A DNA stretch of 64,000 nt from an uncultured Bacillota bacterium (GCA_963804645.1 CAWDRG010000017.1:384001-448000); one strand, 5' to 3'. Positions 1 to 64,000 are shown, counted from the stretch's first letter. Notes: a model not told the origin generated them from the sequence alone. Numbers and translations: made by a program.

Positions 1-1600
<1,600 letters not shown>

Positions 1601-1613
1601 ACGTCCTCCACGC

Positions 1614-2084
1614 TCACCACCGATAATGCGCGAACGCCTTGTTCGCTTCGGCCATCTTGTGTGTGTCCTCGCGGCGCTTGACTGCCGCGCCCGCGTTGTT
1701 GCTGGCGTCCAGGATCTCGGCCGCCAACCGCTCCCGCATCGTGCGGCCCGGCCGCTGCCGGGCGTACTGCACGAGCCACCGGATCCCGAGCGACATCCGC
1801 CGCTCCGGCCGGACCTCGATCGGCACCTGATACGTCGCTCCGCCCACCCGCCGAGGCTTCACTTCCAGCACCGGCATGATGTTGTGAAGGGCCTGGTCGA
1901 GCACCTTGGCCGGCTCTTTGCCGCCCTTTTCCTGCACGGTCTCGAGCGCCGCGTACACGATGCGCTCGGCGAGGCTCTTCTTGCCCCGGGTCATCACCTT
2001 GTTGACCAGTCGAGTCACGTTCTGGCTCTGGAACACCAGGTCCGGCACGACCCGCCGGAGCGACACCGCCCCTTTGCGCGGCAT
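1614..2084 (-). CDS. rpsG: 30S ribosomal protein S7
   Basis: MPRKG...[14 protein letters not shown]...[15 protein letters not shown]. Confidence 0.99.
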
Positions 2085-2085
2085 G

Positions 2086-2472
2086 TTAGGCTGCCCCCGC
2101 CTTCTTGGGCCGCTTGGCCCCGTACTTGGAGCGTCCGCGCTTCCGGTCCTGAACCCCCGCGGTATCGAGCGTCCCGCGGACGATGTGGTACCGGATGCCG
2201 GGCAGGTCCTTTACGCGCCCACCGCGGATCAGGACCACCGAGTGCTCCTGCAGGTTGTGCCCGATCCCCGGGATGTAGACGGTGACCTCCTGCCCGTTCG
2301 TCAGCCGCACCCGCGCGATCTTCCGCAGCGCGGAGTTGGGCTTCTTCGGGGTCATCGTCTTCACTTGAATGCACACGCCCCGCTTTTGCGGGCTGTTCTG
2401 GAGTGCCGGCGACTTGCTCTTCGACGGCTCGATCCTCCGTCCCAACCGCACCAACTGCGTGATCGTCGGCAC
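2086..2472 (-). CDS. rpsL: 30S ribosomal protein S12
   Basis: GTG start (PTITQLVR) after [17 protein letters not shown] and GGRVKDLPG motifs. Confidence 0.98.
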
Positions 2473-2757
2473 GTTCACCCTCCCAGTCAAGGCAGCGCCG
2501 GTCCCCCGGCGTCTCCCGCGTCCATCCCGATTCGTGCTGCGCGTCCCGTTCGACGCGTAAAGCACCCCAGCGGGCTGGATCCTCCCGCCCTGGGGCTGTT
2601 GGCGATGCCGGCGGCCGGGGGACACCCGGCCGGGTTATCGCACGTCCGTCTGTTTGCGGTTAGTCATGCGCCATACGCGATGCCAAAGCTGACATCCTGC
2701 GGCGCATTATAGGGGATACTCCCCGAATCGCTGAGGCGGGTCCCGTGTCGCGGTGCG

Positions 2758-3006
2758 CTACTCGAGGATCGCCGCTACCGCGGCGCCCACGGCGATACCG
2801 CACGCTCGTCCCAGCGCGGTCATCGAGTCCACCTCGACGACCTCAACCCCTCGCTCCCGGGCTGCCAGGAGGACCGGCTCGGTCACACGTCGGTCGGCAT
2901 CCTGGGCGACATACACTACCCGAGCGTGTCCGCGATTGACGGCCTTGGTGGTTTGATTGGTCCCGATGGCCCGCTGCGCTGCAATTTTCAGGCGGTCAAC
3001 GTCCAC
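2758..3006 (-). CDS. L7Ae/YbxF-family K-turn RNA-binding protein
   Basis: IGTNQTTKAV...YVAQDAD...SMTALGRACGIAVGAA; canonical position between rpoC and rpsL; GTG start inferred. Confidence 0.9.
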   Translation of the reverse strand: MDVDRLKIAAQRAIGTNQTTKAVNRGHARVVYVAQDADRRVTEPVLLAARERGVEVVEVDSMTALGRACGIAVGAAVAAILE

Positions 3007-3064
3007 AATCCGCTCGCTCGCGGCATCCCCGAAGCCCGGCCGGGGGCCGTGATTCCACCACGCC

Positions 3065-3093
3065 ATTGTACCAACGGCGGCCTACCCTGTCAA
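3065..3093 (-). promoter_or_regulatory. sigma70-type promoter for L7Ae-rpsL-rpsG-fusA
   Basis: TTGACA-17 bp-TACAAT. Confidence 0.8.
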
Positions 3094-3185
3094 CGGCGCA
3101 GCGACGGCGGTCGACGGCGGTCGGGCGAACCGGGGCCCGAGCGGCACCGCCGCCGGGCCCCGCCCCCGTCCGACCCGTCAACTCG

Positions 3186-6630
<3,445 letters not shown>

Positions 6631-6631
6631 C

Positions 6632-9600
6632 CTAGGACTCCTCCACGAGAGCCTCTTCGCCCTCCAGGTTGATGCCGAGCGCGCGCGCCGTCTCCGCGAT
6701 GTCCTCCTCGATTTCCTTGAGCTCGATCTCCTTCTGGTCCTCGCTCAGCACCTTCACGTCCAAGCAGAGGCTCTGCAGTTCCTTCACGAGCACCTTGAAC
6801 GACTCCGGCACGCCGGGCTCCTGGATGTTCTCGCCCTTGACGATCGCCTCGTAGGTCTTCACGCGCCCGACGACGTCGTCCGACTTCACGGTCAGCAGCT
6901 CCTGCAGCGTGTTCGCCGCGCCGTACGCCTCGAGCGCCCAGACTTCCATCTCGCCGAACCGCTGCCCGCCGAACTGCGCCTTGCCGCCGAGCGGCTGCTG
7001 GGTGATCAACGAGTAGGGTCCGGTCGACCGGGCGTGAATCTTGTCCTCCACCAGGTGGAGGAGCTTCATCATGTAGATCTGGCCGATCGTGACCTCCTGC
7101 TCGAACGACTCCCCGGTGCGACCGTCGTACAGACGGGTCTTCCCGGTGTCATCCACCTGCACCCGGGCGCCGGCCTCGGTCTCGCTGGCCTTGGTGAGCA
7201 GCTCCCGAATTTCATCCTCGCGCGGCCCGTCGAACACGGGCGTTTCCGCGTGGAACCCGATCAAGTAGGCCGCCCAGCCGAGATGGGTCTCGAGCACCTG
7301 TCCCACGTTCATCCGGGACGGCACGCCGAGCGGGTTCAACACAATGTCGACCGGCGTCCCATCCGGCAGGTAGGGCATATCTTCCGACGGCAGAATCCGG
7401 CTGATCACGCCCTTGTTGCCGTGCCGCCCGGCCATCTTATCGCCGACGGTGATCTTGCGCTTCTGCGCGACGTACACGCGCACGAGCTGGTTCACGCCGG
7501 GCGACAGCTCATCGCCTGCCTCCCGGGAGAACATCTTGACGGCCACGACCTTTCCCTTCTCGCCGTGCGGCACTTTGAGCGACGTGTCGCGGACCTCCCG
7601 CGCCTTCTCACCAAAGATCGCGCGCAAGAGACGCTCCTCCGCCGTGAGCTCGGTCTCGCCTTTCGGCGTGACCTTGCCGACGAGGATGTCTCCGCTCCGC
7701 ACCTCCGCGCCGATGCGAATGATCCCCCGCTCGTCGAGGTCCCGGAGGGCTTCCTCGCCCACGTTGGGAATGTCGCGGGTGATCTCCTCGGGCCCCAGCT
7801 TCGTGTCGCGCGCCTCCACCTCGTACTCCTCGATGTGGATGCTCGTGAACAGATCTTTCTGCACGAGCCGCTCGGAGATCAGGATCGCATCCTCGTAGTT
7901 GTAGCCCTCCCACGGCATGAACGCGACGAGGATGTTGTGGCCGAGCGCCATCTCGCCGAGGTCCGTGCACGGTCCGTCGGCGACGACGTCGCCGACCCCG
8001 ACCCGCTCGCCGACCTCAACGATCGGCCGCTGATTGATGCACGTCCCTTGGTTGCTTCGCTGAAACTTGACCAACCGATACGTCCGCTCCTTGCCGCGGT
8101 CGGGTTTGATGACGATCGCCTCGCCCGTGACGCTCGCGACTTCGCCGACCTCGCGGGCCACGACGACGGCGCCCGAATCCACGGCGGAACGGTGCTCCAT
8201 CCCGGTGCCCACCAACGGCGCCTCGGTCCGGAGCAGCGGCACCGCCTGGCGCTGCATGTTGGACCCCATGAGCGCCCGGTTCGCATCGTCATGCTCGAGG
8301 AACGGAATCAGCGCCGTCGCGACGCTCACGATCTGCTTGGGCGACACATCCATATAGTCGATTTCGTCCGGCGGCACCAACACGATCGCGCTGCCCCGGC
8401 GGGCGGTAACCTTCGCTTCCATGAGCTTGCCGTCGGCGCTGATCATCGCGTTCGCCTGCGCGATCGTGTACCGCTCCTCGTCGTCCGCGGTCAAATACTC
8501 GATCGACCGCGTGACACGCGTGTCGCGCACCCGGCGGTACGGCGTCTCGATGAACCCGTACGGATTGACGCGGGCGAACGTCGCGAGCGACGAGATCAGG
8601 CCGATGTTCGGGCCCTCCGGGGTCTCGATCGGGCACATCCGCCCATAGTGGGACGTGTGCACGTCGCGGACCTCGAACCCGGCGCGCTCCCGGCTGAGAC
8701 CGCCCGGGCCGAGCGCCGACAGCCGCCGTTTATGGGTCAGTTCGGCGAGCGGGTTCGTCTGGTCCATGAACTGCGAGAGCTGGCTCGACCCGAAGAACTC
8801 CTTGATCGCCGCCACGACCGGCCGGATGTTGATCAAGACCTGCGGCGTGATCGCGCCGGCGTCCTGAATCGTCATCCGCTCGCGGATCACGCGCTCCATC
8901 CGGAGCATGCCGATCCGAAACTGGTTCTGCAGCAGCTCGCCGACCGACCGCACCCGGCGGTTCCCCAGGTGGTCGATGTCGTCCGGCTTGCCCTGCCCGT
9001 TGAAAAGGGTCAGCAGGTAGCGCACGATCTCCGCGATGTCGCGGGGCCGCAGGACCCGCGGCTCCGCGGCATCCTCCGGGGTCGGCTTGAACCCCAGCTT
9101 CTTGTCGAGCTTGTACCGGCCGACCCGCCCGAGATCGTAGCGGCGCGAGTCGAAGAACAGCGTGTTCAACAGCGTCCGCGCACTCTCGATCGTCGGCGGG
9201 TCTCCCGGGCGCAGCCGCCGGTAGATCGCGAGCAGTGCGTCCTCGGGAGTCTTGGCCTCGTCCTTCTGGAGCGTCGCGGACATGGCCTTATCCTGATCGT
9301 AGTACTTCAGAATCTCCTCGTCGGTGAGCAGCGACAGGTGCTCCCCCCGCCGTGTCTCCTTCTGCTGGGAGATGGCGCGCAGCAGAATCGTGACCGGCAG
9401 CTTCCGCGTCCGATCGATCCGGACGTAGACGATCCCGTTGGCGTCCACCTCGAACTCCAACCAGGCGCCCCGGTGCGGGATCACCGTCGCCGCCGGGAGC
9501 ATGTGGTTGTTCGTGTCGGGCGCCATGCTGTAGTAGACTCCCGGAGACCGCACGAGCTGGCTGACGACGACGCGCTCGGCCCCGTTGATCACAAACGTGC

Positions 9601-10312
9601 CCTGCTCGGTCATCAGGGGGAAGTCCCCCATGAAGACTTCCTGTTCCTTGACCTCGCCGGTTTCCTTAATAACCAGGCGCACCTGGACCTTGAGGGCGGC
9701 GCTGTAGTTATAGTCCCGCTCGCGGCACTCGTCGACGGAGTAGCGCAGCTGCTCGAGCCGGTACCCGTCGAACTCGAGCGGCAGGTCCCCGTTCTCGTCC
9801 TCCTGGGCCGTGCGCGACTTCCGGCGCCCGACCGCGAAGTGGAGCTCCAGGTTTCCGGTAAAGTCTCGGATCGGGGAGATCTCCTCAAAGACCTCGCGGA
9901 TGCCCTCCTTGAGGAACCACTTGAACGATTCCCGCTGGATCTCGACCAGGTTCGGCACGTCGAGGACGTCGTGAATCTTGGCGAAGCTCACGCGGGCGCG
10001 CTTGCCCCGCCGCGTCACCCGGACCTCGCCAAGCCCCTTGACGTTGCGCATGGACGCATGCGACGGCGCAGGAGGCGGCGGCGCCTGGAACACGGCGACC
10101 GGCGCCCGCTCCGTCTTTGTGTCCAGCAGGATTGTCCGCGCCAAGCGCGGCCGCGCCGCGGCGCCGCTTCGACGCCCCGACTGCTGCAGCTTTACGCGCG
10201 CGGCATCACGGGCCACGAGACGCATGGCCCCTGCTTTCGCACCTGTCTTCGCCCGGGCGCCCTTCTTCCCGGCAGTTCTAACTCTGGCCTTCGGCGACGC
10301 GGCCTTTGCCAT
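6632..10312 (-). CDS. rpoB: RNA polymerase beta subunit
   Basis: [57 protein letters not shown]; start placed at the ATG downstream of GGAGG (10324-10328). Confidence 0.98.
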
Positions 10313-10453
10313 CACCCTTTTCGCCTCCAGGAGAGATGTCCGAATGGCCGGGGCATGCCAGCACACACCAAGCCCCGGGTCCGGCCAATTTGCTGGGTCC
10401 CCCAGCAATGAGGTGATCTAGCACACAGTAGAGGCATTATAGAAGTAAAGCCA

Positions 10454-10482
10454 ATAATACCCCTTAAAGGCAAAGCAGTCAA
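10454..10482 (-). promoter_or_regulatory. sigma70-type promoter for rpoBC
   Basis: TTGACT-17 bp-TATTAT, plus a second TATAAT at 10436-10441. Confidence 0.7.
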
Positions 10483-10540
10483 GGGGAGACCGGAGACGGC
10501 CAAAAGCCGCCCCGCCGCGTCCCCCTGACCCCTTCAGCCC

Positions 10541-10930
10541 TTACTTGATCTCGACCGTGGCTCCGACTTCCGTCAACTTGGCCTTGATCGTCTCGGCTTC
10601 TTGCTTGGAGACTTTTTCCTTCACAGGTTTGGGTGCCCCATCGACCAAATCCTTCGCCTCTTTCAGGCCTAACCCGGTGAGCTCCCGGACGACCTTGATC
10701 ACCTGGATCTTCTTGTCGCCGATCGCCGAGAGGATCGCATCGAACTCGGTCTGCTCTTCAACAACCGCCGCGGCCCCGCCGCCAGCGCCGGGCGCTGCCG
10801 CCATCGCCATCATCGGGGCCGCCGCGCTCACGCCAAATTTCTCCTCGAGCGCCTTGACCAACTTTGACAGGTCCAGCGCCGACAGGCCCTCAATCTCGCC
10901 TACGATCTGCTCAATCGCTGCCATTCCCAT
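10541..10930 (-). CDS. rplL: 50S ribosomal protein L7/L12 (start may be 10924)
   Basis: [37 protein letters not shown]. Confidence 0.98.
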
Positions 10931-10965
10931 CCCCTCCCACTTGGGTCTGTACTATCCTGGTTGAA

Positions 10966-11832
10966 TCATGCCCCCGCGGGCTTGTTGTCCGCTGCCGGGA
11001 CTTCATTCTCTGCAACGGTTGGGGTTCCACCCTCTGGCGCGGCCGGGGCCGGACTCTCCGCCACAGCCGAGGCCGAAGCCTCCGCCACAGCCGGACTCTC
11101 CGCCGCAGCCGGGGCTGGAGCCTCCGTCACAGCCGGGGCTGGAGCCTCCGCGACGGCCGGGGCCGGACTCTCCGCCACAGCCGGGGCTGGACTCTCCGCC
11201 ACAGCCGGGGCTGGACTCTCCGCCACAGCCGGGGCCGGACTCTCCGCCGCAGCCGGGGCCGGACTCTCCGCCACAGCCGGGGCTGGAGCCTCCGCGACGG
11301 CCGGGGCCGCCGCTTCGCGCTGCTTCCGCAGGGCTTCCAGCGCCGTCACCAGCCCTCGCTGCGGGCCGGTCAGCACGGTGACAAGTCCACGCATCGGTCC
11401 CTGGATCACACCAAGCAGCCTGGCAAGCAGCTCCCGCTTTGTTGGCAGGGACGCCAGCGACTGGACCGCCTCGGGCCCGAGCGTCTGGCCCTCCACGACG
11501 CCGCCCTTGATCTCCAACTTCCGGTACTGGCGGATGAACTCCTGAAGGATTCGGGCCGGCGCGCCGGGATCATCACTGCCAAACACCACGGCGGTCGGGC
11601 CGACGAGATACGGTTCCAAGCCATTCACGCCCGCCCGTTCGGCGGCCCGGCCGAGCAGTGTGTTCTTGGCCACCCGGTACTCGATGGACGCGTCCCGCAA
11701 TTTCGCCCGGAGGGCTCCGATCTCGCTCACAGACAGGCCCCGGTAGTCCGTCAGGATCACGACGGAGGACGACTGGAGCCGCTGCTGGAGATCTTCGACC
11801 TCGGCGACTTTTTCGGGCCTCGGATTACTCAT
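10966..11832 (-). CDS. rplJ: 50S ribosomal protein L10 with a long repetitive C-terminal tail
   Basis: DYRGLSV, YRVAKNTL, LASLPTKRELLA; about 115 aa of Ala/Glu/Pro tail. Confidence 0.96.
   Translation of the reverse strand: MSNPRPEKVAEVEDLQQRLQSSSVVILTDYRGLSVSEIGALRAKLRDASIEYRVAKNTLLGRAAERAGVNGLEPYLVGPTAVVFGSDDPGAPARILQEFIRQYRKLEIKGGVVEGQTLGPEAVQSLASLPTKRELLARLLGVIQGPMRGLVTVLTGPQRGLVTALEALRKQREAAAPAVAEAPAPAVAESPAPAAAESPAPAVAESPAPAVAESPAPAVAESPAPAVAEAPAPAVTEAPAPAAAESPAVAEASASAVAESPAPAAPEGGTPTVAENEVPAADNKPAGA
11042..11308. repeat. Intragenic 24-bp tandem repeat, about 11 units
   Basis: Unit GCCGGGGC(C/T)GGA(CTC/GCC)TCCGCCACA, with one 18-bp unit; encodes (V/A)AE(S/A)PAPA. Confidence 0.97.
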
Positions 11833-11870
11833 GCACTCCTCCTGGACCGACGGACCGTACCCACCAAACT

Positions 11871-11975
11871 AAAGAGACCCCCGCAGACAGGGGAGTCTCC
11901 GCATTACTGGAGCCTCGGCGGGCGGCCCGAAGGCCTTTGGGCGCGCACGGCGCACCCGCTGTCTACGGCACGGTC
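11871..11975 (-). promoter_or_regulatory. L10 leader (autoregulatory RNA) with attenuator hairpin
   Basis: CCGTAGACAGCGGG...CCCGCCGAGG core, then hairpin GAGACTCCC...GGGGGTCTC-TTT upstream of rplJ. Confidence 0.8.
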
Positions 11976-12014
11976 GATTCGATTGTTGATTTCTCGTTCG
12001 TGAACCGCCCCCGG

Positions 12015-12043
12015 ATAATACCATCCGCGGACTGTCTCGTCAA
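12015..12043 (-). promoter_or_regulatory. sigma70-type promoter for rplJ-rplL
   Basis: TTGACG-17 bp-TATTAT. Confidence 0.8.
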
Positions 12044-12226
12044 CGACCAGTACGGACGCCCAACGGTGAGGAATAGGACCCGGCAGGCCGGGCATCCGGG
12101 AGCGGGTTGGGAACGCCGGAAACAGCGTGATGGAGAGTGGGCTCGAAGCGATCGGCTTCGAGAGGGTGAAGAGCGCAGCGAGCACAGCGAGTGCGAGAGC
12201 CGGAGCAGCCACCAGCGCCCCGGTGT

Positions 12227-13564
12227 TTAGGAGGTATCGAAGCGGATTTGGATGGCGGGTCTCGACTCCTCGGGAAGCAGGTGATGGCGCAGGTCCTCGA
12301 GGAGCCGGCGGGCGGTGTTTTTGAGACTGCCAAACAGTGCCAGCGGCGTTTTGCCGTGCCGCTGGGCCAGATGCTGAAGCAGACTCCCCCGCTCCAGTAG
12401 TTGCAGCATCATGTGTGCGATCTGCAGGAGATAGTAGTAGGCCTTGATCAACTCCGGATCGGTGCTGTAGGGATGCTCCAAGTTCAGCTCGCTGTTTTTT
12501 TGGACATTGAATCCCGCCTCAATCGTCCAGCGACGTCGCCCCCCTTTCATCGCGATTTCCACGACCGTCTCCCGAGTCACCGGCAGGTTCGTCATCCACA
12601 CGAACGTCGTCGTGGTGTCCTTGACCGTCTCCTCGCACAACAAGGCGTTGAACCGGTACGGGCGCCGGTGCGCATCCTCCGCCGTCATCCCCGTCGCCCA
12701 TCGGTACGCCTGCCGCGTGCCATTCGGCAGGGTCAGCCGCAGGACGTGCTCCGGGCACAACGCCAACACGGCCTGAAACTCGGTCCAAGCAGTCTGCGCG
12801 TTCCCCGCCTTGAACGTGAACACATAGCTCCAGCCCTGGGCTTCGACCAACCGCACGGCCGGCGCACACGCATACAGCGCGTCACTGGTCACACACAAGG
12901 CCGTCTGGGGATACGCCTCCCGCAGGCTCGGTACCAGGCGGCGAAACGCGGCCAGCTCGCAGTCTTGCTTCCATGAGTCCAGGTCGCGCCCCGCCCGCGC
13001 CGGCCGATCGGCGTTCTCGATAAACGCCGTCCCCATGGACAGCCCGAGGCCGCCGGGCCCGAGGAGTTTCGCCTCTTCGACCATGTGCAGATACACGTCG
13101 TGGGTCGCATGACGCCGCACCAAGCACTGGGGACAATGCTCCGTGCGAAAGTGGAGATGGCCGGTCCCGTCGATCGCGACCACCACGCGCCCCAGCAACC
13201 GCGCCGCATCCAGGACTTTCATCCGGAGGAGCCGCCGGATCATCTGCGTCCGCAGCGCCGCCAGCGGCGCGCTCCCCACATGCCCCAAGAAGTGATCCAA
13301 CGTGTCGTGCACCGGCAAGGTCGCTTGCTGCGTGCCGGCGAGCCGATTGACATTGCCCAGCACCTGCGTCGTCGCATCGCGTAAGTCAAAGTCCAACTGG
13401 CGCCGGCTGCCCAGCTTGCAGCAGAACAGCAACACCCCCCACCAGGCCAGAAACTTCTTGTCGTACTCGATGAACGGCACATATCGGGTGTCCGGCAGCG
13501 CATCCAGCCACTGATTGAGCGCCGGCCAGAAGTGCTGGACCGTCCGCCGAAAGGCGGAGCTCAG
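12227..13564 (-). CDS. DDE transposase (start uncertain: CTG at 13564 or ATG at 13684)
   Basis: AIDGTG, TSDALYA and RRRWTIEAGFNVQK (D, D, E with an IS4-like R-E-K signature). Confidence 0.9.
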   Translation of the reverse strand: MSSAFRRTVQHFWPALNQWLDALPDTRYVPFIEYDKKFLAWWGVLLFCCKLGSRRQLDFDLRDATTQVLGNVNRLAGTQQATLPVHDTLDHFLGHVGSAPLAALRTQMIRRLLRMKVLDAARLLGRVVVAIDGTGHLHFRTEHCPQCLVRRHATHDVYLHMVEEAKLLGPGGLGLSMGTAFIENADRPARAGRDLDSWKQDCELAAFRRLVPSLREAYPQTALCVTSDALYACAPAVRLVEAQGWSYVFTFKAGNAQTAWTEFQAVLALCPEHVLRLTLPNGTRQAYRWATGMTAEDAHRRPYRFNALLCEETVKDTTTTFVWMTNLPVTRETVVEIAMKGGRRRWTIEAGFNVQKNSELNLEHPYSTDPELIKAYYYLLQIAHMMLQLLERGSLLQHLAQRHGKTPLALFGSLKNTARRLLEDLRHHLLPEESRPAIQIRFDTS

Positions 13565-13923
13565 CGTCCCGTGGATCGACCCGCCCGCTGCTTCCGGGCG
13601 CGGACGTGGCCCCGGATCCGCGCCAGCGCTAGCTCCGTGCTCTCCTGGATCACCTGGCGCAGCCGCTGGTATTCGTCGACCCATGCGCGAACCTCAGCCA
13701 CCAGCTCGACCGGGACATAGGTGGTCTGGGTCTTGCCGTCGACCGAGCGCGTCAGGTAGTGCCCCACGTGGAGCGCCCCCTGCGCGCAGTGGCACCCCGG
13801 CCGGCCGCAGCGCCGCGCGATTTGCACCAAGCTCGCCGCCAGCACCGGCCCGCGGGCCTGTAATTGCTTGACCCGCGCGTCGAGCTGGCGACGCTGCAGC
13901 GTCGGGTGGTCCCGCATGCGCAT
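13561..13923 (-). CDS. IS-associated small Cys/His protein (DUF6788-like)
   Basis: SL...RCGRPGCHCAQGALH...YLTRSVDGKTQTTYVP; lies inside the IS ends and overlaps the transposase. Confidence 0.8.
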   Translation of the reverse strand: MRMRDHPTLQRRQLDARVKQLQARGPVLAASLVQIARRCGRPGCHCAQGALHVGHYLTRSVDGKTQTTYVPVELVAEVRAWVDEYQRLRQVIQESTELALARIRGHVRARKQRAGRSTGR

Positions 13924-14186
13924 GGTTCATTCCCTTCGACACCACGCCCCGCGCCCCCACCCCGCGCGCCGCCGAGGATGCCTGCTAAGCGATCCACTAT
14001 TCAGTATTGACCCCTGAAATTCCTGCTGCGAAGAAAATAATTGGCGAGAAACCGCCTGGGGACACGCATCGTCGCGGACGCGTGCTGCTAACCGCTTACC
14101 GCGGGGGGGCGAGGTGCGACGAATTCTTATTCTTCAGGGCTGACGGACGCCCGACGCAGCGCCTCAGGATTCGGCCGGTCGAGCCC

Positions 14187-14897
14187 CTACGTAGTCGCTG
14201 CGGGAGCTTCTGCGTCGGCCTTCGACGGATCGATCCGGATCCCCGGTCCCATCGTCGATTTGACGGTGACGCTCCGGAGATACTGCCCCTTACTTGAGGA
14301 CGGCTTGCTCCGGACGACGGCGTTCACCACGGTCGCGAAGTTCTCGAGCAGTGCATTGGCGGGGAACGACGCCTTCCCGAGCGCCAAGTGCAGGATCCCG
14401 AACTTGTCGACCCGGTACTCAACCTTACCGGCTTTGATCTCCCGGACTGCGCGGCCGACGTCGAAAGTCACCGTACCGGCCTTCGGGTTCGGCATCACGC
14501 CGCGGGGTCCGAGGACCCGGCCGAGCCGGCCCACGACGTTCATGACGTCCGGGGTCGCCACGGCCACGTCGAACTCCAGCCAGCCGCCCTGAATCTTCTC
14601 CGCGAACTCGTCAACGCCGGCGTAATCGGCGCCCGCATCCAGCGCTTCCTTGACCTTGTCGCCCTTCGCAAAGACGAGCACCCGGACTGATTTCCCGGTG
14701 CCGTGGGGCAATACCACCGTGCCCCTGACCTGCTGGTCCGCCTGCTTCGGGTCGATTCCGAGCCGAATGTGCGCCTCAACTGTTTCATCGAACTTGCCAG
14801 TCGGCATCTGCTTCAGCAGTCCGACCGCCGTCTGCGGGTCGTACAGCTTCCCCGGCTCGACCAGCTTGCTTGCCTCGCGATAGCGCTTCCCATGCAT
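14187..14897 (-). CDS. rplA: 50S ribosomal protein L1
   Basis: [41 protein letters not shown]. Confidence 0.99.
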
Positions 14898-14915
14898 CTA
14901 AGTCACCCTCCTTGT

Positions 14916-14945
14916 GTGGTTCGAGCGGACTGAGCGTCCTCCCAC
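14916..14945 (-). promoter_or_regulatory. Putative L1-binding operator between rplK and rplA
   Basis: GTGGGAGG...CCGCTCGAACCAC just before the rplA RBS, resembling the Firmicutes-type L1 site. Confidence 0.65.
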
Positions 14946-14960
14946 TCCTGCCTCGGCTTG

Positions 14961-15380
14961 CTAGCCGACCTCGATCCCCATGCTGCGCGCCGTGCCTTCG
15001 ATCATCCGCATCGCCGCGTCCAGATCCTTGGTGTTCAAATCCGGCATCTTGGTCTCGGCGATCTCGCGGATCTGCTGCTGGGTCACCCGGCCGGCCTTCT
15101 TCTTATTCGGCTCTCCCGACGCTTTCTCCAGGCCGGCCGCTTTCTTCAGCAGCACCGCCGCCGGCGGGGTCTTCATGACGAACGTAAACGTCCGGTCGGC
15201 GAAGATGGTGATCTCCACCGGCACGATCGTCCCCACCTGCCGGGCCGTCTTCTCGTTGTACGACTTGCAAAACTCCATGATATTGACGCCGTGCTGACCC
15301 AGCGCCGGCCCAACCGGCGGCGCCGGCGTGGCCTTCCCAGCCGGAATCTGCAGTTTGACGATCGCGACGATCTTCTTCAT
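14961..15380 (-). CDS. rplK: 50S ribosomal protein L11
   Basis: [31 protein letters not shown]. Confidence 0.99.
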
Positions 15381-15431
15381 GCGTCCTCCAGTCCGCCCCG
15401 CCCGGTCCCCGCCGTACGGGCGGGAGGCCGG

Positions 15432-16214
15432 TCAGATCTTCTCGACCTGCGCGAAATCCAGTTCGACCGGCGTTTCGCGCCCGAAAATCGACACGAGAAC
15501 GCGGACTTTCTCTTTCTCCGGGAGAATTTCGTCGACGACCCCGCTGAAATCCATAAACGGACCCGAGTTGATCCGCACCGCGGAACCCTTCTGGTAGGTG
15601 ATCCGGAACTTCGGCGTCTCGTCGCCCAACTGGCGAAGAATCGCCTTGACCTCTTTGTCCTGCAGCGGCAGCGGCTTCGTGCCCGACCCCACGAAGCCGG
15701 TCACCCCCGGAGTGTTGCGCACCACGTACCACGAATCGTCATCCATGATCATCTCGACAAGCACGTACCCGGGGAACACCTTCTTCTTGGCGATCCGCCG
15801 CTTGCCGTCCTTGATCTCGATCTCGTCCTCGGTCGGCACGAGGATCCGGAAGATCTTCCCCTGGACCCCCATCGACTCGACCCGGCGCTCGAGGTTCGTC
15901 CGCACCTTGTTCTCGTACCCCGAATACGTGTGAATCACGTACCAGCGGGTGCCGGCGGCCGCGCGCGCCGCCTCCAACTCCGTAACGTCCGGTGGAGTCT
16001 CGACGATGCCTTCCGGCGTCGCCGGCACGACCTCGGGCGCCGCGGCGGCCGGCGCGTCGACCACGGCCGCCGCCTCATCCTGCGGCACCAGTACCCCTAC
16101 CGGGGTGGACTCGGGGGCGGCCGGCGGCTCGTGCGGCTCATCCCGGAACAGCTCCTGAATGAGCGCGGCGGTGTCCGGCTTAGTCCCCTGGGGTCGATTT
16201 CGGTCATCCGGCAT
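15432..16214 (-). CDS. nusG: Transcription factor NusG with an N-terminal extension
   Basis: WYVIHTYSGYENKV, FPGYVLVEM, VRNTPGVTGFVG, IFGRETPVEL; ATG after GAGGG. Confidence 0.96.
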   Translation of the reverse strand: MPDDRNRPQGTKPDTAALIQELFRDEPHEPPAAPESTPVGVLVPQDEAAAVVDAPAAAAPEVVPATPEGIVETPPDVTELEAARAAAGTRWYVIHTYSGYENKVRTNLERRVESMGVQGKIFRILVPTEDEIEIKDGKRRIAKKKVFPGYVLVEMIMDDDSWYVVRNTPGVTGFVGSGTKPLPLQDKEVKAILRQLGDETPKFRITYQKGSAVRINSGPFMDFSGVVDEILPEKEKVRVLVSIFGRETPVELDFAQVEKI

Positions 16215-16239
16215 GCGGGTTCCCTCGTGAAAGAAGTGC

Positions 16240-16548
16240 TTAGGGCTGAATGAACGGTGCGAACGCTTTGGCAAAGATCAGATCGCAGCCGCCCAGATAC
16301 AGGGCCGTCACCGTCAGGACAAAGACCACGACCAGTGACGATGCGATCAGCGTTTGGCGGTCCGGCCAGGAGACCCGGTTCAGTTCCGCCATTACATCGC
16401 GCAGGAACTGCACCGATGTGGTCCACACCTTCGGCGCGCGGCGGGCCGCCGCCGCCTTGCCCTGCCGGGCCGCGGATCTCTCAGCTGCGGTTACGCGAGC
16501 GGGCTTGCCGATCGCCGGCCCCGTGGCCCCATCGCTGGCACGCGCCAT
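16240..16548 (-). CDS. secE: Preprotein translocase SecE
   Basis: FLRDVMAELNRVSWPDR followed by one TM helix; directly upstream of nusG. Confidence 0.93.
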   Translation of the reverse strand: MARASDGATGPAIGKPARVTAAERSAARQGKAAAARRAPKVWTTSVQFLRDVMAELNRVSWPDRQTLIASSLVVVFVLTVTALYLGGCDLIFAKAFAPFIQP

Positions 16549-16594
16549 CGAAATGCCCCCTAAACAAAAAAAGACTGCCGACCTGTGCTCCCTC

Positions 16595-16622
16595 ATTATA
16601 TCAGCCCCGCGACCGCTGTCAA
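16595..16622 (-). promoter_or_regulatory. Consensus promoter for secE-nusG-rplK-rplA
   Basis: TTGACA-16 bp-TATAAT with extended -10 TG. Confidence 0.85.
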
Positions 16623-16866
16623 CGCGCTCCGCGCCGGACCCGCCGGGTGCGCGGAGATAAAACACGGCGCGGATCACGGGGCCCCAGGGCGGGGGGAGAG
16701 GGACGTGCCCCTGGAACTACGCGTCCGCGCCGCATCGAAGATGCATCCGCGTTATCTTGCTCCTTCTTAGTATCCCCGGATTCGCAAGATTCTAACCTTC
16801 GATTGGCACCCCGGCCCGACACCGGGCGTCCGGGTCTCCCGGGCCCGCCGCCGCCCGGCGGAATTC

Positions 16867-18186
16867 TCATCGGGTGCCGCAGTAACGCGCGAGGAACAGC
16901 GCGGTCCAGGTCACGGCGCGCCGGAGCTCGTCAACGGCGAGCCCCTCCTCGGGGCCGTGGCAGTGATGAATGTCGCCGGGACCAAACGTGAGGGTCGGGA
17001 TGCCGCCGAGGCGCACGAGATGGCGGGTATCGGCTACCGCGGAGAATCCCCGTGGCGCAGCCCCATGCTCGCCAAGTGCCCTCCCCGCGGCCACCATCGC
17101 GACCGCGGCGGGATGCCCGGGATCGGTCACTGCCGGCCAGCGGTCGCGGGTCGTCCATCGAACCTCGGGAGGGTGTGCGACCAGCCACGGGTCCGCGGCA
17201 GTGACCGCCGCGAGCGCGGCCTCAACCCGCCGCTCCACGTCGGACCCGGACTCCGTGCCGATCAGCCCCACGCTGTAGTGGAGATCACACCGATCGGGCA
17301 CGGCCCGGCCGGTCGGGCCCGAGTTGAGTGCCATCAGGTTCCACACGTGGCCCTGGGGCAACAGCGCCCACAGAGGATGCATATTGGTGCGATCGAGCTC
17401 GTCCCGGAGCCGTTCGAGCGCCTCGACGTACCGCCAGGCGAGGCCGATCGCGTTGACCCCGCGCCACCCCTCGCCGGGATGCGCCTTGCGTCCCGTCACT
17501 CGAATCAGAAGATCCACGGACCCGCGCGTCCCAAGACACAGGCACATCGAGGTGGGCTCCCCGACCATCGCGGCGGTTGCGGTGTACCCCTCGCGCAGGC
17601 ATTCTAGGGTCCCGGCTCCGCCCGATTCCTCGCCGATGACCGACTGAACCTGCACCCGCCGCCGCAGCCGGATGCCGGCGGCCCGGAGGGTCATCAGCGC
17701 GCCGAGAAACGTGAACAAACACCCCTTCGCGTCCGCGGCACCGAGCCCCACGATCTTGCCGTCGCGGAGCGCCCCCGCGAACGGAGGCGCCGGCCAGGAC
17801 CCGGGATCTCCGGGCCCCACGGTATCCGCATGGCTGTTCAGGAGGAGATGGGACTGCGGCAGATCCGCCGCGTCCTCGGCGGGCGCCCACCCCACGACGT
17901 TGGGACGGCCCGCAAACCCCTCGGCCGGGATCACATGCTGCAGGTCGGGATATCGCTCCCGGAGCGCATCGGCGTCCGGCTCCCACACGCGGACGCGGCA
18001 GCCCACCCGCTCCAGTTCGCCGGCGAAATACTGCTGAAACGCGCCCTCCCCGCCGGCCTCGCCATCCTGCGCCGCGGCCGGGTTCACGCTCGGCAGACGA
18101 ACACCCGCGCGCAGGCGTTCGGCGACGTCCGGGATCACGTCGCGAGCGGACCGGACGATCGCCGAGACGAGGTCGTCCATGGACAT
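16867..18186 (-). CDS. M20/ArgE-DapE family metallopeptidase or deacylase
   Basis: NSHADTV, GAADAKG, GEESGG, GEPT and C-terminal CHGPEE. Confidence 0.92.
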   Translation of the reverse strand: MSMDDLVSAIVRSARDVIPDVAERLRAGVRLPSVNPAAAQDGEAGGEGAFQQYFAGELERVGCRVRVWEPDADALRERYPDLQHVIPAEGFAGRPNVVGWAPAEDAADLPQSHLLLNSHADTVGPGDPGSWPAPPFAGALRDGKIVGLGAADAKGCLFTFLGALMTLRAAGIRLRRRVQVQSVIGEESGGAGTLECLREGYTATAAMVGEPTSMCLCLGTRGSVDLLIRVTGRKAHPGEGWRGVNAIGLAWRYVEALERLRDELDRTNMHPLWALLPQGHVWNLMALNSGPTGRAVPDRCDLHYSVGLIGTESGSDVERRVEAALAAVTAADPWLVAHPPEVRWTTRDRWPAVTDPGHPAAVAMVAAGRALGEHGAAPRGFSAVADTRHLVRLGGIPTLTFGPGDIHHCHGPEEGLAVDELRRAVTWTALFLARYCGTR

Positions 18187-18312
18187 GAGCGGGTCTGGCG
18201 CGCGCCGCCTAGCGGCGCACCTTGCCCCTTCTACACGACGTGCCGCCCGGGCCGCACCGCGGGGGCGCGTCGAATTCGGCCGACAACGCTGTGATCAGCC
18301 CGCCGGGCGCCC

Positions 18313-19551
18313 CTACCACCAACGGATCGGGCACCGGTTGAGGCGTTCCATGCCGCTGGCCGTGACGCGCCACATGTCCTCCCAACACGCGGTGCCGAAC
18401 CCCTGCCGCACCAGCATCGGCTCGATGGCGATCACCATGTTTTCCACGAGCGCGGCGGGGTTGCCCGGCGCGAACGCCGGCAGATCCTGCACTGCGCACC
18501 CGACCCCGTGGCCGCGGAAGTAGAAATCGTGCTCGTATCCCGCTTCGCGCGCCATCCGCAGGCCGATCTCGGCCAGATCGGCGATGACGATCCCCGCTCG
18601 CGCGGCGCCCGTGACGGCTTCCACGATGGCGATCTGCGTCTCCATAAACCGCCGCTGTTCGGCGGTCGGCTCGCCGCAGACGCGCTGGCGAGAGATGTCG
18701 CTGTAGTACCCCATGTACCTCCCGCCGAGATCCACGTAGACCATGTCGCCGGCACGCACGCGGTTCGCCGTCGGCGCCATGTGCTTGAATCCCGCGCGCG
18801 GGCCGGCGCAGACCGAGAGCGCGAACGCCGGGTGTTCCGCACCGGCCTTGAACATCGCATAGTTCGCCTCGGCGGCCAACTCGAATTCCGTCACGCCCGG
18901 GCGGACCGCATCCATCGCCGCACGGGCGCCCTGATCGGCGACGTCGCACGCCCTGCGCAGGACCTCCACCTCGGCCTCGCTCTTGACCGCCCGCATCTCC
19001 TTCAAGAGCGAGTCGGCGGCGGACACGCGGGCGTGGGGAAATGTCGCGTTGAGAAAGGGCCCCAGGCGGTCGACCGCGCCCGCCCCGGCCACGCCGATCG
19101 CCGCGCGGTCGCAGCCGCGCTCCCGAAGGAAGTCCTCAAGGTGATCGAGGACGGTGGCGGGGCTTGCGCTGCCGGTGACGGTGCGGGGCGCCGCGGCGCA
19201 GCGTACGTCCTCGAGCCAGCAGTCCTGAATTCCGGAGTGCATCGGCTCGCCGTGCATCACGGCGTTGGTCGTGAGGCCCGGCTCCCCGTCGGCCGGCACC
19301 ACCACCATCGTCTCGCCGCCGTAGAAATCTTCGAAGTTCGTGAGATACCGCACATGCGTGGAGTCGGCCGGATTGCCCAACACGACGACGCAGTCGAGGC
19401 CGTCGCGGGTCATCAGGGCGGCGAGCCGGCGGATCCGCCGACGGTACTCCTCGAGCGGAAACGGAAGGTTCATCCACGGGACGCGGTCCGTGTAAGCATA
19501 CGGGATCCGGCCCCAGCCGTACGGCATCGCCGGCCGATCTTTTGCGCTCAT
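18313..19551 (-). CDS. M24 Xaa-Pro peptidase family protein
   Basis: Creatinase-like N domain; RAVKSEAEV, VDLGG, YSDISR, GHGVG, IEP and WED metal ligands. Confidence 0.92.
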   Translation of the reverse strand: MSAKDRPAMPYGWGRIPYAYTDRVPWMNLPFPLEEYRRRIRRLAALMTRDGLDCVVVLGNPADSTHVRYLTNFEDFYGGETMVVVPADGEPGLTTNAVMHGEPMHSGIQDCWLEDVRCAAAPRTVTGSASPATVLDHLEDFLRERGCDRAAIGVAGAGAVDRLGPFLNATFPHARVSAADSLLKEMRAVKSEAEVEVLRRACDVADQGARAAMDAVRPGVTEFELAAEANYAMFKAGAEHPAFALSVCAGPRAGFKHMAPTANRVRAGDMVYVDLGGRYMGYYSDISRQRVCGEPTAEQRRFMETQIAIVEAVTGAARAGIVIADLAEIGLRMAREAGYEHDFYFRGHGVGCAVQDLPAFAPGNPAALVENMVIAIEPMLVRQGFGTACWEDMWRVTASGMERLNRCPIRWW

Positions 19552-19877
19552 CGAGACGTCACCGGTTCACATCCCAACAGTCCCTGTATGACCCGCTTCC
19601 CGCACCGATTTCGAGGCACTGCCGTCCTCGTCCTCCGAACCGCACCCGGCGGACGTCTTCCAAGGCTGCTGCGGGTTCTCGGGTAACGCCGTCCAAATCG
19701 GGCGCCCGGCCGATATACGCGCTCACCTTGAGTCCAGCATTTCTGTATCTAAGAGGGGGTTCAGGTGCAACCTGAGAACTGGCGAGGGACAGGGCGGTGC
19801 TGAGCCGGGGGGCGGGCGCCCGTGCAGCTCTCGGGACGCCGCTCGGCCGGCGGGACGAAGGCATGCGATGATCACGA

Positions 19878-20285
19878 ATGGGGGTGCGACCGATGGTCGA
19901 TGGGCGCTTTACGCTGATCAACGGCATCCTGCTTGATACGCAGACCGGCATGACGTGGACGCTTGTCACGGCCGAGAATCTCGACGGAAGCGCGAGCCAT
20001 TACGGGACGTGGTTTCCGCAGTTCATGCTGTCGGCATTGACTCCGTCCACGGGGCCTTCCATCGGCAACACGCTGGTCACGATCACCGGGGTGGGGCTCG
20101 TTAACGCCACGTGGGTGCGGTTCGGTCAAACGACAGTGGCCCCCACCGATATAATCTCCGACATGATGCTGACGGTGGCAACGCCGCCAGGCGTGCCGGG
20201 CACGGTCCCCGTCTTCGTCGTCAGGGTCGGGACTCACGGAACGCCGTTCGGAGAAGTATACGTCGGCGACTTTACCTACACATAG
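19878..20285 (+). CDS. Small IPT/TIG-domain protein
   Basis: ALTPSTGPSIGNTLVTITGVGL...VRFG...VATPPG..GTVPV...FTY pattern. Confidence 0.75.
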   Translation: MGVRPMVDGRFTLINGILLDTQTGMTWTLVTAENLDGSASHYGTWFPQFMLSALTPSTGPSIGNTLVTITGVGLVNATWVRFGQTTVAPTDIISDMMLTVATPPGVPGTVPVFVVRVGTHGTPFGEVYVGDFTYT

Positions 20286-20360
20286 TTCGTCGGGAAGCTG
20301 GCCAGGCGGGAGGAACGGGGCGCGACCTGGCAAACACCAGTGCGGGACTTGCGTGTTCTC

Positions 20361-20437
20361 TGGCAGGGGCGGAGGGATTCGAACCCCCGACCACTGGTTT
20401 TGGAGACCAGCGCTCTACCAAACTGAGCTACGCCCCT
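20361..20437 (-). tRNA. tRNA-Trp (CCA)
   Basis: AGGGGCGTAGCTCAG...CTCCAAA...GGTTCGAATCC...CCA. Confidence 0.98.
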
Positions 20438-20501
20438 GCGCGCGGCGGCGCGCCGCGAAGTCGTGGCGCGCCGATCACACGTCCGTTAGCGCGAGTATAC
20501 G

Positions 20502-20654
20502 CTACCGCGTCTCACGGTGTACAGTATGCTTCCGGCACCACCGGCAGTACTTGGAGTGCTCCACACGATCCGGCGTGTTCTTCTTGTTCTTCTTCGTGGT
20601 GTAGTTCCGCCGTTTGCACTCGTTGCAGGCCAGTGTGATAATGTCGCGCGCCAT
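20502..20654 (-). CDS. rpmG: 50S ribosomal protein L33 (Zn-ribbon type)
   Basis: Manual translation [58 protein letters not shown]. Confidence 0.97.
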
Positions 20655-20779
20655 CGTTCATGCCCTCCAGTGTGCTCTGCCCGCCCCGCCTGAACGCGCG
20701 GGGACGTCAATGAACCGCCACATCGTCTTCATTATAAGTGATCGCGTCGGACCGCGGCGAACCGGCCGGGCGCCGGGCG

Positions 20780-21997
<1,218 letters not shown>

Positions 21998-22096
21998 TCC
22001 CCTGCCTCCTGCCCAGCGGTTTCCGCGCTCTCGCCCGCCGCGCGGCTCACGGGCATCAAGACGCCCCTGCCGGAATACCGACAGGGGAACAGGTCC

Positions 22097-22172
22097 TGGA
22101 GCCCACGACCGGATTCGAACCGGTGACCTTGTCCTTACCAAGGACACGCTCTGCCGCCTGAGCTACGTGGGC
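22097..22172 (-). tRNA. tRNA-Thr (GGT)
   Basis: GCCCACGTAGCTCAG...TTGGTAA...GGTTCGAATCC...CCA. Confidence 0.98.
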
Positions 22173-22186
22173 CTGCGCGCAGACTG

Positions 22187-22214
22187 ATTATAGCAGGCAC
22201 CTTTAGGGTGTCAA
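22187..22214 (-). promoter_or_regulatory. Consensus promoter for tRNA-Thr-tuf
   Basis: TTGACA-16 bp-TATAAT with extended -10 TG. Confidence 0.85.
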
Positions 22215-22368
22215 TCGAACCGCGACACGATGCGCGCCGCTGACGCAGTAGCGCCGGAGGAGTCGCCCGCGGTACCGACTAAGTAGCCCGCGGTCGGTCG
22301 TGCGGAGTCCCGGCGTAGGTCTCTACCTTCCCGCGCGAGTCCTATTCAAGGGAGATCACGGTGCCTCC

Positions 22369-23025
22369 ATGCCTGTACACACGCTCCAATTCCGCGCGGT
22401 GCTGTTCGATCTCGACGGGACCCTGATCGACTCGCACCGCCTGATCGTCGCGTCGTTCCGGCACGCGTGCCTTTCGGTGCTCGGCCGCGAGATCACCGAC
22501 GCGGACGCACAGGTCCGCTGGGGACAGCCGCTCCCGGTCCGGTTCGCCGCGGTCGCACCCGACCGCATCCCGGCACTCGTGGACGCCTACGCGGCGTACT
22601 ACAACGAGCACGAGCGGGCGCTCGCCTCGGTGTTTCCAGGTATTCCGGGGATGCTCGACGCCCTGACCCGCGCGGGACGGACGATCGGTGTGGTCACGTC
22701 GAAACGCAGCCGCGCCGCGGTGCAGGCGCTCCAGGTGCTCGCGCTGGCGCCGTGGATTACGACGACGGTCGGCGCGGATGACGTCCCGGCCCCGAAACCG
22801 GCCGCCGACCCGATACGGGAAGCGCTCCGGCGCCTGGGCGTCGACCCGGCGTCCGCGTTGATGGTCGGCGACGGCGTGTTCGATATCCAGGCCGCCCGGG
22901 CCGCGGGTGTGCGCGGCGCGGCCGCGCTGTGGGGCGTCGACGACCCGACGGGCGTGCTCGCGTGCCGGCCGGACTACGTCGTGCGCTCGCCCGACGAGGT
23001 GGCCGCGCTCGCCGCGTCAGAGTAG
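22369..23025 (+). CDS. HAD-IA hydrolase (PpaX/Gph-like)
   Basis: FDLDGTL, VTSK, KPAADP, MVGDGVFD. Confidence 0.92.
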   Translation: MPVHTLQFRAVLFDLDGTLIDSHRLIVASFRHACLSVLGREITDADAQVRWGQPLPVRFAAVAPDRIPALVDAYAAYYNEHERALASVFPGIPGMLDALTRAGRTIGVVTSKRSRAAVQALQVLALAPWITTTVGADDVPAPKPAADPIREALRRLGVDPASALMVGDGVFDIQAARAAGVRGAAALWGVDDPTGVLACRPDYVVRSPDEVAALAASE

Positions 23026-24092
23026 AGCATCGCCCGACGGACGGCGAGCCGCACCGCATCCCCCGGACGCGCGGTGTCTTCCGCCCGCCCCTCGACGCGC
23101 ACCGCGAGTTCTCCGACCTGCACCACGTATTCGATCCGGTTGCCGAGGTAACTCGCGCGCGACACCCGCCCCGCCAGCACCCCGTCCGACGCAAGCGCCA
23201 GCGCCTCCGGGCGGGCGCACACCACCACGTGGCCGCTCAACGCCGTGCCGGGCACGGTGAGGACGTGCGCATCGGTCCCATCGAGCAGCCGCACCCGGAC
23301 GCCTTGACCGTCGCGTCCGATCACGACGGCGGGGAGGAAGTTGGCCGCGCCCACAAACCCGGCGACCACGGGGTCGACCGGATGCTCGTACAGCTCGCGC
23401 GGGGTCCCGATCTGGGCGGGCCGGCCGGCCAGCAGCACCATGATCCGGTCCGACATCGCCATCGCCTCGCTCTGATCATGCGTGACGTACACGACGGTCA
23501 CGCCGAGACGCGCGTGCAGCTCTCGGAGTTCCGCCCGCATCTCCTCGCGCAGCTGCGCGTCGAGGTTGCTGAGCGGCTCGTCCAGCAGCAGCACCGCGGG
23601 CTCCATCACCAGCGCGCGCGCGAGCGCGATCCGCTGCTGCTGGCCGCCCGACAGTTCGGTCGGGTACCGGGACGCGAAGGCCTCGAGATGCACGAGGCCG
23701 AGCGCGTCGCCGGTGCGCCGCTCCATCTCGGCGCGAGAGCACCGTGCGCGGCGCAGCGGGTACGCGACGTTCTCGGCGGCGGTCATGTGGGGCCATACCG
23801 CATAGCTCTGAAACACCATCCCCATGCCCCGGCGCTCCGGCGGCACACTGATGCGCTCGTCGGCCGAGGACAGCACGCGGCCGTCGAGGAGAATCCGGCC
23901 GGCCGTCGGCGCCACAAAGCCGGCGATCATCCGAAGCGTCGTGGTCTTCCCGCACCCCGAGGGGCCGAGCAGCGTCAGGAACTCCCCGGCGCGGATCGTG
24001 AGGGTGACGTCGCGGACCGCCCAGACGGGGTCGCTTCGCCGGCCCGGCCCGGCAAACGCCTTGCCGAGGCCGTCGAGCCGCAACTCAGCCAC
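22974..24092 (-). CDS. ABC transporter ATPase (FbpC/PotA-like)
   Basis: GPSGCGKT, LSGGQQQR, LLLDEP and a TOBE-like C-terminus. Confidence 0.96.
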   Translation of the reverse strand: MAELRLDGLGKAFAGPGRRSDPVWAVRDVTLTIRAGEFLTLLGPSGCGKTTTLRMIAGFVAPTAGRILLDGRVLSSADERISVPPERRGMGMVFQSYAVWPHMTAAENVAYPLRRARCSRAEMERRTGDALGLVHLEAFASRYPTELSGGQQQRIALARALVMEPAVLLLDEPLSNLDAQLREEMRAELRELHARLGVTVVYVTHDQSEAMAMSDRIMVLLAGRPAQIGTPRELYEHPVDPVVAGFVGAANFLPAVVIGRDGQGVRVRLLDGTDAHVLTVPGTALSGHVVVCARPEALALASDGVLAGRVSRASYLGNRIEYVVQVGELAVRVEGRAEDTARPGDAVRLAVRRAMLYSDAASAATSSGERTT

Positions 24093-25812
24093 GGGTCGCC
24101 CCGTCGGCGCCCCGCAGCACGGCCCGGGACGCCAGATTAATCACCAGCAGCATCATCGTCACCAGGAACGCCAGCGCGGCGGTCAGCGTGGCCTTCCCTT
24201 CGTCGTTCAGGCCGAAAATCGTCACCCCCAGGGTCTCGTTGCCGACCGAGAACAGCAGAATCGACAGGGTCAGCTCGGCGACCGCGGGGATAAAGGCCAG
24301 CACCCAGCCGGCCGCCAGGCTCGGCCGGATAATCGGCACGACGATGTCCAGAAAGGCCTGGAGCGGGCCCGCGCCGCTGATCCGAGCGGCCTCCTCGAGC
24401 GTGCCCTGCACCTGCGCCAGGCCGGCCAGCACGGTCCGGACGCCGATTGCCAGAAACCGCGCGATATAGGCGAGAAAGATGATCCAGAATGTGTCGTACA
24501 GGCGCAGCCCGATGATCGGGATCGGCCGCAGCCACGCCAGGATCATGCCGAGCGCCACCACCGTGCCGGGGATCGCGTACGGAATCGTGATGACGAGGTC
24601 GAGCACCGCGCTGCCCCGCAGGCGCACTCGGGTCAGGAGGTACCCGAACCCGACCGCCAGCACGAGGATCAGGGTCGCCGATCCGGCGGCAAGTTCGAGG
24701 CTGTTCAAGAGCGCCCGCGGTACTTTCGGGACCGCGATCACCTCCGCGTAGTGGACCAGCGTCAGGTTGTTCGGGGCCGGCGGCAGGCCGTAGGCCCGAA
24801 TGAGCGACGTTACCAGGATCGCCGCGAGCGGCAGCACGACGCTCACCGTCACGAACGCGCCGAGGCCGCAGGCGATCGGGTACCGCCAGCGCCCGAGCGT
24901 CACCAGCGAAACGCCGCCCGCCTGCCCCCCGACGACCGCGAACCGGTTGCGCCGCTGCAGCCACCGCTGGAGCCACAGCAGCACTGCGGCGATGACAACG
25001 AGCCACATCGAGAGCGCCGCCGCAAGGTTGAGATTGTCGCGCTGGTCGAAGTTGAGAATCGTCTCATAGATGCGCGTCGTCAGCACGTAGTACCGCGCCG
25101 GGAACCCGATCACCGCGGGAATCCCGAAGTCCCCGAGCAGCGACATGAGGAGCAGCAGCGCGCCGGCGAGGAGCCCCGGGAGCATCAGCGGCACGGTGAT
25201 CTCCCAAAAGACGCCCCACGGGCCGGCGCGCGACATCCGCGCCGCCTCCTCGAGCACGGGATTCATCCGCTCGAGCACGCCGAGCGAGGCCAAGAATACG
25301 ATCGGATACCCGTACAGGACCATCACGCCGATAATCCCCACCGGCCCGTAGACGACCGCGAGCGGAGTCGCGGACCCGGTCAGCGCCATCCAAATCTGGT
25401 TGAGGTAGCCGACCGGGCTCAGCAGGTAGACCCACGCGATGGCCCCGATGAACGGCGGGATCATGTAGGGAAGCAGGAGCGCGGTCCGCCACGCGGCGCG
25501 GCCGGGCACGTCGGTCCGGCTGACGATCCACGCCAGGGCGACTCCGAGGACGATCCCGCCCGCCGTCGCGGCGACCGATACCACCAGGCTGTGGAGGAGC
25601 ACGGTGTAGACTTGGGCGTCGGCGGCCAGCTGCGCGTAGAGCGCGAGCGACAGGCGTCCGCCGGCCACGAACGAGCTCAGGACCAGCACGAACGACGGGT
25701 ACACGAGCACCGCGGCCAAGAGCGCCGCCGACGCGGCACCGACGGCGATCAGCGCGAGCCGCGCCGCGCGGGGCGGTTCGGTACGCCGCCCGGCCCCCGC
25801 CGCGAGCGTCAC
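24085..25812 (-). CDS. ABC transporter permease with two TM modules (FbpB-like)
   Basis: Two EEAAR loops and about 12 TM helices. Confidence 0.95.
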   Translation of the reverse strand: MTLAAGAGRRTEPPRAARLALIAVGAASAALLAAVLVYPSFVLVLSSFVAGGRLSLALYAQLAADAQVYTVLLHSLVVSVAATAGGIVLGVALAWIVSRTDVPGRAAWRTALLLPYMIPPFIGAIAWVYLLSPVGYLNQIWMALTGSATPLAVVYGPVGIIGVMVLYGYPIVFLASLGVLERMNPVLEEAARMSRAGPWGVFWEITVPLMLPGLLAGALLLLMSLLGDFGIPAVIGFPARYYVLTTRIYETILNFDQRDNLNLAAALSMWLVVIAAVLLWLQRWLQRRNRFAVVGGQAGGVSLVTLGRWRYPIACGLGAFVTVSVVLPLAAILVTSLIRAYGLPPAPNNLTLVHYAEVIAVPKVPRALLNSLELAAGSATLILVLAVGFGYLLTRVRLRGSAVLDLVITIPYAIPGTVVALGMILAWLRPIPIIGLRLYDTFWIIFLAYIARFLAIGVRTVLAGLAQVQGTLEEAARISGAGPLQAFLDIVVPIIRPSLAAGWVLAFIPAVAELTLSILLFSVGNETLGVTIFGLNDEGKATLTAALAFLVTMMLLVINLASRAVLRGADGATRG

Positions 25813-25845
25813 ACGATCCCCCCGAACCGCTCCGCTGCGACCGGC

Positions 25846-26901
25846 CTACTGCACGCCGAAGATGTCGGTAAACGTCTTCTTGATCTCGTCCCGGTGCGTG
25901 TTGATATACGTCAGGTTCGGCTGAATGATCTTGATCGACGACAGCGGCGGCGCCCCCGCGGGCAGCGGCACCCCCGGAAGCACCGGGATGTACGAGCGCT
26001 GCACGAACAGCGCCTGTGCGTCGGGCGTGTAGAGGTAGTTCACGAACGCCTCGGCTGCCGGCAAATTCGACGTCGCCTTCACGATCGCGATCGGGGTCGG
26101 GATGAGCACCGCGCCCTCGGACGGCACGATGTAGTCGACCGGCGACCCTTGTGACTTCGCGAACCGGACGAAGAAGTCGACGATCGACCCCACGGCGATC
26201 TCACTCGTCGAGAGCTTCTGGATGACGTCGCCGTTCGCATTGAGAATCTGCACGTCGTTCTTCTTGAGGGCCCGATAATAGTCCCACCCGAAGCCCTTCA
26301 TGCTGGCGAACGTGCCCACATTCGCGAACGCAGCGCCGGAGATAAACGGATTGGGCATCCCCGCCTTGCCGCGGTACCGCGGAGCCGCGAGGTCCCACCA
26401 CGTCGTCGGCTTGAAGTGGACCGCCATCGTGTTGAAGCCGAGCACGTTGAAGATCAGGCGGACCTCGTGCTCCTGGTTGCCGTCGTAATGGAACTCGCGC
26501 GGGACGCCGCGCGATGCCGGCGGCAGGTACGACGCCAGCAACCCTTTGGTCGACAGATCGTGCAGAAAGCCGATGTCCGCAAAGTAGAGCAGATCGGCCT
26601 GGATCTTCCCCGCCTGCTGCTCCGCCTGCACCTTGGCCTCGACGGGGCCGGTGCCGGCCCGGAACACTCGCACGGTAACGCCGGGCGTCCGTTTCATGAA
26701 GTCGCCCACGAGCAGGTTGATGTCGTCCTCTGATTCCGAGGTATACAGGTTGATGGTCCCGGAGGGCGCCTCGGCGGCTAGGGCCGCCCCGCCGCGTCCC
26801 AGCCCGACCCACGCGGTGCCACCACTCATCCCAAACCCAAGCAGCGCCGCCGCGAGCGCCACGATCAGCACGTGCCGTCCCCGGTGCCTCCAGTTCGTCA
26901 C
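25846..26901 (-). CDS. ABC substrate-binding protein (FbpA/AfuA-like)
   Basis: Signal peptide; LYTS, PTTWWDL, PSEGAV, AAEAFVNYL. Confidence 0.92.
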   Translation of the reverse strand: MTNWRHRGRHVLIVALAAALLGFGMSGGTAWVGLGRGGAALAAEAPSGTINLYTSESEDDINLLVGDFMKRTPGVTVRVFRAGTGPVEAKVQAEQQAGKIQADLLYFADIGFLHDLSTKGLLASYLPPASRGVPREFHYDGNQEHEVRLIFNVLGFNTMAVHFKPTTWWDLAAPRYRGKAGMPNPFISGAAFANVGTFASMKGFGWDYYRALKKNDVQILNANGDVIQKLSTSEIAVGSIVDFFVRFAKSQGSPVDYIVPSEGAVLIPTPIAIVKATSNLPAAEAFVNYLYTPDAQALFVQRSYIPVLPGVPLPAGAPPLSSIKIIQPNLTYINTHRDEIKKTFTDIFGVQ

Positions 26902-27059
26902 GGTTCCCTCCAGCGTATAGCCCTACGCGGTACGCGTGAACGTCCGCGCCGCCCTACTCGTTCCTGTCCGGCGCCCCGCGATCCTGTGCCATACGCGTCG
27001 CGTGGGCGAAGGCTGCGTGAAGACGATTCGGACCTCGTCGACGCGGCCCCGACGCCGTC

Positions 27060-28298
27060 TTACGCCCCGCCGTTCGTATGGGGCACCGGAGCTGCGGGCA
27101 CCTGTGCCTCGTCCGCCCCCCGCCACAGCTCCTCGAACTGCCCTTTGTTCCATCGCGCCAGCTCCAGGCCCGGCCCCATCGAGTGGCCCTCGAACGCGAT
27201 AGTGCCCTCGTAATCCCGAAGCGCCGCCAGCACCCGGACGAGGTTGCGGGATCCCTCGCCGAGCGGCAGGTGGAGCCGGGTCTCGTCGGCGTCGCTCAGG
27301 TGCACATGCACGATCCGCTCGAGCGCGCCGATGAAGGCCACCTCGTCGGTACCCCACGGGATATGCGCGACGTCCAGGGTGGTCCCCACGTTGTCCCGGT
27401 CGACCTCGCGCACGAGCCGGTTCGCATCGTCGGCGGTCACCACGTACTCGCCCTGTCGCGGCTCCATGTGCTCGACGCCGAGGCGCAGCCCGTGTTCGGC
27501 GGCGTGGGCGGCCAGCTCCCGGATCCCGGCCACCAACCCAGGCCAGTAGCGCTCCGCGTCGTCGTAGGGCATCGTCACGTGTCCCGGATGCATCACCACC
27601 AGCCCCGCCCCGAGGCGCGCGGCCAGCGCGATGGACTGATGCAGCGCCTCCATCGAGACCGCACGCACCGCGTCGACGCGCGACGTCGTATTGAGATCCC
27701 AACTCATCGCGTGCAGGGTCAGCACCATCTTCAGCGCCCGCGCCCGAGCGGCGACCGCCGCGGGGTCGCTCGCCATCTCGGTCAGATGGTAATCCCATAA
27801 CTCGACGCCGTCGTAGCCGAGTTCGTGCGCCACTGTGAGGATCTCCTCGGGCGGGTGCACCCACATCAAGGGCGCGCTGAGCAGCACGCGGCAGCGTCGG
27901 TCCACCACCGGCAGCGCGCCCGGGCGGATCGGCAGCGGCGGGATCGTCGTCTCGCGGAGTCGGCGGCGCCTCGGGCGTACGATGTCGACGGTTGTGCGGA
28001 GTTCGGCCGCGACCCGGAACGTCTTGGTCAATACGCGCCCGGGCAGCCGGGTGATGAACTCACGGGGCTGCCGCCGGAACTCCGTCGTGACCTCAAATGG
28101 CTTCGCGAGCAGGCGCCGCATGACGCTGTCGACGTACTGTTCCATGAACTGGAGGGTGTCGACCGCGGTCGCGCGCCCGCAGACGATGCACAGCACCCGG
28201 GAGACGCTGCCGCTGCCGGACACGACCGAGTGGGACGTGGTGCGATGGCAGTAGCCGCAGTGGAGCGCCACTTCGTAGCGATCGCGCATGTTCGGCAT
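27060..28298 (-). CDS. Fusion of a Zn-ribbon domain and a xylose-isomerase-like TIM barrel
   Basis: CGYC...H...CIVC at the N-terminus; GYDGVELW, VEHM, LDVAH, HVHLSD, HLPLGEG and AFEG at the C-terminus. Confidence 0.85.
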   Translation of the reverse strand: MPNMRDRYEVALHCGYCHRTTSHSVVSGSGSVSRVLCIVCGRATAVDTLQFMEQYVDSVMRRLLAKPFEVTTEFRRQPREFITRLPGRVLTKTFRVAAELRTTVDIVRPRRRRLRETTIPPLPIRPGALPVVDRRCRVLLSAPLMWVHPPEEILTVAHELGYDGVELWDYHLTEMASDPAAVAARARALKMVLTLHAMSWDLNTTSRVDAVRAVSMEALHQSIALAARLGAGLVVMHPGHVTMPYDDAERYWPGLVAGIRELAAHAAEHGLRLGVEHMEPRQGEYVVTADDANRLVREVDRDNVGTTLDVAHIPWGTDEVAFIGALERIVHVHLSDADETRLHLPLGEGSRNLVRVLAALRDYEGTIAFEGHSMGPGLELARWNKGQFEELWRGADEAQVPAAPVPHTNGGA

Positions 28299-28313
28299 AG
28301 CGTCCTCCGTCCC

Positions 28314-29462
28314 TCAGGCGGTGATCGCGGCCAGTCGTCGGCTGAACTCGTCGAGAAACCTGGCTCCGGCCGCGCCGTCGGCGATCCGATGATCGACGGC
28401 GAGCGTGACGCGGCAGACCGGGCGGACCGCCAGCGCGTCGCCGCCGACAACCCAGGGGCGCAGGCGGACCGCGCCGATCGCGAGAATCGCCGCCTGGGGC
28501 GGGTTGATCAGCGCGGTGAACTCGTCCACCCCCCACATGCCCAGGTTGCTCACGGTGAACGTCGCCCCGGAGACGTCGTCGAGGCCGAGCGTGTCCTCGC
28601 GGGCGCGCCGGGCGAGCGCGGTGATCTCTTCGTCGATCATGTGCAACTCCTTGCGGTCGGCATCGCGCACGACGGGCACGATCAACCCGGTCGGCGTGTC
28701 CGCAGCGACGCCGACGTGAACAGCGTCGTGGACCACGACCGTCTCGCCGTCGAGCGACGCCCGAAGCTCGGGGTGGGCCCGGAGCACGCGGCCCGCGGCC
28801 CACACCATCACGGCGGTATACGACGCGGTTCCCCGGGCGCTGCGGGCCGCCGACATCTCGATCTCGCGTGTCAGATAGATATGCGGAATCTCGCGGGCAC
28901 TCTGCGCCATCCGCTGCGCGATCACGCGCCGGCGCCCCGCCAGCGGTGAGACCGCGTCGGCCGCACCCACCGCACGTGTGGGGACGTCCGCGGGCGACGG
29001 CGCGGCGATCTCGAGCGCGGCGCGCACGTCCGCCTCGGTAATCCTCCCGGCAGGACCAGTGCCGCGCAGTCCCGCGAGGTCCAGACCCGCCTCACGTGCG
29101 ATACGCCGCGCGACCGGCGTCGCGGCCACCGCGCCCGCCTGAGCCTGGGACGCCGCGGGCGCCCGCGGCGCGGCGTCGACGGCCCGGGGCGCCGGCGCGC
29201 GATCAGCGGCGGGGGTCGCCTCGCCGGCTGCGCCGATGTACGCGATGATCTTCGTCACGGGAATCGCCTCGCCGACCTGCGCGCGGATGTCGAGCAGCAC
29301 GCCTGACGCGGGGGCCTCAATCTCCATGTTGACCTTCTCCGTCGTGACCTCGGCGATCGGCTCGCCCTGCCGCACGGCATCCCCGGGCCGTTTCAGCCAG
29401 CGCACGATCGTCCCTTGTTCCATGGTCATGCTGAACTTCGGCAGGATGACCGGCGTGACCAT
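28314..29462 (-). CDS. 2-oxoacid/acetoin dehydrogenase E2 acyltransferase
   Basis: Lipoyl domain (TEKV), binding domain (GTGPAGRIT), catalytic DHRIADG. Confidence 0.95.
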   Translation of the reverse strand: MVTPVILPKFSMTMEQGTIVRWLKRPGDAVRQGEPIAEVTTEKVNMEIEAPASGVLLDIRAQVGEAIPVTKIIAYIGAAGEATPAADRAPAPRAVDAAPRAPAASQAQAGAVAATPVARRIAREAGLDLAGLRGTGPAGRITEADVRAALEIAAPSPADVPTRAVGAADAVSPLAGRRRVIAQRMAQSAREIPHIYLTREIEMSAARSARGTASYTAVMVWAAGRVLRAHPELRASLDGETVVVHDAVHVGVAADTPTGLIVPVVRDADRKELHMIDEEITALARRAREDTLGLDDVSGATFTVSNLGMWGVDEFTALINPPQAAILAIGAVRLRPWVVGGDALAVRPVCRVTLAVDHRIADGAAGARFLDEFSRRLAAITA

Positions 29463-30445
29463 CAGGCGGCAGCAATCTGACGCACGGCCGCCAGGATGTC
29501 CTCAACCTGAGGCACCGCCGCCCGCTCGAGCGCGCGATTATACGGGATCGGGCATTCCTGACCGCCCAGACGGATGATTGGTGCGTGCAGATGGTAGAGG
29601 ACGTCGCTCTCGGCGATGCGCGCCGCGACCTCTGCGCCGATCCCGAGAGTCCGGACGGCCTCGTGCACGATCACCACCCGCCCAGTCTTCCTCACCGATG
29701 CGAGCACCGTGTCCATGTCGAGTGGGCGGATCGACCGTAGGTCGACCACCTCGACGCTCACACCGTCCGCCGCCACCTGTTCGGCCGCCTCAAGCGCGCG
29801 CGCGACCATCACGGAGGTCGCCACCACCGTCACGTCCGCTCCCGCGCGCTTCACATCCGCGGCGCCGAGCGGCACGACGTACGGTTCCTCGGGCACCTCG
29901 CCCGTCGTGCGATACAGCAGCTTGTGCTCAACGAAAATGACCGGATTGTCGTCGCGGATGCTCGCCAGCAACAGCCCCTTCGCGTCCGCAGGCGTCGCCG
30001 GTGCCACGACCTTCAACCCTGGCACGTGCGCGAACCATGCCTCGAGGCTCTCGGAGTGCTGCGCGGCCGCGCCGGTACCCGATCCCGCCGGGGTTCGGAG
30101 CACCATCGGCACGCGGGCCCGTCCCCCAAACATATACCGGACCTTGGCCCCCTGCAGCACCAGCTGCTCCATGCACAGGGTGATGAAATCCATGAACTGA
30201 ATCTCGAGGACGGGACGCATCCCGGTCAGCGCGGCTCCGATCGCGCATCCGGCGAGCCCGGCCTCAGAGATGGGCGTGTCGCGAACGCGCGCGGGCCCGT
30301 AGGTCGTGAGCAGGCCGTCGGTGACGCCGAACGCGCCGCCGTACACGCCGATGTCCTCCCCGAGCAGGAACACGGCCGGGTCGAGGTCCATGGCTTGGCG
30401 CAGTGCCTCGCGAATCGCCTCCGCGTAACTCAACGATCGGCTCAC
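29462..30445 (-). CDS. TPP-dependent dehydrogenase E1 beta (AcoB/PdhB-like)
   Basis: [28 protein letters not shown]. Confidence 0.96.
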
Positions 30446-31410
30446 GCGTAGACGCCTTCCAGCAGCGTCGCGGGATCGGGCTCGGGGCTCGCCTCGGCGA
30501 AGCGCAGCGCCTCATCCACGGCCGCCAGGGCCTCGGCGGCCATCTCCGCAGCACGCTCCGGTGTCAGCGCCCCCTCGGCCACCAGGCGCGCCTCGCAGCG
30601 CGCGATCGGATCCCGCCGCTGCCACGCCTCGACGTCATCCCGCGTGCGGTAGCGCTGCCGGTCGCTCTTGCTGTGACCCTTATAGCGGTACGTCACGCAC
30701 TCGAGGAGCGTCGGGCCCTCGCCGGCGCGCGCCCGTCCGACGGCGGCGGCGGCCGCTTCCTCCACCGCCGCCACATCCATGCCGTCCACCGTGTCGCCCG
30801 GCACGTTGTAGGCGGCTGCGCGCGCGCTGATCCGATCGACGCCCATCGCCGCAGACACCGGCATCGACATCGCATACTGGTTATTCTCGCAGACAAAAAC
30901 AATCGGCAGGCGCCAGATCGACGCCAGGTTCATGGCCTCGTGGAACGCGCCCTCGTTGGCCGCGCCGTCCCCGAAAAACGCGGCGCAGACCTGCGCGGTC
31001 TTTCGCATCGTGATCGACAGCCCCACGCCGGTCGCGATCGGGAGCCCGCCTGCCACGATGCCGTTCGCGCCGAGGTTGCCGCTCTCCAGATCGGCAATGT
31101 GCATGCTGCCGCCGCGCCCGCGGCAGTAGCCCGTGTCCTTGCCGAGAAACTCGGCCATCATTCGGCCCACATCGGCCCCGCGCGCCAGGCAGTGACCGTG
31201 ACCACGATGCGTGCTCAAGATGTAGTCGTCCGGCCCCAGCGCCCCGCACACGCCTGCGGCGACCGCCTCCTGCCCGATGCTCAGGTGCATGGTCCCGTGC
31301 ACCTTGCCGAGCGCAAACAGCTCGTCCGCTTTCTCCTCGAACGCGCGGATCAAGCGCATCGTCCGCAGCCGCGTCACGCCGCGCCCAGTCGGCGGAGGCA
31401 CGGTCTTCAC
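30442..31410 (-). CDS. TPP-dependent dehydrogenase E1 alpha (AcoA-like)
   Basis: [24 protein letters not shown]...ENN, YRYKGHS. Confidence 0.96.
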
Positions 31411-32405
31411 GGCGCGTCGGCCTCCCCGAGTGGACGCTCGCCGTCCGCGCCCGCGAGACCGCTGGCCCGCCCGAGGCGCAGCACGGCGCGGGCGGCGATG
31501 GAGTCGGTCACCAGCACATCCACCAAGCCTCCGGCGAGCGCGCCGAGAATTGCGTCGGCCTTCTCGAGCCCTCCCGCCACCCCAATGACGAGCGGGATTC
31601 GCGCCAGGTCCTCCAGGTCGATCGCGAGGATCCGCGTCGCCACGTCACCGACGAGCGGCACACCGTCGGACGAGAACGCGCGCGTGCAGATGTCTCCGAC
31701 CGCCCCCTGCCGCCGCGCGGCTGCCATCTCCGCGGCGGAGATGTAGCCGCTCTCGATCAGCGTCGAGGATGGGACGAGGGCGCCGATCCCGATCAGCGCG
31801 ACGTCCACCCGCCGCGCGAGTTCGAGGACATGGCCGATCCGCTCGTCGGACAGCAGCGCTTCCCGAACGCTGCGCCGCGCGACGATCGCGGGCGCGTGGA
31901 GCAAATGGACGCGGCCGCCGTGCAGCTCCGCCAGCCGCCGCGCGAGCTCGTTCGCGTGGATTTCCGGAGCCGCTTGCCCGAGGCCGCCCACCAGCGGCAC
32001 CACGACCGTGGCCAGTGCCCGCGGCCGCACGCTGTCGACCACGGCCTTGAGCGTGGTGCCCCAGGAGATGCCGACGCGCTCGCCGCCCTTGAACGCGCGG
32101 TCGAGGTACTCGGCGGTGGCCTGCCCGAGCGCACGCCGCGTCACCGTCGGCGACTCGCTCCGCCCCGGAATCACGATCGCCTCGCGCAGGCCGAACCCTT
32201 CTTCCAACTCATGCTCGAGCCGCTGATGCGTCCCTTCAGGCTGTGTCACTTCGATACGGACGATCCCGGTCGCGCGGGCGCGCGTGAGGAGCCGGGATAC
32301 GGTCGGCCGCGACAGCCCGAGGCGCACCGCGATCTGCTGCTGCGTCAGGGTGCGAAGGTAGTACAAATCCGCGACTTTCGCCATCAGCACCCGATCGTCG
32401 CTCAT
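31407..32405 (-). CDS. SorC/DeoR-type sugar-binding transcriptional regulator
   Basis: [50 protein letters not shown]. Confidence 0.94.
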
Positions 32406-33718
32406 CGCGCCGCCCCCGCACTCGTGGTCAGCGTCCCCCGCTGGATGGCCGCATCCTGCTGACGCCGCAGATGCACGATCGTCAGTGATTGGTCGAGCCG
32501 CACATCGTCGGCGGTCAGCGACGTCCCTCGGGGCACGTCGCGCTGGAGCCGTGCCCCCTGGATCACCCCGATCGGAAGGGCGCCCGACCGAGCCGTCCGA
32601 TCGGCGGCGTCGATCGTCCCGTAGACCATGGACCCTCCGATACCGTCGATCACGTCGTCGACCCGCAGGTCACGCTTCGCCACCGCAATGCATTCCGCGA
32701 CCGGCCCGGCCGACGCCTGCATCGTGGCTTCACCCGCCAGGACGGCCCGTGCCACCGACAGCGGCACCTCAAGGCTGGCAAGGTGATACGGCCGGACGAG
32801 CAGATAATAGGGCCCGTCACCCATCTTCAGGTACGCCAAGTCGCGTCGGATCGGCGCGCTGGGCGACGTCACGACCAAAAAGACCCCCGGGGCGACATCA
32901 CCGACCGCGTACTCGACGGCGCCGGCGCTGCTCAACACGCCTCCCGCGGAGACGGGAACGAAGACGCGCAGCAGATCGCCCAAGTCGGCGTGCGGGCCGT
33001 GCATCCCGGGGCAGTCCGGCCGGAGGCCCGTGGCATTCGCCAGCGCGGCCATTTCGACCATCGTCTTCGTCCCATCCACGAACGCGGTCAGCATCTTGGC
33101 GCTCATGCCGCGGGCGGCCGCTTCGCCGGCGACCGCGTCCGGGGTCGCCGTCCGATCGAGACGGTTGTTCTTGCCTTTGCCAGCGCACACCACCTCCAGG
33201 CCGATCGCGCGGGCAAATTCGACCATCTCGAATAGGACGACCGGCTCGTCCCCGGCGCCGACCGTGTACACGGAGCCACGGTCGCGCGCCATCCACCCGA
33301 GCAGCGGACCGACGGTGGCGTCGGCCTCGACAGTCATCGTCACGAACGGCACCGTCCGGCCGATCGCAAGCAGCGCGAGGCGGGCCGTGACGTCCGGAAT
33401 GCCCGTGGCGTCGACAACGACGTCGATCCCGGGCGCGCCGACGAGCCACTCCGCGTTGGAGGTCACCACGGTCCGGGCCTCGGCTAGGAGGCGATGGGCT
33501 TCCGCCTCGGAGGTCGCCGCGTCGCTCCGGACCTCCGCGCGGGCCGCGGCGGCTGCCGCCCGCTCCGCGACCACGTCACACACCGCGGCCAGACGGAACC
33601 CGGGGAGATGTGCCAATTGGTCGGCCAGCCCGCTGCCCATCTGGCCGGCGCCAATGACGGCGGCCTTGATCGGCCGCCCTTCCTGTTCTCGTTTCCTCAG
33701 CGCGCTTCGGATCGTCAT
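32402..33718 (-). CDS. NAD(P)-dependent oxidoreductase with a C-terminal SAF domain (COG4091-like)
   Basis: IGAGQMG, GDEP, AGKGKNN, FVDGTKTMVEM, RPYHL, AKRDL...DGIGG; start at ATG 33718. Confidence 0.9.
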   Translation of the reverse strand: MTIRSALRKREQEGRPIKAAVIGAGQMGSGLADQLAHLPGFRLAAVCDVVAERAAAAAARAEVRSDAATSEAEAHRLLAEARTVVTSNAEWLVGAPGIDVVVDATGIPDVTARLALLAIGRTVPFVTMTVEADATVGPLLGWMARDRGSVYTVGAGDEPVVLFEMVEFARAIGLEVVCAGKGKNNRLDRTATPDAVAGEAAARGMSAKMLTAFVDGTKTMVEMAALANATGLRPDCPGMHGPHADLGDLLRVFVPVSAGGVLSSAGAVEYAVGDVAPGVFLVVTSPSAPIRRDLAYLKMGDGPYYLLVRPYHLASLEVPLSVARAVLAGEATMQASAGPVAECIAVAKRDLRVDDVIDGIGGSMVYGTIDAADRTARSGALPIGVIQGARLQRDVPRGTSLTADDVRLDQSLTIVHLRRQQDAAIQRGTLTTSAGAAR

Positions 33719-33731
33719 GAACGTATGTTCA
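33718..33731. promoter_or_regulatory. Palindromic operator TGAAC-GTAT-GTTCA at the operon start
   Basis: Inverted repeat overlapping the first start codon of the SorC-containing operon. Confidence 0.6.
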
Positions 33732-34069
33732 GCCAGGAAAGAATGTGCATCCGAACTTCGAGCACGAGACCGCAACTCCTCCCATCCCGACCGCGCCCGA
33801 GATGGGGGCCCCCGCGTGGGACCCGCCCGGGCGCGTTCGACGGCTGCGGGCGGGGACGGAGGGCGAGCGGCGGTACGCTCGAGGATCGACGAGGTGCGCA
33901 TCGCGACGGTTCTGACGCGTGACGACGACCATCGCGACGTCCGCAGCCGACGCGGCGGCTCGGACCGGGCACGTGGCCAGTGCACCGGATCTCGCGCCCG
34001 GCCCCGCTCTACGGCGTAGCATTCGGCCGAAACTCGTGCGAGACAGGACCTCCGATCGAACGTCTCCAG

Positions 34070-34190
34070 CAGTAGAGGAAACAATGAGAAGGCGCGCCCC
34101 CTCGCCGCGCCGCCCCGTCCCCACGCGTGGACGGTGCGATTGCGCCCGTGGGCATGGCGCGGCGTCTCTGCGCAACCGGCGTCTCGACTG
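34070..34190 (+). ncRNA. Candidate c-di-GMP-II-like riboswitch upstream of ftsH
   Basis: GGAAACAATGA, TGGGCA and GCGCAACCGGC in the expected order, closed by CAGTAGAG/CTCGACTG. Confidence 0.4.
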
Positions 34191-34251
34191 GCCGCCCGAC
34201 GGTGCCGCGATCGAGAGAACGGAGACGCTCGAAAGGAGTCCCGTCCGCGAG

Positions 34252-36069
34252 ATGCCTGCACGTCCGAATCGATGGGTCCGAATCGCCAGTGCCGCGACTG
34301 TGGCCGTGGTCGTCCTGATGGTCTGGCTGGCCGCCGGCAGCATCCGCCCAACGCCGGACACCGCGATCGCCTACAGCAGGTTCCTTGACCTGGTCCGCGC
34401 CGGCAAGATCGCGAGCGTTGTGCTGCAGGGCGACGTGGTCACGGGGCGGGTGGCGCACGGGGCCCCCTTCCACACCTATCTGCCGACCGGCGACACCTCC
34501 GCCCTCGCGATGCTCGAGGCGAAAGACGCCACGATCACCGTCGCCCCACCGGCCCGGCCGAGCGCGTTCGCGTGGCTGATGGCGCTGCTGGGGGTGTGTC
34601 TCTTGTTCGGCATGGCGTGGTGGACCGCGCACCAGCGGTCGACCGGCGGGCCGGAGATCCTGTCGTTCGGGAAGAGCCGCGCGCGGCGCCACACCGAGGC
34701 GGAGATGCGGGTCACGTTCGACGATGTCGCGGGCGTGGAAGAGGCGAAAGAGGAACTGGCGGAGATCGCTGAGTTCCTCCGAAGCCCGACGAAGTTTCAG
34801 GAATTGGGCGCCAAGATTCCACGGGGCATCCTGCTCGTCGGCCCCCCGGGCAGCGGGAAAACACTGCTCGCGAAGGCCATCGCTGGTGAGGCGAAGGCGC
34901 CGTTTCTCTCGATCTCGGGCAGCGAGTTTGTCGAGATGTTCGTCGGCGTCGGGGCGAGCCGCATCCGGCACCTCTTCGACCAGGCGAAAAAACTGTCGCC
35001 CTGCCTGGTGTTCATCGACGAAATCGATGCCGCCGGGCGCCGGCGGGGAGCGGGCCTGGGGGCTGGCCACGACGAGCGCGAGCAGACCCTCAACCAGCTG
35101 CTCGTCGAGATGGATGGGTTCGATCCGAACTCCGGGATCATCGTCATCGCCGCGACCAACCGGCCTGACATCTTGGATCCGGCGCTGCTCCGGCCGGGCC
35201 GGTTCGATCGCCGCATCGTGGTCGACCACCCGGACTCACGGGGCCGCCGGGCCATTCTGGACGTGCACGCGCGTGGGAAACCGATCGCCCTGGAAGTGAA
35301 TCTCGACCAGGTCGCGCAGCGCACGCCGGGATTCAGCGGCGCGGAACTGGCGAACACGGTCAACGAGGCGGCGCTGCTCGCGGTCCGCCGGGGCAAAAAC
35401 CGGATCAGCCGGGCAGAGTTCGACGAGGCGATCGAGCGGGTGATCGGCGGGCCCCAGCGGAAGAGCCGGATTTTGAGTCCCCACGAGCGCAGGCTGACGG
35501 CGTTCCACGAAGGCGGGCACGCGCTGCTCGCGAAGCTGCTGCCGGCGGCCAATCCGCCCTATCGCGTCACGATCGTGCCACGCGGGATGGCGCTCGGCGC
35601 CGTGATGCTGCTGCCGCAGGAGGAAAAGCAAACGCGCACGCGCGATGAGATCCTCTCGAATATCACGGCCATGCTGGGAGGACGCGTCGCGGAAGAAGTG
35701 ACATTCGGCGAGATCACCACGGGGGCAGCCAGCGATTTCCAGCAGGCGACCGACTTGGCGCGAAGGATGGTGACCGAGTTCGGGATGTCGGAACGCCTGG
35801 GTCCGCTCGCCCTCGGGACACGACAGGGCTCGGCGTTCTTGGGCCGCGCCTCCGGTGAGAGCCGGAACTACTCCGATGAGATCGCCTGCGAGATCGACCG
35901 GGAAGTCCGACGCATCATCGACGAGTGCTACCGTCGGGCCCGGCAGGTGCTGACCCAGCACCGCGCGGTGCTCGAGCGCATCGCCGCGGCACTCCTGGCC
36001 CGCGAATCGCTTGATGGCGAGGAATTGGACGACCTCGTGCGCGGTGTGTCGAACGCCGCGTCAGCGTGA
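34252..36069 (+). CDS. ftsH: ATP-dependent zinc metalloprotease FtsH (probably a paralog)
   Basis: Two TM helices, [41 protein letters not shown] after AAGGAG. Confidence 0.95.
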
Positions 36070-36119
36070 CGCAACGAGGTCGGGCACCCGCAAGCTGCTT
36101 CGAAGCAGATTCCCGGGCG

Positions 36120-36542
36120 TCAGCTGACCGGTTCGAAGATCACGACGGGAATGCGCCGCTTGCCAGCCTTGACCTCGTATTCAGCGAACTGCGGCATGAC
36201 CTTCTTCTGGTTGTCCCAGATCGCCTCTCGCTCCGCGCCCGTCGCAGTCCTGGCCACTACCTGGAACGTGTCGCCGCCCACCTCGATGGTGGTGCGGGGA
36301 TTGGCCACCAAGTTCAGGTACCACGCGGGGTCCGTCGGCGCCCCCGCCTTGCTCGCAAAGACGGCCCACTTGCCGCCGACAGGTTGATACACGAGCGGAC
36401 TGACGCGCTCGGTCCCGCTCTTGCGGCCCCGATGGTGGACGAGCACCATCGGAGCCCCCTGGAACGGCCCCCCGACCTTACCGCCGTTGGCTCGAAACTC
36501 TTCGATGACCTTCCGGTTGAACTCGTCCCTGTCAGGTGGCAT
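36120..36542 (-). CDS. Deazaflavin (F420)-dependent nitroreductase family protein (Ddn-like)
   Basis: FNRKVIEEFRANGGKVGG, GRKSG, ASKAGA..PAWYLNL.ANP, RRIPVV. Confidence 0.92.
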   Translation of the reverse strand: MPPDRDEFNRKVIEEFRANGGKVGGPFQGAPMVLVHHRGRKSGTERVSPLVYQPVGGKWAVFASKAGAPTDPAWYLNLVANPRTTIEVGGDTFQVVARTATGAEREAIWDNQKKVMPQFAEYEVKAGKRRIPVVIFEPVS

Positions 36543-36676
36543 GCCGTCCCTCCTCTGAGACGCTCCGATGCGCTGTTGGGTCACATCGCCTGCGTCGGGC
36601 ACGGTGACGTCATACGGGCGGTCCGATCTCCGTCGTGTGGGCTCGGGTCGCCCGCCACGCACACACCCCACGAGTC

Positions 36677-36763
36677 TGGTGGGCGAGGTGGGATTTGAAC
36701 CCACACGGCCAGTCAGGCCAGCGAATTTTAAGTCCGCCTCGTCTGCCATTCCGACACTCGCCC
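36677..36763 (-). tRNA. tRNA-Leu (TAA)
   Basis: GGGCGAGTGTCGGAATGGCAGAC...CTTAAAA, long variable arm, GGTTCAAATCC...CCA. Confidence 0.96.
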
Positions 36764-36993
36764 GTCGATAACTTCGCGCCGCCGGTCGGGCTCCCTTCCG
36801 TCCCGCTCCCGGACGCGCGACGGGCTCGATGATACGGTGTGAGGTTGCACGCGGCCACCGGCCGGGTCACACGCGCGGTTCGGAAACCGTGCCGCCCGCC
36901 CCCGCCAGTCTCTCTTGAAACGATCTCAATGAGTGCCTGGGGTCACGCGACCACACGCGTCGCCACGAGCACTAGGGGGCAAGCAGAAGGAAG

Positions 36994-39951
36994 TCATGCG
37001 ACGTGGATGCGATTGCCGCCATTGCGCTTCACCGCGTACATCGCCTGGTCCGCCGCCTCAGCGAGCGCGCGTGCTGTGTGACCGTCCGCGGGCAGGCAGG
37101 CTAACCCGACGCTCACCGTGAGCTTGATCCCTTCCGGCACGGGGGTCTGCTCGACGTGGTGCCGGATGCGCTCGGCCACCGACGCGGCCATATCTTTTGC
37201 CAGACCCGGCAGCAAGAGCAAAAACTCGTCGCCCCCAACGCGCGAGGCAAGATCGGTCGTCCGACTATTCTGTCGCAGCGTATCCGCGACGGCTCGCAAG
37301 ATGATGTCTCCCTGCAGGTGGCCGAAACGATCGTTGATGTCTTTGAAGCCGTCGATCTCGACGACAATGAGCGACAATGGCGCACCGGCACGGCTGGTTG
37401 CGGCAACTTCACGCTCCAGCGCCTCCCACAAGGCCCGATGGTTCGCCAACCCAGTCAGGCCGTCTGTGTGCGCAAGCCTCGTCAAGTCTTCATCACGCTG
37501 CGCCCGAAGAATCGCGAGCGCTGCGAGCACCGCGAAGGCTTCAAGCACGTCGCGGATCTCCTTCGGGAACCCCCCCACGACTGGGCTCTCCACGTCCAGA
37601 ACGCCGATTACCATGTCGTCGACGATCAGCGGGTAGACGATCTTTGAGCGGGCTGCAGACGCGCCCACCACGTACAGTGGATCCACGGTAACGTCCGCCG
37701 CGTAATACGGGCGGCCGTGATCTGCAACCCAGCCGGCGATGCCCCGTGTGTCACCGTGCAACGACATGTTCTTGGTGAGCTCCGGGTCATACCCGTGCTG
37801 CGCCTGGAGGCGCAGTTCGCGCATCGGCTGGTCGACAAAAAAGATCGCACAGATCGGGTAGCCGAATACTTCGTGGATGAGGCTGAGGATTTCATCGAGG
37901 ACTGCCGGGAGATCAAGCGGCCGCAGGAGATGCCTGGCAACATCGGCCATCGCCGGCACGATTCGCGCAACGCGCCGAGCATTCGAGAGGGACCGTGTGA
38001 TCAGGGCAGCCGGCGCCTGGCGCCCGTCGTCCGAGGCGTCAGACGCCTGACGCGGCGCCGTGTCGGGGTTGACCACATGCTCTGCCACCATCTGACAAAA
38101 CGCCTCGACGACCGCGGGGTCGAATTGCGTCCCGGAGTGCTGGCGGATCTCGGTGATCGCCTCATCACTTGGACGCCCTTTGCGATAGGGCCGATCGTTC
38201 ACGATCGCGCCGAAAGAATCGGCCACCGTGAGAATACGGACCGCGAGCGGAATGTCCTCGCCCTCCAGGCCGTCAGGATACCCCGTCCCATCCCATCGCT
38301 CTTGGTGGTGACGAACGATCGTGGCCACGCGCTGCATGCCGTCCACAAAGAGCAGGATCTCCTCTCCGATCACGGGATGAGCCAGCATCACCGCCCACTC
38401 CTCGTCGGTGAGAGGCCCCTCCTTTCGGAGAATTTCATCCGGCACCGCGATCTTGCCAATGTCGTGCAGCAGAGCGGCCCAGCGGACGTCTCGCACCTCG
38501 TCGTCCCCGCACCCCATTCGCCGGGCCAGGGTTTCAACCCATCGCGCCAGTTCGTCGCTGTGCGACCCCGTATAGGAATCTCGGGCGTCAACCGTGCCCG
38601 CCAGCGCGAGGACAGTCTGGAAATACGCCTGTTGGAGTCCGTCGTACAGGCGGGCCCGGCGGATGGCGGTGCCCCCGATCTCCACGAGCGCCGTCAGGAA
38701 GTGCACATCGGCGTCGGTAAACGGCTGAACGCCAGCGACGCGCTTCCGTGCGAGGGCCAGCGTGCCGCTGATTTCCCGCTCGGATCGCACGGGCACGATG
38801 AGAATCGGCCCCAACTCGCGGAAGCGGGCGCCCTCCTGCCAAGTCCGCGGGGCGCCGGACGCGAGATCGGCGGCGACAAATGGTTGGTCGGTCTGGACCA
38901 CGGTTTCCGACAGGCTGCCAGCGACCGGGAACACCGATCCGGGTTCGCTCAGGAACCCAGAGGCATAGACACGCCGTAGGCTTCGCCGATCCTCGGTGAA
39001 CAACGCCAGCGTACCGTGCTCGGCGCCGAGCAGGTGCATCGCGTGGTCGACAAGGAGCCCATACATCTCCTCGACGCTGCGCGCTTCCCGGAGCTGCCGG
39101 CCCACGTGGTAGACGGCCTCCAGTTTCGCCGTCCGCGCCTGGAGTCCGGCTTCGGTGTCCTTGCGCTCCGTGATATCAATGATCGCTCCGTCAAGGTACT
39201 CGGCGTTGCCGTCGGCGTCGCGGACCAGGTGCGCGCTCGTCTGCACCCAGATCAGCGTCCCATCGTACCGGCGCAATTGGCACTCGAAGTCGGTGATCTT
39301 GCCTTCGGACACCAGCACCGCCATCCAGCGTACCCAAACGTCGGGGTCCGAGTAGAGCGCGGCGGCGTTGTGGGTGGTCAAGGTCTGCACGTCCGGGTAG
39401 TGCAGCAGGCGGAGCAAGGCGGGGTTGACCTCCAGGAACGCTCCGGTCGGCGTGGACCGATACAGGCCCACCGGCACGCCTTCGAACAAGCTCCGGTACC
39501 GCTGAGCCAGCCCGGCGCTCTCCTCCAGACGTTGGCGACGCGCAGCGTCCGACCGGTTCCGTTCTATGATCTCATGCGCGATCGTCGAGGCGCCTGTGAT
39601 GCGCCCCTCCGCGTCCCGGAGAGGCGAAAGGGTCAGAACGACCGTGATACGAGCCCCGTCCTTGCGAGCCTGTGTGGTCTCATACGGCTCGATCCGCTCC
39701 CCACGCGCAAGGCGTTCGAGACGGCCTCGGGGATCGTCGGGGCAATCGGGCGGCACGAGGATCGCGATCGATCGCCCGATCGCCTCTTCCGCGGAGTACC
39801 CGTAGATGCGCTCCGCCGCTGCGTTCCAGCTCAGGATGATCCCGTCGAGGGTGCTGCTGAAGATGGCACCGTCGGACGAGTCGACGATCGCGGCGAGGTG
39901 GCGGAGGTACTCCTCCCCACCCCAATGCGGATGGCTGTGCGTGGCTCTCAT
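36994..39951 (-). CDS. PAS-PAS-GAF-HD-GYP-GAF-GGDEF signalling protein
   Basis: SWNAAAERIYGY (PAS); HDIGK and HHQERWDGTGYP (HD-GYP); TDGLTGLANH and GGDEF. Confidence 0.93.
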   Translation of the reverse strand: MRATHSHPHWGGEEYLRHLAAIVDSSDGAIFSSTLDGIILSWNAAAERIYGYSAEEAIGRSIAILVPPDCPDDPRGRLERLARGERIEPYETTQARKDGARITVVLTLSPLRDAEGRITGASTIAHEIIERNRSDAARRQRLEESAGLAQRYRSLFEGVPVGLYRSTPTGAFLEVNPALLRLLHYPDVQTLTTHNAAALYSDPDVWVRWMAVLVSEGKITDFECQLRRYDGTLIWVQTSAHLVRDADGNAEYLDGAIIDITERKDTEAGLQARTAKLEAVYHVGRQLREARSVEEMYGLLVDHAMHLLGAEHGTLALFTEDRRSLRRVYASGFLSEPGSVFPVAGSLSETVVQTDQPFVAADLASGAPRTWQEGARFRELGPILIVPVRSEREISGTLALARKRVAGVQPFTDADVHFLTALVEIGGTAIRRARLYDGLQQAYFQTVLALAGTVDARDSYTGSHSDELARWVETLARRMGCGDDEVRDVRWAALLHDIGKIAVPDEILRKEGPLTDEEWAVMLAHPVIGEEILLFVDGMQRVATIVRHHQERWDGTGYPDGLEGEDIPLAVRILTVADSFGAIVNDRPYRKGRPSDEAITEIRQHSGTQFDPAVVEAFCQMVAEHVVNPDTAPRQASDASDDGRQAPAALITRSLSNARRVARIVPAMADVARHLLRPLDLPAVLDEILSLIHEVFGYPICAIFFVDQPMRELRLQAQHGYDPELTKNMSLHGDTRGIAGWVADHGRPYYAADVTVDPLYVVGASAARSKIVYPLIVDDMVIGVLDVESPVVGGFPKEIRDVLEAFAVLAALAILRAQRDEDLTRLAHTDGLTGLANHRALWEALEREVAATSRAGAPLSLIVVEIDGFKDINDRFGHLQGDIILRAVADTLRQNSRTTDLASRVGGDEFLLLLPGLAKDMAASVAERIRHHVEQTPVPEGIKLTVSVGLACLPADGHTARALAEAADQAMYAVKRNGGNRIHVA

Positions 39952-40204
39952 CCTAGCTGTTGGATAGCCCTCTCAGCGGGACCGCAGCAACTCGCCGGTG
40001 GACCGGCCAGGAGTTGAGCGAACGTGGAGGTCACCCCGGCCGCAGACTTCGGCATAGTCCCATATAGGGATGCCCACTTCAAGCCCCGACCAGACGCGAT
40101 GGGCACCGCCGAGGGGATACGCAACTCGCCGCTTCGCCACACGCGTCGACCGCCGGCGGGATCCCGCGAGTTGATTTCGGGCCGTTGAGTGGCGTCGTGT
40201 TTCT

Positions 40205-40279
40205 TGGAGGCGACGGGCGGATTCGAACCGCCGAATGGGGGTTTTGCAGACCCCTGCCTTGCCACTTGGCTACGTCGCC
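40205..40279 (-). tRNA. tRNA-Cys (GCA)
   Basis: GGCGACGTAGCCAAGTGG...CTGCAAA...GGTTCGAATCC...CCA. Confidence 0.98.
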
Positions 40280-40295
40280 GCGCGCTGGTTGTCAT

Positions 40296-40372
40296 TGGAG
40301 CGGGAGATGGGATTCGAACCCACGACCTTCTCCTTGGCAAGGAGACGCTCTACCAGGCTGAGCTACTCCCGC
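40296..40372 (-). tRNA. tRNA-Gly (GCC)
   Basis: GCGGGAGTAGCTCAG...TTGCCAA...GGTTCGAATCC...CCA. Confidence 0.98.
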
Positions 40373-40384
40373 GCTCCACGGGTC

Positions 40385-40457
40385 ATTATACCAGAGCCGG
40401 CCGGTTCCTGTGGTGGCTCCAGCCCCACCATGATAACAAAGACGCCTCCTCTGTCAA
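40385..40457 (-). promoter_or_regulatory. Tandem promoters for the tRNA-Gly-Cys unit
   Basis: TTGACA-16 bp-TATCAT (40430-40457) and extended -10 TGGTATAAT (40385-40393). Confidence 0.7.
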
Positions 40458-40477
40458 CGCACCGCTGGCCGGGATGG

Positions 40478-41110
40478 CTAGGACGGGCGCAGCAGCGACA
40501 GAAACTCCGCCCGCGTGCTCGGATTCTCGCGGAACAATCCCCGGTTCGCCGACGTCACGACGCGGCTGCCCGGCTTCTTGATCCCCCGCACCGTCATGCA
40601 CGAATGGCTGGCGTCGATCACCACCGCCGCGCCTCTCGGCCGCAGCCCTTTCATCAACATGTCGGCGATGAGCGATGTGAGCCGCTCCTGCACTTGGGGC
40701 CGCCGCGCGAGCGTCTCCACGAGCCGCGCGATCTTGCTGATCCCCACGATCCGTCCGTTGGGGATGTAGCCCACGTGGGCCACGCCGACGAAGGGAAGCA
40801 GATGGTGCTCGCACATCGACGCGAACGGGATATCTTTGACGATGACCATCTCCTTGTGCCGTTCCGCATCGAAGCCCACGGTCAGGTACGGCATCGGATC
40901 CTGATGCACGCCCGCAAACAGCTCCGCGTACGCCTCGGCGATGCGGCGCGGCGTCTCGCGCAGTCCCTCGCGGGTCGGATCTTCACCGATGGCCTGCAGG
41001 ATCGTGACCACGGCGCTCTCGATCGCCGGCTTATCGACACCGCGCCACGCCTGCGCCCGCCGGATGTCTCGCCTTCCGCGACTGCCGCTCGCTCGCGCCA
41101 CCGCCCTCAC
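40478..41110 (-). CDS. folE: GTP cyclohydrolase I
   Basis: [38 protein letters not shown]. Confidence 0.97.
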
Positions 41111-42228
41111 CCCCGCCGGCGTCCGCCGGCGCTGTCCGCGACGGCCCCCGGCCTCATGAGAATGTCGAGCATCTTGACCATCCGCGCCATGAACCGCACA
41201 TCGTGCGTGCGCACGAGGTGCGCGCCCTGCAGCACGCCGTAGGCGACCGCCGCCGCCGTGCCTTCCAGGAGCTCCTCAAATGGCAGCCCGAGCACGTCGC
41301 GAAGATAATTCTTGCGCGACGTGGCCAAATACAGCGGATACCCCAAGCTCCGAAACTCTCCGAACCGGCGCAGGACTTCCAGGTCATGGTCCGCGGTCTT
41401 GCCGAAGCTGAACCCCGGGTCGACCACGAGGCGGGACGCCGGCACGCCGGCGCTGCGCGCGGCGGCCGTGCGATCCTCGAGGAACGCGTAGACCTCGTCG
41501 ACGACGGACCGGTACGTCGGGTTGGGCTGGCGCACCTTCGGCCGGCCCTGGATGTGCATCACCACCAGTGCCGCGCCGGTGTCCGCGGCGATGTGCGCCA
41601 TGCGAAGATCGGCCAGCCCGCTGATGTCGTTGATCAGCACGGCACCCGCGTCGACCGCGCGCCGCGCGACGTCCGGCTTGTACGTGTCCACGGCGATCGG
41701 GACCGCGACCCGCCGCGCCAGCGCCTCGATCAGCGGCGCCACCCGCTCGGCTTCCTCCGCCGCGGTGAGCGGCGGTCCCGGCCGGGCACTCTCCCCACCG
41801 ACCTCGACCAGGTCGGCACCTTCCGCCACCATCTCGTCTGCGCGGGCCAGCGCGGCGTCCCGTTCGAAGTACCGGCCCCGGTCGTAGAATGAATCCGGGG
41901 TCGCGTTGAGCACGCCCACGATCAGCGGCCCGTGCGCCAGATCCAGCGGGCGGCCACAGGTCTCAAGCGTCCGCGGCGCCGTCCGGAACCTCGCCAGCGC
42001 CCTGGCGATCGGTCCTGACCCTGTTCCGGCGTCGGGATCGTCCTCAAGCGCCGTGAATCCCTCGAGCGGCCCAACGAGCAGCAGCGCGTCGGGATCCGCG
42101 CCCGGCTCAGTCCACAGCGACGCACGCCGTCCCGCCGCGACGAGCGACTCGGTCGCCCCCGCGCTCAGCCCGCTGACCCTGACCGCGTACACGCCGCCGT
42201 CGGCCGGCGGCGGCGGCCACGCGACCAC
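41107..42228 (-). CDS. folP: Dihydropteroate synthase with an N-terminal extension
   Basis: [42 protein letters not shown]. Confidence 0.94.
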
Positions 42229-42451
42229 GCGTGCGTGCTGCTCTGGGGGCAGTCCCGTCGGTCATGGCATCCGGCTCCATGGTCGCTCCGCGGCACCGTC
42301 AACCGCCGCGTTCCCGCGTTCCATCTTAGCATCCAGCAACGCCCACACGCCGCCCGCCGGGAGCCCGCCGTCCCCGCGTCGAACCCGTCCAGCACGAGCC
42401 GGCACGCACACACGGCCGGCAGGATCCTGCGCGTCGGATCAAGGGGGACAC

Positions 42452-43300
42452 ATGATTCGCCTGGGCATGTCGATTCGCGGGGGCGACGGACGACACGACG
42501 AGCTGACATTCGCCCGGCGGGTGGGCTACGACGCCGTGGAGATCAGCATGGACGGCACCGGCATGATCTTCGGCGGCCAGCTGCATCCCGACATGCTGCG
42601 GGCCGCCCTGGCCGACTTCGGCCGCCACGAGTTCTGGTACTCGCTCCACAGCCCGAGCAGCCTGGACCTGCGGGACCGTGCGAACCGCGACGCCCAGCTC
42701 GCGGTGGCCCGCGCCACCCTGCGATTTGCGCGCGAGGTGGGTGCCCGGATTCTGGTCATCCATTTCGAGCAGCGCAGCCCATCCCCCGAGGACGAAAGCG
42801 CGTTTGTCGAGGCCATCTGGCGGCTGTCCGACGACGCCGGGAGCGTGCTGCTCGGCATCGAAAACATCGAGGTCGAGCGGATGGAGCCGGTGATCGAGTG
42901 CGTCCGGCGTGTCAACCGGCCGAACGTCGTGATGACCCTGGACATCGGCCACGCGTACCTCGCGGCCGCGCAGTTCGGCTTCGACTTCTTCGAGGCGATC
43001 GGCGCGGCGGTGCCGCTCGTCCGGCATGTCCACATGAACGACAACTTCGGGCGCTACGACCCGCTGCGCCTGGAGAACTTCACCCTCTATCGCACGCAGA
43101 CCCCGGCGGACACGTTTCCCCTCGGGAAAGGGGATCTGCACCTGCCGGTCGGATGGGGCGCGATCCCCTTGGAGCAGGTGTTCGCCATGCTGAAGGGATA
43201 TCAGGGCACGGTGATCCACGAGTACCGGTCGCACCTGTTTCTTCCCTACGCCGAGACGGCCCAGCAGGCGGCGCGTCGTCTCGTCCAACTCCTCGGCTAG
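42452..43300 (+). CDS. Sugar phosphate isomerase/epimerase-like TIM barrel
   Basis: GYDAVEI, GIEN, TLDIGHA, HVHMNDNFG, DLHLPVGWG, IHE. Confidence 0.88.
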   Translation: MIRLGMSIRGGDGRHDELTFARRVGYDAVEISMDGTGMIFGGQLHPDMLRAALADFGRHEFWYSLHSPSSLDLRDRANRDAQLAVARATLRFAREVGARILVIHFEQRSPSPEDESAFVEAIWRLSDDAGSVLLGIENIEVERMEPVIECVRRVNRPNVVMTLDIGHAYLAAAQFGFDFFEAIGAAVPLVRHVHMNDNFGRYDPLRLENFTLYRTQTPADTFPLGKGDLHLPVGWGAIPLEQVFAMLKGYQGTVIHEYRSHLFLPYAETAQQAARRLVQLLG

Positions 43301-43564
43301 AACGGCCTGCCGCCCGTTCCGGACCGCCCGCAGCCATCCGGCCGCGGCGGCGCCGGTTCCGGCTCGGAGCCCAGGGGGATGCGACCATACGTTTGTGATC
43401 CCACGGCGACGAAAGAGCGAAACTTTGGAGGCTCCCCAAGGGACCGCGCGAGATGCCTCGAATCACCCGTACGGCACCATAGGAGGGGGTTCGCGGTTGA
43501 ACACGAACGTTCCAGACGATCTGCCCGTGCGACACGATCCACGAGTGGACTCGGAGGTGCGTAT

Positions 43565-44713
43565 ATGATCATGAAACACGCCACGCGAGCACGCGCAGTC
43601 GCACTGATCGTGGGAATCGCGGTCCTCGCGTTCCTAGTGGGGGTCAATCCCGGCGGGGCCGGCGCGCAGGCACCCGTGACGCTGAACGTCTACATCAGCG
43701 GCGACACGAACATCTTCGATCTGTGGCAGAAGATGCTGCTGCCAGCATTTCAGAAGCGCTATCCGCAGTACAAAGCGAACATGGTGCCGCTACTGCACGG
43801 GGAAGGCTCGCAGGGCGTCTTCGATAAGATCCTGGCCGCGAAGCAGTCGGGGCGCCAGACCGACGTCGATCTGTGGGAGACGCAGCCGTCATTCGTCACG
43901 CAGGGAATTCCCGACGCCCTGTGGGTCAAGCTGGGGTCGAACCTGATCCCGAATCTGAGTCACGTCCTGCAGCAGAAGCTGGACGCCACGCAAAGCTACA
44001 GCATGCCCTACCGCGGATCGTCCGTCGTAGTCGCGTACAATTCGGCGTTCGTCAAGACCCCCCCGAAGACGTTCGACGACCTGGTCGCGTGGATCAAGGC
44101 GAACCCCGGCAAATTCACGTACTGTGACCCCAACACGGGCGGATCCGGCCAGGCGTTCATGGTGGCCGCCGTGTACAAGTACGCATCGGACGCGCAGTTC
44201 ATCGGGAGCTCCTACGACCCGAAAGCGGAGTCCTCTTGGGACGCCGCCTGGCAGCTGCTGAAGTCGCTCGAGCCCGCGATGTACAATGGCGGCGCCCATC
44301 CGAACGGTAATGTCGCGGTGCTGCAGCTGCTCGCCCAGCAGAACATCTACATCGCGCCCGTGTGGTCCGACATGGGCACCGACTATCTGAGCCGCGGCTT
44401 GCTGCCGAAGACCGTGAAGCTCGAGCAGCTCAGCCCGCCGCTGTTCGGCGGCGACTCCACGGTGACGGCCCCCGCCAGTTCGGCCCATCTCGAGGGGACC
44501 TTCCTGCTGCTGAACTGGCTGCTGACGCCTGACGCGCAGACGCTCGTGGTCAACGGCGTCTCCGGGTATCCGGGGGTCGATTGGCAGTACATGCCCGCGA
44601 GCGTCCGCTCGAAGTTCGCGGATGTCGCGAAGCCGTACGCGCCGCTCCCGAACTCGCAGTACTTCGCCGACATGCTGCGCTTGTGGCACGAGCGTGTCGC
44701 CGGGGGCGGCTAA
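43565..44713 (+). CDS. ABC substrate-binding protein (PotD/YnjB-like)
   Basis: GGAGG RBS, signal peptide, PPKTFDDLVAWIKANPGKFTYCDPNTGGSG. Confidence 0.9.
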   Translation: MIMKHATRARAVALIVGIAVLAFLVGVNPGGAGAQAPVTLNVYISGDTNIFDLWQKMLLPAFQKRYPQYKANMVPLLHGEGSQGVFDKILAAKQSGRQTDVDLWETQPSFVTQGIPDALWVKLGSNLIPNLSHVLQQKLDATQSYSMPYRGSSVVVAYNSAFVKTPPKTFDDLVAWIKANPGKFTYCDPNTGGSGQAFMVAAVYKYASDAQFIGSSYDPKAESSWDAAWQLLKSLEPAMYNGGAHPNGNVAVLQLLAQQNIYIAPVWSDMGTDYLSRGLLPKTVKLEQLSPPLFGGDSTVTAPASSAHLEGTFLLLNWLLTPDAQTLVVNGVSGYPGVDWQYMPASVRSKFADVAKPYAPLPNSQYFADMLRLWHERVAGGG

Positions 44714-44753
44714 TCGTCACTCGTTCGCAGTCTCCGCAGGGACGGTAGGCCGC

Positions 44754-45599
44754 GTGCGCGCGGGATGGAAGCAGGGAGCACTGGGGCTCGCCCTGGTGCT
44801 CCCTCCGCTTTGTGTGCTGCTGTTCTTGGTGGTGATCCCGGCGATCACGGCGGTCGTGACGACGCTCACCGCGCGCGCGGCGGGGACCAGCTTGCTCTCG
44901 AACTACGCCGAGGTGCTCGGCACCCGAGGGCTCCGGGCGGACATCACCTACACGGTCGTGGTCACGCTCGTGGCCGTCAGCGTGACGTTTCTGCTGAGCT
45001 ATCCGCTCGCCCTGTATCTCCGGTTCACGCGCAGCCGAGCCGTGGGATTTTTGGGCGTGCTGTTCATGGTGCCGCTGTTCGTTCCCGTGGTGATCACCTC
45101 GTATGCGATGATCAACTTTCTGGTAAGCCACGGCTTCGTCTCGACGATCCTGTACCGCCTCGGGATCCAGACGTTCCCCCGGCTGATGTACAACGCGACC
45201 GGCATCGTGCTGACCCAGGTCTGGGCGAGCATTCCGTTTGCGGTCCTCATCCTCGGCTCCGGGCTGCAGTCCATCGACGACGCCCTCATCGACAGCGCTC
45301 GGGACGTCGGCGCCGGCGCGCTGCGAACGTTCTTCGCGGTGATCCTGCCGCTCAACATGACGTCGACCATGATCACGCTGACCCTCCTCTTCATCGGCAT
45401 CTTCGGCTCTTTCACGATCCCCTTTCTCGTCGGCGGCAACGCGCCGCAGATGCTGGGGGTCACCATGACGGCCTACCTGACGCAGTATCTGCGCCGCACT
45501 GAGTCGGTCACGATGGCGGTGATCGCCTTTCTCATCGCCGCGATCGTCGGGGCGGTGTACATCGCGAGCGTCAGCCGCCGCGAGCGGGGCACCCGATGA
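44754..45599 (+). CDS. ABC permease (PotB-like); start uncertain
   Basis: Six TM helices; IDSARDVGA loop. Confidence 0.9.
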   Translation: MRAGWKQGALGLALVLPPLCVLLFLVVIPAITAVVTTLTARAAGTSLLSNYAEVLGTRGLRADITYTVVVTLVAVSVTFLLSYPLALYLRFTRSRAVGFLGVLFMVPLFVPVVITSYAMINFLVSHGFVSTILYRLGIQTFPRLMYNATGIVLTQVWASIPFAVLILGSGLQSIDDALIDSARDVGAGALRTFFAVILPLNMTSTMITLTLLFIGIFGSFTIPFLVGGNAPQMLGVTMTAYLTQYLRRTESVTMAVIAFLIAAIVGAVYIASVSRRERGTR

Positions 45600-46423
45600 G
45601 CGGGTCCCAGTGGTTTCAGGCGGTCCGCGTGCTGAGAAAAACAATCGGGCTCGGCGCCCTCCTCGCGTTGGCGGCGTTCATCCTCGGCCCGCTGTTGAGC
45701 CTGCTGATGTGGGCGGTCGCCGGGACGTGGCTATTCCCCGCGCTGATCCCGGAGTTCTCGCTTAAGTGGTGGTTCTACGTCCTCGGGCAAGACGACGTCG
45801 TCAAGTCCATCCGCATGAGCGTCGAGAGCGCGCCCGTCGCGACGGCGCTGTCCGCGCTGATCTGCATTCCCGCCGCCTATGCGTTCGCGCGGCTCGAATT
45901 TCCGGGGCGGCGCGTGCTGCTGCTGTCGTTCCTGAGCGCCAACGCCTTCCCGAAGATCGGCCTGTACGTCAGCATCGCGACGCTGTTCTACCGGCTCAAC
46001 CTGATGGATACGTTCGCCGGGGTCGTCATGATCCAGCTGATCAACACGCTGCTGTTCATGATCTGGATCCCGACGGGGACGTTCCGCGGGATCAACCGGA
46101 ACCTCGAAGAGGCCGCCCGGGATGCCGGGGCGGGACCGCTCCGGACGTTCTTCCAGATTACGCTCCCGATCGCGCTGCCGGGTCTGATCGTCGCCGCGCT
46201 GTTCGCATTCATCGCCGCGTTCGACGAGGCGCAGGGGTCGCTGATCGTGGGCACGCCGAACCACATCACGATGCCGGTCCTGATGTACGGCCTCGTCCTG
46301 GGCTACCCCCAGCCGGTCGGGGCGGTGTTCTCGGTGCTGCTCGCCCTCCCCTCGCTCGTCCTGCTACTCTTGATGCAGCGGTACCTCCGGGCCGGCTATC
46401 TCGCGGCCGGATACAACCTCTAA
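45596..46423 (+). CDS. ABC permease (PotC-like)
   Basis: AAYAFAR..FPGR, LEEAARDAGA. Confidence 0.93.
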   Translation: MSGSQWFQAVRVLRKTIGLGALLALAAFILGPLLSLLMWAVAGTWLFPALIPEFSLKWWFYVLGQDDVVKSIRMSVESAPVATALSALICIPAAYAFARLEFPGRRVLLLSFLSANAFPKIGLYVSIATLFYRLNLMDTFAGVVMIQLINTLLFMIWIPTGTFRGINRNLEEAARDAGAGPLRTFFQITLPIALPGLIVAALFAFIAAFDEAQGSLIVGTPNHITMPVLMYGLVLGYPQPVGAVFSVLLALPSLVLLLLMQRYLRAGYLAAGYNL

Positions 46424-46438
46424 CCGCGGGGGGAGCCC

Positions 46439-47521
46439 ATGGCGCGCCTGTCGCTGGAACACCTGACGAAACGCTTCGGCACCCAGGCCGCCGTGCACGA
46501 CGTCACCCTCGAAGTCCAGGACGGGGAGCTGATGTGCCTGCTGGGCCCGTCGGGGTGCGGCAAGACCACGACGCTCCGGATGATCGGCGGGTTCGCGGCG
46601 CCGGATTCCGGGGACATCCAGATCGACGGCCGCAGCGTCGTCGATCTGCCGCCCGAGCGGCGTCCCACCGCGATGGTGTTCCAGCGCTACAACCTGTGGC
46701 CGCACATGACGGTGGAGCAGAACATCGCGTTCGGCCTCCGCATCCGCCGGCTGGAGCGCGCCGCGATCGCGCGCCAGGTCCAGGAGGCGCTGGCGCTCGT
46801 CGGCCTCCCCGGCAGTGGCCAGAAATACCCCCATCAACTGTCCGGCGGGGAACAGCAGCGCGTCGCGGTCGCCCGCGCCCTCGTCCTGGAACCGCAGATC
46901 CTCCTGCTCGACGAGCCGTTCAGCAATCTCGATGCGCGGCTGCGGGTGCGGATGCGCGAGGAGGTCAAGCAGCTGCAGCGCAAGGTCGGGATCACAACCG
47001 TGTTCGTCACGCACGACCAGGAAGAGGCGCTGACGATCGCGGACCGCATCGCGGTCATGCACGCGGGCGTGCTGCAGCAGGTGGACACGCCCTCCGCGCT
47101 GTACGAGTACCCGCGCACGCTGTTCGTGGCGGACTTCATCGGCACGATGAACCTGCTCCCGGCGACGGCGCAGGCCGGCGGCACGCTGGCCGCCGGTCCG
47201 TGGCGCCTCCCGATCGACGGGCGGGGCTGGCCGGACGGAACCCAGGCCACGGTCGCGGTGCGGCCGGAGGACCTCGCCGTCGACGCCGCCGGCGCGCCCA
47301 TGCAGATTCGGCGCGTGATCAACCTCGGGCACTACCTGCAGGTGCTGCTCGACTGTCCCGGCGTCGGCGAGCTGCGGATGTTCACGCCGAAGGACGCCGC
47401 GCTGACCGAGGGCGCGCCCGTGTCCGTGCGGCTCGTGCGCGCGCTCGCGTTCCGCGATTCGGAGATGATCGAGATCGGTGGACCGATGCGGCCGGCGGTC
47501 GCCGCACCCGACGCGCGGTGA
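46439..47521 (+). CDS. ABC ATPase (PotA-like)
   Basis: GPSGCGKT, LSGGEQQR, LLLDEP. Confidence 0.96.
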   Translation: MARLSLEHLTKRFGTQAAVHDVTLEVQDGELMCLLGPSGCGKTTTLRMIGGFAAPDSGDIQIDGRSVVDLPPERRPTAMVFQRYNLWPHMTVEQNIAFGLRIRRLERAAIARQVQEALALVGLPGSGQKYPHQLSGGEQQRVAVARALVLEPQILLLDEPFSNLDARLRVRMREEVKQLQRKVGITTVFVTHDQEEALTIADRIAVMHAGVLQQVDTPSALYEYPRTLFVADFIGTMNLLPATAQAGGTLAAGPWRLPIDGRGWPDGTQATVAVRPEDLAVDAAGAPMQIRRVINLGHYLQVLLDCPGVGELRMFTPKDAALTEGAPVSVRLVRALAFRDSEMIEIGGPMRPAVAAPDAR

Positions 47522-47581
47522 CCGGCACACGACCTCCAGCGACTCCGCCCGCTCGCCCGTGAACACCCGCTTCGGCCGGCC

Positions 47582-48862
47582 GTGACGATCGACGTCGCGG
47601 CGCAGCATACATTTACCCTGGACGCCGACGGCGAAGCCTGGGCCGCGCCGACGCTCGCCGCGCCCGGGACATCGTGGGAGCGCGGGGCGGCGGCCGTCGT
47701 GATCCTCGAAGTCGACGGCCGGCGCCGGCAGGACCTGGTGGTCGCCGGCGGCGCCGAGCCGACCGAATACCTTCGGTCCCTCGGACGACTCACGCGGGGA
47801 CCGCACGTCCTGCGGCTCGAGGTCGACCGCCGCGCCGCGGTCCCGCCGACCGGCGGAGTGGAGCTCCTCGGCCTCCGCACCGGCGGAGTCGCCGACGAAG
47901 ACCCGTCCGCCCCGATCTGGGCGTCCACCCCAATCCTCTACTACCGACACGATGCCGGACTGCCCGACGGGGTCGTCACCGATACGCCGCTGCTCCTGTT
48001 CTACCGCGCGGTCGCGTCCCCGGCCGCGCCGGACTCCTCGCGCCCGGGCCTCGAGTATCACGTCGTCTTCTCGCACGAGGATGCCGGCACCGATCTGACC
48101 GGACTGCTGGCCAAGTGGGGCCACACGACGGACATCGAGTGGATCTACCGGGTGGAGTGGAACGACTCCGGCGGCATCGCACGTGAGGAGTATCAAGGCC
48201 GCGGCCACCGTACGCTCCCGTTCCGCGGAGCGCGTGCGTGGGGCGTGCATCCGGTGCTGCAGGTGACCGGCCGGCACGGCATGGTGACGGACCGCGTGGA
48301 TGGGACCCGGCGGGTCGCGCTCGCGCCCGCCCTTGCGCAGCCCGAGGACGAGCCGCGCGAAGGCGTGCTGCAGCGCTTTCCGTGGGTCTACCGGGTGAGC
48401 GCGCTCGAAGTCCTCCGCCAGGTGGCGTTGGAACAGACCCCCGACCCGTCGAGCCCCGCGCCGGCCGACCTCCGGGGATATCTGTTCCTCCACTGGAAGC
48501 GCCGCCCGGGGGCGTCGCAGCCGCTCGAAGCCGGCGTCCGGATCGGGGGGTGCTGGTACACATCCGCGTGGGGCCGCCCCGATCTCGCGTTCGGCGGGGC
48601 GGACGCCGAGAGCACCGCGGTCAAACTTCCCCCCGGCGCCGACGACGCGGCCATCGACGCCATCGCCGTGCGGGCCGTCTCGCCCGTCGCGGTCCCGATC
48701 GACGCCACCCTTGTGCGCGCGTTTCGGTTGGACGACCGCTACCTGCCGGGGAGCGCACTCGCCGCGCGCGGCGCGGTTCGGATCACCGAGCCCCACACGT
48801 GGGCCGTCGCCTGGGAACGGACCGGCGAGCCTCCCCAGCCCCGGCGCACGGACGCCGGCTGA
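47582..48862 (+). CDS. Hypothetical protein (true start possibly GTG 47518 through a frameshift)
   Basis: 426-aa ORF with host-like codon use; SHEDAGT...KWGHTTDIEWIY segment. Confidence 0.8.
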   Translation: MTIDVAAQHTFTLDADGEAWAAPTLAAPGTSWERGAAAVVILEVDGRRRQDLVVAGGAEPTEYLRSLGRLTRGPHVLRLEVDRRAAVPPTGGVELLGLRTGGVADEDPSAPIWASTPILYYRHDAGLPDGVVTDTPLLLFYRAVASPAAPDSSRPGLEYHVVFSHEDAGTDLTGLLAKWGHTTDIEWIYRVEWNDSGGIAREEYQGRGHRTLPFRGARAWGVHPVLQVTGRHGMVTDRVDGTRRVALAPALAQPEDEPREGVLQRFPWVYRVSALEVLRQVALEQTPDPSSPAPADLRGYLFLHWKRRPGASQPLEAGVRIGGCWYTSAWGRPDLAFGGADAESTAVKLPPGADDAAIDAIAVRAVSPVAVPIDATLVRAFRLDDRYLPGSALAARGAVRITEPHTWAVAWERTGEPPQPRRTDAG

Positions 48863-48886
48863 CGGACGCCGGCCCGGGCACCCGCG

Positions 48887-49348
48887 TCACCCGCGCGGGC
48901 GCTGAACGATGCGCAGGCGCGACGGCGGGTACCCGTCGGGGTCCACCACCCGCACGAAGACGTCGGTCGTCCCCTCGCCCACGCATCGCCACCGCAGCGC
49001 CGCGACCGGGATCCCCACGGCCGGAGACGTCTGCGCGCCGGCAGCCTCCGCCCGGACGAGCGTCGCCTGAACGCGGCCGCTCGCGATCGTGACGTCGAGG
49101 GTCACCGTCGGGCCGCCGGCCGTCGGCGGCGCGAGCGCAATGCAGTAGAGCATGCGCGGATCAAACACAACCTCCACCGTACACCGCGCCGGCCCGTCGC
49201 GGAACGCCTCGCCGAGATACAGGCCGGTCTGAAACGTCGTGCCGATCGTGACGCCGCCCGGGTCGGCGAGCCAGGCTCCCGGCGCTGAGCGCGGCGGACT
49301 ACCGTCCGGCGCCACGGAGGCCGCGGCCCGCACGAGGCGCCGGCGCAC
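48887..49348 (-). CDS. Hypothetical protein
   Basis: 153-aa ORF directly downstream of uvrC; beta-rich composition; no RBS seen. Confidence 0.45.
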   Translation of the reverse strand: MRRRLVRAAASVAPDGSPPRSAPGAWLADPGGVTIGTTFQTGLYLGEAFRDGPARCTVEVVFDPRMLYCIALAPPTAGGPTVTLDVTIASGRVQATLVRAEAAGAQTSPAVGIPVAALRWRCVGEGTTDVFVRVVDPDGYPPSRLRIVQRPRG

Positions 49349-49393
49349 CCGGGGCGATCAGACGGCACGCCGACCGCATGACGTCGTGCCCGA

Positions 49394-51325
49394 CTACGCC
49401 GGGTGCTCCGCGAGAAACGTGTGAATCCGCTCCGCCACCTTGCGTCCGATTCCCTCAACCGCCGCGATGTCGTCCACCGTCGCGGTCCGGACGTTGCGGA
49501 CCGAGCCGAACCGGCGGATCAGCGCCCGCTTCCGCCGCTCGCCGACGCCCGGAATCTCATCCAGCGCGGAAAACACGATCCGGCGCTGCCGCAGCATCTG
49601 GTGATACGCGTTGGCGAAGCGGTGCGCCTCGTCGCGCAGGCGCTGGAGCAGCTGCAGCGCCTGTGACTCGCGGGGCAGCGCGATGGGCTCGGAGAGATCG
49701 GGGACGTAGATCAGCTCCTGCTGCTTGGCCAGCGCGATCGAGGGAATCGCGTGGTTGTATTCAAACAAGACCTCCCGCGCCGCCCCGAGCTGCCCGCGGC
49801 CGCCGTCGAGGACGATGAGGTCGGGCAGGACCGCCCACTTCACGGGAATCGGTTCGTCGCGGTCGAGACGCTCCTGCTCCTGCCGCGCCTGGGCGAACCG
49901 GCGGCCGAGCACTTCGCGCATCATCGCGACGTCATCGGGTCCCTCCGCGTACTTCATCCGAAACCGGCGGTAGTCGCGCTTCTTCGGCCGGCCGCCCTCC
50001 GCCACGACGAGCGAGGCCACCGATTCGCCGCCCTGGAAATTGCTGATGTCGTAGCACTCGATGCGGACCGGCGGGGTCTCCAGGCCCAAGACGTGCGCCA
50101 GCTCACGCGCGCCCGGCCCGACTTCATCGCCCCGGCGGGCGCGCTCCTGTGACAGCTGCAGCGCCGCGTTCTCGCGGGCCATCTCGACGAGACGCACCCG
50201 CTCGCCGCGCTGCGGCTGGACGATCGCGACGCGGCCGCCCCGACGCTCCGCGAGCCACCGCTCGATCACTTCGCGGTCCGGGATCGGCTCCGGGACCAGG
50301 ATCTGCGGGGGCGGCGTCGACGACGCCTCGTAAAACTGCGTGAGAAACGCCGACAGCGTCTCGCCGGACGGCACGCCGCGCGTGCCCTTCAGCATCACGT
50401 GCTCCTGCCCGACGAGGCGCCCGGCCCGGACGAAAAAGATCTGGACGCACCCGTCGTCCCCCTCTTGGGCGAGCGCGACGATATCCCGATCCTCCTCGCC
50501 GGCGGAGACGATCCGCTGCTTCTCTCCGAGCGCCTCCAGGCCGCGCAGCTGGTCCCGCAGCTGGGCCGCGCGCTCGAAGTCGAGCGCCGCGGCGGCCGCC
50601 TCCATCTGGGTGCGCAGGTCGTCGAGCAGGCGGTCCTGCTTGCCCTCGAGGAACGCGCCCGCCTGCGCGACCTGCTCGGCGTACTGCTCGGGGGTCGCGC
50701 CCCACGCGACGCACGGGGCGCTGCATTGGCCGATGTAGTAGTCGAGACACGGCCGGGGCAGATTGTGCTCGATCTCCAGATTGCACGTCCGCAGCTTGAA
50801 CTGGCGCCGGATCAGCCGGATCGTCCGTCCCACGAGCTTCGGCTCGTGGTACGGGTACGGACCGAAGTACTTCGCGCCGTCTCGGGCGACCTTGCGGGTC
50901 ATGACGATCTTCGGGTAGGGCTCGTTCGTCAGCTTCAGATACGGGTAGGCCTTGTCGTCGGCCATCCGCACGTTGTACCACGGGCGGTGGCGCTTGATCA
51001 GCGTCGCCTCGAGGATCAGCGCCTCGACCTCGTTCGCGCAGACGACGGTCTCGAAGTCGCGGATCTTTGAGACCAGGTGAAGGATCCGCGGGTTGTCGGT
51101 GTGGCCCGGCTGAAAGTACTGCCGCACACGGCCCCGCAGCGACGTCGCTTTGCCGACGTAGATCACCCGGCCCGCGCCGTCGCGCATTAGATACACGCCG
51201 GGCTGATCGGGAAGCGCCGCGAGCTTCTCGTGCAGGCCGGCGACGCCGTCGGCGGCCGCGTCCAGCGGCATCGAACCCGGCGCGGCTTCATGCGCAGCTG
51301 CGGCCGCTGGATTGTGCTCGGTCAT
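49394..51325 (-). CDS. uvrC: Excinuclease ABC subunit C
   Basis: PGVYLM..IYVGKA (GIY-YIG), FERAAQLRD, IECYDISN, DGGRGQL, RDEAHRFA, HhH. Confidence 0.98.
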   Translation of the reverse strand: MTEHNPAAAAAHEAAPGSMPLDAAADGVAGLHEKLAALPDQPGVYLMRDGAGRVIYVGKATSLRGRVRQYFQPGHTDNPRILHLVSKIRDFETVVCANEVEALILEATLIKRHRPWYNVRMADDKAYPYLKLTNEPYPKIVMTRKVARDGAKYFGPYPYHEPKLVGRTIRLIRRQFKLRTCNLEIEHNLPRPCLDYYIGQCSAPCVAWGATPEQYAEQVAQAGAFLEGKQDRLLDDLRTQMEAAAAALDFERAAQLRDQLRGLEALGEKQRIVSAGEEDRDIVALAQEGDDGCVQIFFVRAGRLVGQEHVMLKGTRGVPSGETLSAFLTQFYEASSTPPPQILVPEPIPDREVIERWLAERRGGRVAIVQPQRGERVRLVEMARENAALQLSQERARRGDEVGPGARELAHVLGLETPPVRIECYDISNFQGGESVASLVVAEGGRPKKRDYRRFRMKYAEGPDDVAMMREVLGRRFAQARQEQERLDRDEPIPVKWAVLPDLIVLDGGRGQLGAAREVLFEYNHAIPSIALAKQQELIYVPDLSEPIALPRESQALQLLQRLRDEAHRFANAYHQMLRQRRIVFSALDEIPGVGERRKRALIRRFGSVRNVRTATVDDIAAVEGIGRKVAERIHTFLAEHPA

Positions 51326-51748
51326 CACCCGTTCATTATACTCGCGGAGCGCCGGACTCCCAAGCCCGCTCCCCGCCCTGTGCCGCACACGGGACTCCGC
51401 TTCACGCTGACGGTCAGGTTCGGCACAACCCGAGCACGCGTGACTTTCCGTCGTGATCGGATCGAGGACCCCGCCGCGCATCGAGTACGATGGCGCGCTG
51501 AACGTCGGCATGCACTCGTCACCATCGTCCGCCACGAACATCGCACGAGTCACGCGAGATCGGTAGATCGTCGGACACATCCGCCCGTGTCTTCCCCACG
51601 TACTCGGCCGTCGCCCCCCTGTGGTACTTTGCACAGTCTTCCACGCTGTGTCATGCTACGCTTTTTGTACGCGAGTTCGACACGCGTATGGCGAGGAAAC
51701 ACCGGACCCAGAGTTCGGCAAAATTCGAGACGAAAGGAGGACACACCA

Positions 51749-51898
51749 ATGTTGTGGACAGTCTGCGTGGTGCTGGTCGTATTATGGCTGCTCGGATTCA
51801 GCCTCCACGTCGGGGGCGGCCTGATTCACTTGCTGCTGCTCCTCGCGGTGGTCGTCCTGGTCTTCAACTTGTTGACCGGTGGCAGGGCGTTTGCGTAG
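51749..51898 (+). CDS. Small membrane protein, lmo0937/DUF5670-like (49 aa)
   Basis: AAGGAGG RBS; MLWTVCVVLVVLWLLGFSLHVGGGLIHLLLLLAVVVLVFNLLTG. Confidence 0.9.
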   Translation: MLWTVCVVLVVLWLLGFSLHVGGGLIHLLLLLAVVVLVFNLLTGGRAFA

Positions 51899-51978
51899 AC
51901 CGCTCGATGAGGGGAACAACGTCGGTCGGATCAAGGATTAAGGTAGGCACTGGGTACCAACGAGAGGAGGTCGACGCG

Positions 51979-52197
51979 ATGAACAAAGATCAACTCGGCG
52001 GGAAGCAGCGGCAACTCCGCGGGGCCGTTAAGAAGCAGTGGGGAAAGCTCACGAACGATAAGCGGAATCAACGGGCGGGCAAGACGGACCAGGTAGTCGG
52101 CAAGATCCAGGAGCAGTACGGCGATCTGCGCGCGGGGGTCGCACGACGCCTGGACGCGGTCGACAAGACCGTGGCGTCAAAGAACCGCTCGCGGTAG
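51979..52197 (+). CDS. CsbD family stress protein
   Basis: GGAGG RBS; MNKDQLGGK..QLRGAVKKQWGKLTND...VGKIQEQYG. Confidence 0.92.
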   Translation: MNKDQLGGKQRQLRGAVKKQWGKLTNDKRNQRAGKTDQVVGKIQEQYGDLRAGVARRLDAVDKTVASKNRSR

Positions 52198-52557
52198 CGA
52201 CCGGAGGGTGCGCAGGCTGTTGTCCAGAACGTCGGCGCTTCGTTCGAGCGCAGCCGGAATCGCGCGGGTCCGGTCGCAGCCCGTGAGTGAGCAGGGGTGT
52301 AGACCGCCGGCGCGAACAGGTGGGCGGGCTTACCTCGAACAGGAGGCGTGCGCCGAATCGCACCCCGTCCCGGGGCGAAGACGGATCGGTACCCACCGAT
52401 CACCTGAGCATGCAGGTGTGCGGGTCACCGCGGCCGTCATGATCGTGCGCGTCTCCGCGGCCACCGTGCTGCGGCACCATCCGCGTGTACTTGTCCCCAT
52501 GCATGGGGTAACGTACACTGGAGTGGAGTCTCAGAACGACACCGGGCCGGAGTTGCG

Positions 52558-53304
52558 ATGTTGAAGAACCGTGTTGCCGTATGGGTGATCACCGCCGCGC
52601 TGTGCGTCGGGGCGCTCGGAGTCGCGCGGCCGTCCGCCGCCGCCCCGTCCGCGGGGGTCGATGCGCTCCAACCCGTGTTCAGCCGGTTGCTCGGCAACCC
52701 GCCGGTCGTCCGCGTCACCGCGGTGCCCGGTCCCCACGACGGAGCCTACAACCAGGTCGGCGTCTACGCCGAGCACGCGGCGATCCAGGGGCTGCGCATC
52801 GACCAACTCTGGTTCCGGCTCCTCGGCGTGACCCTGGATCCGTCCCAACTGCGCCGCGGCACGCTGCAAGTGGTCGCGGTGCAGACCAGCGCGATCTACG
52901 GCAAGGTGGCGCTCGAAAGCGTGCAGGATCTGCTCAATCATGAGAACACGGTGAAGGACGTCACGCTGACCGCGGACGGCGCCTCGACGATCGCCGCCGG
53001 CACGATCGTCTACAGCGGCCTTCCCACCCACGTGCGCATGCGGGGGACGTTCGAAGTGTCCGGGGTGCCGGAGATCTTCTTTCACCTCCAGGATCTGACC
53101 GTCGACGCCCTGCCCATGCCGGGCGCGGTGGCCGCGCAGGTCGAGCAGCAGATCAACCCCGTCGTGGACCTGCGCGGCTGGCCGGTGTCGTTCGCCATCC
53201 GGACGTTCCGCCAAACCGAGACCGGTTTCATCCTCAGCAGTCAGGCCGATGACACGCAACCGTGCGAGGCGTGCATCGGCGCGCCGGTGCAGCCGAAGCC
53301 GTAG
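52558..53304 (+). CDS. Secreted DUF2993/LmeA-like protein
   Basis: Signal peptide; GLRIDQL and INPVVDL; beta-rich. Confidence 0.65.
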   Translation: MLKNRVAVWVITAALCVGALGVARPSAAAPSAGVDALQPVFSRLLGNPPVVRVTAVPGPHDGAYNQVGVYAEHAAIQGLRIDQLWFRLLGVTLDPSQLRRGTLQVVAVQTSAIYGKVALESVQDLLNHENTVKDVTLTADGASTIAAGTIVYSGLPTHVRMRGTFEVSGVPEIFFHLQDLTVDALPMPGAVAAQVEQQINPVVDLRGWPVSFAIRTFRQTETGFILSSQADDTQPCEACIGAPVQPKP

Positions 53305-53390
53305 GACGGTCGGGCCGACACGCGGCCCGGGGTCAACGACGCACCGGATGGTCGCTCCCGATCGATAGGACACCGCATACCCGCGCGGGC

Positions 53391-54275
53391 GTGCCGCGGG
53401 GGCCGGGACGCCCCGCGGCGGTCGCCCTGGCGGCGGGGTTTGCGGTCGTCGTCTGGGGCGCGTCGCCGATCGCGACCAAGATTGCCGTCACCCACCTCAA
53501 CCCCTTGATGGTGGCGATGCTCCGCACGCTTTGGGCGGCGGTGCTCCTCCTGCCGGTCGTCGGCGTGGGCCGGCTCCCGCGACCCCTCGGGACCGCCCGG
53601 TGGGCCCCGCTCGTCGTCTCGGGGCTCTGCGGATTCGTCGGGTTCCCGGTCCTGTTCACGTACGGGGTGCGGCTGACGACGGCCTCACACGCCGCCCTGA
53701 TCCTTGCGCTCGCCCCCGTCTCGACCGGCGTGATCGCCGCGGTCCTGGAGGGCCACCCGGTGTCGGCGCGGTGGGTCGCCGGCGCCGCGGTCGCCCTCGC
53801 CGGCGCGGTCGCGCTCGTCGTCTTTCGCCTGGGCCTTCGGGGGGCCCCCGAGTCGGTGGCGGGGGACGCGCTCGTGCTGTGCGGGCTCTTGTGCGGGACC
53901 GGCGGCTACGTCGTGGGAGCCCGGGCGGCCCGGGAGTACGGCTCGTGGGCGACCACGGTGTGGGGCATCGTCCTGTCGGGGGCCGCCGTCCTGCCGGCGT
54001 TCGCCGTCCTCGCCTCCCGGACGCCGTGGACGGCGGTCACGCCGGCCGAATGGATCTCCGTGGGCTATCTCGCCGTGATGGTCTCGATCGTGGGCTACGT
54101 CGCGTGGTACTGGGCGCTCGCGTCTGGCGGGATCGCGCGGATGGGGCTGGCGCAGTTCGCCCAGCCGATCGTCACCGTGGCGCTCGCGCTCGTGATGCTG
54201 CGCGAGGCGGTCACGCTCCCGCTGGTCGCCACCGGCGCATGCATCCTGGCCGGCATCTCCCTCGCGCGCCAGTGA
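53391..54275 (+). CDS. EamA/DMT transporter (start uncertain)
   Basis: VWGASPIATK, TTASHAALI, ten TM helices. Confidence 0.9.
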   Translation: MPRGPGRPAAVALAAGFAVVVWGASPIATKIAVTHLNPLMVAMLRTLWAAVLLLPVVGVGRLPRPLGTARWAPLVVSGLCGFVGFPVLFTYGVRLTTASHAALILALAPVSTGVIAAVLEGHPVSARWVAGAAVALAGAVALVVFRLGLRGAPESVAGDALVLCGLLCGTGGYVVGARAAREYGSWATTVWGIVLSGAAVLPAFAVLASRTPWTAVTPAEWISVGYLAVMVSIVGYVAWYWALASGGIARMGLAQFAQPIVTVALALVMLREAVTLPLVATGACILAGISLARQ

Positions 54276-54308
54276 TCGGGCGCCTCCGTCGGCGCGGCGG
54301 GGTCGGCG

Positions 54309-55322
54309 TTACGCCGGCCGTCTGGCGGTGAGGCGGCAGTTGGGCTGCTCCCGCACCTTCGGGTTGGCCAGATAGGTCGGCCATTCCCAACGCAGGAACT
54401 GGACCACCTGGCGGTTGACCTTCTCGCACAACTGCCCCAACGCCTCGACGGTGGTGGACGCGTAATGCGGCGTCAGCACGACGTTGTCCAGGCTGAACAA
54501 GGGGTTGTCCTTCGCCGGCGGCTCGGGGGTCTGCACATCGAGCCCCGCACCGCTGAGACGCCCCGACCGCAGCGCCGCGACGAGCGCCTGCTGATCCACC
54601 ACACCCCCGCGTGAGGTGTTGATCAGGATCGCGCCCGGCTTCATCCGGGCGAACGCCACCGCGCCGATCATCCCGCGGGTATCCTCGGTCAGCGGGGTGT
54701 GCAGCGAGACGATATCCGCCTGCGAGAGCAGTTCGTCGAGCCCGAGCTTTTCGACGCCCGCCTTCGCCATCTCCGGGGCGTCCACGTACGGGTCGGCCGC
54801 CACCACCCGCAGCCCAAACGGCAGCGCGCGCTCGGCGACCTTTCGGGCGATGTGGCCGAAGGCAACCAACCCGAGCGTCCGCCCGCGCAGCGAATGCATC
54901 GGCAGCATCGCGCCGGGGACCCAGCCCCCGCCCCGGACGTGCCGGTCGGCGAGGATCAGCTTGCGCGTCACGCCCAGGATCAGCGTCCACGTGGTGTCCG
55001 CGACCTCGTCGTAGCAGAAATCGGGCACGTGCGCGACGCACACGCCGTGCTTGGTCGCCGCGGGAAGATCCACCGTGTCGAGGCCGATCCCGGTGCGGAC
55101 GAGGCCGACGAGGCCGGTCGCACCCGCACAGAACGCGTCGGTGATCGGCGCGCCCCCGGCGACCATCGCGTGCGCGTCCCGGGCCGCTGCGATGCGCTCC
55201 GCCTCGGTCCGGCACGACACGTAGCGCAGGATCCCGCCCGCCGCCGTGATCGCCTGTGCGTCCAGCGGAAACCGCGGCCCCTTCTCTCCCTCGCTCCACA
55301 GCACGACCAATGGTGCGCTCAT
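54309..55322 (-). CDS. D-2-hydroxyacid dehydrogenase (CtBP/SerA-like)
   Basis: GIGLDTVD, HTPLT, INTSRG, GLDV..PEP, TPHYA. Confidence 0.94.
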   Translation of the reverse strand: MSAPLVVLWSEGEKGPRFPLDAQAITAAGGILRYVSCRTEAERIAAARDAHAMVAGGAPITDAFCAGATGLVGLVRTGIGLDTVDLPAATKHGVCVAHVPDFCYDEVADTTWTLILGVTRKLILADRHVRGGGWVPGAMLPMHSLRGRTLGLVAFGHIARKVAERALPFGLRVVAADPYVDAPEMAKAGVEKLGLDELLSQADIVSLHTPLTEDTRGMIGAVAFARMKPGAILINTSRGGVVDQQALVAALRSGRLSGAGLDVQTPEPPAKDNPLFSLDNVVLTPHYASTTVEALGQLCEKVNRQVVQFLRWEWPTYLANPKVREQPNCRLTARRPA

Positions 55323-55430
55323 CCCATCCTCCTTGATCCGGTGGCCCGCGCGGGCGTACGGTCCTTCCGCGGTATTCGGCGTCGTGACGGACGGATCATG
55401 CGGCGGGGTGTCCCGGACGCGGCGTGCGGC

Positions 55431-58392
55431 CTAGCGGCCGCGGCGGCGGCTCGCCGCGGGCACGCGGGAGCGGCCGGCGCGCACCGGCGCGCCGTTCCGC
55501 GAAGGCCGGGCCGCATCCGCGAGATGCGCCCACGACCGTCCGTCGGCGCGGGCCGGGACCTTCGGCCGCGCGGCCTGGAGGCGCAGCAGCTTCCGCAGAT
55601 ACTGGCCGGTGTACGACGCCGGGATGCGTGCGACCGTCTCCGGCGCCCCTTCGGCGACCACGTACCCGCCGAGATCTCCGCCCTCGGGCCCGAGGTCGAT
55701 GATCCAATCCGCGGTCTTGATCACGTCGAGGTTGTGCTCGATCACCAGCACCGTGTTGCCGGCATCGGCCAGACGATGGAGCACCTCGAGCAGCCGCTGC
55801 ACGTCCGCGAAGTGCAACCCCACCGTCGGTTCGTCGAGAATGTACACGGTCCGCCCGGTATCGCGGCGGCTCAGCTCGGTGCTGAGCTTCACCCGCTGCG
55901 CCTCGCCGCCCGACAGCGTCGTCGCCGACTGCCCGAGCGCGACGTAGCCCAGCCCGACGTCCGCGAGCGTCCGGAGCTTGCGCTTGATCCGCGGGATCGC
56001 GTCGAAAAACTGCACCGCCTGGTCGACGGTCATGTCCAGCACGTCGGCGATCGACTTCCCCTTGTACTTGACCTCCAGCGTCTCGCGGTTATAGCGCTTG
56101 CCCTTGCACACCTCGCATGGGACATACACGTCGGGGAGAAAATGCATCTCGATCCGGACGATGCCGTCTCCCTCGCACGCGTCGCACCGCCCGCCGCGGA
56201 CGTTGAACGAGAACCGCCCCTGCTTGAACCCGCGCGCGCGCGCATCCGGCGTCGCGGCGAACAGTTCGCGGATCAGATCGAACGTCTTCGTGTACGTCGC
56301 GGGATTGCTGCGCGGCGTCCGCCCGATCGGAGACTGGTCGATGTTGATGACCTTGTCGACCAGCCGCAGCCCGTCGATCCGCTCGTGCGCGCCGGGGTGC
56401 ATCCGCGCGCCGTGCAGATGATGGGACAGTGCGCGGTACAGAATGTCGTCGATCAACGTCGATTTCCCGGACCCCGACACGCCGGTGACACAGACGAACA
56501 TGCCGAGCGGGATCGAGACGTCGATCCCCTTCAGGTTGTGCTCACGGGCGCCGCGGATCACGATCGCGCCCCCGTTCCCGGCACGCCGGCGGGGCGGGAT
56601 CGGGATCGTCCGGACCCCGGACAGAAACTGTCCGGTCACGGACTCGGGCGTGCGGAGGATCTTCTCGAGCGGGCCGGACGCCACGACGTGCCCGCCGTGG
56701 GCGCCGGCGCCCGGGCCGATGTCGACGATCCAATCGGCCGCCCGGATCGTCTCCTCGTCGTGCTCGACCACGAGGATCGTGTTGCCGAGATCGCGCAGCC
56801 GCTCGAGCGTGTCGATCAGCCGCCGGTTGTCGCGCTGATGCAGCCCGACGCTCGGCTCATCCAGCACATACAGCACGCCCATCAGACCCGAGCCGATCTG
56901 GGTCGCCAGACGAATCCGCTGCGCCTCGCCGCCCGACAGCGTGTTCGCGGTGCGGTCCAGCGTCAGGTAGTCGAGCCCGACATCCACCAAGAACCGCAGG
57001 CGCGCGCTGATCTCCTTGAGGATCTGCTGCGCGATCAACTGCTCGCGCGCCGTAAGCGTCAGCGTCTCGAAAAACTGCAGCGCGCTCCGAACGGTCAGCG
57101 CGGACGTGTCGGCGATCGAGCGGCCGCCGATCGTGATCGCCAGCACCTCGCGCTTCAGCCTCGTGCCGCGGCAGTCCGGGCAGGGCGCGACGCTCATGTA
57201 CCGCTCGATCTCTTCCTTGAGAGACTCCGAGTCGGTCTCGCGGTACCGGCGCTCCAGCTGCGGGACGATCCCTTCGAACTCCGTCTCGTACTGGCGCAGG
57301 GTGCCCCACCGGTTGTGATACTTGATCCGCACCGCCTCGTCCGTCCCGTGCAGCAGCACCCGCACGAACTCGCGCGGCAGCTTCCGCACGGGCGTGTGCA
57401 TGTCGACGCCGAAATGGTCGGCGAGCGAGCGCAGGAGCTCCTGATAGTACTCGGCCGTTGAACTCGCCCACGGCAGCACCGCCCCGTCGAGCAGCGACAG
57501 CGACGGATCGAGGACGAGGGCGGGGTCGATCTCCTGCTTGTACCCGAGACCCGTACAGGTCGGGCACGCCCCGTACGGCGCGTTGAACGAGAACAGCCTG
57601 GGTTCGATCTCCGGCAGGCTGACGCCGTCGTCGGGACAGGCGAAGTTCCGGCTGAACGTGAACTCCTCGCCGTCGACCACTGAGATGCCGACGACGCCCT
57701 GCCCGAGCTTGAGCGCGGTCTCCACGGAGTCGTTCAGCCGGCTGCGGATGTCCGGGCGGACGATCAGCCGGTCGACGACCACCTCGATCGAATGCTTGCG
57801 GTTCTTGTCAAGCGGGATCTCCTCGCCGAGCTCGTACAGGTTGCCGTCCACGCGCACGCGGGCGAAGCCCTGGCGCCTCAGATCCTGGAACAGCTGGCGG
57901 TACTCCCCCTTGCGCCCGCGCACGATCGGCCCGAGGACGAGAATCCGCCGCCCCTCGGGCATCTCCAGGACGTGGTCCACGATCTGCTCGGGGGTCTGCC
58001 GGCTGATCGGCTTCCCGCACTTCGGACAGTGCGGCACGCCGACGCGCGCATACAAGAGACGCAGGTAGTCGTAGATCTCGGTCACGGTCCCCACGGTGGA
58101 CCGCGGATTCCGCGGAGCTCCCTTCTGGTCGATCGACACGGCCGGGCTCAGGCCGTCGATGTGATCGACGTCCGGCTTCTCCATCAACCCCAGAAACTGC
58201 CGGGCGTACGCCGACAGCGACTCCACGTACTTGCGCTGCCCTTCGGCGTAGATCGTGTCGAACGCGAGGGACGACTTCCCCGATCCCGAGATCCCCGTCA
58301 AGCACGACGAGGCGGTCTCGCGGCAGCTCGACATCGATGTTCTGGAGGTTGTGCTCGCGCGCGCCGCGCACGACGATCCGATCGAGCGGCAT
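55431..58392 (-). CDS. uvrA: Excinuclease ABC subunit A (about 986 aa once a +1 frameshift at 58300-58301 is removed)
   Basis: [15 protein letters not shown] in ORF 57808-58392; [15 protein letters not shown] and both ABC domains in ORF 55431-58334. Confidence 0.97.
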
Positions 58393-58421
58393 GGTGCTCC
58401 TCGAGAACTGAGCTATGTTAT

Positions 58422-58435
58422 CGAACGTGTGTTCG
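58422..58435. promoter_or_regulatory. LexA SOS box (Gram-positive type) at the uvrA promoter
   Basis: CGAAC-GTGT-GTTCG 30 bp upstream of the uvrA ATG, next to a -10-like TAACAT. Confidence 0.85.
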
Positions 58436-58488
58436 GTGATATGCGGGCATGCACCTTCTCACGTGGTAAACGCCCGGACGCGCCCTCG

Positions 58489-60660
58489 TTATTGCCGTGA
58501 TCCCTTCCCGACCCCGCCGGGACGCCGCCGGCCCCGGCCGCCGGAGGACGACGGCGACCCGCGACGGCCCCGCCGCGAGCCGGGCCGCGCGAAAAATGGC
58601 TCCCCGAGACCCTTGCGCAGCTCTTGCAGCTGGTCGCGCAGCGACGCCGCTTTCTCGAACTGCAACTCCGCGGCGGCCTTCTGCATCTCCCGTTCAAGCA
58701 CCTCGATCGTCCGCTCAAGCTCCCCGGGGCTCAACATCAGCAGGCGCGCGATGTCCCACGGCACCTGCTTGTGCTGTTCGGCGAGCCCGACCAGCTCCTT
58801 CGCGGTCAGCACGGCCCCGTCGCCGTCCTCCGCCGGGTACGGAGCGGGCTCCTCCGCAACTTCCAGCAGCTCGATCATGTCGCGGATCGGTTTCACGATT
58901 GTCGTCGGGGTGATCGCGTGCTCCTCGTTGTACTGGAGCTGAATCACCCGGCGCCGATTGGTCTCCGAGATCGCCTTCCGCATCGACTCGGTGACCTCGT
59001 CGGCGTAGAGGATCACGCGGCCGCCGACGTTGCGGGCCGCCCGCCCCATCGTCTGGATCAGGCTCGTCTCGGACCGCAGATATCCTTCCTTGTCGGCGTC
59101 GAGAATCGCCACGAGCGACACCTCGGGCAGATCCAACCCCTCGCGCAGCAGGTTGATCCCGACCAGGACGTCGTACGTGCCGAGCCGCAGGTCCTTGAGG
59201 ATCTGGATCCGCTGCAGCGTCTCGACCTCGGCGTGCAGGTAGTGCACCTTCATCCCGAGCTCCTGCAGATAGTCCGACAGATCCTCGGCCATGCGCTTCG
59301 TCAGCGTGGTCACGAGCGTCCGCTCGCCTTTCTCGACCTGCCCCTTGATCTCGGCGATCAGATCGTCGACCTGGCCCTTCGCGGGACGGACGTCGACCTG
59401 CGGATCCACCAGACCGGTCGGCCGCACGATCTGCTCCACGACCTGCGCGCTGACCGACATCTCGTACGGACCCGGCGTCGCCGAGATGAACAGCGCCTGC
59501 GGCACCATGCGGTCGAACTCCGCGAAGGTGAGCGGGCGGTTGTCGTACGCCGACGGCAGCCGGAACCCAAAGTCGACGAGGTTCTTCTTGCGGCCCCGGT
59601 CGCCTTCGACCATCCCGCGTACTTGGGGGAGCGTCACGTGCGACTCGTCGACCACCACGAGAAAGTCCTTGGGAAAGTAGTCGAGCAGACATCCCGGCCG
59701 CTCGCCGGGCGCGCGCCCCGAGAGCGGGCGCGAGTAGTTCTCGATCCCGGGGCAGTAGCCGACCTCGCGCAGCATCTCGAGATCGTACTTCGTGCGAAAC
59801 TCGAGACGCTGGGCCTCGAGGAGCTTGCCCTGATCCTGGAACCACTGCAGACGCTCCCGCAGCTCCGCCTCGATCCGGCCGAGCCCGTCGCCGAGCTTCG
59901 CGGCCGTCGTCACCCAGTGCTTCGCGGGCCAGATCGCCACGGCCGGCTTGTCCGCGAGGAGCTCCCCGGTCAGCGGATCGACCTCGTGGATCCGCTCGAT
60001 CTCGTCATCGAACAGCTCGACGCGGACCGCGCGGTCCTCGTAGGCGGGGAAGATCTCGATGACGTCGCCGCGCACGCGAAATCGGCCGCGCGCGAAGTCG
60101 ATGTCGTTGCGCTCGTACTGCACGTCCACCAACCGCCGCAAGATCTCATCGCGAGACTTCCGCTCGCCGGTCTTGAGAAACAGCATGACGTCCTGATAAT
60201 CTTCCGGCGAGCCCAATCCGTAGATACACGACACGGACGCCACGACGATCACGTCGCGCCGCTCCATCAACGCCTTCGTCGACGCGTGCCGCAAGCGGTC
60301 GATCTCGTCGTTGATCGACGCGTCCTTCGCGATGTACAGGTCGTTCTGGGGGACGTACGCCTCGGGCTGGTAGAAGTCGTAGTAGGACACGAAGTAGCGG
60401 ACCGCGTTGTCCGGGAAAAACTGCCGGAACTCCCCGTACAGCTGCGCCGCGAGCGTCTTGTTGTGGGCGAGGACGAGCGTCGGGCGCTGAATTTGCGCGA
60501 TGACCTCGGAAACGGTCCGCGTCTTCCCGCTGCCCGTCACGCCGAGCAGCGTCTGAAATCGGTCGCCCCGCCGCACGCCGTCGACCAGCTTGACGATCGC
60601 CTGCGGCTGGTCGCCTGCGGGGGCCTGTTCCGTGACTAGACGAAACTGCGCGTCACTCAT
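58489..60660 (-). CDS. uvrB: Excinuclease ABC subunit B
   Basis: [44 protein letters not shown] domain. Confidence 0.99.
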
Positions 60661-60833
60661 CACACAATTATAGCATGCACCTCAAAACCCCCACCACCGT
60701 TGCACATACGGCCTGCGGCACCCCGGCAGGGCGGAAATTCATCACCCGGTTACGCATCCTCCATCGCGGGTTCACAGCAGGCCCCTATCCTGGTCCCAGA
60801 CACACCGCCGGTCGCACCGGGGAGGTGAGTGAC

Positions 60834-61331
60834 ATGACAGCCCAGAGACACGCCATCCGCATCGGCGCCGCGGTCGCGCCGCTCGTCGCAGGGACCGCCG
60901 CGGGTGTCATCGCAGCCGCGGCCAACATCGCAGTGCAGCTCCTGCTGGGAGTCCGGGATCCGTCGATCCGGGACACCGCGTGGTCGGCGTTTGCCGCCGG
61001 CATCGCGGGCGGGCTCCTGTATCTGGGCCTCGCCCGCGTGGTGCGCACCCCGGGCCGGGCCCTGTGGGCGACGAGCCTCGCGATCGCGGCGCTCGACAGC
61101 CTGCTCGTGATCCTGCTGCCGCTGCCCGCGGGGCACGGGCCGCACCTCGCGATCCCCATCGATGGCCTCGTCGTCCCGATTCGGCAGATGGCGGCCCTGG
61201 TCGGCCTGGGGCACTTCGGCCCGCGCCACTACCCCGCCAGGCTGCTGCCGGCCGACACCGTCCTGCACTTCATCCCGGCCGTGGCCGTCGCCACGCTGGT
61301 GCCGTGGCTGGCCGGGCCGAAGCGATCCTGA
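60834..61331 (+). CDS. Hypothetical membrane protein
   Basis: GGAGG RBS; about four hydrophobic helices. Confidence 0.75.
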   Translation: MTAQRHAIRIGAAVAPLVAGTAAGVIAAAANIAVQLLLGVRDPSIRDTAWSAFAAGIAGGLLYLGLARVVRTPGRALWATSLAIAALDSLLVILLPLPAGHGPHLAIPIDGLVVPIRQMAALVGLGHFGPRHYPARLLPADTVLHFIPAVAVATLVPWLAGPKRS

Positions 61332-61338
61332 CATCAGG

Positions 61339-61370
61339 CGCGGACCCGGCGGCGCGCCGCCGGGTCCGCG
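61339..61370. terminator. Perfect 32-bp palindrome between convergent genes
   Basis: CGCGGACCCGGCGGCGCGCCGCCGGGTCCGCG; no U-tract. Confidence 0.55.
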
Positions 61371-61446
61371 GCGCCGGCGCGCGGTCGGCGCACGCACGGC
61401 CCTCGCGGCGCCGTCTCCGGTCAGGGATACATCGAACGCCCGGCGC

Positions 61447-62199
61447 CTATTTCAGCGTCGGGAACCCGAGCAGCACGATATCGGCCAGGACGCCCAGCAT
61501 CAGGCCGTAGTAGTACGCGAACACCCGGGACTCGCGCACGCTGGCGTAGCAGAACACGAGCCCCGAGAAGAGCGCGGACAGCACGACCTCGCTGACCGGC
61601 GCGCGTCCAGCCGCGCGCACGAGCTCCATCGCCCCGAATCCCAGCAGGATCGACGCGACGAACCCCCACCCCAGCACGCCGGGATCTCCCAACTGTGCCA
61701 CCCGATCGCCCTGGAACACATATAGGTACGTGACGGCGATCAACGGCAGCAGCACCGCGGCGGCGGTCCGGATGCCGGGATACACCCCGTCGCCGAACGC
61801 GGCGATGACGAAATACACGATCAATCCAAGGAGGAACAAGGGGGCGGCTGCGATCACCACGGGGTGCACCGCGCGGCGAAGAAGCCACTGTCCCCAATTG
61901 CTCGCCGTCGAGGGGTCCTCGCGCACCAGGGTCAGCGCCGTCTTTGCTCCGCCGAGGAGGAACCCGAGCGCGGCCGCGTACTCGGGCGAGCCGACCCACA
62001 TCTTCGCCTGTTCCGCGCTCGGAAACTCGAGAATCGAGACGCGCGTCGGAGCCCACGCGCCTTCGAGCGGCTCGGAGCGGCCGCCGCGGATCAGAGAGGC
62101 CCCACCGTAGCGGCGGGCCGTCGCGACCACCTCCGGCTCGTACTGCCGAACCTGCTCGGGATCCGTGACGTCAAGACCGGCCACGACATACGCGGTCAT
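61447..62199 (-). CDS. DUF1330-domain protein fused to a multi-TM domain
   Basis: MTAYVV..DVTDPE..Y...YGG..IRGG..LEG.W.P.R..ILEFPS.EQAK.W..SPEY, then about five TM helices; ATGA overlap with coaE. Confidence 0.8.
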   Translation of the reverse strand: MTAYVVAGLDVTDPEQVRQYEPEVVATARRYGGASLIRGGRSEPLEGAWAPTRVSILEFPSAEQAKMWVGSPEYAAALGFLLGGAKTALTLVREDPSTASNWGQWLLRRAVHPVVIAAAPLFLLGLIVYFVIAAFGDGVYPGIRTAAAVLLPLIAVTYLYVFQGDRVAQLGDPGVLGWGFVASILLGFGAMELVRAAGRAPVSEVVLSALFSGLVFCYASVRESRVFAYYYGLMLGVLADIVLLGFPTLK

Positions 62200-62855
62200 C
62201 GCACTCCCCCCGTCCCCAAGCTGCCGCGCGGCTTCGCCCCGCGGTCCGCGTGCCACCGGCGCCACAGACGCTCGACCTGGGCGCGCGTGGCCTCCAGCGT
62301 GCCCCCGTTGTCGATCACCCAATCCGCGCGGGCGATCTTCTCCGCGAGCGGCACCTGCGCGTCGAGTCTGCGCCGGGCCTCCTCGGGCGACAGGCCGTCC
62401 CGCGCCGCCACCCGGCGGAGCCGCAGCGCGTCCGGCGCCGCCACCACCGCGATCCCGTCCAGGTCGAACTCCCGGCCGTCGGTGGTATCCAGCAGCAGCG
62501 GGACGTCGAACACGATCGCCTGAGTCTCGGGGCGCGCCGCGAGCCGCGCGGCCTCCTCCACCATGCGCCGCCGGATGTGTGGGTGCGTGAGACGGTTCAG
62601 CTGGGCGCGGGCGGCCGGATCCGCGAAGATGCGCGCGCCGAGCCGCGGACGATCGATCGTGCCGTCCGCCGCCACGATCTCCGGACCGAACTCGCGCACC
62701 ACGTCCGGGTACGCAGGGCCCCCGGGCGCGAGGACGTCGCGCGCGATGCGGTCGGCATCGACGACCGCGGCGCCGAGCTCGCGCAGCATGCCGGCCACCA
62801 GGCTCTTCCCGCTGGCCAGGCCGCCCGTGAGCCCGACCCGCATCGGCCGCGTCAC
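62196..62855 (-). CDS. coaE: Dephospho-CoA kinase
   Basis: VGLTGGLASGKS, DADRIAR, LNRLTHP, DVPLL, IDNGG. Confidence 0.97.
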   Translation of the reverse strand: MTRPMRVGLTGGLASGKSLVAGMLRELGAAVVDADRIARDVLAPGGPAYPDVVREFGPEIVAADGTIDRPRLGARIFADPAARAQLNRLTHPHIRRRMVEEAARLAARPETQAIVFDVPLLLDTTDGREFDLDGIAVVAAPDALRLRRVAARDGLSPEEARRRLDAQVPLAEKIARADWVIDNGGTLEATRAQVERLWRRWHADRGAKPRGSLGTGGVR

Positions 62856-64000
62856 GGGATCTCCGCGAGATCCTGCCAGTTCGGTCCGGCGGCAAGGTTG
62901 ACGACGAGCGGAGCCGCCAATCGATAGGCCCCCTCCATGATTTCGCGCACGAGCGGCGCGGCGCGGGCGACGAGGTCGTTCGGCAGCTCGAACAGCAGCT
63001 CGTCGTGAATCTGTAGGATCATCTCCATGCCGGGCATCTCGGGCAGCAGCTCGCGATCGATCCGCAGCATCGCGAGCTTGATGATGTCCGCGGCGGTCCC
63101 CTGGATCGGCGCGTTGATCGCGATGCGTTCGGCGGCTTCTCGGATCACCCGGTTGCGGCTGAGAATATCCGGCAGATAGCGGCGCCGCCCGAGCAGCGTC
63201 GCCACGTACCCGTCCCGGCGGGCCCGCTCGACGACGGTCCGCATGTACTCCGCCACGCGTGGATACCGGGTGAAGTACGTGTCCATGAACCCCCGGGCTT
63301 CCTCCCGGCCGATCGAGAGCTGGACGGCGAGCCCGAAGTCGCTGATGCCGTAGGCAATGCCGTAGTTGAAGGCCTTCGCGCGCCGGCGCATCTCACCGGT
63401 CACGCCGTCCGCCGCGACGCCGAACACCTCGGCCGCCGTCACGGTGTGGATGTCCGCGCCCCGGCGAAACGCCTCCAGGAGGCCGGGGTCTTGGGTCACT
63501 TCCGCCAGCACCCGCAGTTCGATCTGCGAGTAGTCGCCGGACAGCAGCGCCGCGCCCGGGCGTCCGGCGACGATCGCGCGGCGAATCTTCTGCCCGACCT
63601 CGGTCCGGATCGGAATGTTTTGCAGATTGGGGTCGGTCGTGATCACGCGCCCGGTACTGGCCAGCGCCTGGTTGAACGTCGCATGCAGTCGCCCGCTCTC
63701 AGGGTCGACCATGCCCGGGAGCACGTCCACGTAGGTCCCGAGCAGCTTACTCAGCTCCCGGTGCTCGAGGATGCGCGCGACCACGGGGTGCTGCGGCGCC
63801 AGCTGCTCGAGCACCTCGGCATCCGTCGAGTAGCCGGTCTTCGTCTTCTTGAGCGGCGGCAGCTGCAGCTTCTCGAACAGCACGAATCCGAGTTGCTTCG
63901 GCGACCCGATATTGAACTCCGTGCCGGCCAATTCATAGATCTCGGCGGTCAGCGCCGCGAGGCGCGCCCGCAGCTCCGCGGACAGCGTGTGAAGGGCCGG
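62852..64000 (-). CDS. polA: DNA polymerase I (3' part; start beyond the right edge)
   Basis: PNLQNIP, DYSQIELRVLA, AKAFNYGIAYG, QIHDELLFE. Confidence 0.98.
   Translation of the reverse strand, partial: PALHTLSAELRARLAALTAEIYELAGTEFNIGSPKQLGFVLFEKLQLPPLKKTKTGYSTDAEVLEQLAPQHPVVARILEHRELSKLLGTYVDVLPGMVDPESGRLHATFNQALASTGRVITTDPNLQNIPIRTEVGQKIRRAIVAGRPGAALLSGDYSQIELRVLAEVTQDPGLLEAFRRGADIHTVTAAEVFGVAADGVTGEMRRRAKAFNYGIAYGISDFGLAVQLSIGREEARGFMDTYFTRYPRVAEYMRTVVERARRDGYVATLLGRRRYLPDILSRNRVIREAAERIAINAPIQGTAADIIKLAMLRIDRELLPEMPGMEMILQIHDELLFELPNDLVARAAPLVREIMEGAYRLAAPLVVNLAAGPNWQDLAEIP

Follow-up and report, generated by a model that had tools for sequence, protein, structure and literature searches.

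Organization of an operon combining a DXR-II family enzyme, a SorC-type regulator and a ThDP-dependent E1/E2 complex in an uncultured Bacillota bacterium, and its possible role in methylerythritol phosphate catabolism

Organization of the operon

The window (the whole 64-kb stretch of DNA that was analysed) contains nine genes on the minus strand between positions 22974 and 33718, most of which overlap, and one gene convergent to them; domains were assigned with Pfam and NCBIfam:

22300-23025, plus strand: convergent HAD-family phosphatase (Pfam HAD_2, 4.9e-37), membership in the system uncertain
22974-24092, minus strand: ABC ATPase with TOBE domain, 372 aa (Pfam ABC_tran, TOBE_2)
24085-25812, minus strand: fused two-domain ABC permease, 575 aa (two Pfam BPD_transp_1 stretches)
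25846-26901, minus strand: AfuA/PhnS2-like periplasmic solute-binding protein (SBP), 351 aa (Pfam SBP_bac_8/6/11)
27060-28298, minus strand: Zn-ribbon and helical N-domain fused to a ketose-3-epimerase-like TIM barrel, 412 aa (Pfam AP_endonuc_2)
28314-29462, minus strand: E2 dihydrolipoyl acyltransferase, 382 aa (Pfam Biotin_lipoyl, E3_binding, 2-oxoacid_dh 2.7e-68)
29462-30445, minus strand: E1 beta, 327 aa (Pfam Transket_pyr, Transketolase_C)
30442-31410, minus strand: E1 alpha, predicted ThDP-binding, 322 aa (Pfam E1_dh, 6.9e-89)
31407-32405, minus strand: SorC/DeoR-type transcription regulator predicted to sense a sugar or sugar phosphate, 332 aa (Pfam Sugar-bind PF04198, 6e-70, and N-terminal HTH)
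32402-33718, minus strand: DXR-II (DRL)-family NAD(P)-dependent reductoisomerase-like oxidoreductase, 438 aa (Pfam DRL_cat and SAF)

Judged from the coordinates, overlaps of 4, 4, 4 and 1 nt occur at four junctions and one of 8 nt between the permease and ATPase genes, and a spacer of 15 nt is situated between the E2 and TIM-barrel genes. The initial annotation had described one compact operon, equipped with its own E1/E2 complex, that serves to take up and degrade a sugar-like compound, and this description is supported, all nine genes and the domains it stated being found. The importer, which it counted as part of the operon, indeed follows on the same strand after 160 bp (158 nt between the TIM-barrel and SBP genes by coordinates), but elsewhere the TIM-barrel and ABC genes form a separable module. 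As had also been noted, the importer ends against the HAD gene, which converges on the ATPase gene with an overlap of 52 nt. It occupies the identical convergent place beside the ATPase gene in two genomes of the same genus (L116 and L117), which, given their relatedness, may be mere shared ancestry.

Concerning the opposite end, first placed at 33731, the start of the oxidoreductase was corrected to the ATG at 33718; with this start the protein comprises 438 aa, as do the relatives P0002-P0004. An open reading frame of 649 aa reaching 34351 was rejected as an upstream over-extension.

Genes for an E3, a kinase or a PTS are absent within the 64-kb window. This had been observed before and holds for the window, but it is peculiar to this lineage, as most relatives possess a glucitol-family (Gut) PTS, some a kinase and several an E3. 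Neither the window nor the genome as a whole (96.8% complete) contains genes for GutM, EIIC, EIIBC and EIIA, and HPr, EII-GUT and EI also gave no match in the genome; an AfuA-like ABC importer and the Zn-ribbon/TIM fusion stand in place of the PTS in this lineage. The best NCBIfam matches of the regulator, DeoR (235.7 bits) and LsrR (153.8 bits, cut-off 486), both lie below the respective cut-offs.

The DXR-II family enzyme

The oxidoreductase, initially described by its SAF domain, does carry this domain at its C-terminus (PF08666, 7.9e-07), but its family had been missed: it matches DRL_cat (PF21135, 4.4e-62), the catalytic domain with a Rossmann fold at its N-terminus, and aligns to the Brucella DRL structures 3UPL and 3UPY with E 1.3e-93 (residues 7-425 against 3UPL). 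On sequence grounds it is assigned to the DXR-II (DRL) family, and interconversion of DXP (1-deoxy-D-xylulose 5-phosphate) and MEP (2-C-methyl-D-erythritol 4-phosphate) is predicted. Family membership thereby shifts the most likely chemistry from plain oxidation, as first proposed, to a reductoisomerase step. The sequence of steps put forward initially (import, oxidation, isomerisation, cleavage) would be tentative only. The gene is present in a single copy in the genome.

Anchoring as well as dimer-interface residues of the Brucella abortus enzyme (3UPL, 3UPY; Sangari 2010, Carretero-Paulet 2013) are kept in the window protein, namely the equivalents of K191 (K181 in window numbering), K193 (K183), T229 (T219), H250 (H240), R320 (R309), V351 (V340), E174, F178 and Y322. 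K191, K193 and T229, which in the Brucella enzyme anchor fosmidomycin (PMC3847144), are kept as fosmidomycin/substrate-anchoring residues in 86, 86 and 84 of the 86 locus genes. Six members of a second paralogue family from the same phylum, taken as a control, exhibit S, L or I at position 229, and an altered position 229 is reported for non-DXR clades (PMC3847144). Of the other positions that mark the clade, H250, V351 and R320 are thus kept, but G121, typical of DXR-II and a glycine in all but one of 86 relatives, corresponds to T111 of the window protein, which counts against the proposed MEP reading.

Further differences from the Brucella enzyme concern the setting of the gene in a SorC-regulated uptake operon with E1/E2, the ordinary DXR that the genome also possesses, and the proposed direction, which would be MEP to DXP and not DXP to MEP. 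DXR-II activity is described for Chloroflexus aurantiacus, which has the mevalonate pathway only, and for Finegoldia magna, which lacks this and the MEP pathway alike (PMC3847144). The available part of Carretero-Paulet 2013 contains no discussion of DXR-II gene context.

The E1/E2 complex

E1alpha reaches 381.6 bits with TIGR03182, below the PDH equivalog cut-off of 393.85; four other E1alpha linked to DXR-II lie at 375-387 bits and the true PDH paralogues L094 and L100 at 436-439. In the E1alpha tree, the window copy is situated among DXR-II-linked E1alpha of other phyla, apart from the paralogs that its genome encodes. Two adjacent clades hold 47 of the 48 linked proteins and zero paralogues, and the linkage label changes 2 times on this tree, compared to 20.2 times in shuffles. 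The clade-specific residues N112 and K248 adjoin the conserved GHS motif; the N112 position is hydrophobic in all 22 paralogues compared, and K248 is conserved in 94% of the clade versus 9% of paralogues.

E1beta matches NCBIfam PRK09212 with 387.9 bits (cut-off 321) and is 51-79% identical to E1beta of related loci, compared to 48-56% for the paralogs of its own genome. E2 comprises lipoyl, E3-binding and catalytic domains, and its sequence contains DHRIADG and the lysine in TEKV, which presumably represent the motifs for catalysis and lipoylation; only its lipoyl part is matched by the NCBIfam AcoC model. The best E3 match in the genome adjoins another E1/E2 set on contig C5.

Judged by sequence, the complex falls between PDH and a presumed acetoin-dehydrogenase paralogue. 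Identity with the housekeeping PDH was rejected, since E1alpha scores below the PDH level and groups apart from the copies of the genome and the cluster contains no E3; the separation of E1 from housekeeping PDH, on which the initial annotation had made its reading depend, is thus borne out. In B. safensis, a linked-type E1alpha (79% identical to the one of Cytobacillus) coexists with a separate 51% paralogue, probably AcoA, so that the linked type would be a sister group of AcoA and not the same enzyme. The architecture of E1alpha/beta and lipoyl-E2 (with or without E3) is common to AcoABCL, and in both systems E1 would split a methyl ketol CH3-CO-CHOH-R with transfer of the acetyl unit to CoA, whereas the SorC-type regulator, the sugar-transporter neighbours and the phosphate on the proposed substrate are particular to the system studied here.

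The TIM-barrel fusion and the ABC importer

The TIM-barrel protein matches AP_endonuc_2 over residues 156-377 (1.3e-40) and bears an N-terminal CxxC...CxxC extension. Among 26 homologues, C14, C17, C37 and C40 do not vary, and further invariant positions are H196, H237, H312, H331, H333, D338 and H343; the invariant E276/E279, D309, H333 and E370 could serve as metal ligands. The best Foldseek matches of its AF2 model (pLDDT 82) are 3WQO, ketose 3-epimerases and UlaE (C-terminal 270 residues: E about 1e-15, TM to target 0.7-0.84); 3WQO (MJ1311) is also the best sequence match (2.1e-19), and an Endo IV-like reading reached a probability of only 16% in hhalign. Despite the barrel fold common to ketose 3-epimerases, the L-xylulose-5-phosphate 3-epimerase UlaE and MJ1311, the protein differs from them in an invariant N-terminal Zn-ribbon and helical domain of about 110 residues, the listed PDB matches spanning the barrel only, and in extra invariant His and Asp residues, any epimerase activity being putative. 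The family is tight and lineage-restricted.

The importer shares with AfuABC the Fbp/Afu-type SBP, the fused double permease and the single ATPase. The best NCBIfam match is PhnU2 (below cut-off) for the permease and PhnS2 (113 bits, cut-off 393) for the SBP, and the best solved relatives of the latter are AfuA (4R72-75, 3.1e-15) and the PLP-binding P5PA (6WCE), which bind sugar phosphates and pyridoxal phosphate. As in AfuABC, an already phosphorylated cargo would need no kinase. However, of H205, D206 and E229, the AfuA sugar-binding motif by which its authors define homologues (Sit et al. 2015, PMC4546632), only D206 is kept in the window SBP (V, D, I; 1/3), and T and A stand at the positions of S37 and T150, respectively, such that one of the two phosphate-binding hydroxyls remains. 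Since the AfuA-site residues are mostly lost, a phosphorylated cargo is a family-level guess only, and the cargo would not be a cyclic hexose phosphate.

Distribution and gene context of the core

Altogether 80 related loci were found, 39 of them flanked by 6 kb or more on either side ("long"). Among the long loci, E1alpha/beta genes are present in 29, SorC in 33, a Gut PTS in 34 and both E1 and Gut PTS in 27; for all 80 loci, the respective numbers are 45, 54, 54 and 34. The core of DXR-II, SorC, E1alpha/beta and E2 is found again in six or more phyla, in most cases preceded by a Gut PTS. The gene set thus co-occurs in other genomes beyond chance, as the initial annotation had anticipated. 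It had not recognised the set as a described pathway, and full-text literature searching likewise yielded no fitting description of a DXR-II and E1/E2 operon pathway.

Concerning the PTS-containing relatives, the genes for GutM, EIIC, EIIBC and EIIA follow the classical order of srlAEBD-gutM-srlR and are succeeded by a dehydrogenase gene. This gene, usually directly after that for EIIA (about -0.4 kb), belongs to the DXR-II family and not to the short-chain SrlD type; furthermore, most loci add E1/E2(/E3), and the window differs from the srl operon in the lack of any PTS. By its title, Testa et al. 2004 describes entry of methylerythritol into Salmonella through the sorbitol PTS. On a Sinorhizobium plasmid, a sugar kinase and a sugar ABC system are divergent from SorC-DXRII-E1a-E1b-E2-lpdA, and a Priestia plasmid locus has an added MFS transporter and FGGY kinase. 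Hence every variant (PTS, ABC and kinase, MFS and kinase) gives uptake and phosphorylation, whereas the core is constant. Neither an aldolase, an isomerase nor another conserved enzyme is found in the four fully annotated loci. Within the phylum of the window, several relatives lack E2 or have a reduced one (L119; L004 and L005 match only 19% of E2), and others possess a cluster without any E1 (L115), which counts against the pathway proposed below.

Proposed pathway and alternative readings

We tentatively propose, with confidence a little short of even, that the locus is a SorC-controlled catabolic operon in which MEP, or a close analogue, would be converted to DXP by DXR-II acting in reverse, and DXP to acetyl-CoA and glyceraldehyde 3-phosphate by E1/E2. 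We infer the substrate from family membership and gene context, and likewise the TIM-barrel step and the imported form. The ABC system would import a small polyol or ketose that is anionic and probably phosphorylated, and the epimerase-like TIM-barrel enzyme would adjust it. The product of DXR-II, DXP, is a phosphorylated methyl ketol, which E1 might split as acetoin dehydrogenase splits acetoin, reversing the DXP-synthase condensation and freeing glyceraldehyde 3-phosphate; the two-carbon unit would pass to lipoyl-E2, from which acetyl-CoA would be released. E3 would be borrowed from another complex of the genome, and SorC would sense a phosphorylated intermediate. The part of the TIM-barrel enzyme in a methylerythritol route is unexplained, a point against this reading.

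The same architecture might serve another substrate, a real possibility although one held with clearly less than even confidence. The DXR-II homologue would then be an ordinary polyol-phosphate dehydrogenase (cf. SrlD, GatD) for a hexitol, pentitol or deoxy-hexitol phosphate, and E1/E2 would act on another keto intermediate, e.g., 1-deoxy-hexulose phosphate (giving acetyl-CoA and tetrose phosphate), or on a shared downstream metabolite. The DXR-II gene holds the place of srlD directly after the EIIA gene, and the operons of Listeria and the Bacillus pumilus group consist of regulator, Gut PTS and DXR-II-family enzyme only, without nearby E1/E2 or other enzyme, which is the exact layout of a hexitol operon with a product passing straight into glycolysis. 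These minimal operons argue against MEP, as do fsa and tkt, which follow the operon on a Ligilactobacillus plasmid, and the labile E1 linkage on the DXR-II tree (10 changes, 64 labelled rows). Mannitol-dehydrogenase-family genes and a D-lyxose isomerase adjoin the DXR-II gene in L020 and L043, and in B. safensis linked-type E1/E2/E3 and SorC lie beside a galactitol-type PTS, a Zn-ADH and two SDRs, such that the substrate of linked-type E1/E2 need not be DXP; the departure from G121 fits another substrate as well. However, if a hexitol 6-phosphate gives a product like fructose 6-phosphate, no E1/E2 is required, and yet 29 of the 39 long loci contain one; a PDH-type E1 acting on an ordinary ketose phosphate would yield glycolyl-CoA, for which we know of no assimilation route in these organisms. 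Moreover, clade members complement the loss of DXR, and the Brucella enzyme binds fosmidomycin by way of K191, K193 and T229 (PMC3847144); these contacts are nearly invariant here.

It is unlikely that two independent modules merely adjoin, i.e., a TIM-barrel and ABC (and HAD) uptake system with its own substrate, and DXR-II/SorC/E1/E2 without an own transporter here. Genomes of the same genus without DXR-II and E1/E2 do contain SorC-TIM-ABC (L116) or only TIM-ABC (L117), with the order TIM-SBP-permease-ATPase; in L118 the TIM-barrel gene occurs by itself, in L120 it is accompanied by other ABC genes, and the 158-nt spacer in the window would suit such a division. Against it, the TIM-barrel gene lies only 15 nt from E2 on the same strand, and each of the 21 genomes in the phylum that encode a DXR-II orthologue possesses the Zn-ribbon TIM-barrel protein as well (G030 left out), in 17 of them on the DXR-II contig at a distance of 1.0-4.2 kb. 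More distant TIM-barrel and ABC homologues occur inside the DXR-II clusters L035 and L074, which belong to two other phyla, and for 20 of 77 TIM-barrel clusters the longest contig has exactly the same length as for a DXR-II match, a proxy for location on one contig. A biosynthetic bypass, in which the PDH-like E1 would substitute for DXS (pyruvate and glyceraldehyde 3-phosphate to DXP) and DXR-II would supply MEP for isoprenoids, is very improbable. In E. coli, DXP can be formed in vivo by a mutant PDH E1 (PMC3424233), an observation that would fit the E1 step of the catabolic MEP reading too, and G005 (Thermovorax) contains IspG and two DRL genes with no match to DXR-I or true DXS; the ordinary DXR in the genome of the window speaks against a bypass, as does the conservation of lipoyl-E2/E3, transporter or PTS and sugar-sensing repressor, none of which is needed for biosynthesis. 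Six cluster-bearing Chloroflexota genomes gave no match to IspG or DXR-I, such that MEP has nowhere to go there and the role would be catabolic, not isoprenoid synthesis. Five further genomes gave 0/5 for each of the two, and G004 is negative for both and without true DXS.

Returning to the catabolic MEP reading, its extension to a widespread, undescribed bacterial pathway is possible but doubtful. Such bacteria would eat 2-C-methyl-D-erythritol and its phosphates by way of a Gut PTS, a transporter and kinase, or an AfuA-like ABC importer and novel Zn-ribbon epimerase, followed by reverse DXR-II and a PDH-like oxidative reversal of DXP synthase. If true, DXR-II would have arisen as a catabolic enzyme and been put to use for making isoprenoids only secondarily, in Brucella and similar bacteria, and its occurrence in bacteria without the MEP pathway would be explained; the pairing with an own PDH-like complex across many phyla may account for this "isoprenoid" enzyme there.

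By its SorC-type regulator, the component compared in sequence, the window resembles the Lsr and Brucella ery operons (LsrR and EryD), and the ery operon also contains an AP_endonuc_2 TIM-barrel epimerase, EryC. The Lsr route of autoinducer-2 ends with the conversion of a phosphorylated 1-deoxy-pentose derivative to acetyl-CoA and triose phosphate, end products that parallel those proposed here. The two systems differ in that the thiolase-like LsrF cleaves in the former, whereas a ThDP-dependent E1/E2 would do so in the latter, which has no kinase.

Organization of the gene cluster

Nine minus-strand genes, assigned by Pfam and NCBIfam models, make up the operon stretch at positions 22974-33718.

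Genes of the operon stretch and its surroundings (positions in the window, strand, product; the nine genes from the oxidoreductase to the ABC ATPase according to Pfam and NCBIfam)
33919-36069, +, FtsH protease gene, divergent, upstream of the operon
32402-33718, -, DRL_cat/SAF oxidoreductase
31407-32405, -, SorC-type regulator
30442-31410, -, E1alpha
29462-30445, -, E1beta
28314-29462, -, E2 with lipoyl, E3-binding and catalytic domains
27060-28298, -, AP_endonuc_2 TIM barrel with N-terminal extension of ~130 residues (TIM)
25846-26901, -, Fbp/Afu/PhnS2-like binding protein (SBP)
24085-25812, -, fused double permease
22974-24092, -, ABC ATPase
22100-22172, -, tRNA gene, downstream of a sigma-70 promoter
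20780-22147, -, EF-Tu, ORF of 455 aa overlapping the tRNA

The first five genes, from the oxidoreductase to E2, overlap by 4, 4, 4 and 1 nt, a gap of 15 nt is situated between E2 and TIM, and one of 158 nt ahead of the transporter genes; a HAD hydrolase gene is convergent with the ATPase gene. The oxidoreductase starts with the ATG at 33718, 13 nt away from the start at 33731 proposed in the initial annotation, and comprises 438 aa, matching the length of its relatives. A longer ORF of 649 aa is an artefact of the high G+C content (about 70%). That the stretch holds no E3, kinase or PTS gene, as initially stated, is borne out; tblastn puts the best E3 match elsewhere in the genome, adjoining another E1/E2 set, and about nine E1alpha paralogues exist in this genome.

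Concerning regulatory elements, Rfam detected three tRNAs and no other RNA element within 20000-37000, and a promoter and terminator scan inside the operon yielded nothing convincing. The intergenic region of 200 nt between FtsH and the operon, which should contain the operon promoter and the SorC operator, exhibits no consensus promoter match. A sigma-70 promoter with 12 of 12 consensus positions and a TG extension is found at 22187-22214 (-), just upstream of the tRNA and EF-Tu genes; given the overlap of the 455-aa ORF with the tRNA, the real EF-Tu start lies further downstream.

Assignment of the oxidoreductase to DXR-II

The protein initially described as a SAF-domain oxidoreductase does possess this domain and can be further identified as a member of DXR-II; among solved structures, only those of Brucella DRL, 3UPL and 3UPY, are related to it (E 1.3e-93). 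According to the survey of Carretero-Paulet et al. 2013 (PMC3847144), the DRL family is split into DXR-II, which holds the members with experimentally shown DXR activity, and the uncharacterised DLO1 and DLO2; K191, K193 and T229 are given there as fosmidomycin-anchoring residues, and G121, T229, H250, V351 and R320 as clade-marking positions. The window protein keeps the equivalents of K191, K193, T229, H250, V351 and R320 as well as those of the dimer-interface residues E174, F178 and Y322, and carries T in place of G121. In the 86 family genes of the gathered loci, K191 and K193 are kept throughout (86/86 each), G121 and R320 in 85/86, T229 in 84/86 and H250 in 69/86. As control served six proteins of a second DRL paralogue family, more remote and from the same phylum: position 229 is S in three, L in two and I in one, and position 121 is A in five. 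This is the DLO pattern as described in the survey (PMC3847144), and the six are situated on a separate branch of the tree (SH-aLRT 89). Judged by its sequence, the window protein is placed in the DXR-II clade by every test run bar one position. Paralogues of the second kind are found in many genomes of the window's phylum (loci L123-L126, L128 and L129); they are 36-42% identical to the window protein and show a DLO-like signature (S, L or I at 229, A at 121).

Recurrence of the core across phyla

An alignment of homologues, run against one genome per species, yielded 80 loci, which were searched with the proteins of the window and with PTS, E3, EI and HPr proteins from four annotated loci; 39 of them extend at least 6 kb on both sides.

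Gene content of the loci (all 80 loci; 39 long loci)
E1alpha + E1beta: 45/80; 29/39
SorC: 54/80; 33/39
Glucitol-family (Gut) PTS: 54/80; 34/39
E1 + Gut PTS together: 34/80; 27/39
E3: 8/80; 6/39
SBP + permease of the window's kind: 3/80; 2/39
TIM homologue: 5/80; 2/39

The genes thus co-occur elsewhere, as expected for the common system that the initial annotation had proposed, with DXR-II, SorC and E1/E2 recurring in loci of several phyla. E1-linked loci span Chloroflexota, Bacillota, Spirochaetota, Actinomycetota and Aerophobetes, and Pseudomonadota are added by a plasmid locus of Sinorhizobium americanum, where a sugar kinase and a sugar ABC system are divergent from SorC-DXRII-E1a-E1b-E2-lpdA. 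A Priestia plasmid combines Gut PTS, E1a-E1b-E2-lpdA, SorC, MFS, SorC, DXR-II and an FGGY kinase. Most loci have DXR-II directly after the PTS EIIA gene, the place that is occupied by srlD in the classical sorbitol operon. Comparison of the loci gives a constant part of DXR-II, SorC and E1/E2. What varies is the module that in every case provides uptake and, outside the window's lineage, phosphorylation too.

E1 outside the housekeeping PDH

The E1alpha tree comprises 72 rows, 48 of them from DXR-II loci ("linked"); the remaining 24 are paralogues, taken from the genome of the window and from five further genomes with the cluster. All linked copies except that of locus L057 (47/48) fall into two adjacent clades (19 and 28 rows; SH-aLRT 98 and 83) without any paralogue inside, in what is a quick tree without bootstraps that does not join the two clades as one. 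The linked/paralogue label changes twice on this tree, compared with a mean of 20.2 after shuffling (0 of 500 shuffles as low). Identity of the window E1alpha amounts to 47-79% with linked copies from other phyla and to 38-52% with the paralogues of its own genome. All five linked E1alpha tested score 375-387 bits with TIGR03182, below the cut-off of 393.85, whereas true PDH paralogues pass their models. On the question raised initially, the window E1 consequently groups outside housekeeping PDH.

Within the linked clade, N112 is clade-specific, this position being hydrophobic in 22/22 paralogues compared, and K248, directly after the conserved GHS, is present in 94% of the copies versus 9% of the paralogues. 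Both are situated in recognisable active-site segments of E1alpha, which presumably line the substrate site as in PDH structures. In E1beta, no basic residue able to hold phosphate is gained, and the clade loses R/K at two positions.

A plain acetoin operon was rejected as an explanation of E1/E2, since Bacillus safensis possesses a separate 51% paralogue, probably AcoA, whereas the 79% copy has a PTS, dehydrogenases and SorC as neighbours. The linked type would accordingly be a sister of the acetoin enzyme and not identical to it, which defines a sister group of the acetoin and pyruvate dehydrogenase E1 enzymes that is tied to sugar-alcohol operons.

Of five genomes with an E1-less DXR-II locus, four possess a linked-type E1alpha elsewhere (79, 78, 58 and 57% identity). 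The B. safensis copy belongs to a second SorC-regulated cluster (L130, G104:C3:11000-29000) with a galactitol-type PTS (EIIA2, EIIC-GAT, IIB), Zn-ADH, E1a-E1b-E2-E3, two SDRs and SorC; its E1alpha shares 79% identity with the Cytobacillus copy linked to DXR-II, and the cluster looks like another uncharacterised polyol pathway with the same complex. In Alkalispirochaeta, the linked-type E1alpha adjoins EIIC-GAT and SorC. These contexts indicate that SorC + E1/E2/E3 is a module used by more than a single polyol operon, and the substrate class may be broader, e.g., 1-deoxy-ketose phosphates in general, or something else.

The TIM and ABC genes of the window's lineage

HPr, EII-GUT and EI have no match in the window's genome (96.8% complete). 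Among 94 genomes examined from its phylum (with genome G030 left out), 21 besides the window's possess a DXR-II orthologue of at least 55% identity, and all 21 also possess the Zn-ribbon TIM, in 17 cases on the same contig. The spacing between DXR-II and TIM is about 1.0-1.1 kb in the arrangement DXRII-SorC-TIM without E1/E2 between, about 3-3.3 kb with E1a-E1b and no full E2, and 4.0-4.2 kb with a full E2 as in the window. Within the phylum, the E2 gene is full, cut to a lipoyl-domain-sized piece, or absent, and in some genomes E1 is missing from the cluster as well; deviating loci are L119 (G006:C1), L004, L005 and L115 (G082:C42).

TIM is found in 30 genomes of the phylum, 21 with a clear DXR-II orthologue, two with fragments and seven without. 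In two same-genus genomes without the orthologue, SorC-TIM-ABC (L116) and TIM-ABC (L117) stand alone, adjoined by the same HAD gene and in L117 by EF-Tu too. Two MAGs, one of Chloroflexota (L035) and one of Bacillota (L074), hold more distant TIM + ABC homologues within their DXR-II clusters; L074 also carries Gut PTS. By this distribution, the TIM + ABC pair is a module that is often, not always, joined to the core. A further same-genus genome (L127, G072:C49) has a TIM-ABC locus without DXR-II and, elsewhere, a 47%-identical DXR-II-type gene with the K, K, T signature, whose grouping with Chloroflexota in the tree hints at a separate acquisition.

Concerning the SBP, the best solved relatives are AfuA and a pyridoxal-phosphate binder, and the best NCBIfam models, for putative aminoethylphosphonate transporter parts, remain far below their cut-offs. 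AfuA is described as binding glucose-6-P, fructose-6-P and sedoheptulose-7-P (PMC4546632); however, its ligand residues are mostly not kept in the SBP, with D206 alone left of the sugar triad and one of the two phosphate-binding hydroxyls, as T for S, which gives no ground for naming the SBP a sugar-phosphate binder. A reasonable guess is that the cargo is anionic and phosphorylated, which would make a kinase unnecessary.

The TIM fusion family is tight: of 77 clusters at E <= 1e-10, most are full-length (about 400 aa) and 51-99% identical to the query, below which only fragments and one 40%-identical match follow. The N-terminal extension contains a CxxC...CxxC motif with four invariant cysteines in a highly conserved domain. 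The best Foldseek matches of the AF2 model (pLDDT 82) are MJ1311, ketose 3-epimerases and UlaE. An Endo IV-like phosphoesterase was demoted to a minor possibility, with Foldseek putting ketose 3-epimerases first; hhalign against E. coli Nfo aligned the HPG, DxxH and HLxD motifs at a probability of 16% (E 0.0016), and an Endo IV-like metal site is at best faintly suggested.

Possible pathways

The initial annotation had not recognised a described pathway, and the full-text literature outside subscription journals, as far as searched, likewise yielded nothing on methylerythritol catabolism, on a dehydrogenase complex that cleaves DXP (1-deoxy-D-xylulose 5-phosphate), or on the genes surrounding DXR-II. 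All parts come from known families; their combination and the pathway proposed here are not found in the literature searched. For the distribution of DXR-II, no defining pattern has emerged according to a 2026 review (PMC13001223), and the 2013 survey reports active DXR-II in bacteria without the MEP (2-C-methyl-D-erythritol 4-phosphate) pathway (PMC3847144). The gene context offers a concrete, testable answer to this puzzle: Gut PTS or another uptake/phosphorylation module, SorC and a dedicated E1/E2.

The system built on the DXR-II enzyme and this E1/E2 is very probably catabolic. A biosynthetic bypass is most improbable, as the window's genome possesses an ordinary DXR and six Chloroflexota carriers (G004, G099-G103) exhibit no match for DXR-I or IspG, nor G004 for a true DXS; G004 and G102 are complete chromosomes. 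The same absence of MEP genes characterizes classes C and E as outlined in the survey, with Chloroflexus aurantiacus (mevalonate only) and Finegoldia magna (neither pathway) as bearers of an active DXR-II (PMC3847144). The other four of the ten further cluster-bearing genomes searched comprise G001-G003, with DXR-I and IspG, and G005 (Thermovorax subterraneus, locus L053), with IspG, two DRL_cat genes and no match for DXR-I or a true DXS; for G005, this points to an incomplete assembly or else to an unusual entry into the MEP pathway.

Breakdown of methylerythritol phosphate via DXP is our tentative proposal, at somewhat short of an even chance. DXR-II would act in the direction from MEP to DXP, and DXP would be the substrate of E1, giving acetyl-CoA and glyceraldehyde 3-phosphate; in the window's lineage, a phosphorylated cargo would be imported and a TIM step added. 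The route is attractive because all five carbons would reach central metabolism with nothing more than uptake, DXR-II and E1/E2/E3, because fully annotated loci are without any other conserved enzyme, and because a mutated PDH-type E1 can, as reported, form the DXP carbon-carbon bond (PMC3424233). If the route exists, it represents an added sink for a compound that all plants and most bacteria produce. It would then also matter for drugs aimed at DXR, DXR-II being described as less fosmidomycin-sensitive (PMC3847144).

Uptake of methylerythritol by the sorbitol PTS, reportedly the subject of work by Testa and colleagues from 2004 to go by its title, also favours this route. Against it speak the loci of Listeria monocytogenes and the Bacillus pumilus group, which consist of SorC, DXR-II, GutM and PTS only, and the Ligilactobacillus salivarius plasmid CP104730.1 (L122), where the DXR-II + Gut PTS operon is followed by the fructose-6-phosphate aldolase gene fsa and the transketolase gene tkt in place of E1/E2. 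Also unfavourable are the mixture of E1-linked and E1-less genes in the DXR-II tree (10 changes among 64 labelled rows) and the linked-type E1alpha in other polyol clusters. The same architecture acting on another polyol is only slightly less probable: the minimal operons suit a hexitol whose product enters glycolysis directly, and both fsa and tkt on the Ligilactobacillus plasmid and the B. safensis complex beside its galactitol-type PTS, Zn-ADH and SDRs agree with it. That two unrelated modules merely lie side by side is unlikely; TIM-ABC does stand alone in L116 and L117, but TIM accompanies DXR-II in every bearer of the orthologue in the phylum, mostly on one contig. Should methylerythritol not be the substrate, what remains is still a polyol pathway that is uncharacterised, spans phyla and has a ThDP complex of its own. 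The plasmid CP104730.1 contains two DXR-II-like places.
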